In this document: one piece after another, positions 1 to 64,000 of the stretch
Layout of the letters: the number at the start of each line of letters is the position of its first letter
Numbering within the stretch: the first letter of the stretch is position 1
Origin: Octopus bimaculoides
Taxonomy: Eukaryota
Direction: 5' to 3'
Length of the DNA: 64,000 bases
NCBI RefSeq assembly: GCF_001194135.2
Contig: NC_068991.1
Coordinates: forward strand, 66,155,621-66,219,620
The notes under the pieces: generated by a model
Told to the model about the DNA's origin: nothing
Databases searched by the model: none
Seen by the model: only the letters and a program-made list of their open reading frames with translations
Translations under genes and position numbers: made by a program

Positions 1-11940: not shown

Positions 11941-14299
11941 GTAAGCAGCTTCTTTGTTTCGTCTTTTTCTTCTTGTCTTCGAGAGCCTAGTGAAGGGCTC
12001 AAATGCCACCTTGCTCTGTGAAGGATTTTGTTAGGGGGGGGGGAAACACATGTTCTCTCTTCTGCTCACCTAGCCCTCTCTCAATTCCAATCGTGGCCCA
12101 ATAAAACTCGTTTGTAGTTCGCAGCAATTCTCTTTATTTTTATCTTCTTCATAACTCATTGATTTTTTTTTCACTTTACACTTCCCTTATCCCGAATTCC
12201 AAGTCCATCTTTTACCAACCAACCAACCTAACCATCCATTTAAAGCCATTTCGTCAACACGTAGCATCTTCACGTTAACTTTCTCAACTTTCCCCCTCCT
12301 TTGTGTTTGATTCCTTACTCGTGTAGCTTTATTACTATTTATCTCCTTAAAGGGGGGGAAATTTACAACAAAAAAAAAAAAGAATAATAATTCCCATGTT
12401 TCCTGCTTTTTTTACTTGTCGATTTCAACAGAATCTGACCTGCTACCCCCTCCCAACCCTTCGTCATCCCCTTAACGTATTTCTCACATTGAATATCTGT
12501 TTAACCCCTCGACCACTCAGTCGGTGCTCCTTGCTTCAACATGAACACTGACCTATAATTCAAGCAAACAAAACCACTTGGGAGTCGATTTCAAAAAAAA
12601 AGAAAATATCCTCATGTTTCCGACAATTTCGTCCAAAACCCTTAAAAGGAATCTGTTTTAATTCCAGTTCCTTTCATCCCCCCCCCCCNNNNNNNNNNNN
12701 NNNGCCGTTTTCTCTTCCAGCCTGTTTTGTCTCTTCTTGTTTTTCAAAATTTCGAGTTTTCTCTATTTAATAATATTAATAATAAAACAAAAAAAAAAAA
12801 AACCATCCAGATCTAAACAACTGTTTACCTTTCCGGCTCGGAAAGAATTTTGCACTACAAAAGATATGTAGCCTCAATATATGTGTTTGTGTTATGCTAA
12901 AAGGAAAATTTGTTTTTGAATTATAATTGTATAAAATCGATCTCACTACAAAGAACATTTTTAAATGGCATTTAGTTTTGACAAATGTACGCATCCGTCC
13001 TATAGCGATGTCGAACTTTCACATCGAATAATTATCGAACTATTTTGTTTCTCTCCCAACTTCCTAACAATCGTGAATTCGTTTCTTTTATTTATAAAGC
13101 TTTCATCCTTTATTTAGTGATGCAGATGGAGTTTTTTAAGATGAGTTTTTTTTGCAATCTTTGTTATACGTGTCATTTTTAATCCAGCGTGCAAATAGAA
13201 GCGCGAATATCCTTCCATACTTTTTGGACTTCGAACAGAAAATGTCTCACGTAGGAGAACTGTTTCTACCTTGTGAATCAAAATCTATTACTTAAAAAAA
13301 AAAGAAGAAAAAATGCAAATTTATATGTATATTAGTTTATAGTTGCATAGTGTTTTGTTATTCTCCTTTAACGACTTTAAGCTAGGTACACCCCCCTCTT
13401 TTTTTTTTTTTTTTTGTAATATTTTAGAAGAGTTGAATCAGTCCTAGAATTATTCGGCGTCAGAATGGATAGTAATTTATAGAGCTTTTGTGATTAGTGT
13501 ATGGACTTTCTTTACTAATATTTTCCTTCTTTATATATATCAAAAGATAGACGCTTATACATGGCTTTGACACTAGAACACTGCTCATCCCTAGAAACAA
13601 TCATTTTGCTGCTAGGTCTAATTAATTTCCTATGGCGACTCCATATTCTTCACAGGCAGAATGTAAAGCAAACGCTGTGTTTCCTTTTCAAGATCTGAAA
13701 GTATTTCAACCTTGGGCGAACACACAGTACAAACTATGTCCTACTTTATGTGAAATAAATGAAGTTCTTATCTCATCTCTCTAGTTGCAGAAGGCTTAGA
13801 TACTTAATTCTACTTGGCTCAGTGTATGTAACAAGCTGGAGATAATCCTTGCGGAGAAAGTAAGCTGCGGTAGGCTAGCTTGCTATTCAGGAGTAGCTTT
13901 GTCTCACATCCGTTTAACGCCTTTAAAAAAAAGAAAAGGACAAAACCCCCCAAAAAAACTATTTTTAAGCAGCAGTCCGATAACCCATTGTGTAGGTGAA
14001 AAGCTTAGCTTTTTGTTCAAATAGCTGGAGCGCCTAGCATTGACTGACTGACGGCTAATAGTATGATGTCCCTACTTCAAACATCGGTCTAGTGTGGGGC
14101 AGTGTCCTCTCCATGTCTCGCCTGTGATAACTACTAGGACGAATTATACTCTACTAAACTACTTGAAAGATTTACCGATTTTTGTTCACTTGTTTCAGTC
14201 CAGTTCTTTTACAGAACTACATACACTTTACTTCAGCTCCAATAAGAGGATGTGGGGTTCAGAAAACAGTTAATATTGGTTTCAAATTTTTGCACAAAG

Positions 14300-14412
14300 C
14301 CAGCATGTTCGAGGGAAGGGTAAGTCGATATAATCGACTCCAGTGTTTAACTGGTACTTATTTTATCGATCTCGAAAGGATGAAAAGCAAAGTCGGCCTC
14401 GGCGGAATTTGA
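14300..14412 (-). mobile_element. Second SINE family copy; further degenerate plus-strand copies at ~1838-1995, ~14655-14765, ~15380-15560 and ~16390-16572
   Basis: CTGGTACTTATTTTATCGA, GGATGAAAAGCAAAGTCGGCCTCGGCGGAATTTGAA. Confidence 0.75.
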
Positions 14413-14820
14413 AGAAAACAGTTAATATTCTAAGTGGTCGGCAGTTTTCCGAGTGGTTTCGAATTAAGCACTCTTGCATTACTTGAATTTTCTTTTTGTT
14501 CGTCTTCCATCCGAAACTCTACATAGTAATGCCGTGTGTATCTGAGTTTAGTATACATAACAATGAAAACAGCCTTTCACTATAATTGAGGTTTTGTGAT
14601 ATTTTTTTTATGTGTAATCGCACGGAGCCATGCCATTCCCCTGGTGTTATACATACAACCAACTCGCTCGGCTTTACGTTTTGAGTTCAAATTCCACCAA
14701 GGTTGACTTTGTCGATGAAATAAGTACCGATTTCAAGCCTAATGCCTATAGTAGAAAGGATTATTTATTACTATTATCGAGAGCGGTGTTTGATAGAATC
14801 GTTGGGGTGGAGACGGAGTA

Positions 14821-15177
14821 TATGTAATCTGGGTATACCCACCCTTTTAAATTTTGTTTTTTTTTACGGAATCCTATGTTTCAGACCATGGAGAATCCGA
14901 TTCAGGAAAAAAATTTTCAAAAATCTCAATTTCAAAATTTCGACCCCCCCGGTTTTTATATAGATCCACAGGGTAAACCTAACCCTAACCCTAACCCTAA
15001 CACTAGTTTTGTGAGATTTGGCTGTTATTTCTAGCATGTAAATAGCCTGCTTGGTGGGGGAGTGGAATTGAAATTTTTCAAAAATTGTTTTTTCAGAATC
15101 GGAATCTCCATAGCCTAAAACGTGGGCTTCCGTAAAAAAAATTAATAAATAAGGGGGGGAAAGGTTCAGATTACATA
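14821..15177. mobile_element. Non-autonomous TIR element with ~110-bp imperfect arms, TA flanks and an internal (CCCTAA)n run
   Basis: TATGTAATCTG...TTTTACGGAA...TGGAGA.TCCGATTC arm is mirrored at 15067-15177; CCTAA(CCCTAA)3 at 14978-15000. Confidence 0.82.
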
Positions 15178-17149
15178 TAGTGCATCTCTACCATCGTTGG
15201 AGCGGCGGACGTACATGATTGCGGTGTTTAGTTGCTTCTCTGAGTTCCAGTTGGGATTAAAACATCAGTGTAGCGAATCGACTTTTCCTTTCCAGCCCGG
15301 TAAAATCGGTTCAGTATTAAGGTAGTGAAATAAACCGCTTGTACCCTTCTTGCTATTGTTCCTTAGAAAGTATGGAATGGTAAAATCTTGAGAGCGTCTG
15401 ATAAAATGCCTTGCAGTATTTGTTTCGGCCCTTCACGCTGGGGTCGACTTTTCTGTTCATCGTGACGGGATCGATAAAATAAAGTACAAGTCGAGTACTA
15501 AGGACAATTTTATTGACTAACCCACCCCTAACAGCTTTGTGTCTGTTAGAAACGATATCTTTTAAGGAATAGCAGAATCACGAGTTCAAAACCCTCAGTC
15601 GATATGTTCGATTTTTCGTTCCCTCCTCCTAGATTTATACACACACACACACACACGCGTGTGTACGCGCGCGTACTTATTTTTGGAAAAACTCAATCAT
15701 GTAATCGAAAATTGGGTGCTTGAATTCTTTATTTCTGTCACATTGCTGGTAACAACGGTTATTTCCCTCCAGTCTTTCCTTAATTTGTAATTAGGACTCG
15801 TTGACATAGCTATGTAAAGTTCGCTTTGTGATAAAGTGGTTTGGGACTGTTCTACTTCGCGGTATCTTACCATAAGCATCTAGTCGGCCCAGGTCGTGAA
15901 CGAGAACAGTGCAGAAGCCTGTCGGATTGGATTGTCCCTACGATTGTGGAGTAGACTTAATGCATCTCTCCGTTTATGATGACCACCTGACTTCTGAGTG
16001 GCTTTAAGTTCCCAGTGTTGCAAACTTTCGGACCGGGTTTCCGATATGAGAATAATTTAATCAATTTTCATTACTTTCTACCGTAGTGGGAGTTGCTTCC
16101 TCTTTTCTACCAAGAGTCTCTGGCTCTAAAAAGGTCACGGGCACAACTTTCCTCCAATATGAAAAACATTGCAAGTGAAAGGTATTACAATGTCAAGTGG
16201 TCAACAACAGTCACTAATCTGCAAAAGGATTAAAGATTAGTGACACCGAAATTGACACCCACCCCACCTCTCTCTCTCTTACGCCTATGTGATTTGTTTC
16301 TGACAAAATATTGATTGCTCAACGATCTATCTAAGGGATTAAATTCTTTCTATATTTATACAAAATGGTATTCTTAAATCCTGGAGAGGGCGCTAGATGA
16401 CAGAATTGGTAGAGCGTTATGAAATATATTTTGTGTAGGTTTGTCCCTTTACGTTATGGTTTTTAAATCCCGCAATTGTCGGCTGTGTTCTGATAAAATA
16501 AGTGTCAGTTACAGAAAAGGATATAATCGATTAATATTTCTCCCTTTTAGTGTTGTGTCTGTTAGAAATCATTCTTAATTTCAATCAGCTACCTTACCTA
16601 TCGTACATGCGTGACGTCTCGGTTCTAGCATTTTATTTCTGTACGTTTCCTAACGATGACTCACGGTTTAAAACTATAACTTGTTGACATCGTGTTCGTA
16701 TCGGTGAAATAAGAAACAATTAGAAACCTTTTAGTTTTTATTTGCCTTGATCTGAAAGAAATTCCTAGTTTTGGTATTGTTAACCAAGTGTTTCAATTCA
16801 GGGAATTTGTTGTTTGCAGATTCTTTGATTCGGTGTGTGTGTGTGTGTTTGGTTTGGTAACTCTTTGAATATAAGCCTATTGATTTGGCCCTTCTTCCTA
16901 TGACTCCATTCCAATTCCATATAGCCTGATATTACTTGTGATATTATACGATTCTATAGAATTCCCTTTCCTTGTTTTACCGGGGTTTATTCCCAATCAA
17001 ACAGACTAATATTAAAAAGAATTGTGGCTGTGAGAATATATATATGTATGCGCATATATGCATATGCATGTATATATGTATGTGTGTATATCTGTATGCA
17101 TTGTGTCTGTACATATATGTATCAAGATAGGAGTCAAAGTTCCTGAGCC

Positions 17150-17350
17150 ATAGTCTCATGTGGTCGCCTTCCCAGATTCTGTAGTGTATCTATTCTTCCA
17201 CTGTATGGAATGCCGGTCTGTTGCTGGACCACTCGGTTTTGCCAGCTGAGTGGACTGGAGCAATGTGAAATGAAGCATCACCTGGCCCAGGAATTGAAAT
17301 CACTATCTTACAATCATGAGTTGAAGACCCTAACAGCTAAGCCACGTGCC
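17150..17350 (-). mobile_element. Third, degenerate SINE-like fragment
   Basis: CCAGCTGAGTGGACTGGAGCAATGTGAAATGAAG followed by a tRNA-like head in reverse. Confidence 0.55.
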
Positions 17351-18463
17351 TCTACATGTGTTTCTATACATACTATATATGCATACACATGTGTTTATGT
17401 CTATATGTATAGATATGTGTCTGTGTATATAAATATGTATACATATACCTATGTATACCTGATGACAGGAAGATGACTGACTATTGCCCTTGCAAAATGA
17501 CAGCAATGCCTGTGCTTAAGGTTATTGCACCTGTTGTCAGCTTTATTCTGGCTTGCAGCTACATCTTCTGTGCTCATCCTTAGTGCCTATCTACTCAACT
17601 AGGCTTTGGAAAGTTGTCTTGCTGCTGATAGTGCAATCTAAAATCTTAGGTCCAATAAGGCTTGCACGACACCTCGTAGATCTTTCCGTCCTATTGATAT
17701 GATCCAGAAACCAGTTGAAGCAAGATATTCAGTGCCGATATTGGTTGCAGACTTGGGAATGTGGGAGCACCATGATCTAAAGTGCAAGTAAAAGATTCAA
17801 AAAAATGTCCAATGCAATTCCTGCATATCCAGTTTTATATCAGAATGTCTTACTCTTGGTTGTATGCCAGACACTAACCTGAAATTTCTGAGGACCTGTG
17901 CTATTGCTAGATGGTTGTTGAACCTACACTGGGTTCTTGTTAATCCTGCTGGATTTCTAGGAACCCTTCTCACCAGACAAATCTAGTGGGAGGTGGGGGC
18001 AGTTTAGTCACGGACAACCTGACTATGCATCAGGTTGTACTGGATTCCATAATACCAGTAACACTCATGAGACCTCACAAGTAACCTGACATGTGTACCT
18101 ATGGATATATATACACACACACACGTGTATACATAAGAAATATACATTTATGTATATATCTGTTGGGGTATGTGGATGTATGTATGTACATGTATATATA
18201 TATATATAGACACACACACACACATGTACATTTGTATGTATGTATGTGTGTGTGTGTGTATATACAGAATAGTATTTTAGTAATAACTTTAGTCAGAAGA
18301 AATAAAGGAATTCTTCCTTATTTCATTTATATAGAAGTACAGAAAGTCTTTGTATTTTCCAAAGAAATGAAATAAAATGAATTAAAGTTGATATTTATAT
18401 CTAAAATTTATTCATCTAGTGCCAAAAGATTTTGTTTCTGTTTCTCTCAATATATGTGTATGC

Positions 18464-18632
18464 CATCATTATCATTTAATGTCCTTTTTTTTCCATGCTG
18501 GTATGGGTTGGACAATGCAACAAGAACAGATGAGCCAGGTTCTTTGATTGCTTTGATATGATTTCTACAACTGGATGCCCTTTCTAATACCAATCCCTTC
18601 ATAGTGTTCTGGGTGCTTTTTACATGGCACTA
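18464..18632 (-). mobile_element. RTE 3'-end copy
   Basis: CCATGCTGG, GGATGCCCTTTCT and GGGTGCTTTTTAC. Confidence 0.8.
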
Positions 18633-18699
18633 AGTTTTCACAAGACCCCTCAACTGAGTGGGATACGGAGTAGAAGAATAAAAAAAACTAGGATAGAGG

Positions 18700-19833
18700 G
18701 ATGAGCAGGTATCTTGGTGTAGGAAGGCGAACTCATCACATACCCCCTCAGGTAGGAGACTCCCTGCTTGATCTGTAGAAAAGGTGTAGGTAGAAATTCC
18801 ATAAGATGTACCCAGTGTGAGCTATGGACACATAAGAGGTGCAGCAGCATCAAAGGAAGATTAACCGAGAAGACAGCTTTCGTGTGTGGCAGATGCACAG
18901 GGGCAATAAACACCACAGATGCTCAGAAAACAGATTCCATTACATGCCAGGGGGAGAAACTAGAAGTAGTTGAAAGCTTCCGCTACCTAGGTGATCAAGT
19001 TAGTAGTGGGGGTGGATGCTCAGAGAGTGTTACCACTAGAAGAAGAATAGTCTGGGCAAAGTTTAGAAAACTTCTACTCCTACTGGTGACAAAGGGGCTC
19101 TCGCTCAGAGTGAAAGGTAGATTGTACGATGCATGTGTGTGAACTGCCATGCTTCACGGCAGTGAAACATGGTCCATGACTGCGGAGGACATGCATAGGC
19201 TTGAAAGAAATGAAGCTAGCATGATCGGCTGGATGTGTAATGTCAGTGTGCATGCACGACAATGTAAGCGCCCTGAGAGGAATGTTGGACATAAGAAGCA
19301 TCGGATGTGGTGTGCAGGAGAGATGTTTGTGCTGGTATGGTCATGTACTGCGGATGGATGAGGAGAGCTGTGTGACGAAGTGCCACACCCAAACAGTTGA
19401 AGGAATCCGGGGTAGAGGTAGACCCAGGAAGACATGGGATGAGGTGGTCAAGCATGACTTTAGAATGTTGGGCCTCACAGAGGCAATGACGAAAGACCGA
19501 AACCTCTGGAAATATGCTGTGACTAAGAAGACCCGGCAAATAAAGTGAGTTCACGGCTGTATCCTACACTAGTTTTGCATAATCAGCCCCAGCCCATTCA
19601 AAAGTACCTTGGATCGTAGGGCAACTTGCTGTGCTTGAGGAGACCTATTGAGTCAAGTACATGAACGTCAAAATAAAAATCAAATGGAAATTGTAGTTTT
19701 GATACCCATACTGGTGGCACGTAAAAAGCACCAACCGATCGTGGCCATTGCCAGCCTCGTCTGGCTCCTGTGCTGGTGGCACTTAAAAAGCACCCACTAC
19801 ACTCACGGAGTGGGCATTAGGAAGGGCATCCGG
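18700..19833 (+). mobile_element. 5'-truncated, frameshifted RTE-clade LINE: ORF2 C-terminus and 3' UTR running into a gap
   Basis: ORF pieces 18768-19142, 19149-19361 and 19240-19548 with LEVVESFRYLGD, RVKGRLYDACV, LHGSETW, WYGHVLRM, GRGRPRKTW; 3' UTR continues to GGAAGGGCATCC. Confidence 0.93.
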
Positions 19834-20099
19834 NNNNNNNNNNNNNNNNNNNNNNNNNNNNNNNNNNNNNNNNNNNNNNNNNNNNNNNNNNNNNNNNNNN
19901 NNNNNNNNNNNNNNNNNNNNNNNNNNNNNNNNNNNNNNNNNNNNNNNNNNNNNNNNNNNNNNNNNNNNNNNNNNNNNNNNNTATATATATACATACACAC
20001 ACATACAGGTGTATACATGCAAGCATACATACATACATATATATACGTTTTATCTTACTCTCTTGCTCTTTCTCTGTATATGCATAGGACTGAGATATC

Positions 20100-20426
20100 T
20101 AGAGCCTTGCTGTACTTGAGAAGACCTGTTCTTCACAACAGAGCTGTTAATGTTACTCCTCTTGCAAGAGCCCTGTGTGGGCACCATTTAAAGTGCCACA
20201 TAGCCAGTACCACATAAAAAAGCACTCATGCTGGTCCCATGTAATAGCATCTGTGCTGGTGCCACATAAAAGGCACCCAGCACACTAATAAAGTAGTTGA
20301 TGTTAGAAAGGGCATCCAACCGAAGAAACCAAGCTGAATAACTTGAACCTGATGCAGCTGTCCTTGCCACTAAGGTCAAACCATCTCACCCATGCCAGCA
20401 TGGAAAATGGACGTTAGATGATGATT
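20100..20426 (+). mobile_element. Older RTE 3' UTR copy with three iterations of the GCAC/AAAAGCAC unit
   Basis: Starts with CTTGCTGTACTTGAGAAGACCT, similar to 19626-19650; ends in a GAT tail. Confidence 0.75.
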
Positions 20427-21984
20427 TTATAGACACACACAAACACACACATTCATACATCCATTATCAATAATTTATTTAGCTTATACGTGTTTCCAAT
20501 AATCTAGCAGAACATGTGTGAGCTAAAGAAATCGTCAATAATGAATCTTTATCCCCCCCCCCCCTAATATACTCTGTCATTAATACACTGATTGTAATTG
20601 GTGTTCTATATCTGATTTACAAGTTGCCCCTATTACAAGGAAAGAACAACATACGGATTACTATTGTAATAATTAGACAGTTTAGTTAACCCCCAGTTCT
20701 ATTTCTGCAGAGTGCTTTAGTGTAGTTGATTAAACTAACAGTCTAGTCAGTTCACTACATCAGTGGTTACCTTCAGAGATGAACCCCATGTTTAGTGGAT
20801 TATTGATTTTTTTTTTTTTTGTTCTTATAAAATTAAAAATTTCTGCTGTTGCTTACCTTTTCATTTCTTGCTTGCACACTGTTATTATTATTCCTTTGCA
20901 AAATGAATTATATTTACCAACATATCTGATGGTAAAATTGTTTAGTTTTGTATTGTGTTTACCATAGCTGCAATATGTCTGTTCTACCCACCACCATTTA
21001 GTATCTGTTCTCCATGCTGGCATGGGTTGGATGTATTGAACTATTTATGTAAATTCATAGATTTCTGACAAATCTAAAACATGTAAAATTTCATAAAAAT
21101 AAAACAGAAAACAAACCCATTACATTTTGAATTACTTATTAGTGATTCTCTTTTTCGTTTTTTCCATTAATCAATCATTTAGTGTTATATGGGTTGTACT
21201 TATCTCACAATATTTCACTACTCATCATGGTATTCTGTTATTTTGTGCATACTGCAGAACTGAAAACTTATGTGTTGTGTCGCTTTTTTTTTTCCCCTTT
21301 AAAGCTGGATGTCTTTACCATAAACTAATGTTCTTACATTATTGATTTGGTATATATGTCACCAGTACTAGAGAGGTTGCTCAATAAGATGATTCTATTT
21401 TCTATTTGTTTTATTTTTTGGCATGGTTTTTACTTGGACCGTTCCCTTTATACTTACTGAAAATTTAAGGGAAATAGTGTGGTATTATGAAGACCTTATA
21501 GTGGTGACCTATTTCCATTGTATCAGGGAGACCTTTAGTTACCAAGGGAAGGTGTTACAATAGCAGTTGAACTAACATTAAAATAGGTACAAGTGGGAGA
21601 TTAACATACCCATTGCAACTGGACTATGTTTTCAAGGTTGCTGGTGAAGGATGAAAGGTTACTTTGCTAAAAGTGGTTGAGAGGGCATACTGTACTGATG
21701 TTTCCAAACCCTTTTCCATCTTAAATAAAACAATGAGATAGAGTAAGTTAAATCCTGGAATTAAAATTTACAGTATTCTTAGCTTGGTTATTGAACATAT
21801 AATTAGTTTTATGTTGTTGGTGTCCCTGATTATATTCCTCTTCATCCCCAGTTCAGATTGATAAGTGCTATCCATTTGAATTGTAATGAATTACAGTTAT
21901 ATAACTATTTTACCAAATTTTAAAACTAAATATTAAGATTTAAAAGAAATATGTTTAAGATGGAAGGTTAATAATAGTATTATT

Positions 21985-22200
21985 TCATCATTATCATCAA
22001 ACATCCATATACCTTGCTGGCATGGGTCAGTCATTTTGACAGGATATGGAGAGCCAAAGGGCTGCATCTTGTTCCAGTGTGTTGACTTTGGCATTGTTTC
22101 TATGGCTGCATGCTCTTCCTAATACCAACCACTTTCCAGTTTGTAATGAGTGCTTTCTGTGTGCCTCTAGTGCTAGTGGGATTGCCGAGTAACTTGCAAT
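21985..22200 (-). mobile_element. Diverged RTE 3'-end copy
   Basis: (CAT)n, GCTGGCATGGG and CTTCCTAATACCAACCAC. Confidence 0.7.
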
Positions 22201-24504
22201 AATTAAGACTTTAAGATAAAATGGCAAAATAAGTTAATGATTTGAAAAACTTCAGTTAAATGAGATTGTCCATGCAATTAATAGACAAATACTCCCTTTA
22301 CTGGTATTTAAAATCTGAAAAGAATCATATAAGATAATTCCCTTAAGATCACATATTTTCCTAAAACTTCAATCATGCTGATAGGAGTGGATCTGGTCTT
22401 TAAAGTCAACAGGTAAAAACAACTGACATTGTTATGGTTTTATTGGATCTCCTCAGTTGGCAAGAAATGGAGGAAACATAGTAATGTTGGTAATATCTAT
22501 AATAATAAAAGTGAAATTCTGTCTGTCTGTTTGGGACCCCTGTATCTCAGTCTACATTTTCTCTACATAGACATATACTTTTTTGGAATCAGGATGATCC
22601 CGGGATTGAAAATCTACCTTGCATTTGGTTCTTGAACATCCAGCATTGGGATCTAATTTAAAAGCATTTGGGTTGGTATTTCTAGCAGGTAAAGCTTAAC
22701 TGATTCATGCCATCTTGGTTGGTGTTTATCAGATGACGTCAGAGATCAAGGGTGAGATAAATGACATTCACTTTGTTAATTTTGTATCAAGATAAGAACT
22801 TTGGGACAAATTGGCCAACAATTGGAATTTAACTTGGGACTGGAACAGTAGAATAATTGCATTACAGAATTCTCATCTGTCCTTAACCTCTGATCAAACA
22901 CCACTGGTGCATATAGTCATACTATTTAGCTCTCTTTAGTTTGGGGCTGCAGACCCAATTAACCCTCCACAGGAGCTAGCTTATAAGTCTGCATGGAGTG
23001 CAGCTTTTAAGCTAGTGAATAATGTAACTGAGTAGGGAAATGTCTCGGTACCATTCTACATATTTGAAATACAGTAGGCTTTCATAATGCATTGAAAGTC
23101 TTGAATTAACAGAGATTTATAGACCAGCATAAACTATATAGTTTCCAAAAATCTGACCTGACCTTGTTGCAATTATCTCCTTTATTTTTACATTTTAAAC
23201 CCTGTTATTGAGAATTTTCTTTTCTGCTAATTACATAGATAATTATAATTTTAGAACACCGTGTTACATATGCATGTGTGTTTATTGATTTATGTCCAGT
23301 TTCTGTAGAGGGATGGATTATGCATTTTGCTAAAAAAACTTCCTGCATGTCTTTATGGCCACACTGTTCTGCTCATCTTATTAACTACTCTGTGTGTGTG
23401 TGTACTTGGTAGTGTTTTATGTGACTGGCTTTACTTGTGTTACTAATACTTCTCAGAAAGGCTTGGGTGTTACAACTTTTTTCTAACTTTCAAATTTTAG
23501 TTTTTTTTTTTGTTTGTTTTGTCTTATATCATTGCTAATGTGGATGCATATTTTATCTTATTTCTCTACATAAATATGAAAACATTAGCAGTTCTTCATT
23601 GATCCAATGTAAGTGAGAGCTTTCTATGATTATAGAGAATACGCCAAATATTGAAATTTACTTCCCGTTGTAAAATAGAACTGAAAAAAGTGAAGCTTCA
23701 GATTACGTAACTTGTGATTTATTTTAAAATTTTCTATTGTAAAAGGAGACTTTCTTTCTATGTATCCTGACCTCAAGAATTTCCCTAGTTCTGTCATTTT
23801 CTTTTAACTTCTAATATTTCAACAGGTTTTTGCAGTAAATCAATTATAATCAACTTCATGAAATTTCCAAGATTAGAAAAATAACTTGTATATACCACAA
23901 AATATATTTATTAAAACCAGTCCCACCCCTGCCAGCATAGAAAGGTGGATGAATGTTAAACGATAATGATGATTCTGACAGAAAAGATTAAAACAATAGG
24001 CACTGCTTTTCTTTATTTTTCTTCAGAGTATATTCTCATATTTAATAACCTGCAAGTTTCATATTTTGTATAATAACCAAAACTTTATTTCTTAACAATG
24101 GTATTGTTTAGTCACAGATGAAGTTGGAATTAATAGACTGGAGATCTAAGGCAATTCCAGCCATTATCATTCCAGCTTTATTTCAGACATTGTGTAAAGG
24201 ACTGTGTTAGCTAATGTGAAATTCTACTTTAAATGGCAGGATACGATTTAGGGAATATTAGGCTGCTATTTCTAGCAGGTTAATCCATCACATAGATTTG
24301 CTTAGTTATCAAAATGTCTTAAATATTTATTCATATGTACATATACTGGTTGTTGTCTTCTTTTTGTTATTACTGCTGATATGTAGAAAACTTGACTATA
24401 AAATTTCGTTTTTGGATTTTGTACAATGAAGTGTATAAGGTATGTCCCTTATTTTGAGTTGCATTATGGGCTATGTTTATGGTGTTCAACATTTAGCTCC
24501 ATCA

Positions 24505-24665
24505 TGGGGTGTCGCTATGTTCTGAGTTCAAATTCCGCCGAGGTCAACGTTGCCTTTCATCCTTTTGGGGTTGATAAATTAAGTACCAGTTTTGTACTGG
24601 AGTTGATCAAATCGACTGGCCCCCTCCCCCAAAATTTCAGGCCTTGTGCCTATAGTAGAAAAGAT
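24505..24665 (+). mobile_element. Second SINE family, with a Meta/MESC-like domain GCCTTTCATCC...GATAAATTAAGTACCAG
   Basis: GTTCAAATTCCGCCGAGGTC B-box-like segment; the domain name is from recall and is unverified. Confidence 0.8.
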
Positions 24666-24769
24666 TTAGTTACATTGTGGTGTGGCTTGTAAGTAATGTC
24701 TAATATTCTACCATACAGTGGGGTGTATAGATATCTGGTATTTAGACTTCATACAGTAGTGTTTTGTTT

Positions 24770-25285
24770 CACTACATTCAACTTCCTTCATCTCCCACTC
24801 TCTTTTTGCATTCATGTGAGCTTACCTGGCCATTCACCCTATCCATTCCTGTGTACTACTTCACTTATATACACCACCTTCAAACTTGAGGGTATGCCTG
24901 ACGCATCCTCATCAACTTCTCTCTTTCCTCTCCTCTCTCTTTTTTTTCTGAGGAGTCGTGTATCTTGTCTACCGTAAAACACCTCTTTCTGTCCTTCCAT
25001 CACACTCTAGCCTCTCATCACATGGCACAAAACCACCTCCCTCATTACTCCTTTCCCCCAGTTGAAGTGTCTTGCAAAATACTTAGTGACTTCACTGGTG
25101 CTGGTCATACATGAAAAGCACCCAATACTCTCTGTAAAGTGATAAGCAGTAAGAAGGGCATCCAGCCATAGAAACTATGCGAAAACAGACAGTAAAGCTT
25201 GGCACAGTCATCTGACTTGTTAATTCCTGTCAAACTGTCCAACCCATGCCAGCATGGAAAGTGGACGTTAAATGAATGATGAGAT
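24770..25285 (+). mobile_element. RTE-tail-related repeat, longer old subfamily
   Basis: AAAAGCACCC, GAAGGGCATCCAGCC, CCAACCCATGCCAGCATGGAAAGTGGACGTTAAA. Confidence 0.7.
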
Positions 25286-25303
25286 TATATATGTAGGCAT
25301 TAA

Positions 25304-25510
25304 CCCTTTTGTTACTGTATTTAGTTTGAGATGCTCTGTGTTTCTTTCAATTACTTTAAATATACCAAAGAATTTCGTAAAATAACTTTATCATTCAACT
25401 AGTGTTAGAAACATAAATTGTGACTAAGGTTTGGTGGATGATTTTAATTCAAAACTTATGAAAACAAGACATTTGTACTTAGAGCCAGAGCCGGTTTGGT
25501 AACGAAAGGG
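25304..25510. mobile_element. piggyBac-like MITE family 1 (TIR CCCTTTYGTTAC, TTAA TSD); partial copy at 38239-38404
   Basis: TTAA at 25300-25303 and 25511-25514; 12-bp TIR with 1 mismatch; splits a GGCATTAAGAAGGGCATCC host sequence. Confidence 0.88.
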
Positions 25511-26707
25511 TTAAGAAGGGCATCCAATCATGCCTAAAACGGTGCATCCGAGTCTTGTTTAGCAGGTCAGTAATTCCAAATAAGAACTTATTCAGACTGT
25601 GATAATTGTCAAACTAATGCCAGCACGGAATAGCAGATGCAAAATGGTGATGTTGATGATGAAGGGTATCAGTGGTGTTCAATAATTAGCATGACACAGG
25701 ATATGTAGATAGTGTCTTGTGTTCAATTTACATTGGTGTTTTCAGGATATATAGCATGTTTTTCACATTTGTTGTTTTAAGGGTACAGTAGTATTGTGTT
25801 GACTATGTTGTGTTTTGTATGTTAAAAAGAGAACAAAAAAAAACTTACGTCTAGTGTATAATGTCTGCATGTGACTGACTAATATAATAGGTCATGCTTC
25901 AAGTTTACAGTTGTAGAAATTTATCAACCACACCTCCCAAAAATATTAACACTACAAAGAAAATATAAACAAACTACATGGTAAAAAAAAAATCAACTGA
26001 AGTAGAAATAAATAAGAAACTAATGTCAATGCTTCATAAAGCATTGACTCACAAACAACCAGAATGGTTATCATATTATGTATGTGTACACATACTCTGA
26101 TAAACATGCTGTGTGTCTGGTCTTAGGTGGCAACCTTTCAAAATAAATATTAACTCCTGAGTCTGGTAGGGACCAGTTCCTCCTACTTTACAAATGCTGG
26201 GGTTTCTAGTTAATGAGAGCTTCTGTTGGCCAGTATTCTGTGGCTTGTTTTCAATTAAATTGTTTCAGAACTGCGGTGTTAAATATAATATAGCCAATGT
26301 GGTTTTCTTATATTACAATTCACATAAAACTGCATTAAAAATTACCATGATGTTTAACATTAAAATGTATACTAATTACTATACTTTCATGTTGATTTTG
26401 TTATATTGGCACCTTAGTTGTATAGGAGAGAGTATCGTTGACCTTGGATAAAATTTAAGGGATAAAAACATACATTTCTACATACATTGGAAAAATTTAG
26501 AGGATATGCTTAAAAAAAAAAAATCAACTTTCCAGATTCTGTGGCCTATACACCAATGAGAATTTAGAAATCTCCTTTTCCTTTCTGGGAACATCTTGAA
26601 TTCACAAGTTATATCTTTCTCCTGGCACAGGACTGTATTGAAGAACTACAAAAGCCCACCATGTTAACCAGTATTTATTTACAACACATTCTTCAGTTCA
26701 ATAAAGC

Positions 26708-26738
<31 letters not shown>

Positions 26739-27029
26739 TAGGCTATCTTCCTTTACTTTGTAAACTGTAAGACCTACTACTACTTATCCCTATAAATTTT
26801 AACATACTTTCTTCCCGCCTTTATTACCCACTCCTGTCTTCTACACCTACATGTACATCTCTATTCCCAGTTTGCATATACCATTTCACAACTCTGTCAT
26901 TGGGCCACAGTCTTTAGGTTACTGAGTACACTTTACATTTACTTTTTCAAGGCTCCCCACTTTAACTTTTGATAAGGTATTATTCACACTGTATTCAACT
27001 AAATGATCAGAGAAAGTGTAAGGTTGTAA

Positions 27030-27255
27030 AATCCTTCTGGTCCTGTCTGGCTGGTGCCATGAGATAATGCACTAAATAATACACAGTGTAAAGTTAGCCA
27101 TAGGAACAGTATCCGGCTGTAGAAACCACGCCAGATGATACATGTACAAGCATCAGTCTTTTGTGATCAGTATGTCCTATGAATGGAGTGGGGTGACTCA
27201 ACTTGTCCAGCTAATGCCAGTCTGGAAAGTCTTTGTAAAACGATGATGATGATGG
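27030..27255 (+). mobile_element. Degenerate RTE 3'-end copy
   Basis: TATCCGGCTGTAGAAACC and a GAT tail. Confidence 0.55.
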
Positions 27256-29824
27256 TAGTGGTAGTCACGGGGAGAAAGAGCAGCATTGATAGACTCTTTC
27301 CAGGAACTCTGAGATTGATGGGAATAGTTTTCATATTGTAACTCTTTCTCTATTTGTTTACAGTAGTAATTTATTTCGGTAATAATAGCTTTATGCATCT
27401 TCTCCATAGGTCACACTTAACCAAAAAGCTGTTGGAGCGAATGTGGCAATGCAAATTTCTTGAACATTTATATTTAGTCTCAACCATTTTTTTATTGTAA
27501 TTATTAGATGTTTGATTTTCATAGTAGTTGTATTTAATTTACTTAGAATATAATTTAAGCATTGTATTATGAACTATTATTTATATCAGGATTGACATTT
27601 GCAATATATCGTTTATAGCAGATTTATTTACCTATTTCATTATTTCTATTGTATTTGTGTTCTAAACGTAAATAATTTTTTGATTCTTTTCAATTAAAGA
27701 ATAATTGTTGTGCTTTAGGTTGATGGTTACTTTCTCACCAGCACGACATAGTGTTTACCACTAATATAGCTTACATTTACAGGTTTAATAGTTAGTGATA
27801 TTCAGCTGTCAAAAAAAAATTGTTTTTTTAACAATTTGTGAAAATGTTTAAGAATGTAAGCCTGAGAAAATGTGTAAAATACTACAAATATCTGATAATG
27901 GGTTTTCCGCTTGCATTGCACCAGCTGAACATAGCACAAAACAAACATTGTTTGTTAATAAAGTTAATTTTCTTTGTAAACATGATGAAATAATTTGGCT
28001 TGACAGTTACTGAAGAGTTTATGTACAACCAGTTTTCTCAAAGGAAATAAATAGAAATGAGAATAATTATAACCAAATAAATATTTACTATCAAATCTTC
28101 CTTCATTGTGTTGCAATTTCAGATATATGACTACTTGAAATATCTGTGGTTTAGACTAGGAAACTTCTCTTTGTGAGTTGGGGGCTTTCTGTTATGTCTA
28201 AGAATATTAAATGCCTACTTTTTGATGAAATGGAGGTATATCACCTTTGAACATCTAATTGCCCAGTGTAGCCAGTTGTATCCACTAAACTTCTTTTTTG
28301 GTTTGCCCATCTATTTGGACATCCTCCAGAAATCACTATTTAAATTGGTGACACTGTCATCGGGTGTAACTAAAACCATGCTTTGCTGTAAGTCATCAGT
28401 GCAGATCTCATTGATTCAAATATTCATGTGTCTTTGCTGAATAGGCACAGACTTTAAGTGACCTCTTCAACTTGAAACTGGCTGGCTGTGTGTAACCCCC
28501 CCTCCAGGTAATCTGGACCCACTTGTTCATCTTCTTGTCACCCACATTGTCCATTCCACCAAAAATATGCAGTAACTACTTCACCTAGCCCTTTCTCTGC
28601 AGTATGTCAGCCTTCTATAATCCCTCCCTATCTCATGTGTCTAACTTGCAACCTGTTCAAGCGAGACTTAAAGCAGTTTTGGAGGGTCCTTCAGACCAAA
28701 CATAAAAATAATAAATCAGTTAAGCATGAAAAATATGTAGCAATTAATATGAAAACCTGATATATGTTTTGATGGACAACTATAGGAATTTGTCTTACAG
28801 TGTACATAGAGAATACATTGTTATGAGGGGAGAATATGCACATCATATATTTAGTATATAGTTAAGTAGAATATGAGAGAAAAGGACTTAGACTTGCACC
28901 ACAGGGTTTCAAGCATACATTCTTGCAAGCCTTTCAAATAAAATGCCTCCTTTCAGTTAGCTAAATTGTTTTAGTAACTTTTGTGCTTTTTTGTTTTTAA
29001 GATCATTACCTTTATTTCTCACCAAAATTAGATTCCAATGTCTTTGGTTTCTTAGAAGCTCCTGATGGATGTAAGTTTGGGGTTTATTATAGTAACTAAC
29101 CAAACACTATGTAAAGATAAATATTTAGTTTTCATTTGTTAACTTTTTAATATTTAGGTCAAATTGTTAACCACAATGTGTTTGTGTACAGTCAATGGTG
29201 CCTGAGTGTGACTAACTTAGTAACTCAACATCTTTAGTTAAAGTTATTGATTTCACATAAGTAAATAATGCAGCTCTTCAGTGAGGCATGCATGACACAG
29301 CCTCCTGTTTTTTCTTTCAGTTGTAGTCTTTGTGCCTTGATTGTGTCCCCCAAGCTGATTTTATCGCGTCTCTCTACAAATATATGAGCTTTTAGTGTTC
29401 ACTTTTCGATCTTGTGTGAAGCTTTTCATCGTGTATAGAATATATGTATTAGAAACTTAACTTCCTTTTGGAAATTAGAACAAAGAAACAACATAAGTTA
29501 AAGTTTTATACACTGAAACTTTTAAAATGTTAAGTTTATTTAGAAACTCTTACAGGAGACTTGATCTGAAATGTTTCTGGTCAAAGAAGATATCCTGATC
29601 TCAAGAATCCTATTTCATTCAATTTTTTGTATTCTTTTCAATATTTTACCAGTCTCTTACAGAATTGGTTTTAAATACTGTTGTCAATTCCAATTGATTA
29701 TGGTGAAGGGTTAATAAAAATAGTATTGAGGGTATATCTAAAGATATAATCTCAATAGAGTTTGTGTTTCACTGGCTGCACAAAATGAGGGGAAAAGATA
29801 TGTGCAGTTCTGCTCTCATATAAA

Positions 29825-30486
29825 TTACAGAAACTGAAGAAATTGTGTTGCAATTAGGAAGTTGAGGAATGTGAGTTTCTGCAGTGTCAATCTTGCAACA
29901 TGTGGCTTTGCATTACCATGGAGCAGAATTGGGCTACATCGATTCACCAGTGCAGGTCTCATTTTTTGCGAGTGAGCATACATTTTAGCAAGATGATTGC
30001 AGTAAACCTCTGCTGTAATGCTTTGATTGGCTTCCAGAAAACTGTAATGGACAACACCAATTGCAGACCACCAGACAATCACCATAATCTTTTACTGATG
30101 CAACTTTGACTTTGGGAAATGTTTGGAGGACTCATCACGACCAAGCCATTGACCTGATTGTTTATGGTTATCATAAAGGATCCACTTTTCGTCACAAGTG
30201 ACTATTCGGTCAAGAAAAGGATCATTGGTGTTTCGCAGGAAGGCATTGAGCACACTTCAAAACGCGGAACTTTTTGATTTTCATTGAGCTCATCATGCAG
30301 TACCCATTTATCAAGCTTTTCCACTTTACCAATCTTCTGTAAATTGCATGAGACCATTGCAATACTGACACCAAGTGCCTGAGACATTTCTCTGACACTT
30401 TGACATGGGTTTTGTACAACAGTTGCTTTCAATTGTTCACTGTCAAGACTGCGTGACCATCCTGGAATTTCTGAAACCACCTTCAT
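29825..30486 (-). pseudogene. Degraded mariner (Mos1/SETMAR-like) transposase
   Basis: KLDKWVLHDEL (WVPHEL-like), MVIVWWSAIGVVHY, LLHGNAKPH (HDNARPH-like); frameshifted. Confidence 0.9.
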
Positions 30487-30829
30487 ATTGTGCGATCTCC
30501 TGTGGACCCTTCTCCCCCATGTTCTGTTAATATTGGCAGCAATTAATATTGCCCAAGCTTGAACTCAGGCAAGAAAAGTAAGCAAAGGTCCTTTTTTGTC
30601 CTGTTCATAATTAAGGGCATCTATACTTCAAGACTGTTTTCTGTCTGAAATAAGTAGAAAATTATTTATTAAGTATGTTGAAATTCGCCTAAAATATAAT
30701 TAAAATACTATGATAAAATTGCGTTTCAAAACACAACACTTAGAGCTGCCATTATTTTCAGAACAACTTTAATGTTACCACCTATTACTTCCTCTTTGAT
30801 CCACTTCTATTTACCTTACATTCCCCTAA

Positions 30830-31289
30830 ACCAAGAATCACCATTGTCTACATCTCCACCCATGTTCATACACTTATGAAACCACCCACCTAGCCATCTC
30901 TGGTTCTTTGTCCCGATTTCTTTATCCATCTTCATATACCTTGAGAGTATCCCCTCCACCAGCTTTTGTCCTCTACAGCAAGACACCGGTTCCTGTCCTA
31001 TTCTGTTTTAGCTTCTCAGTATCTGGCATAAAGCCACTTCCCTCAATAATGTAACCCCACTCTGTTAAGGGGTCTTGTCATGTAAATTACTTGATGACCT
31101 CACTAGTACTGGTTCTGCGAAAAAAAACAGCACACACCTTAAAGTGGTTGGTATTAGGAAAGACATCCAGCCATAGAAACTTTGCCTGGGCAGATGTTAA
31201 AGCTTAAGGCAGCTTTCTAGGATCTCTTGTAGGATTCTGTCAAACTGTCCAACCCATTCTAGTCTGGAATACGGCTGTTGAATGATGAT
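30830..31289 (+). mobile_element. RTE-tail-related repeat, longer old subfamily
   Basis: GTGGTTGGTATTAGGAAAGACATCCAGCCATAGAAAC and CTGTCCAACCCAT. Confidence 0.65.
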
Positions 31290-31293
31290 TTAA

Positions 31294-31509
31294 CTCTAGG
31301 ATTCAGATCATTGTCAAATGTAATGATTATTTATTCACATCGTTTGAAATTAATCACGCATTATCTTGTAGCTCAGTGTTTTCAATGATGTGATTGTTTA
31401 TTTTTAGAATGACATTATAGGGTAGGTGTGAGAGGCCTGATTTGTTCAGATTGAACATAAAACAGATAGAATAAATGAGGTGGATATGGCCAACTTAAAT
31501 GCTAAAGGG
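31294..31509. mobile_element. piggyBac-like MITE family 2 (TIR CCCTTTAGCATT)
   Basis: TTAA at 31290-31293; ends AATGCTAAAGGG; colinear with 33704-33922 and 48741-48950. Confidence 0.78.
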
Positions 31510-32624
31510 TTGAATATGACAACCAGTTTATTTCTTGTCAATTTTATGTTGTCTTAATGTATGTGTAATAATTTCTATTTAAGCAGTGCACAGTCTTGCT
31601 TCATGTGGATTTTTTTTTATCAAGTTCTGTTATTAATCCAGGTGTCATGCATTAACTTGTACCTGTATTTGTATGTTTGGTATTAATATTTAGTTATATC
31701 ATGTAGTGCATTAATGGTATCTAGTATTTTGTTATTGGGTAAACCTAAGGATTTGAGTAGACCTCTAATGAAAGGCATTCCAACCATGACCAGCTTGTCT
31801 TCTGTTTTTAGGCTTAGTGTAATCTGTATGTTTCTTTTTTGAAGGTGGTATGGTACAATTTGAAGAAAATTTGGCTGCTGTTTCTACCTGTCAAACCACC
31901 ATGTAGAAGCTCACTTATTGGCTTGTTAAATTTTTAGTTATACTATGGGGTATGTGAACCAGTGTTCTTCATGGGGATGGGTGGGGATAAAGCAACTGGG
32001 CAAATTGCCATATTTAGACAAAAGATGGTTTTCAACTATGGATGGGTCTTTGCTGTTGACCATGGTAAAGAAAGAAGAATTATATGGCTGCAAACTCTAT
32101 TTTGTCTTCTCATAAATAAAGAGTGTGAAAGTGCCAAAATTTTACTATTTGTTTTGTGAGAGTGGAGGATGGTGTTTGTCAGTCTGAGAAACACTGGTCT
32201 AAATTATATTTGATATTTACATATTCCATGGCATGTATAGACAGTGTCTAATATTTAGTTATACCATGGATGTATATTTGGTGTGTAATATTTAGTTAAC
32301 TCCAGGTGAACTCTGAATGAGCAGACCCATGATCAAAGGCAGTTTGATCTAGGTCTATCTTGACCAGTATATTCTTCCAATTTTAAAGACAGTTTGGCTA
32401 TGATATGTTTAACTGCTATTTCTAGCAGGTCTAGCAACTGTGTATGGACAAGGCTACTAATAAAATTTTCAAATGCCTTGCATCCACTCAGGAAAAGCTA
32501 AAATTATAAAAATATTGTGCTTGAATAGAAATATACCAGTGGACCCGTGAAAAATTCACAGAAAACATTAAAAATGTAAGCATCTGTAAACAGTGTACCT
32601 GTGCCATGAGAAATGTTTGTATAT

Positions 32625-32772
32625 TATGACTGTCTTTACGTTCTGAGTTCAAATTCTGCCGAGATCGACTTAGCCTTTCGTCCTTTCGGGGTCAATAAAT
32701 TAAGTATCAGTTGTGTACTGGGGTCGATCTAATCAACTGGCACCCTCCTCACAAAAATTCAAGCCTAGAAAA
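32625..32772 (+). mobile_element. Second SINE family copy
   Basis: Colinear with 24505-24665. Confidence 0.8.
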
Positions 32773-33419
32773 GTATATTGTGACAGTTACAGAATATAGA
32801 AAGTAATGTAACACCAATGACTAAATAGTCCAACCAAAATATCTGTTACACAAACGTAAATGGAATTACTATTTAACCTTAAAATGCATCATACATATTC
32901 AAAGAACCTTAATGTACAAATTGAAATGCGAAAGAACGGCATAATAAATGGATTTATGAATGAAAGTTTGGTAATTGTGTTTATTTCCACCACACAACAC
33001 TTATTATTGCAAACACGTTTTAACTAACCTAAAACTATACACACAGACAAATACATTCATATATATGTCTCAAGTTGTACCTGTAATTCAAAGGGGCCAG
33101 CCTTGTCGTATTCTGTGTGAGGCTGAATATCCCTGAGAACTATGCTAATGTTATGCATGTCTGTGGAGTACTCAGCCATTTGTGAGTTAATTTTATCCTT
33201 GTGTGGTAATGAAAAGTTAAATTGACATCCAATATTTGCTCTGAACTTTTCTTTGGATTTATGTATCTACTGTCTCTCTCACTTTCTCTCTTTCTCTTTC
33301 ACTTCCTTTGTGCCCCCCCCCCCTTCTCTCCTGCTTTTGATTTAACAATGTGTATATGTATCTATGTATCTACTCTTGCAATGTGATAAACATTTAAAAA
33401 CACAAAACGAACGCTGTCA

Positions 33420-33481
33420 CCACTCACTGTCTCTTTCACTCTCTCACTTTCTCACTCCCCCTTTCTCACTCTCTCTCTCTC

Positions 33482-33515
<34 letters not shown>

Positions 33516-33540
33516 TTCCTCTCTGTCCTCCTCTCTTGCT
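33420..33540. repeat. (CT)n-rich microsatellite; many (TA)n, (CA)n and (TACA)n tracts elsewhere, e.g. 6342-6660
   Basis: Directly visible. Confidence 0.9.
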
Positions 33541-33703
33541 TTGCCACTTCTTTGAAGGAAGTGTGGTGCACACAACAGGTATGTACAAAAACAAAAAGTT
33601 AGCGTATTGATATTATTGATGATTACTCATAATTACTCTTTCAATCTCCTTGAAAGTGAAAATGAATTTTAAAAAAATTCTTTTCCAGTTTACACATAAT
33701 GCA

Positions 33704-33922
33704 TTCTTTAGCATTCAGGTTAATTTATCGAATATATTGCTTATTGATCCACATTTAAAAAAAAATAACCATGTAGTATCTTGTAGTTTCAAGATTTTGA
33801 AGATATGATTGTTTAATTTTAGAAGACATTGTAGGGTAGGTTTGAAAAGCTGGATCTGGCCAGTTTCAACATGAAACAGGTAGAATATTTGAGCAGAGAT
33901 GGCCAGTTTAAATGCTTAAGAG
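33704..33922. mobile_element. MITE family 2 copy
   Basis: TTCTTTAGCATTCAG start; AATGCTTAAGAG-TTAA end. Confidence 0.75.
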
Positions 33923-33959
33923 TTAAAGAATAGTGTTTTTTGTTCTGACCCAGTTCATT

Positions 33960-35643
33960 AAAGAAAATATTATTTCAGCACATGCTGAAAAATATGTCAA
34001 GATAATTAGTCACAAAGGAATAGTATTTTGAATCATGAAGTCAATATTTTATGTCTTTTAACTATTCAAGAATATTTTGCTGTCGAAATTAGTAAGTTTG
34101 TCTGCTGTTTAGTGATAACTTCTCCATTGATCTTCACCATTTGGTCTGCTTTCAGGCACAATAGATGAGAAATGAGAAGTTAGGATTATAAACTGCTTTT
34201 GGGTCTAGTATCTTTAATAATTTCATCTTCACAAAAAAGCAGAGTTTTTCTTAATTGAATACAGCTCCACTAGGAATTTCAAACTATCAATCTTAAACTT
34301 TCTAATGTTCTTTATCATCAAAATATTCAATAATTAAATGCGCTGTTGCCTTTCTTCCATCATTGTTTTTCTCTTTTCATCTTTAATGAACAAACTCTAG
34401 AAGTTCTTGTATTCTGATGATGTCATTAAATATAGTATAAACTTGTAATGCTCAGATTGGAATCCAGCATTCAGTAAATTCCCTTTCTGTAGTACATTCT
34501 GAAGGAAAAGTAGCATTTCGTTGCCACCAACTTTCAATTCATTTCAGAAATAGAGAAGTAAATCTGTAAATTGCTCTCATATCACACTGAAACTTTCTAA
34601 TGTTTTTTATCATCAAAATATTCACTGATTGAATGTGCTGTTGTCTTTCTTCTTTTCATTGTTTTCTTGAGAAAGCTTACTTGGTTTGTGCAAATTTAGG
34701 TATATTGTGGCAATCTGTCACAATTCCTTCAATAAGTGTGAACTCTAATCTCTTGCCCCTGTGAGAGATTAAAAAAAAAACCCTCTATATATGAGAGCAA
34801 TATGCTGATGGCATGACTAGCATCAGAGGGGAAAGAATGACCAGTGCATCCCAGAATAAAAACAGATTACACAGCATCTTGGTAATTTCTGGAATCCATT
34901 TTTGGTACTCTTCATTGAAGAATAGCTATTGCTTGAGAATCTTGTGATATTTTCTAAAGTAGATTTTCTTTCATGCAAGGTGTATTTGATAATATTATAA
35001 AGACCAAAAGTCATTGGATTTTCATCACTTACAATAATTAAAAATGCATCTTCAGCACAATTCTTTTTCAAATCAAAGTACTTCACAACTCTAACCAAGA
35101 CTTGTGTAACTGATGTCTGTATATTATCAGTTATGATAGAAAATTCTTGTCTTAGAGATAGCCATGATAAAAGAGCATATAATGAAATGCCCTCTTGTAC
35201 ACTGTCAAAAGATGGTTGCTTGTAAAAGTAATGTTGTTCTGAAAAATACACAGCAAATAAGCAGTTCACCTTGCCTGTTCATTCTTTGTTGACTTCTTTT
35301 CTGGCTTAAATCGAGAAATTTCAACACAAGGTTTAGCCCTATTAGACATTTAGACATTTTAATGATTTTATTCAAAAGTTTGTTTTATTAACACACATTT
35401 TACATTTCTTAGTAACAATATTGCAAGATTTACTGTAGCTAACTTCATCATTTTTAACTTGTAGCCAGTCCTTAAATTCAGGATTCTGCAGCCAATCTTC
35501 CTTGTATGACTCTGTATGATATCATTTCCTTTCTTAGTGGGTGTTTTTATTTCACCATTTATTATGATAGAAGGCAGGGTGTGATAGGAAAAATAGGAAC
35601 ACTCACTCATACACAAGTCATGATGCATGATAAGCACCAACAC
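33960..35643 (-). pseudogene. Degraded hAT-family (ZNF862/Tip100-like) transposase
   Basis: EFSIITD...VVKYFD...FL...GLYNIIKYTL...LENITRFSSN...MKSTKNGFQKL matches the hAT catalytic-core pattern; limits approximate. Confidence 0.7.
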
Positions 35644-36363
35644 TGAACAGTAGGGTTGCCAGGCACAAAGGGCCTCATGTACAGCTTATATATAAATCAT
35701 TTAATGTCATGTCTCGTTAGTTTTTGAATGTCACTTTTGATATCTATATGCACTGGATTCATGATTTTACATAGTTTATTAAACTCGCATTGTGATTTGG
35801 ATTTCTTTGATTTCATCTGTGTATAATTTGGAATATGTTTGTGTATTGAATGTCATATAGTTCCATAAGGTTTTTGTTGCTATTGATGTTGTATAGGAGA
35901 ATTTTAAAATATTTTTATGTTAGGTTTATGAAGTTAATTTTGTGTGTATGTGTGAAGTGCTCTGTTTTTTAAATATATTCTGTGCTGACCTGTGATGTTG
36001 GAAAAGTAAATAATTTCTTTCTTTTTTTTTCTTCTGATAAGAAGTATTGCTTTATTCTGATTCCACGTACTCTTAAGTGGATGTTAGGTAACTTATCTGA
36101 TTAGGATGGCGATAGCACAGATGAACTGAATTTCATAAAATTGTCTGATGAATTCTTGGAGTTGGTCTTCATTAAAAAAAAAAAATGTAACTAGTAGTTT
36201 GGAACTATATATGTTTGACCATTTCATCTGAGTCTGACACAGTAGCAGATGTTTCTGACTTCAAAGAAACATCTGTTTACACCATTTGTAAATACCTTTA
36301 AAATGGCATGAATTGTCCTAAAATCTCTTTTCCTCTCCTGATGTCTAGTACTTATATGTAACT

Positions 36364-36739
36364 GGTGCAGGTGTGGTTGTGTAGTAAGAAGTTTGCTTCC
36401 CGACCCCACATGGTTCTGGGTTCAGTCCCACTGCATAACACCTTGAGCAATACAGCCTTGGGCTGACCATTGCCTTGTGAGTGTATCTGGTAGATGCAAA
36501 CTGAAAGAAGCCCATCATGTAATATATATATATGTGTGTGTTTGTCTCTCGCCATCACTTGACAACTGGTGTTGGTGTGTTCTTGTCCTCCATAACTTAG
36601 CGGCTCAGTATAAGATATCAATAGAATAAGTACCAGGCTTAAAAAGAAAACTAAGTACTGGGGTTGATTCATTTAACTAAAATTCTTCAAAGCAGTGCCC
36701 CAGCATGGCTGCAGTCTAATGACTGAAACAAGTAAAAGG
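36364..36739 (+). mobile_element. Full-length tRNA-derived SINE, same family
   Basis: Box A/B-like head (GTGGTTGTGTAGTAAG, GGTTCAGTCCC), CORE-like segment, internal (TA)(TG) tract, tail ACTGAAACAAGTAAAAG. Confidence 0.85.
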
Positions 36740-37996
36740 TAACTGGGTTAAAAAAAAAAAAAAATTACAGTTTTTAATGTTATAAATTAAGAAATAGAAG
36801 TATTTCATTAGCATATTCTGTAAATCTTTCTAATAGCGTAAAAGGGATTTTTTTCCCCCTCTCTTTGCACCAAAATACTTAAAACCCTTCACCATTGCTT
36901 ATATTCTGCCACTTCTTGTCATGCTACCATTAGTCAGCCTTCTGCTGCAGTAGTGACTGGAAACAAACCACAAGTGACTGCTGATTGGTTGCAGAGCAAA
37001 GTAATCAGCAGCAGCCTCCTCAGGTTAAATTTTTTCCCTTATTGACTCAGATCTCACGGAGCGCTAAAATCTTTGTACTAGCAGTTGTTGGGAAACCATT
37101 TAATATCTTAAATTTTAAAATGAAATTTCATTTGCATTAAAAATAAATTAGATTGAAATTTGATTTTATTTAGTAATATGTTTCTTTTAAAATATTGTAT
37201 TGGCGTTAAGTTTGTTTTTCAGCTAGATACTTTTGAATCCTATTGCACTTCACGGTATCTTGGGCCTGTTTTCGATTGTAACTTTGGCTTAACTAGTGCT
37301 TTGTGAGTAGGATTTTGTTACATATAACAAGCTTTCACTTGGTTTCTGTACATGTCAGTGTTGATTTCAAAGCTGTAACTTAGTGATTTAAAAAAAAAAA
37401 AAAAATGCTAGGGTTGAAATGATTGACTAAAAGTCATTGATGTCAGTGACTCAGCAGGGCCACAATGTGAATGGCTGAAACCAGTAAAAGAATACATAAA
37501 ATGTTCACTCATATTAATTATCCACTTCAGTGCTTTTGTTAAAATGAATTGTAAAAGATAAGTTCATCTGATGATCCAGCAGTGTTAGTAAATGAAAGTA
37601 CAACATAGTAAATATTAGTGTATGCATTTGGACAACTTTACGTGTGTTTTCTAAATTTATTAAACCAACTATTACACAGTATATTTTAATGATGATAAAA
37701 TAATATTCCTAACTCCAAGTTTAGAAAATATATGGAAAAGAAAGTTGTCATTCTGAAATATTACACTTTTTCAAAAAGCGTGATAATGTGAGACCTTGTA
37801 TTTTTAGTAACCTTGAGGATTCTACTCGCATGCTGTTCATGTTTAGAGGGAGGCCTGTTTTCTTAACGTGTGTAGTGTTTCATTGAATTGTCGACGGCTA
37901 CAAGATTGGTGTCTCTTTCCTCAGTTCTGTATTCTTTGTATTGTCACTTATTTCATTCAACCCTCTTGTTACCGTATTTCTGTTGAGATACTCTGT

Positions 37997-38238
37997 TTCA
38001 TCATCATCGTTTGATATCTGTTTTCCATGCTGGCATGGGTTGGATGGTTCGACTGGGGTCTGGGAAGCCAGGCGGCTGCACCAGGCTCCAATCTGATGTG
38101 GCACTGTTTCTACAGCTGGATGCCCTTCCTAATGCCAACCACTCCGAGAGTGTAGTGAGTTCTTTCTACGTGCCACCAGCATGGGGCCAGAGGGGGCTGG
38201 CATCAACCACGTTTGGATGGTGCTTTTTATGTACCACC
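37997..38238 (-). mobile_element. RTE 3'-end copy
   Basis: Reverse complement of the 1533-1796 and 48281-48547 family. Confidence 0.85.
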
Positions 38239-38730
38239 AAAGAATTTAGTAAAATAACTTAGTTATCATTAAGATAATGATAGGAACATATATTGTGACT
38301 TAGGTTTGGTGGAAGATTTTAATTCAGAACTTTTGATTTTAAATCAGAAGAACATTTGTACTACAGAGCCAGAGGTGGTTTCAGATGGGTTGGTATCAAA
38401 AGGGTTAGGGCATGAGAGTATGGATCAGTTTGGTTTTAACTGTTACAGTTTTGCTGTTAAGGAAATAGTTCAAATTTTGGTTCTTTACAAAGCCAGTTGA
38501 GATGCTGAGGAAAAGTTATTTTATTATTTTTATGTATGTGTTTACTCCATCTATTGTAGTTTCTGCTTGATAATCTAATCAATTCTTTTGACTAGCATAC
38601 CTTATAAGTAAATCCTTTAATCCCAACTATATATCTGTCAGTGGAGAATTCTACCTACACTAACTGAGAAGTTAGCATTAATGACAATTATTGCAATGAT
38701 TTTAATCTAATACTAATAATCATTTCTTAG

Positions 38731-38763
<33 letters not shown>

Positions 38764-39221
38764 TTTAAAAATAATTAAACTTAGATTTTTATTTTCCTTT
38801 TCACATGGTTTTCTAAATTTATACAATTGCTACAGCCATTTTGCTGTCTGAAAGGCAGTACATTGTATTGCTCTCTTCTGTCCTCTCTCTGTTCACAATC
38901 TAGTGGTTAGCTGCATGAAATACCATCCAACTTTAAAAGTATTTTGTCCAACAATTTATATACATAAATAGAAACAGTTTTAACTTTTGTAGCATTGGAA
39001 AGTAGATGTAGAGCAATTTTTAAAGAATTAGGGTTCAATACCAAATATTTTAGTTGTCTTAATTTGTAATTTTTAAAACGCTTACAAACCAAAGAAATTA
39101 CAAACATGACAATAATGATGGTTTGTAGAATAATGTTTGTTTTTTAACGTTTTACATTATTTGAAAATTTATCCTCCAGATTTTTAAACATTTTTCCTTT
39201 GTGTATTTATTTTCATTCAAG

Positions 39222-39293
39222 ATGGCAAAAATGATGTACGGACTGATGCTATGCTTGTGTGGGCTCCCAATGCTGATCTATGTGAATCAAGAA
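39222..39293 (+). CDS. RCOR: CoREST exon 3, ELM2 (DGKNDVRTDAMLVWAPNADLCESR)
   Basis: ttcaag acceptor, A|gtaagt donor, conserved MLVWxP; follows a 27.3-kb intron; phase 1-1. Confidence 0.92.
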
Positions 39294-39659
39294 GTAAGTA
39301 GTGACAATCTATTTACAAATAATTTCTAGAAGGGCACTATTTGGAAAAAAAAAAAAAAAAGGGCTGAGAGGGGAAGGAAAAATTGTCCAAGCCAACCAGC
39401 CTGTCATTATAAATACATGATCAATGTTTGGGTTGCTGGCAAATGTTGGTTCATGTACTTCAGTGTTCCTTGAACTGTAAACATCTCTCTTAATCCTTTC
39501 TTTATTATATTTCTAACCAAAATAAACTCCTTATGTGTTTCAGTTAAATGAAAAAATAATTATGAATTTAGACTGGTGTCATAAGACAACTTTTTTTTTT
39601 ATTTATTGACATACAAATGATTTTTGGACAAAATTTAAAGTGCAGAAGCCTAGTGGACC

Positions 39660-39799
39660 TTAGAAATAATACATTTCTAAACCTCTGAGAGAGATTTATG
39701 CAGTAGTGATATGTTGAAGTAGTTGTATGATGTGAACTTCTTCAACGTATCACTACTGCATAAATCTCTCTGAGAGATTTAGAAATATATTATTTCTAA
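39660..39799. repeat. Near-perfect inverted repeat, 60-bp arms extending to ~65 bp with a 10-nt loop
   Basis: 39660-39719 versus reverse complement of 39740-39799: 4 differences. Confidence 0.95.
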
Positions 39800-39836
39800 T
39801 TTTGAAATCAGTGAATGTATTTCACTAGAATAATTA

Positions 39837-39975
39837 TATGTTTACAAGAGCTTGACAGGCATCTTTGACTAGCAGGTCATGCTACTCCAGACTGATGATG
39901 AGCAAAGACTCAGAAATATGTCTCTGGATGCAGGCTTAGCTGGGTGGAGGTGCTTGTCTCCCCCTTGTAAACATA
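39837..39975 (+). ncRNA. Minimal type I hammerhead ribozyme on a long helix I (Penelope/retrozyme type)
   Basis: tccaga-CTGATGA-tgag(caaaga)ctca-GAAA-tatg-TC-tctgga at 39886-39928; helix I extends irregularly to tatgtttacaag/cttgtaaacata. Confidence 0.82.
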
Positions 39976-41443
39976 AGGACACAGGAAATGTGTCAAGGCC
40001 GACAGGAAGTGGTGCGGCTTCCTAGGTCTAAACAAACAGTAGTATTATTCCCTTCAAGTTGACAGCATACAACTACTTCCTAGTGAACCTATTCTAAAAA
40101 AGAGAAACATGAAAAATAGTATTTTTGTGAGAAAAATTTCTTTAATAGATTTATCTGAGAAGCTTTTACATATCATCAATAAATGAATAAAAAAATAGTT
40201 TTATGAAACCAGTCTGAATTCATTGATTATTTTAGAATTTAATTAAAATGTATAAGGGTGTAATGTAATTAGAAACACAGAAACGATTGTGTTTAATAGG
40301 AAACAGATTTCAAACAGTCTGCATGCACCAAGCTTTAGAAATGACATTTTCATGTTCAATTTTAGGTTAGATTAATATCTGAGATGAGTTATTAATAAGA
40401 TTATAATTTTTCAGACTATTAATCTCATCCTTAGAGATGAAGCATTTTCCAGTATTTATTTGTATGCTACATTCCATTAAAGCTTAGTGGGCAAGAACAT
40501 TATTACTCCTGATTTAGTAATAAAGGTTCCTAGTTCAAATCCTGTATGGCATACACATCCAGAGATAAAACATCTGATGGGTTAGGGATCAACCTGATTG
40601 AAATGTGTAGCTTGTAAATCTGAAAAACCTTTTCATCTAAAGAGAAGGTTAATTGTCTGAAAAATTTTAATCTTATTAGGTTAGATGTCTTACAACTGGG
40701 TACTTTAGTAAATGCTAATCACACTAACGAGAGGTTATTTTCAAAGATGAATAGAACGGTTAACTTTGATGGTATTGGTTGAATGAGTTGGCATTCCAGC
40801 ATGTGCTATTTGTTGTGAGCCATTGCATCTATGAAATGCTATTTCCTAAGATTCTACTGTGCTAAAAGCAGCTTGCTATTACATGCTAAACTTCTTCGGT
40901 CACCACTCATTGTCCAGTCATATCACATGTCCTTATTAGTTCACTCATCTTTCCTGCAGTCTCATGCTGAATTACATTCTCAGTCTCAATATTCTCTGTC
41001 TTTCATACAAGTTAACATAATATTCAACAGATCATGCACGACTCATTTCTCTACTCCTTCTGCAGATATGTATTTGATGCCCATATCTTGCGACCATTGA
41101 GCAAGACTACTTCTCTGATGTACCTAGGATATTGTTTTCTATTATCAATTAAGGTCTTATTAGCCTTTAATCTGTTAATGTTTCAATATTAGACAACCTT
41201 TTTTTAGGTCTGGAACATTTTTTGCAGTTCTTTGGCATCTATCAATGAGAAGCAGGTCACTAGCAGATAAAATTTTTTAGGAACATTTGATCTTGATATT
41301 GTAATTGTATCCAATATACTGGTCTTATTGATAAATAATTTTAAATATAATAGATTTCAGTGACCTCTTTAGGGGTATGCTCTGCTTCTTGCATTTGATG
41401 CCCAAAATTGTAATTTCTTTTTCTTTGTATCTCTTTTACTTAA

Positions 41444-41646
41444 CCCTTTAGCAAAAAACCAACCATATCTAGCCCCCAAATTCTACCTGTTTTATGTTGA
41501 AAGTGGCCATATTATACCTCTCACACTTACCCTACAGAGTTAATCTAAAAATTAACAATCGCATCCTCAAAGTCTAAAAGCTACGTGACAATTAATTTTT
41601 AAAAATATAATCATAACATTTGACTGAATAATCTGAATGCTAAAAG
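41444..41646. mobile_element. MITE family 2 copy in reverse orientation
   Basis: TTAA at both ends (41440-41443, 41647-41650); CCCTTTAGC start; CTGAATGCTAAAAG end. Confidence 0.8.
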
Positions 41647-42019
41647 TTAAACTATTACATGACTATATCAGTAATTTTAGATTGTTGCTACTACCATTCT
41701 TAGTTGGTAATTTATCTACCTGGTCCCAATTTTTAATTATTTATAATAAAAAAATTTATTAGCATTAATGAAAATTATTTTTAGAAGGAGTAAGGGAGGC
41801 AACCCAAGATCTCATTGAATTAAAAATTAAAATGATGTTCTGGGTGGTATGGAAGAGTTTGATCTTTGATATCTGTGATAGCAACTCTTGACAGGTTTTT
41901 CTTACTCAACCTTTTCGGCAAAGCATAGTCAGCACAAAGCTGTTATCTCTGAACAACTTGAATATTATGTAACTTCAGTGTGAATAAAATTTATTTATTA
42001 GTGAATTTAAAATAATCTT

Positions 42020-42195
42020 TTCTACTCTAGGAACAAGGCCCAAAATTTTTCAGGAGGGGGTCAGTCGATTAGATCAACCCAGTATGCAACTGGTACTTAC
42101 TTTATCGACCCCAAAAGAGTGAAAGGCAAAGTCGACCTTGGTGGAATTTGAACTTAGGGCATGCTAACGTTTCTGCTAGCTCTCCGCCTTAGTCA
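42020..42195 (-). mobile_element. Second SINE family copy
   Basis: Reverse complement of 24505-24665. Confidence 0.8.
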
Positions 42196-43530
42196 ATTTA
42201 AAATAGTGGCAATGGAAATTTCCCTAAGGTGCCTGGCTACCATGCTTGACAAAAACAAATTTTAATCACTTGTAATTGTAATGATAATGAGAAGAAAATT
42301 CATTAGTGTTAATGAAAACCAGATATTTGCTAATTTTAATTATTTTCACACTAAAGCTTATAATCTCCAAGTCTTGTTTGTCTTCAGCTTTTTTTATCCT
42401 TTGCCAAGGAGGCCTCATAAGACTGAAGTGTCTGGAGTTGTCTCCGTAATCATCAATGATGAGTTCATTGAAATTTTAGGGATTGTTTTAAAATGATCAG
42501 TTCATTAAATATGGCGTAACTTCATGTAAGTGAACCAACAAATTTTCGTAAATTAAAATTACAACTGCTGGGGAAGACTAAGGGAGATAACTCCTGTAAT
42601 TATAACGTTGAATGATGACCTGCAGTGGGAAGTGGATGTAATCTTTCACAAGTACAGAAACAACTCCAGGCATGTTTCAGCCTTTTGAAAGGTATTTCTG
42701 CTAGTTTCCCCCCAGTGTATTTATCAGTCAAAACCTAGGGTCTAATAAGTACTGGTGAGACTTTGATGTGTTTTTTGGAGTTGGCTCAAGAAGATTGAAA
42801 CCTGTCCAGCGATGGCATTGTACTTGACATGTATCAGACACCTGCCCTACTTAAACTTCATTCAATTTAAGACATTTTTTTGTATGAAAGGTGTCACATG
42901 GTACCCCTCCCTATTATTAATTTTCATTTATATTAACCCTACTCAACTACATCTGTTCTACTGCCCCTGTTGGAGTTGTGAACCTATTAACACTGTCTTT
43001 CTCCTTTGGACTTAATTATATTTTTACAAAAATAACAGCAGTTAAGGTAGTTATGAAATTATGTTATAACTAAATTAATTGTCCCAGCAAAGACAATTAA
43101 CACATTTTAGAAGGTTTTACTTATGATATAATTTCTTTAACTTGTCCTAAGACTGTCTTTATTTTTGTGGACTAAGATTGTTTATTTTAAAATGTTCAGG
43201 TTGAAATTAATATCTCCTATTTTAAGCTTATATAACTGTGCTGTAAGATTATGTTCCAAATATAATTTAACATAAACGTAAATTAAAACATATTTTTGAT
43301 TATTTAAAAGTTAAGTGTGTTTTGTTGGAAATCTAGTCATGAAAAGGTTAAAGAAATGATCTTGTGTTTACTTTGATGACTACACAGATACTATCATGTT
43401 AATCAATCATTAATTCTTTCTATAATTATCTGAATAAACTCAGATTTTCAGTTAGTCAAACTAAGTATCTAGTTCTGCTATTCTTTTAGAAAGTTGCATG
43501 AAAAGAATAATTTTTCATTCTGTATTGCAG

Positions 43531-43583
43531 TTGATGATTATGTTACTATCGCAAAAGAGAAACATGGCTACAACATGGAGCAG
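43531..43583 (+). CDS. RCOR: CoREST exon 4, ELM2 (IDDYVTIAKEKHGYNMEQ)
   Basis: ttgcag acceptor, CAG|gtaatg donor, AKEKHGYNMEQ motif, phase 1-0. Confidence 0.96.
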
Positions 43584-44255
43584 GTAATGTTACAGTTGAA
43601 TGTTATTTTTTTTCATACTGTATTAAAGTGAAAATAGTTTAGAATAATTACATAACACAATTTTATGTATTTATGTGGGCTGCATAGAGGCTCTTCAATT
43701 GAAGCTGTAAACTTTTCCATCATATCTTTTTGTGATAAAATATATATGTAATAGTCAACAGGTATGTAATGTTTCTTCACTATTTTTCAATTGTAGTGAC
43801 ATATATAATTTTTAGAGTGAATGAAGGTTGGTTAGTCTAGCCATCTGCTGCATTAAATATAGATTTATAGACAAGGTTTGTTTAGAAAATCAAGTATGCA
43901 ATTTTATTTCAGACACCAATTGGAACCATTTCATATCTTTTGCATCTTGAATGTGCTAAGGGGAATTGTGGATGTCAGACTTCCTTGTCCTGTAACTCAG
44001 ATTCTATGCTTGTGTTGGGAAAAGAAATTCAACAAAAATATTGTGTACTGTTGAAGTTGTTTCCAGCTGTTTAAGTATAATGATGTAGTTAAGATTTTAG
44101 AAAACTTTCTTCGTAGTTTGCTGTGTATTATTGTTTGTGTTATTGCTGTTAGAGACAAGATTAGATAGGAGATGGTTTTGTTTTATTATTATTTTTATTA
44201 TTTTGAAAACTTGGTTCATGAACTTGGTACAGATTTAGCATGAAGTATCATGGTT

Positions 44256-44465
44256 TCATGTGATAGTGCTTGCAGAAAGATAAGGAGGAACGTTGGTATC
44301 ATCTATGTCCACAACATTGTTGTTGGGAAAGGCAAATAGGTTATTGGTGTATAGAAGGAAGAACATAGGGAATGAAATTGAATTCTGAAACCATTCAGAA
44401 ATTATGGCATAGACCCAGAGAACCCTATTGGTACATGCTGCTGTAGTCTGATCTGATAGCTCCAA
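44256..44465 (-). pseudogene. Degenerate non-LTR reverse transcriptase fragment
   Basis: FQNSISFPMFFLLYTNNL...DIDDT resembles PQGSxLGPxLFLLYxNDL...YADDT. Confidence 0.55.
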
Positions 44466-45669
44466 GAGACTAGAGGCCTATGAAACCTGTAGGTTAGGAA
44501 ATTTGTTGCATGCCAGATGTAAGTAGTATCTTGTCGTCGTCATGTATTGTATTTTTTTTCCCAAACATTGATGATACTACAGCAAAAGTCTTTCTGATTA
44601 AGCATGAATTTTTCCATTGGAGAATTTTCTCATAGTATTTTCTTGTCTAAGATATTGGGATGGTTTGCCATTGCCTTCCCCAACTGGATGGCTGTTGCCC
44701 ACAAGGAGCTCATCTGGCTTATGACAGGTCTTGTTTTTAGTCCTGTTGGGTGTCCAAACATCCTCCTCACGAGAGTAGTGGGAGAGCCAGTTCAGTCACT
44801 GACCATTTGACCATGGAACAGATAGTACCATGGTACCAGTAGCTGGTCTCATCAGCTTATGATGAGATCCTTGAGCTGACTACATACTGTTGACTACTTT
44901 TACCAAATTTCTCAAATGTAAGAACCCACCGATGATTGATAGAAAAGGGTTGATTTCTAATAGATCTGGCTTTGCAAATGGTATATTGGTTGTCACTGAA
45001 GTGGGAAAGACTCATGTTGCTGCTTATTGCTATCCTCATCACTTTTGCAATGTTGTAGGGTTAGCGGAATTATTCTTTTTGAGAACAGGGCATATTGTAG
45101 CTTGTTTTCAAAGATCAAGAAGGTCACTCATACCAGAAGGTGTGAGTGACATTATGTGAGATTGTTGGTAGTTGAGACAAGGCAGTTGAATACATTATCC
45201 AGTATGTCACTCCATTTTTAAAACAGTAGAGGGAGATTTGGTGCTATTTTAAGCAGGTAGAGGAAGCATGTAGAAGTTATCTTGTGCTCATTAATTTTCC
45301 TGTTAGGTAGACTAAAGTCATCAATTAGGTGCCTGTATTCACTCTACAAATCAGTGCACATTTCAAGTTTCAAGCTAAGGTTTATTGGTTGATGGGGCAA
45401 ACCGCATGATAATCACTTGGTTGTAAACTTTTCAAGATGTTCTATCATTAAATCTTGATTTGATACAATTGAGTCAACTATAGTTTTAGAAGTGTGTATT
45501 ATTGAATTGTTTCACTTTCGTTTTACAATTTTTTTTTTTTTTATTATTGCATAGTGTTTTAGTCCTAGTAGTTTTCTAGGTCAACATTATTAAATTTATA
45601 CATAGTTTTTATTCTGTCAACTCACAACATGTCAGTTCTTTGATATTGAAATTTGGATATAAATTCCAG

Positions 45670-45831
45670 GCTCTTGGTATGCTGTTTTGGCATAAACACA
45701 ACATAGAAAAAGCATTAGCAGACTTACCAAACTTTACTCCATTTCCTGATGAGTGGACTGTTGAAGATAAAGTTCTTTTTGAACAAGCATTTAGCTTCCA
45801 TGGGAAAAGTTTTCAGAGGATCAGGCAAATG
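45670..45831 (+). CDS. RCOR: CoREST exon 5, ELM2 end and SANT1 ([54 protein letters not shown])
   Basis: Near-identical to RCOR family sequence; ttccag acceptor, ATG|gtaaat donor; phase 0-0. Confidence 0.97.
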
Positions 45832-46296
45832 GTAAATATATTTATTGAAGCAATTTTTACATCACATGTCTAGATGTATATTTAGCACCTATATTTGCTC
45901 TTTATGACTACTTTTCATTGTGACTTGCTCTACAAACCCTAATTTATGAAACATTGATTTTTAAAATATTTTCTTTAGCAGTAAAAGATCATTATGTATA
46001 CTGAATTGTTAGACTTTCTCTTTAAACTTTGAGCGTCAGTTTTTAATTAAGCATCAACAGAATTTACAAATTGAATTGCAGGACAGCTAACAATTATTGA
46101 ATGGTTGTGGATAGCTGAGTTGATAGTGTCAGAGACCTGGCTGAAACATCTGCTTTATCTCATCCATAAGTAAAGTGTTTTTTGGCCATGACACTTCACC
46201 TTCAGTGGTACTCATGATTTATTAGATTATGGATTATTAAGAATAAAAATTTGGTAACTCTAGAAGAACAAATTAAAACTTGTTTCTGTGTTTCAG

Positions 46297-46421
46297 CTTC
46301 CAGATAAATCCATTGCTAGTTTAGTAAAGTATTATTACTCCTGGAAGAAAACCAGGTCAAGAACAAGTCTTATGGATCGCCAGGCTAAAAAACTGGCTGG
46401 ACATCCACGTGATGGAGACAG
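46297..46421 (+). CDS. RCOR: CoREST exon 6, SANT1 end ([41 protein letters not shown])
   Basis: tttcag acceptor, AG|gtgatt donor, [12 protein letters not shown] motif; phase 0-2. Confidence 0.96.
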
Positions 46422-46627
46422 GTGATTACATTTTTCTTTTTACATTTTAGGGTTCTACATAAACTTTCAACATAATAGACCAGAATATTCTTTCAAGATA
46501 ACTATAGAATTTCCATGGGTACTATTAGTATATTATTCTTTACTAATGGTTTTCATTTATTGTATTGATTCCATTAATAATTTTATTGTTGGATATTTAT
46601 TGGAGTTTATTTCCTTTCTTACATTAG

Positions 46628-46694
46628 TGATGGTGCATCGGATGAAGGAAGTAGAAACTCTGACAGTGATGTTGAGAATAACAAAGAGAATGGG
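46628..46694 (+). CDS. RCOR: CoREST exon 7, acidic linker (SDGASDEGSRNSDSDVENNKENG)
   Basis: cattag acceptor with pyrimidine tract, GGG|gtattt donor, in-frame stop just beyond the donor; phase 2-0. Confidence 0.85.
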
Positions 46695-46804
46695 GTATTT
46701 TGATAAATTCTTTTAATTTTATAAATTATTCTCGTGTTAATTTTGAAAATTTATCATGAACTATGGTTTACATTTTATTTTGAATGTAATACTCGTCCTT
46801 TCAG

Positions 46805-46914
46805 ACCAGCAGAGGTGAAGATAGCAAAAGTTGTACCAATTGTGGAATGCATTCTTCTCAACTCCATTCAACCGCAAAAGGATCTCTGTGCAATAGTTGC
46901 AATCAATATTTGCG
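46805..46914 (+). CDS. RCOR: CoREST exon 8, Cys4 GATA-like zinc finger (TSRGEDSKSCTNCGMHSSQLHSTAKGSLCNSCNQYL)
   Basis: cctttcag acceptor, CG|gtaagt donor; phase 0-2, exactly bridging exon 7 (ends phase 0) to exon 9 (starts phase 2); four Cys at 46832, 46841, 46889, 46898. Confidence 0.9.
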
Positions 46915-48280
46915 GTAAGTGGAAGTTTGTTGTATTACAAGCCATATTGAAATTAACTTCAAGAATCTACTTCAAGAATTATGCATCTGAAATAAGATAT
47001 AATTGACTAGTTAATTGACTTGGCGTTAATTATTAGATTTATGGTATGAAGATAGCTGGATGAAAACCTGTGTGAGCTACAATTTTAGTCATCCTGTCCT
47101 TATGTTAAGGTCAGTTTATAAGATTTAGGAAAATGTGTTCCCTATATTTTAACCTTTTGAGTGTGAATTTTGTGTTCAACAAATTGTTTGGGTTATATAT
47201 CTTTTTATTTTTGTTTTATTTTTTTTTATTTTCATAATGTTCTACCCTTTATAAAAAATGGATACCATCTTAAGATTTAGTAGTAGCAACTATGAATTTG
47301 AAGAAAAAGTGGCTGCAGCAAATGAAAAATTGCAACAAGCGTAACTGTGTGGCGGACATGGAATTGGATGTTGCAATTTGTGATAGTGAAACGACCTGGA
47401 CATCAGTAATGAAAGTGATGATGAATTAAAAGGCAGAAAGAATGGAGTGTGGAATGAAGACTTTTAAAATATTTCTTTTCCAAATTTTTTTCTTCCCCCT
47501 TTTGAAAATACTGATCCCAGTCAGTTTACCCGAAGACTTAAAAAACCCACTCATTATTTTGCAAGACTAATTGCTGTGGAATTAATTTTACAATGAAAAA
47601 GTTTGTCCTTCTTTTTCCTGTTACAGGAAAAAAAAAAGGAGGACAAACTATGGACTCCTGCACCACTGAATGAAATTAGTACATTATTTTTGCTTTAGAT
47701 ACAATCATACACATTAGGAAGTTATATAATTTATTTTTATAAAATATATTTTCAAATTTACCTGGTCTTCAGTTTGTCAATTTACCTGTTTGATGAGTGA
47801 CAGATTCTGCTTAATTATATACAAGTTAATCTTTTATTGTTTTGGTGTGTGTATTTGTGTATATGTAATTTTTTGGTATTTTACTTCAATTGAACATCCA
47901 GCTATGTGTACAATTCTTTGAAGTGTTATACTACAGTCTTACTCCTGCTGAATATTGGCTTATAATTCTTGATATGGTGATCATCATTTAGGCAAAGTTT
48001 AAATAATTTTACATTTCACTGATTATTGTGTGCATTTACCTATAATAGAAGTAGTTTTTGTGACAAACATATTGATATAGATCTATATAAGAATTTTTTA
48101 AGTCGCTCTAAACACCACTTTGATATATAAAATCTAAAAGGTTAAACTTGTTTTATAAAAACATGAAATNNNNNNNNNNNNNNNNNNNNNNNNNNNNNNN
48201 NNNNNNNNNNNNNNNNNNNNNNNNNNNNNNNNNNNNNNNNNNNNNNNNNNNNNNNNNNNNNNNNNNNNNNNNNNNNNNNN

Positions 48281-48547
48281 ACTGGCTTGTGCGGGTGGCA
48301 CATAAAAGACACCATTTCGAGCGTGGCCGTTGCCAGTATCGCCTGACTGGCCTTCGTGCAGGTGACACGTAAAAGCACCAACTACACTCTCTGAGTGGTT
48401 GGCGTTAGGAAGGGCATCCAGCTGTAGAAACTCTGCCAAATTTAGATTGGAGCCTGGTGTTGCCATCCGGTTTCACCAGTCCTCAGTCAAGTCGTCCAAC
48501 CCATGCTAGCATGGAAAGCGGACGTTAAACGATGATGATGATGATGA
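48281..48547 (+). mobile_element. Young RTE 3'-end copy; its 5' part is in a gap
   Basis: Closely similar to 1533-1796; (GAT)n tail. Confidence 0.88.
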
Positions 48548-48740
48548 TTTAATAAGTTATGAGAAAACTGTCTAAAATACATTGCTTTAATCAAACATAT
48601 GATCATAATTTAGAAAGATTTTGAGAGACTGAAGGTGAAACTTTTTCACATAGTTTTTAAATTAGTACAAGTTTAAAGTTTTATGATTCTGAATATGAAA
48701 ATAATTGTGGTTTTAATCTATTTGTAGAAAATTTACCTAA

Positions 48741-48950
48741 TCCTTTAACATTCAGATTAATTTATCGTATGTAATGCTTATTTATTTACTTTGTTTTGAA
48801 TTAATCATACATTATCTTGTACTTTTGAAATTTTGATGATGTGATTGTTTATTTTTAGAATGACATTGTAGGGTAGATGCGAGAGGCAAAATCTGGCCAG
48901 TTTGAACATAAAACGGGTAGAATGCTTTGGTCAGTTTAAATGTTAAAGGG
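48741..48950. mobile_element. MITE family 2 copy
   Basis: TCCTTTAACATTCAG start; AATGTTAAAGGG-TTAA end. Confidence 0.8.
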
Positions 48951-49499
48951 TTAAATCTGTATAAATTTGTATTTACTTTTAACAGTAAGGCTAGTAACAG
49001 CAGAATTTTATTAGTTGAGGAGGTACAGAAATTATAATCTCTAGTAGTAGCTATGTTTTGCATGTTTATTTGCCTTGAAGGCAGGCTGGATGCATTCGCA
49101 CAATTCCAAAGCTACAATTTGCCATGTATCCAAATTTCCTCTGAAAGCAATATGTTGACAGGGTTGTTTATACAGTTTGCCTGAAAAACAGAAGTATTGG
49201 CACACAAATAATGTTGGAATTATTTAATTGTTTCTTCACCTGCTAAAACTGAGGCAGTTTTGAATTCAGGTATTATGGAAATTATTTCGTTTCCAGCCTT
49301 TTCATTGTATTAGCCACTTTTGATTGTTTGTGTGTCTAAAAGGCAAGATGGATTGGCACACGCGTGCATGCACACACTGAATTCCGATGTAGATTCATAG
49401 TAACGTGTTTTCCTTTATGACCACTGTCATATGTTCAAATTTAACCTTGTTGGTTGTTACCTTCTTTATTTCTCAATATTTTGATTGGCTAAGTAAAAT

Positions 49500-49745
49500 C
49501 ACTGCCAGCCATACATACAGGCTTGTCCTTTGCAGGTGTTAATGCCACATAAAATACATTTGTATTGGTTCCATATAAATGCACCTGAGCCAGTGGCACA
49601 TAAAGAGCACCCGGCATCCAACTGTAGAAGCAATGCCACACAGACACTTGGAATCTGGACAGCTTCCTGGCTGACCAGCTCCTGTCAGACCGTCCAACAC
49701 ATACCAGCGTGGGAAATGGATGTTAAATGATGATGATGGTGATGG
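49500..49745 (+). mobile_element. Diverged RTE 3'-end copy with internal deletion
   Basis: GTGGCACATAAAGAGCACCC, GGCATCC and a GAT tail. Confidence 0.7.
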
Positions 49746-49879
49746 TAGATCCATTTGTTATTAAAATCTAGGGAGTGAAGGAAGTAAAATAATTTTTTTT
49801 TTTTTTCTTGAAGCAGTTTACACAAATCTGAATTTATTTAATATATTAAATATGTATATATATATTTACAAATTATTAG

Positions 49880-50096
49880 GCGAACTGGTGTAATGAAATC
49901 CAGTACTGGACCGACCAAGCGTCGTGAACAACAGCATAGCCAGCATCGGCATAATCCTATGCGACATAAACGAAAGCCCCCACGTGGCATGTATTTGAAT
50001 GAAGATGACCTCAGGTTAATGCTCACTGGACCACTACAGCAAGCTGAACAAATTTTAAAGTCATTAGATGCAGAGCTTGTCTCTTTAAAACGACAG
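49880..50096 (+). CDS. RCOR: CoREST exon 9, linker/LSD1-binding region (RTGVMK...KRKPPRGMYLNEDDL...LDAELVSLKRQ)
   Basis: attag acceptor, CAG|gtaaga donor, KRKPPxGM and ELVSxKRQ motifs; phase 2-0. Confidence 0.93.
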
Positions 50097-62587: not shown

Positions 62588-64000
62588 TATAGTTAAAATG
62601 ATTATATTTAGAATCTTGTACCACAATTACATTCATTCAAGACCAAAAATAAAGTTAATTTTGCATCTAATATAATAAATGTAGAAACTAATTTCTGTGT
62701 GTCAATGTGTCACACTTTGACCCCCTCTCACAGTATTCATTGACCCTTCTACTATTGCTCATACTGGGTTGAGAGTAGTAGGCATAGAGACAGTGAGGGC
62801 GGTGGTGAAGATAGACAGTGAGAGAGAGAAATTTATGGAGAGTTGCTGATGTTTTTATTAAAAGTAGTTGTGTTGATGGTGGCAGTGGGAGTAGAGAAAG
62901 AAGGACTAAAACAGCGTATTGAATTAACATATGGAGTGATAGTAATAGTATGAGCTGTAGTTCTGACAGAGGGGGCGGCCAGAGAGTAAGTGATGTGAAA
63001 GACGGGGAAGGTGGCGAAGTTAAAGGTATTGATGGTGGTGGCCTCAGAAGTCTTGTGTGTATGGCAGATGTAGTGGTAATGGTGGTGGTATTGTTTATCA
63101 TGCAGCTTTGCAATAAGTTCCAAGTTTATAAATTATATCGTTTTGATGAAAATTGTTCATTGCTTGAAAAATATAGTTCAGGTTTAATAAAATTTAATAT
63201 GTACTCAATGCATGAAGTGTCATTGTTGGGCCCAAGGCCTAATGAAGAACCCTCCACTGGAGCTAGTTTAAGAGCCACTTGATAGGGTGGCTTTTAGGCT
63301 AGTCTCTTAATATGTCTGGATATTAAGGGACAGTTGGAACCAAAAACGTCCCTGAAACCTGAAATACCATTGCTGGAGCACCCAAATGGCGCACCAGATT
63401 AGTATATTGACAAGGTAGCTATGAGGGGGTCACACAACTGTAGAGCTAGCATGTCTGTCACATTGTTAGTGCATATATCATAACATCATGTGTTTAGCCT
63501 GAATCATGCAGATAGTGATGCATTTTTAGTGCATCTATCATAGGTGATAACAACAATGCTGTATTACATGTGCAGCTAACACAAGTCATGTTGACATTAG
63601 TGCAGGCTTAGTACATCCAGTAGCAGCCAATGCACCACTGCTTTATTCTGTTGGATAAATCACTGGTGCCTTGTCTCATGTGGCTTCATGATCCATGCTC
63701 TGACAATGTAGTTAGTTGTCTGCATGGCCAACATGAAATGCCTTACCAATTCAGCAATGTCAATATAACCCATGTAATGATGCAGCTATCAGCATCATTA
63801 GTGAGATATTTCCAGTAATCAAGATTTGTCTTGATATTTAAAAAAAATTTTGCTTGTTATGAGGAGACCACATTGGGAAACATTATTCAAGATGTGATGA
63901 AGAAGCAAAGACAACAATAGGATGATAATGTCTGGACCAGAAAAGTTCTAAGGATCCAAGAGTATGTCTTGCAGCAGACCATTTTGACTTTATTGTTAAT

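What the first reader, a model, noticed from the sequence alone, without database searches (positions are those of the whole stretch)
39837..39975. Intact minimal hammerhead ribozyme on the sense strand of CoREST intron 3, capping a ~50-bp rod
Seen: helix I tccaga/tctgga; core CUGAUGA (39892-39898); helix II UGAG/CUCA; GAAA; a self-complementary helix III segment AUAUGU; cleavage after C39922. Helix I continues through ctagc/gctgg, gacaggcatct/aggtgcttgtc (11 bp) and tatgtttacaag/cttgtaaacata (12 bp perfect), which makes chance unlikely. Established: hammerheads with a vestigial palindromic helix III occur in Penelope-like elements and metazoan retrozymes and often cleave as dimers; exapted intronic hammerheads exist in amniotes. 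Inference: it could cut RCOR pre-mRNA co-transcriptionally or release a stable intronic RNA.
Basis: partly seen in the sequence, partly recalled or inferred. Interest (0 to 1): 0.75.

Follow-up and report, generated by a model that had tools for sequence, protein, structure and literature searches.

The report
Octopus intronic hammerhead from a retrozyme insertion
The hammerhead ribozyme motif is real, but it belongs to a 418-bp mobile-element insertion (a retrozyme-like retroelement) that landed in this CoREST intron only in the Octopus bimaculoides lineage, so it is an ordinary transposon relic rather than a conserved gene-regulating ribozyme.

Summary
Window 39886-39928 (+) holds a complete type I hammerhead (HHR). 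Helix I is 6 bp, followed by CUGAUGA, a 4-bp helix II with loop CAAAGA, GAAA, a 1-bp helix III with tetraloop UAUG, and C17 at 39922. It caps a 139-nt rod in the third coding-sequence (CDS) intron of the CoREST/RCOR gene, on the sense strand.

A covariance model built only from four experimentally validated retrozyme hammerheads finds it at 32.4 bits, E 2e-6. Rfam models do not find it.

The motif is not exapted. It lies in a 418-bp insertion (39661-40078) flanked by a 12-bp target-site duplication. O. sinensis and O. vulgaris have the empty site in the same intron. Argonauta and cuttlefish have short introns without it.

The insertion is slightly more than one copy of a ~336-nt unit, preceded by an inverted 80-nt fragment. 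That fragment spans the unit's end-to-start junction, which implies a circular or tandem RNA template. This is also the inverted-5'-copy layout typical of Penelope-like elements (PLEs).

The unit is highly self-paired, and only on the hammerhead strand.

Best reading: a dispersed monomer of a non-LTR retrozyme, mobilised by a PLE. Its single hammerhead has a vestigial helix III and is expected to cleave poorly. Copy number and activity were not testable here.

The parts
39649..39660 (+). Left copy of the 12-bp target-site duplication, CCTAGTGGACCT
   Evidence: It is identical to the single copy at the empty site in O. sinensis (L001 35943-35954). O. vulgaris carries the same 12-mer with one base difference.
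39661..39739 (-). Inverted 5' fragment of the element. It is the reverse complement of unit positions 312-335 joined to unit positions 1-55, so it spans the unit's end-to-start junction. Together with the start of the direct copy it forms the near-perfect hairpin at 39660-39800.
   Evidence: Self-BLAST gives 39714-39660 against unit 1-55 at 92.7% and 39739-39716 against unit 312-335 at 91.7%. The hairpin folds equally well on both strands, as expected for a DNA-level inverted duplication.
39740..40078 (+). Direct copy, slightly longer than one unit, of a ~336-nt retrozyme-like unit. CTTC is present at both ends.
   Evidence: GC content is 40%. The circular fold is -111 kcal/mol, 64% paired, z = -7.4. 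The + strand folds at -116.7 kcal/mol against -91.7 for the - strand.
39837..39975 (+). 139-nt rod: an extended helix I with the hammerhead at its tip
   Evidence: -61.4 kcal/mol, z = -6.6. The - strand reaches only -44.0 kcal/mol. There are 7 G.U pairs on the + strand.
39880..39885 (+). Distal helix I (UGC pairing with GCA at 39930-39932 in the predicted fold) and the UAC bulge 5' of helix I (loop 1 region)
   Evidence: These bases align to the loop-1 flank of the axolotl HHR (GCUGC against GCUAC) in the R1 match.
39886..39891 (+). Helix I, 5' strand, UCCAGA
   Evidence: Six Watson-Crick pairs with 39923-39928.
39892..39898 (+). Catalytic core C3-A9, CUGAUGA
39899..39912 (+). Helix II UGAG/CUCA with 6-nt loop 2, CAAAGA. 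The 10.1-11.1 pair is U-A.
   Evidence: Loop 2 differs by one base from the axolotl Ax330 loop CAAAAA.
39913..39922 (+). G12 A13 A14, A15.1-[UAUG]-U16.1 (vestigial helix III) and C17. The predicted scissile bond is 39922/39923.
   Evidence: GAAAUAUGUC compares with axolotl Ax330 GAAACAUGUC.
39923..39928 (+). Helix I, 3' strand, UCUGGA
40079..40090 (+). Right copy of the target-site duplication, CCTAGTGAACCT (one substitution)
39222..39293 (+). RCOR coding exon 3 (upstream exon). The 5' splice site is 629 nt upstream of the predicted cleavage site.
   Evidence: tblastn with O. bimaculoides RCOR3 (P0121).
43531..43583 (+). RCOR coding exon 4 (downstream exon). The intron is 4237 nt.

Best explanation
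The hammerhead is the ribozyme of a small non-autonomous retroelement of the metazoan non-LTR retrozyme kind (unit about 336 nt).

Proposed life cycle (inferred). Such elements are transcribed as multimers. The type I hammerhead cuts them into monomers, mainly by pairing with a neighbouring copy because its own helix III is only 1 bp. The monomers are ligated into highly self-paired circular RNAs. These are reverse-transcribed and integrated by the machinery of an autonomous Penelope-like element.

What is shown. One such event inserted 418 bp into the third CDS intron of CoREST, in sense orientation. This happened in the O. bimaculoides lineage after its split from O. sinensis and O. vulgaris, and it duplicated 12 bp of target. 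The insertion is slightly more than one unit plus an inverted junction-spanning fragment. It is not a host feature.

Consequence here (inferred). As a lone monomer with a weak A/U-rich helix III and a U-A pair at 10.1-11.1, the ribozyme is expected to cleave the RCOR pre-mRNA rarely, if at all. It probably has no host function.

Shown versus inferred. Shown: motif, fold, insertion polymorphism between species, target-site duplication, unit structure, and profile similarity to validated retrozyme hammerheads. Inferred: the circular RNA stage, mobilisation by a Penelope-like element, multi-copy status, and weak activity.
For: Motif and fold
- Motif and rod are present and non-random.
- The catalytically competent fold lies 1.2 kcal/mol above the minimum free energy.

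Similarity to validated retrozyme hammerheads
- Model R1 was built only from the coral, mussel and two axolotl retrozyme hammerheads that were shown to self-cleave (supplement of PMC7229834).
- R1 matches 39881-39933 end to end at 32.4 bits, E 1.9e-6 over 232 kb. The next best match is 12.7 bits, E about 1.
- The architecture equals the published 'canonical' metazoan type I: helix I 6 bp, helix II 4 bp, helix III 1-2 bp with a small palindromic loop (PMC4209133).
- It is closest to axolotl HHR_Amex1: single-pair helix III, palindromic tetraloop, loop 2 CAAAAA.

Lineage-specific insertion
- The window is O. bimaculoides (L003 is 100% identical).
- Window 39661-40078 is missing from O. sinensis and O. 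vulgaris, which carry one copy of the 12-mer that flanks it on both sides in O. bimaculoides.
- The right flank is collinear for 1.5 kb at 94% identity, inside the same exon 3-exon 4 intron.

Unit structure and RNA-level features
- The inverted 5' fragment contains unit end (312-335) and unit start (1-55) adjacent to each other. The direct copy carries CTTC at both ends. This requires a template longer than one unit, either circular or tandem.
- It also matches the 'inverted 5'-truncated copy adjacent to the upstream pLTR' described for Penelope-like insertions (PMC8557442).
- Unit size, GC content below 50%, a target-site duplication longer than 4 bp and a highly self-paired circle match the published retrozyme definition.
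- The structure is strand-specific. The rod folds at -61.4 against -44.0 kcal/mol and the unit at -116.7 against -91.7. The DNA-level inverted duplication next to it folds equally on both strands.

Genomic setting
- Dispersed monomers are common, and about 43% of copies in Xenopus are intronic (bioRxiv 10.64898/2026.07.22.740005).
Against: - No second copy of the unit or of the hammerhead was found in about 250 kb of cephalopod sequence available here: window, L001, L002, L004, L005, L025. Multi-copy and tandem status are therefore untested.
- No Rfam hammerhead family matches, even at E<=10.
- The 10.1-11.1 pair is U-A instead of the highly conserved G-C.
- The insertion ends do not coincide with the ribozyme cleavage site, so processing by the ribozyme is not documented by this copy.
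- No Penelope-like reverse transcriptase was identified in the window.
- Cephalopod retrozymes were not found in the literature library.
Confidence: 0.75

Rival explanations
1. It is an exapted intronic ribozyme. The hammerhead cleaves CoREST pre-mRNA co-transcriptionally, or releases a stable intronic RNA, as a regulatory device. This would resemble the conserved intronic hammerheads of amniote RECK, CTCL and DTNB.
For: - It is in sense orientation, 629 nt downstream of the 5' splice site.
- The core is intact and the competent fold is energetically accessible.
- There is precedent for domesticated intronic hammerheads derived from retroelement hammerheads (PMC6155905).
Against: - It is absent from the orthologous intron of O. 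sinensis and O. vulgaris (empty site with a single copy of the duplicated 12-mer). It is also absent from Argonauta and cuttlefish.
- It is a single copy with a 1-bp helix III. The equivalent axolotl monomer cleaves 6% in 1 h and needs a dimer.
- The self-duplex of AUAUGU is only about -0.8 kcal/mol.
- The 10.1-11.1 pair is U-A.
- Retrozyme copies in introns are common and mildly selected against.
Confidence: 0.07
2. It is a 5'-truncated copy or solo pseudo-LTR of an autonomous Penelope-like element, or a hammerhead-bearing SINE-like retroposon of the Schistosoma Sm-alpha type. It would then not be a retrozyme that cycles through circular RNA.
For: - Most dispersed single hammerheads in metazoan genomes were interpreted as truncated Penelope-like elements.
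- The inverted 5' copy is a Penelope-like signature.
- Retrozymes are themselves related to pseudo-LTRs.
- Only one copy was seen here.
Against: - The junction-spanning inverted fragment shows that unit position 335 is followed directly by unit position 1. The repeating template was therefore about 336 nt, with no room for a 2.5-kb ORF.
- The hammerhead is of the 'canonical' type, with a 6-bp helix I, a 4-bp helix II and loop features that the literature assigns to retrozymes. Penelope-like elements carry minimal variants with a long helix II and no helix III.
- No reverse-transcriptase or endonuclease coding sequence lies within the duplication-bounded insertion.
- No poly(A) or simple-repeat tail is visible at the 3' end.
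Confidence: 0.13
3. It is a chance hammerhead-like motif at the tip of an unrelated foldback or MITE-like hairpin.
For: - There is no Rfam hit and no other copies in hand.
- The genome is rich in hairpins, including the one immediately upstream.
- The sequence-only pattern is expected 0.43 times per window.
Against: - With the helices required, there were 0 hits in 30 Mb of simulated sequence.
- None of 19 sequence-only matches in the metagenome collection folds.
- An independent model built from validated ribozymes gives E 2e-6, including loop 1 and loop 2 flanks that were not part of the descriptor.
- The rod is strand-specific, with 7 G.U pairs on the hammerhead strand.
- The 139-nt hairpin has no target-site duplication of its own. 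The duplication bounds the larger 418-bp element.
Confidence: 0.03

Closest known systems
Metazoan non-LTR retrozymes (Cervera and de la Pena 2020, PMC7229834), in particular the axolotl/newt 330-bp repeat with HHR_Amex1 (the 'satellite 2' hammerhead)
   Same: - Type I hammerhead with a 6-bp helix I, a 4-bp helix II and a 6-nt loop 2 (CAAAAA in axolotl, CAAAGA here).
- Helix III is a single A-U pair closing a near-palindromic tetraloop (CAUG in axolotl, UAUG here), followed by C17.
- The unit is about 330 nt, GC content is below 50%, and the RNA is highly self-paired.
- The target-site duplication is longer than 4 bp.
- Dispersed monomer copies occur.
   Different: - Only one copy was seen, and no tandem array is in hand.
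- The 10.1-11.1 pair is U-A rather than G-C.
- Helix III is palindromic only through G.U pairs.
- An inverted junction-spanning fragment sits at the 5' end.
- The host is a cephalopod. I found no report of retrozymes in that group in the searched library.
Penelope-like elements and their pseudo-LTR hammerheads (Cervera and de la Pena 2014, PMC4209133; Craig et al. 2021, PMC8557442)
   Same: - Hammerhead-bearing retroelement.
- The insertion layout includes an inverted 5'-truncated copy and more-than-unit-length copies.
- The hammerhead is thought to act as a dimer.
   Different: - There is no RT/GIY-YIG ORF and the unit is only about 336 nt.
- Metazoan Penelope-like hammerheads are 'minimal': long helix II, an extra base 5' of helix II, and no helix III or loop-loop contacts. 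This one is of the canonical type.
Exapted intronic hammerheads of amniotes (Rfam HH9 and HH10; the RECK, CTCL and DTNB introns)
   Same: - Type I hammerhead of retroelement ancestry.
- It lies on the sense strand of an intron of a conserved gene.
   Different: The amniote hammerheads are conserved at orthologous positions across classes. This one is a lineage-specific insertion that is absent from congeneric species, and it gives no Rfam HH9 or HH10 match.
Schistosoma Sm-alpha SINE-like hammerhead repeat
   Same: It is a non-autonomous repeat of about 335 nt with a type I hammerhead. From my own memory of that sequence, it also has a UAC-type bulge in helix I and a CAAAUA-like loop 2.
   Different: - The Sm-alpha hammerhead has a stable helix III and cleaves fast as a monomer.
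- Sm-alpha is described as a SINE-like retroposon.
- I recalled the sequence from memory and did not align it here.

Membership tests
Hammerhead ribozyme, type I | Conserved core C3 U4 G5 A6 N7 G8 A9 / G12 A13 A14 / A15.1-U16.1 / H17, in the order helix I 5' strand, core, helix II, GAAA, helix III, H17, helix I 3' strand | tested here: met
   CUGAUGA 39892-39898, GAA 39913-39915, A39916...U39921, C39922.
Hammerhead ribozyme, type I | Helices I and II formed by Watson-Crick or wobble pairing around the core | tested here: met
   Helix I pairs 6 of 6 and helix II pairs 4 of 4. The fold with both helices costs 1.2 kcal/mol above the minimum free energy.
Hammerhead ribozyme, type I | G10.1-C11.1 pair at the base of helix II (highly conserved, not absolute) | tested here: not met
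   The pair is U39899-A39912. The axolotl HHR_Amex2, which has a U.U mismatch here, still cleaves.
Hammerhead ribozyme, type I | Stable helix III in the monomer | tested here: not met
   There is only A15.1-U16.1 closing UAUG. This is the known dimer-dependent variant. The AUAUGU self-duplex is about -0.8 kcal/mol.
Hammerhead ribozyme, type I | Match to the curated Rfam hammerhead covariance models (Hammerhead_1, HH9, HH10, etc.) | tested here: not met
   There was no hammerhead match at the gathering score or at E<=10, even on a 76-nt stretch.
Hammerhead ribozyme, type I | Profile similarity to experimentally validated type I retrozyme hammerheads | tested here: met
   Model R1, built from coral, mussel and two axolotl sequences, scores 32.4 bits, E 1.9e-6, over the full model length. 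It is the only match below E about 1 in 232 kb. One N was added to loop 2 of three training sequences so that loop lengths aligned.
Hammerhead ribozyme, type I | Site-specific self-cleavage that leaves 2',3'-cyclic phosphate and 5'-OH ends | not testable with these tools
   This needs in vitro transcription or RNA end mapping.
Metazoan non-LTR retrozyme | Short unit (about 150-450 bp) carrying a type I hammerhead, with GC content below 50% | tested here: met
   The unit is about 336 nt and 40% GC.
Metazoan non-LTR retrozyme | Head-to-tail tandem repeats, multi-copy in the genome | tested here: inconclusive
   Only one locus is available. It holds more than one unit plus a junction-spanning fragment, which implies a template longer than one unit. 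No further copy was found in about 250 kb. The whole genome could not be searched.
Metazoan non-LTR retrozyme | Target-site duplication longer than the 4 bp of plant LTR retrozymes; no LTR, primer-binding site or polypurine tract | tested here: met
   The duplication is 12 bp and the site is empty in two congeners. No terminal direct repeats were found within the insertion.
Metazoan non-LTR retrozyme | Highly self-paired circular RNA of unit length | tested here: inconclusive
   The predicted circular fold is 64% paired, z = -7.4, and specific to the + strand. The existence of the circular RNA itself is not testable here.
Autonomous Penelope-like element | ORF encoding a telomerase-like reverse transcriptase and a GIY-YIG endonuclease between pseudo-LTRs | tested here: not met
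   The insertion is 418 bp with no long ORF. The longest stop-free stretch is 50 codons, and it has no relatives.
Exapted (domesticated) intronic hammerhead | Conservation of the motif at the orthologous intronic position across species | tested here: not met
   The site is empty in O. sinensis and O. vulgaris. Intron 3 is 221 nt in Argonauta and 949 nt in cuttlefish, without a hammerhead.

The most novel reading that the evidence does not exclude
Octopods harbour a still-active retrozyme family, the first in cephalopods, that circulates as ~336-nt hammerhead circular RNAs. This young sense-strand copy gives O. bimaculoides a lineage-specific self-cleavage site, or a stable structured intronic RNA, in the pre-mRNA of CoREST, a neuronal chromatin co-repressor.
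Probability: 0.1. Interest if true: 0.6.

Novelty: new member of a known kind. Interest (0 to 1): 0.3.

Why it matters
Hammerhead-bearing retrozymes and their link to Penelope-like elements are established in cnidarians, bivalves, insects and lower vertebrates. I found no report for cephalopods.

This locus is a clean example with a filled site in one species and an empty site in two others. The boundaries, a 12-bp target-site duplication and a junction-spanning inverted fragment are all visible. It therefore documents integration from a circular or multimeric template with Penelope-type architecture.

For the host gene it is most likely neutral. Its main value is as a seed for cataloguing the family in octopus genomes and transcriptomes. 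It is also a caution: an intact intronic hammerhead is not evidence of exaptation without orthologue conservation.

Tried and rejected
1. Rfam at gathering thresholds over the window, and at E<=10 over 801 nt and 76 nt. No hammerhead family was reported. Only weak C/D-box snoRNA and miRNA-precursor noise appeared.
2. Looking for further copies through spurious ORFs across the element. The + strand 50-aa stretch had no candidates among 5.8 billion proteins. The - strand stretch, searched against 1.84 billion representatives, gave one unrelated repetitive protein.
3. A metagenome-wide scan for the core plus loop 2 plus helix III pattern. It gave 19 matches, all without the helices, so all are chance. 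No relatives were found, but the scan is useful as a negative control.
4. Using a LINE fragment of the window (18768-19142) to pull more O. bimaculoides DNA. The relatives are UniRef or MetaClust entries with no contig on record. One ENA contig (L025) is not octopus and has no copy.
5. BLAST and nhmmer of the unit against the window and all loci. Only self-matches were found.
6. A MITE reading of the rod was rejected. The rod has no target-site duplication of its own and folds far better on one strand.
7. An alternative core register (shifted by 3 nt in CUGAUGAUGA) was rejected. It puts A at position 3 and leaves an extra base before G12.
8. The EMBO Rep 2010 paper on intronic hammerheads and the Cell 2006 structure paper are not held in the library. 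Comparison with the Schistosoma and human HH9 sequences therefore rests on memory and is marked as such.

Full report
**What is there.**
- The hammerhead occupies 39886-39928.
- Helix I is UCCAGA/UCUGGA (6 bp).
- The core is C3-A9, CUGAUGA (39892-39898).
- Helix II is UGAG/CUCA with loop CAAAGA.
- G12 A13 A14 follow.
- A15.1 and U16.1 close the tetraloop UAUG.
- C17 is at 39922, and the 3' strand of helix I follows.
- Upstream of helix I there is a UAC bulge and a further UGC/GCA stem.
- The stem continues outward to a perfect 12-bp closing helix.

**Folding of the rod.** The 139 nt fold at -61.4 kcal/mol, z = -6.6 against dinucleotide shuffles. A structure with helices I and II formed and the core open costs only 1.2 kcal/mol more than the minimum.

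**Is it more than chance?** The bare sequence pattern is expected 0.43 times per window. Once the helices are required the picture changes.
- A strict descriptor found nothing in 30 Mb of simulated sequence, both strands.
- It found only this site in the window and in five cephalopod loci.
- The same sequence pattern occurs 19 times in the whole JGI metagenome collection, and none of those has both helices.

**Rfam versus an independent model.** Rfam gave no hammerhead match at any threshold. I therefore made an independent test.
- I took the four retrozyme constructs shown to self-cleave in PMC7229834: coral Amil224, mussel Mg353, axolotl Ax353 and Ax330 (supplementary table).
- I aligned their hammerheads and built covariance model R1 without the octopus sequence. 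One N was added to loop 2 of three training sequences so that loop lengths aligned.
- R1 matches 39881-39933 over its full length at 32.4 bits, E 1.9e-6 in 232 kb. Everything else is at E about 1 or worse.
- The closest architecture is axolotl HHR_Amex1. The octopus GAAAUAUGUC compares with GAAACAUGUC, loop 2 CAAAGA with CAAAAA, and the 5' flank GCUAC with GCUGC.
- This is the published 'canonical' metazoan type I hammerhead: helix I 6 bp, helix II 4 bp, helix III 1-2 bp with a small palindromic loop (PMC4209133).

**Deviations from the canonical motif.**
- The 10.1-11.1 pair is U-A instead of G-C.
- Helix III is palindromic only through two G.U pairs (self-duplex about -0.8 kcal/mol).

**Gene context.**
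- tblastn with RCOR proteins places CoREST/RCOR on the + strand.
- The coding exons are at 11628-11741, 11881-11940, 39222-39293 and 43531-43583, with more downstream.
- The motif is in the 4237-nt third CDS intron, on the sense strand, 629 nt from the 5' splice site.
- The window is Octopus bimaculoides. Locus L003, fetched through the O. bimaculoides RCOR3 protein, is 100% identical.

**The decisive comparison.** I fetched the orthologous genes of O. sinensis (L001), O. vulgaris (L002), Argonauta hians (L004) and the cuttlefish Acanthosepion pharaonis (L005).
- In O. sinensis and O. vulgaris the same intron is present.
- The right flank is collinear with O. bimaculoides for 1.5 kb at 94% identity.
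- Window 39661-40078 is missing from both species.
- They read ...AAAGTGCAGAAGCCTAGTGGACCT|ATTCTAAAAAAG... (O. sinensis shown; O. vulgaris differs by one base in the 12-mer).
- O. bimaculoides has CCTAGTGGACCT on the left (39649-39660) and CCTAGTGAACCT on the right (40079-40090) of a 418-bp insert.
- This is a filled site against an empty site with a 12-bp target-site duplication. It is a transposition event in the O. bimaculoides lineage.
- In Argonauta the intron is 221 nt and in cuttlefish 949 nt. Neither has a hammerhead.

**Anatomy of the insert.** Self-comparison shows two parts.
- The direct copy is 39740-40078. It is a unit of about 336 nt (39745-40079), with CTTC present at both ends.
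- The inverted fragment is 39661-39739. It is the reverse complement of unit positions 312-335 (22 of 24 bases) joined directly to unit positions 1-55 (51 of 55 bases).
- The inverted fragment therefore contains the end-to-start junction of the unit. That junction can only come from a template longer than one unit, meaning a circular RNA or a tandem transcript.
- Together with the start of the direct copy, this fragment forms the near-perfect hairpin at 39660-39800. That hairpin is what produced the weak miRNA-precursor matches in Rfam.

**Properties of the unit.**
- It has 40% GC.
- As a circle it folds at -111 kcal/mol with 64% of bases paired, z = -7.4.
- The structure is strand-specific.
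  - The rod folds at -61.4 kcal/mol on the hammerhead strand against -44.0 on the other, with 7 against 2 G.U pairs.
  - The unit folds at -116.7 against -91.7 kcal/mol.
  - The DNA-level inverted duplication next to it folds equally on both strands.
- This is what is expected if the rod is an RNA structure of the element in hammerhead polarity.

**Interpretation.** These features fit the definition of metazoan non-LTR retrozymes in PMC7229834.
- They are 150-450-bp units with type I hammerheads and low GC.
- Their target-site duplications are longer than 4 bp.
- Their circular RNAs are highly self-paired.
- Penelope-like elements are their likely mobilisers. A 2026 preprint relates retrozymes to the pseudo-LTRs of Penelope-like elements. 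It also reports evenly dispersed monomers, with about 43% of Xenopus copies in introns.
- I therefore read the finding as a dispersed, slightly-more-than-monomeric retrozyme copy.
- The steps from transcription through hammerhead processing, circularisation and Penelope-type integration are inferred from the family, not shown here.

**Expected activity of this copy.** It is alone in the intron. The equivalent axolotl monomer cleaves 6% in 1 h and needs a dimer. I therefore expect little cleavage of RCOR pre-mRNA and no host function. Low-level cleavage is not excluded.

**What is missing.** I could not search the octopus genome.
- No second copy occurs in the roughly 250 kb of cephalopod DNA I could reach.
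- Several indirect routes to more sequence failed.
- Multi-copy status, tandem arrays, covariation within the family and expression as circular RNA remain open. The next steps address them.
- I found no report of hammerheads or retrozymes in cephalopods in the searchable library. That library is incomplete.

**Verdict.** The object is a new member, in a new host group, of a known kind. Interest is modest.

Noticed in passing
window 39660-39800: A 140-nt near-perfect hairpin lies immediately upstream of the rod. It gives sub-threshold matches to many miRNA-precursor models (best 47.5 bits against a gathering score of 139.7). It is explained here as the inverted 5' fragment of the element paired with the start of the direct copy. 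As a long sense-strand intronic duplex it could still be a substrate for Dicer or for A-to-I editing.
   Followed up: partly
L001 34664-35929 and L002 34123-35387 (corresponding to window ~39638): O. sinensis and O. vulgaris carry an insertion of about 1.27 kb relative to O. bimaculoides, about 20 nt upstream of the retrozyme target site. This short stretch of the intron was hit independently in both lineages. The insert was not characterised.
   Followed up: no
window 18768-19142 (+): A 124-aa ORF is the 3' fragment of a LINE-like element with a PHD-type zinc finger. Its nearest relatives are O. bimaculoides 'uncharacterized' UniRef proteins, some with an RVT_1 domain.
   Followed up: partly
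L025 (ENA ERZ25067570 ctg41511, 143.8 kb): A contig from a 'metagenome' assembly encodes a protein 48% identical to the octopus LINE fragment, and also an integrase (rve) ORF. It is probably eukaryotic (invertebrate) DNA in a metagenome.
   Followed up: no
window 1540-1796 and 48288-48546; also 2180-2355, 25114-25289, 31140-31299, 49665-49744: A dispersed SINE-like repeat family (repeat families D9, D11, D13, D15). Copies are 60-93% identical and end in GATGATGATG-type simple repeats. Inverted copies lie at 5197-5329 and 37998-38165.
   Followed up: no
window ~2808-2817, 5134-5145, 6396-6620, ~19830-19980, ~48250-48360: Runs of N (assembly gaps) are embedded in (TA)n microsatellites. The large 'repeat families' D1 and D2 are artefacts of these N and TA runs.
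   Followed up: no
RCOR intron 3 in L001-L005: The same intron is 4237 nt in O. bimaculoides, about 5.0 kb in O. sinensis and O. vulgaris, 221 nt in Argonauta hians and 949 nt in Acanthosepion pharaonis. In Octopus most of its length is lineage-specific repeat insertion.
   Followed up: partly
L001 37741-37791 (-) and L002 37134-37184 (-): A weak match to hammerhead model R1 (11.8 bits, E 1.7) is conserved between O. sinensis and O. vulgaris. Its core is degenerate (CUGAAAA ... AAAACAUGUC). It is at noise level and may be nothing.
   Followed up: no

What the first reader, a model, noticed from the sequence alone, without database searches (positions are those of the whole stretch)
46805..46914. 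CoREST with a GATA/MTA-type zinc finger between SANT1 and the LSD1-binding linker
Seen: an exon required for frame continuity encodes SCTNCGMHSSQLHSTAKGSLCNSCNQYL and continues in exon 9 as RRTGVMKSSTGPTKRR, i.e. C-x2-C-x15-C-x2-C plus a basic tail. Established: vertebrate RCOR1-3 are ELM2-SANT-linker-SANT with no finger, whereas the ELM2-SANT relatives MTA and RERE/atrophin carry an atypical GATA finger (MTA tail approx. LCASCWTYWKKYGGLK versus LCNSCNQYLRRTGVMK here). Inference: an ancestral ELM2-SANT-GATA architecture retained in this lineage and lost in vertebrates. It could give CoREST its own DNA, nucleosome or protein contact where REST may be absent. It may already be present, unremarked, in invertebrate annotations.
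Basis: partly seen in the sequence, partly recalled or inferred. Interest (0 to 1): 0.75.

Follow-up and report, generated by a model that had tools for sequence, protein, structure and literature searches.

The report
Conserved GATA-type finger in octopus CoREST
Exon 8 of an octopus CoREST (REST corepressor) gene encodes a real, conserved GATA-type zinc finger that cnidarians and most invertebrates share, vertebrates lost along with that exon, and the mainstream CoREST papers checked never mention; what it does is untested.

Summary
Window 46805-46914 (+) is exon 8 of a 14-exon, 554-codon REST-corepressor gene. It encodes C-x2-C-x15-C-x2-C, followed by RRTGVMK and a basic tract in exon 9.

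This is not an octopus or mollusc peculiarity. 115 of the 120 best homologues carry the finger, with four invariant Cys and an invariant Gly. They include molluscs, annelid, brachiopod, nemerteans, arthropods, echinoderm, hemichordates and amphioxus. Further searches added rotifers, a bryozoan, a nematode and a jellyfish.

Sequence profiles, AlphaFold2 (pLDDT about 90) and Foldseek all place it with GATA fingers. It falls below Pfam's GATA cut-off, which would explain why it goes unannotated.

Human RCOR1 and RCOR3 and a fish RCOR2 lack it. The fish gene keeps both flanking exons, now joined by one 298-bp intron. Two sponges, a flatworm, a leech and one spider paralogue also lack it.

Two protist CoREST-like proteins (Chromosphaera, an ichthyosporean, and 'Sdes') carry a canonical GATA finger at the same position. 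The ELM2-SANT-GATA order therefore predates animals.

A 2022 preprint already described the finger in nematode RCOR-1/SPR-1 and mentioned Drosophila, but called it convergent and invertebrate-born. These data contradict that. Function is inferred only; a nucleosome or DNA contact is most likely.

The parts
46805..46914 (+). Exon 8 of the RCOR gene: the finger exon (110 nt, phase 0 in, phase 2 out), encoding TSRGEDSKS-CTNC-x15-CNSC-NQYL(R)
   Evidence: identical in O. sinensis and O. vulgaris; present in related cephalopod transcripts
46832..46900 (+). C4 core, C228-x2-C231-x15-C247-x2-C250; a predicted beta-hairpin (239-241 and 244-246) precedes the helix that starts at 248
   Evidence: (four Cys invariant in 97 sequences)
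49880..50096 (+). Exon 9: completes the first Arg codon, then the RTGVMK tail (end of the finger helix plus the GATA-like G-x-x-R), the basic tract KRRE..HRHNPMRHKRKPPRG, and the start of the LSD1-binding helical linker
   Evidence: Pfam REST_helical 2e-30; aligns to human RCOR1 linker; net charge +12 over residues 228-292
46628..46694 (+). Exon 7: acidic Ser/Asp tract (SDGASDEGSRNSDSDVENNKENG) just upstream of the finger. The same exon boundary (..KENG|) occurs in Lingula, and the same exon is kept in fish RCOR2
46915..49879 (+). Intron 8 (2965 nt), at a phase-2 position conserved with Lingula; it contains an assembly gap at 48170-48280
45670..46421 (+). Exons 5 (45670-45831) and 6 (46297-46421), encoding SANT1
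11628..43583 (+). Exons 1-4 (11628-11742 with the ATG, 11881-11940, 39222-39293, 43531-43583), encoding the N-terminus and ELM2
50849..54028 (+). Exons 10-14 (50849-50926, 51530-51587, 51795-51997, 52448-52665, 53902-54028 with the stop), encoding the rest of the linker, SANT2 and a Pro-rich C-terminus with the PPPLIRP motif

Best explanation
Exon 8 encodes a divergent GATA-type (treble-clef, Cys4) zinc finger that is an original part of CoREST, not an octopus addition.

In CoREST-like proteins of two protists (Chromosphaera, an ichthyosporean, and 'Sdes') the same position holds a canonical GATA finger (x17 loop, W-R-R/K). In the cnidarian-bilaterian form the loop is two residues shorter (x15) and the Trp and Arg-Arg are gone. 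The four Cys, the CxNC Asn, the loop Gly, the aromatic helix face and a G-x-x-R-P-like basic tail remain. Vertebrates lost the finger exon. Two sponges, a flatworm, a leech and one spider paralogue lack the finger too.

In octopus the finger is predicted to be an independently folded zinc module on disordered tethers. An acidic tract (net -6) lies before it and a strongly basic tail (net +12) follows it. It sits between the HDAC-binding ELM2-SANT1 and the LSD1-binding linker-SANT2.

The mechanism I consider most likely is inferred, not shown. The finger and its basic tail give the LSD1-CoREST-HDAC complex an extra contact with nucleosomal or linker DNA that is largely sequence-independent or at least not WGATAR-specific. 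This is the role proposed for the equivalently placed MTA1 finger. Such a contact would help position the two enzymes on chromatin.

My confidence that this is a conserved, ancestral GATA-type zinc module is about 0.9. My confidence in the DNA or nucleosome contact is about 0.4.
For: Gene and splicing.

Conservation: 115 of the 120 best homologues carry C-x2-C-x14-16-C-x2-C. In 97 non-redundant finger peptides C7, C10, C26, C29 and G37 are invariant, and N9, K22, G23, R35 and T36 are at least 90% conserved.

Taxa outside the first hit list: rotifers, a nematode (Romanomermis), a bryozoan, ostracods, the jellyfish Rhopilema, and cnidarian-like transcripts.

GATA identity:
- Pfam GATA is the top family for 73 of 97 peptides, best E 6e-8.
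- The CoREST finger profile hits only GATA1/3/4 and AreA fingers in the PDB with significance, E 3e-6 to 5e-4.
- AF2 gives pLDDT about 90 for residues 230-260, with two short strands and a helix, and flanks below pLDDT 50.
- The 14 best Foldseek hits of the finger-only model are all GATA fingers, TM 0.57-0.72.

Ancestry:
- Chromosphaera P0263 and 'Sdes' P0306 have ELM2-SANT regions that match human RCOR3 and RCOR1 at 1e-32 to 1e-36, against MTA1 at 1e-4 to 5e-7.
- Their fingers score 58 and 48 bits on Pfam GATA.
- The finger aligns at the same place, ahead of a linker-like coil.
- Chromosphaera scores higher on the animal CoREST finger HMM (25.6 bits) than fungal GATA factors (17-18 bits) or MTA2 (5.8 bits).

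Vertebrate loss. Octopus and Lingula share the exon boundaries and phases.

Charge layout.

MTA1 analogy: reviews place the MTA1 finger C-terminal to SANT and suggest non-specific or nucleosomal DNA binding (PMC4244562, PMC7736783).
Against: No functional data exist for any CoREST finger. The preprint notes that there is no evidence that nematode RCOR-1 or SPR-1 bind DNA.

The loop Trp and the Arg-Arg pair, which contribute to fold and DNA contact in canonical GATA fingers, are absent. Sequence-specific GATA-site binding is therefore unlikely, and any DNA binding must rely mainly on the helix and tail.

The finger has been lost repeatedly without loss of CoREST: in vertebrates, a leech, a flatworm and a spider paralogue. 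Two sponges also lack it. It is dispensable in some settings.

Octopus departs from the consensus at the two most conserved aromatic positions, Y30N and W33L. It shows 7 amino-acid replacements in 33 codons against a decapodiform cephalopod, compared with 2 in 30 and 9 in 66 in the flanks. This could mean relaxed or altered constraint in octopus.

The Pfam GATA score for octopus is below the gathering cut-off: 21.9 bits as a peptide and 14.9 in the full protein, against 26.8.

Pre-animal ancestry rests on two protist proteins, and both sponges sampled lack the finger.
Confidence: 0.6

Rival explanations
1. The finger is a protein-protein docking module rather than a nucleic-acid contact. It would recruit a transcription factor or another complex subunit to CoREST, or pack against HDAC or LSD1.
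For: GATA-type fingers are known to act this way: the GATA-1 N-finger and the AreA finger-NmrA complex are among the PDB hits (1gnf/1y0j and 2vus). DNA-contact residues of canonical GATA fingers are largely missing. The conserved exposed aromatic pair Y30/W33 on one helix face would suit a protein interface. A review cites pull-down studies in which one of the MTA1/2 regions that bind RBBP4/7 includes the GATA-type finger (PMC4244562).
Against: No partner is known. The conserved basic residues (R34, R35, R40) and the +12 tail fit nucleic acid at least as well. The full-length AF2 model shows no confident packing against other CoREST domains (pTM 0.28, disordered tethers).
Confidence: 0.3
2. 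The finger arose within invertebrates and resembles GATA fingers by convergence. This is the reading of Darragh and Rifkin (2022). Under it there is no ancestral ELM2-SANT-GATA architecture.
For: Caenorhabditis RCOR-1/SPR-1 fingers are very divergent, with variable loops (x16-23), and lack most canonical GATA residues. Both sponges sampled lack a finger. The animal CoREST finger is below Pfam's GATA cut-off.
Against: The finger is present in a cnidarian, and in echinoderms, hemichordates and amphioxus, with the same x15 loop and tail. 'Invertebrates' is therefore not a clade in which it could have arisen without vertebrate loss. Fish RCOR2 keeps both flanking exons. Two protist CoREST-like proteins have a bona fide GATA finger (48-58 bits) at the same position. 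Profile and fold searches return GATA fingers and nothing else of significance.
Confidence: 0.08
3. In octopus the finger is a decaying or merely structural spacer. It is kept only because the exon is needed for the reading frame and has no specific activity.
For: Y30N, W33L and P21A substitutions sit at highly conserved positions, and the replacement rate against decapodiform cephalopods is higher than in the flanks. The module has been lost repeatedly elsewhere.
Against: All four Cys, N9, K22, G23, R35, T36 and G37 are intact. The exon is 100% identical between Octopus species whose nearby introns differ by about 8-10%. AF2 still folds the octopus sequence with pLDDT about 90. The jellyfish finger independently has N and L at the same two positions (CNEYLSRTG), and AreA-type GATA fingers have Leu at the W33 position. 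N/L is therefore a tolerated state, not decay.
Confidence: 0.1
4. Artefact: a chance cysteine pattern, a mis-called exon, or an exon not normally included in mRNA.
For: No RNA-seq from this animal was examined. Two mollusc gene models (Lottia P0086 and the scallop P0060) lack the exon.
Against: The splice sites are canonical and the exon is required for the frame. It is included in annotated proteins of two Octopus genomes and in cephalopod transcript contigs from four runs. It is conserved across phyla. It is the only such motif in the window.
Confidence: 0.01

Closest known systems
GATA-like zinc finger of Caenorhabditis RCOR-1/SPR-1 and of Drosophila CoREST (Darragh and Rifkin 2022 preprint, 10.1101/2022.05.20.492891)
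   Same: Same protein family and same position between the two SANT domains. Same C4 pattern. The preprint reports 14-15-residue loops in other nematodes and Drosophila, matching x15 here. Absence from vertebrate RCORs was already noted.
   Different: Caenorhabditis fingers have x16-23 loops and lack the loop Gly and the Asn after Cys3. The octopus and consensus finger keeps both. The conserved intron is also elsewhere: after 36 nt of the finger in Caenorhabditis, against after the helix (YW|R) in octopus and Lingula. The preprint infers convergent origin within invertebrates; the data here indicate descent from a canonical GATA finger followed by vertebrate exon loss.
Canonical GATA-factor fingers (GATA1/3/4 C- and N-fingers, fungal AreA; Pfam PF00320)
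   Same: Best and only significant sequence and fold matches. Shared features are CxNC...CxxC, the loop Gly, the helix starting at the second Cys pair, and a G-x-x-R-P-like turn followed by a basic tail.
   Different: The loop is two residues shorter (x15 against x17). The Trp and Arg-Arg of T-x-L-W-R-R are missing. G-L after Cys4 is replaced by Y/N-Q. The octopus score is below the Pfam gathering cut-off. The finger sits in a corepressor scaffold rather than a transcription factor. WGATAR binding is unlikely.
Atypical GATA finger of MTA1/2/3 (NuRD) and of RERE/atrophin
   Same: Same domain order: ELM2, SANT, a spacer of about 50-60 residues, then the finger, within an HDAC1/2-recruiting scaffold. 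The helix motifs are similar: CATCWIYWKKYGGLK in fish MTA2 (P0304) against the CoREST consensus CNSCYQYWRRTGVMR. The function of the MTA1 finger is also unknown, and nucleosomal DNA contact has been suggested.
   Different: MTA and RERE have an N-terminal BAH domain; CoREST has none. The MTA loop is x20 with an internal Cys. Finger-level similarity is weak (E=4.2 and 5.8 bits). No real RERE finger sequence was retrieved, so the RERE comparison rests on established domain annotation only.
Protist CoREST-like proteins (Chromosphaera perkinsii Nk52_evm81s270, an ichthyosporean; EukProt 'Sdes' comp16009)
   Same: The ELM2-SANT regions are closest to RCOR (1e-32 to 1e-36). The finger is at the same position and is followed by a linker-like coil.
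   Different: The finger is canonical (x17, W-R-R/K; 48-58 bits on Pfam GATA). There is no SANT2. Gahan et al. 2022 (PMC9400249) used the Chromosphaera protein as a 'CoREST-like' query, but their text never mentions zinc or GATA.
Human RCOR1/2/3 (the textbook ELM2-SANT1-linker-SANT2 CoREST)
   Same: ELM2, SANT1, the acidic SDSD tract, the QxRHxP..KRKPPxGMYL motif, the linker, SANT2 and the C-terminal PPPLIRP motif are all colinear.
   Different: There is no finger. The alignment breaks exactly over octopus residues 218-262, and fish RCOR2 has no exon there.

Membership tests
CoREST / RCOR | ELM2 + SANT1 + helical LSD1-binding linker + SANT2, in that order | tested here: met
   Pfam: ELM2 8.8e-11, Myb/SANT x2 9e-19, REST_helical 3e-30
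CoREST / RCOR | Orthology to annotated RCOR proteins | tested here: met
   551 of 554 residues identical to 'REST corepressor' of O. vulgaris and O. sinensis. Human RCOR3 2e-145 and RCOR1 1.5e-123.
CoREST / RCOR | Binds LSD1 through linker-SANT2 and HDAC1/2 through ELM2-SANT1 | not testable with these tools
   Inferred only from conservation of the regions that do this in human RCOR1 structures
GATA-type zinc finger (Pfam PF00320) | Score at or above the Pfam gathering cut-off (26.8 bits) | tested here: not met
   Octopus scores 21.9 bits as a peptide and 14.9 in the full protein. 73 of 97 homologous fingers hit at E<=1, best 6e-8. Amphioxus scores 24.9. Amphioxus and Saccoglossus carry a precomputed PF00320 hit.
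GATA-type zinc finger (Pfam PF00320) | C-x2-C-x17(-20)-C-x2-C spacing | tested here: not met
   The loop is x15 in octopus and in most of the 115 finger-bearing homologues; the rest have x14 or x16. The protist CoREST-like fingers are x17.
GATA-type zinc finger (Pfam PF00320) | Treble-clef fold: zinc knuckle, beta-hairpin, and a helix starting at the second Cys pair | tested here: met
   Prediction only. AF2 pLDDT is about 90, with strands 239-241 and 244-246 and helix 248-257. The 14 best Foldseek hits are GATA fingers, TM 0.57-0.72.
GATA-type zinc finger (Pfam PF00320) | Conserved loop Trp and Arg-Arg (T-x-L-W-R-R) | tested here: not met
   The alignments place a two-residue gap over the W-R. 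The octopus loop reads SQLHST.
GATA-type zinc finger (Pfam PF00320) | Basic tail C-terminal to the finger | tested here: met
   RRTGVMK...KRRE...HRHNPMRHKRKPPRG; net charge +11 over residues 251-292. R35, G37 and R/K40 are conserved.
GATA-type zinc finger (Pfam PF00320) | Zinc binding and (A/T)GATA(A/G) DNA binding | not testable with these tools
   Needs metal analysis and EMSA, PBM or SELEX
MTA/RERE-type ELM2-SANT-GATA scaffolds | Finger placed C-terminal to an ELM2-SANT pair | tested here: met
   SANT1 ends at about residue 176 and the finger starts at 228. The same order is seen in fish MTA2 P0304.
MTA/RERE-type ELM2-SANT-GATA scaffolds | N-terminal BAH domain | tested here: not met
   No BAH hit in octopus RCOR; BAH is present in MTA2 P0304
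MTA/RERE-type ELM2-SANT-GATA scaffolds | Finger sequence of the MTA type (x20 loop, CxxCWxYWKKYGG) | tested here: not met
   No MTA1 hit with the octopus peptide at E<=10. MTA1 scores E=4.2 against the profile, over the helix only. MTA2 scores 5.8 bits on the CoREST finger HMM.

The most novel reading that the evidence does not exclude
CoREST began, before animals, as an ELM2-SANT protein with its own GATA DNA-binding finger. In cnidarians and non-vertebrate bilaterians the shortened finger plus its basic tail would still give the LSD1-HDAC complex an autonomous DNA or nucleosome anchor, or a docking site for lineage-specific recruiters. Vertebrates would have deleted that exon and come to rely entirely on external recruiters such as REST and SNAG-domain factors. 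The human-based domain model of CoREST would then be a derived, reduced state.
Probability: 0.25. Interest if true: 0.75.

Novelty: new member of a known kind. Interest (0 to 1): 0.5.

Why it matters
Structural and mechanistic work on LSD1-CoREST-HDAC, as represented by the PDB entries and papers checked, uses human RCOR proteins, which lack this domain. The Drosophila and Nematostella CoREST papers checked never mention it. If the finger contacts DNA, nucleosomes or a recruiter, models of how the complex is targeted in most animals are missing a part, and vertebrates are the exception.

The analysis here also reverses the one published inference about the finger's origin. The preprint called it convergent and invertebrate-born. 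The data show a jellyfish with the same finger, two protist CoREST-like proteins with a canonical GATA finger at the same place, and a fish RCOR2 gene from which the finger exon is missing. This ties CoREST to MTA and RERE as descendants or relatives of an ELM2-SANT-GATA ancestor.

The idea is cheap to test in laboratory models such as Drosophila, C. elegans and Nematostella.

For genome annotation, the finger is missed because it scores below Pfam's GATA cut-off. A dedicated profile such as alignment A1 would find it.

Tried and rejected
- Chance or artefact: rejected.
- Classifying the finger as MTA-type: rejected at the sequence level. The octopus peptide finds no MTA1 hit at E<=10, the CoREST profile gives MTA1 E=4.2, and MTA2 scores 5.8 bits. 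Only the helix motif and the domain order are shared.
- Full-length AF2 model for inter-domain contacts: not interpretable (pTM 0.28, disordered tethers).
- Genomic loci for amphioxus, Rhopilema and Saccoglossus, to compare intron positions: none on record. Lingula and a fish RCOR2 were used instead.
- Searching with the sponge Sycon protein to collect non-bilaterians: only 9 hits because of the word index, but one of them was the jellyfish sequence.
- Searching with a Chromosphaera plus Rhopilema profile: 6 hits, one of them the second protist protein.
- Naming the representative-library hits: many are unnamed Logan, ENA or JGI contigs. The state in tunicates, cyclostomes, placozoans, ctenophores and choanoflagellates could not be determined, and some 'cnidarian-like' assignments (P0124, P0131, P0137, P0305) rest on similarity to Rhopilema only.
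- No real RERE finger sequence was retrieved.
- Rfam found nothing in the window. Long ORFs are only repeat or gap artefacts. Tandem repeats are only simple TA, TC and short repeats.
- Literature: four searches found only one document that mentions a CoREST finger.
Full report
**1. What is in the sequence**

Window 46805-46914 (+) is bounded by ttcag| and |gtaagt. In frame 1 it reads TSRGEDSKSCTNCGMHSSQLHSTAKGSLCNSCNQYL, and the other two frames are not credible.

Joined to its neighbours it gives one open frame. The acidic exon 46628-46694 ends ...NNKENG in phase 0. The 110-nt exon follows and ends after two bases of an Arg codon. Exon 49880-50096 supplies the third base and continues RTGVMKSSTGPTKRREQQHSQHRHNPMRHKRKPPRGMYL.... 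The exon is 3n+2, so skipping it would shift the frame.

I built the whole gene. It has 14 exons, all with AG/GT sites, and 554 codons from the ATG at 11628 to the stop at 54026-54028. The finger exon is exon 8. The product differs at three C-terminal residues from P0001, the annotated 'REST corepressor' of Octopus vulgaris (GCA_951406725.2) and O. sinensis (GCA_006345805.1).

Most of the surrounding intron sequence in the window is about 90-92% identical to those two assemblies, while the 110-nt finger exon is identical. The window therefore comes from a close but different Octopus genome, and the exon is under purifying selection. The motif C-x2-C-x14-18-C-x2-C occurs once in all six frames of the 64 kb.

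**2. Is the exon used?**

I had no RNA-seq from this animal. P0003 is a decapodiform cephalopod orthologue, 87% identical. It is encoded as an unbroken ORF on contigs of about 2 kb from four independent SRA runs, which must be transcripts. One of them (L003) aligns colinearly with every exon of the window, including 46817-46908 followed directly by 49879-50098. The annotated proteins of two Octopus genomes include the exon.

**3. How widespread is it?**

Of the 120 best database homologues, which are 57-100% identical over the conserved core, 115 have C-x2-C-x14-16-C-x2-C at this position. They come from bivalves, gastropods, a chiton, cephalopods, nemerteans, a brachiopod, an annelid (Owenia), chelicerates, a myriapod, crustaceans, many insects, a sea urchin, two hemichordates and amphioxus.

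In 97 non-redundant finger peptides the four Cys and G37 are invariant, and N9, K22, G23, R35 and T36 are at least 90% conserved. The consensus is K-x-x-CSNCG-x4-Q-x3-TPKGSLC-x-SCYQYWRRTG-x-x-R-x3-GP.

A profile search of 1.84 billion representatives gave 3391 relatives. Among those that could be named:
- Fingers occur in rotifers, the nematode Romanomermis, the bryozoan Bugula and ostracods.
- The jellyfish Rhopilema esculentum has CNNCNLASSQLNNTPRGQLCNACNEYLSRTGVMRP, with an x15 loop.
- Several unnamed, cnidarian-like transcripts have the finger too.

The following lack the finger:
- Human RCOR1 and RCOR3. Their PDB chains align in two blocks that skip octopus residues 218-262.
- Vertebrate-type representatives and fish RCOR2.
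- The sponges Sycon and Oscarella, the flatworm Macrostomum, the leech Helobdella and one spider paralogue.
- Insect isoforms that skip the finger together with the N-terminal part of the linker. This resembles Drosophila CoREST-M, which cannot bind LSD1 (PMC7145674).

**4. What kind of finger is it?**

- Pfam GATA (PF00320) is the best family. Octopus stays below the gathering score: 21.9 bits as a peptide and 14.9 in the full protein, against 26.8. So do the cnidarians (14-15 bits) and amphioxus (24.9 bits). That would explain why the domain is rarely annotated.
- The profile of the 97 fingers finds GATA1 (2.8e-6), GATA3, GATA4 and AreA fingers in the PDB, and nothing else of significance. 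MTA1 scores E=4.2, over the helix only.
- AlphaFold2 on the full protein gives pLDDT about 90 for residues 230-260. It predicts two short strands (239-241, 244-246) and a helix (248-257), flanked by segments below pLDDT 50 (189-224 and 265-285).
- The finger-only model has pLDDT 79. Its 14 best Foldseek matches in the PDB are all GATA fingers, with TM 0.57-0.72 and probability 0.82-1.0. E-values are only 0.01-0.35, as expected for 47 residues.

Relative to canonical fingers the loop is two residues shorter, and the Trp and Arg-Arg of T-x-L-W-R-R are missing. The CxNC Asn, the loop Leu and Gly, the Asn after Cys3 (in octopus and 39 of 97 sequences), the G-x-x-R(-P) turn and a basic tail are kept.

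**5. Origin**

P0263 is from the ichthyosporean Chromosphaera perkinsii. P0306 is labelled 'Sdes' in EukProt; my guess, from the label only, is the ichthyosporean Sphaerothecum destruens. Both are ELM2-SANT proteins whose ELM2-SANT region matches human RCOR3 and RCOR1 at 1e-32 to 1e-36, against MTA1 at only 1e-4 to 5e-7.

Both carry a canonical GATA finger at the position of the animal finger:
- Chromosphaera: [36 protein letters not shown], 58 bits on Pfam GATA.
- 'Sdes': [36 protein letters not shown], 48 bits on Pfam GATA.

In each case the finger is followed by a coil that weakly matches the CoREST linker. The helix GLYWKKHG lies between canonical GLYxKxHG, MTA WxYWKKYG (fish MTA2: CATCWIYWKKYGGLK) and CoREST YQYWRRTG. 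On the animal CoREST finger HMM, Chromosphaera scores 25.6 bits, above fungal GATA factors (17-18 bits) and MTA2 (5.8 bits).

Together with the jellyfish and deuterostome fingers, this makes descent from a true GATA finger the simplest reading. The finger would have been shortened before the cnidarian-bilaterian ancestor and lost several times afterwards.

The caveat is that both sponges sampled lack it, and I could not determine the state in choanoflagellates, ctenophores, placozoans, tunicates or cyclostomes.

**6. How vertebrates lost it**

Lingula has the same exon layout and phases as octopus. Its acidic exon ends ...KENG| in phase 0. Its finger exon ends after two bases of the first Arg codon. 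The next exon starts G|AGA ACA GGA, encoding RTG.

In the fish Diretmus RCOR2 the homologous acidic exon (...SDSDFEVDAKKE|) is joined across one 298-bp intron to the homologous tail and linker exon. That exon reads AVKQ...SGPVKKE..QYRHHPLRARRRPPKGMYL, to be compared with octopus ..TGPTKRRE..QHRHNPMRHKRKPPRGMYL. Its acceptor is now in phase 0. The finger exon is gone, and the RRTGVMR part at the start of the next exon has been replaced. This was shown for one vertebrate paralogue only.

**7. Prior knowledge**

Four full-text searches found one document that mentions a CoREST finger, the preprint 10.1101/2022.05.20.492891. It reports a GATA-like finger between the SANT domains of Caenorhabditis RCOR-1 and SPR-1. 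It notes 14-15-residue loops in other nematodes and Drosophila, and absence from vertebrates. It concludes that the motif 'likely arose in invertebrates' and 'evolved convergently'.

The Nematostella CoREST evolution paper (PMC9400249) and the Drosophila CoREST complex paper (PMC7145674) contain no mention of zinc or GATA.

The octopus finger is therefore a new member of a known but little-known kind. What this analysis adds is its near-universality outside vertebrates, the cnidarian and protist evidence, and the exon-level loss.

**8. Likely mechanism (inferred)**

The module is a small zinc-stabilised fold on flexible tethers. An acidic Ser/Asp tract (net -6) precedes it. A helix and tail of net +12 follow and run straight into the LSD1-binding linker. 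It lies between the HDAC-binding and LSD1-binding halves of the scaffold.

By analogy with GATA fingers and with what is proposed for the equally placed MTA1 finger (PMC4244562, PMC7736783), I favour an auxiliary contact with nucleosomal or linker DNA without GATA-site specificity (about 0.4). A protein-docking role is the main rival (about 0.3). A largely vestigial spacer is less likely (about 0.1).

Octopus is unusual in having N and L where 72 and 85 of 97 sequences have Y and W. The jellyfish has the same pair, and AreA-type fingers have Leu at the W position. AF2 still folds the octopus sequence confidently.

**9. Verdict**

Novelty is modest because of the preprint. Function is open and easy to test.

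Noticed in passing
window 46914/49880 junction; P0076, P0083, P0084 (amphioxus), P0098 (hemichordate Glandiceps), P0035 (Strigamia), P0003 (decapodiform cephalopod): Isoforms or gene models in several phyla differ exactly at the conserved phase-2 intron after YW(R). Amphioxus and Glandiceps have 7-20-residue inserts between YQYWR and RTG, Strigamia has YQYWRLGRTG, and cephalopod transcripts have a one-Arg deletion (YWR-TGV). Alternative splicing here would break the finger helix from its basic tail and might regulate the finger.
   Followed up: partly
window 46421/46422 donor; P0002, P0003: Decapodiform cephalopod RCOR has an extra 17-residue segment (RCGRIKLIYSFRNITLSN) between the SANT1 exon and the acidic exon. 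In the octopus window, reading through the donor GGAGACAG|gtga hits a stop at once, so octopus lacks it.
   Followed up: no
window 52659-52667: Two GT donors lie 6 nt apart at the end of exon 13. The downstream one gives ..QHPRYRLLPQP as in P0001. The upstream one gives ..QHPRLLPQP as in the decapodiform transcripts.
   Followed up: partly
alignment A1 columns 32 and 35 (octopus N30 and L33): Y30 and W33 lie one helix turn apart. Sequences with Leu at position 33 tend to have a small residue at 30: N in octopus, A in Daphnia, and N and L in the jellyfish Rhopilema. Ischnura keeps Y with L, and Patella has N with W. This may be a co-varying aromatic pair.
   Followed up: partly
P0130, P0132, P0141, P0144 (insect-like representatives): These proteins run from the end of SANT1 straight into ..IQ.NKQ.. 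of the linker, skipping the finger and the N-terminal part of the linker. They look like Drosophila CoREST-M, which does not bind LSD1 (PMC7145674). In insects the finger would then belong to the LSD1-competent isoform only.
   Followed up: partly
P0094, P0104, P0107, P0139 (unnamed transcript contigs); P0060 (scallop) and P0086 (Lottia) gene models: A few otherwise typical lophotrochozoan-like CoRESTs lack the finger. The unnamed transcripts lack the finger and the RTG tail, which suggests real secondary loss in some spiralian group; the leech Helobdella lacks it as well. The scallop model keeps RRTGVIRS with no finger, and the Lottia model lacks both finger and tail; both look like missed exons.
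   Followed up: partly
window 53902-54028 (exon 14) and the C-termini of homologues: The Pro-rich C-terminus carries a motif, (L)QQPPPLIRP preceded by PPPLL(K/R), that is conserved from octopus to amphioxus and vertebrate RCOR2/3. AF2 predicts disorder there. It looks like a short linear motif, and none of the searches or papers consulted here gave it a function.
   Followed up: no
window 2808-2817, 5077-5145, 6395-6620, 8077-8240, 12689-12703, 19834-19981, 48170-48280: There are seven assembly gaps (743 N in total), several flanked by (TA)n. One lies inside intron 8 between the finger exon and exon 9. Intron 2 is about 27 kb (11941-39221). No Rfam family was found, and the long ORFs listed are repeat or gap artefacts.
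   Followed up: yes
window versus L001 and L002: Intron sequence around the finger exon is mostly about 90-92% identical to O. sinensis and O. vulgaris (about 98% next to exon 9), and the protein differs at A506T, S534P and P538H. The window therefore comes from another Octopus species or a divergent haplotype, not from either assembly.
   Followed up: partly
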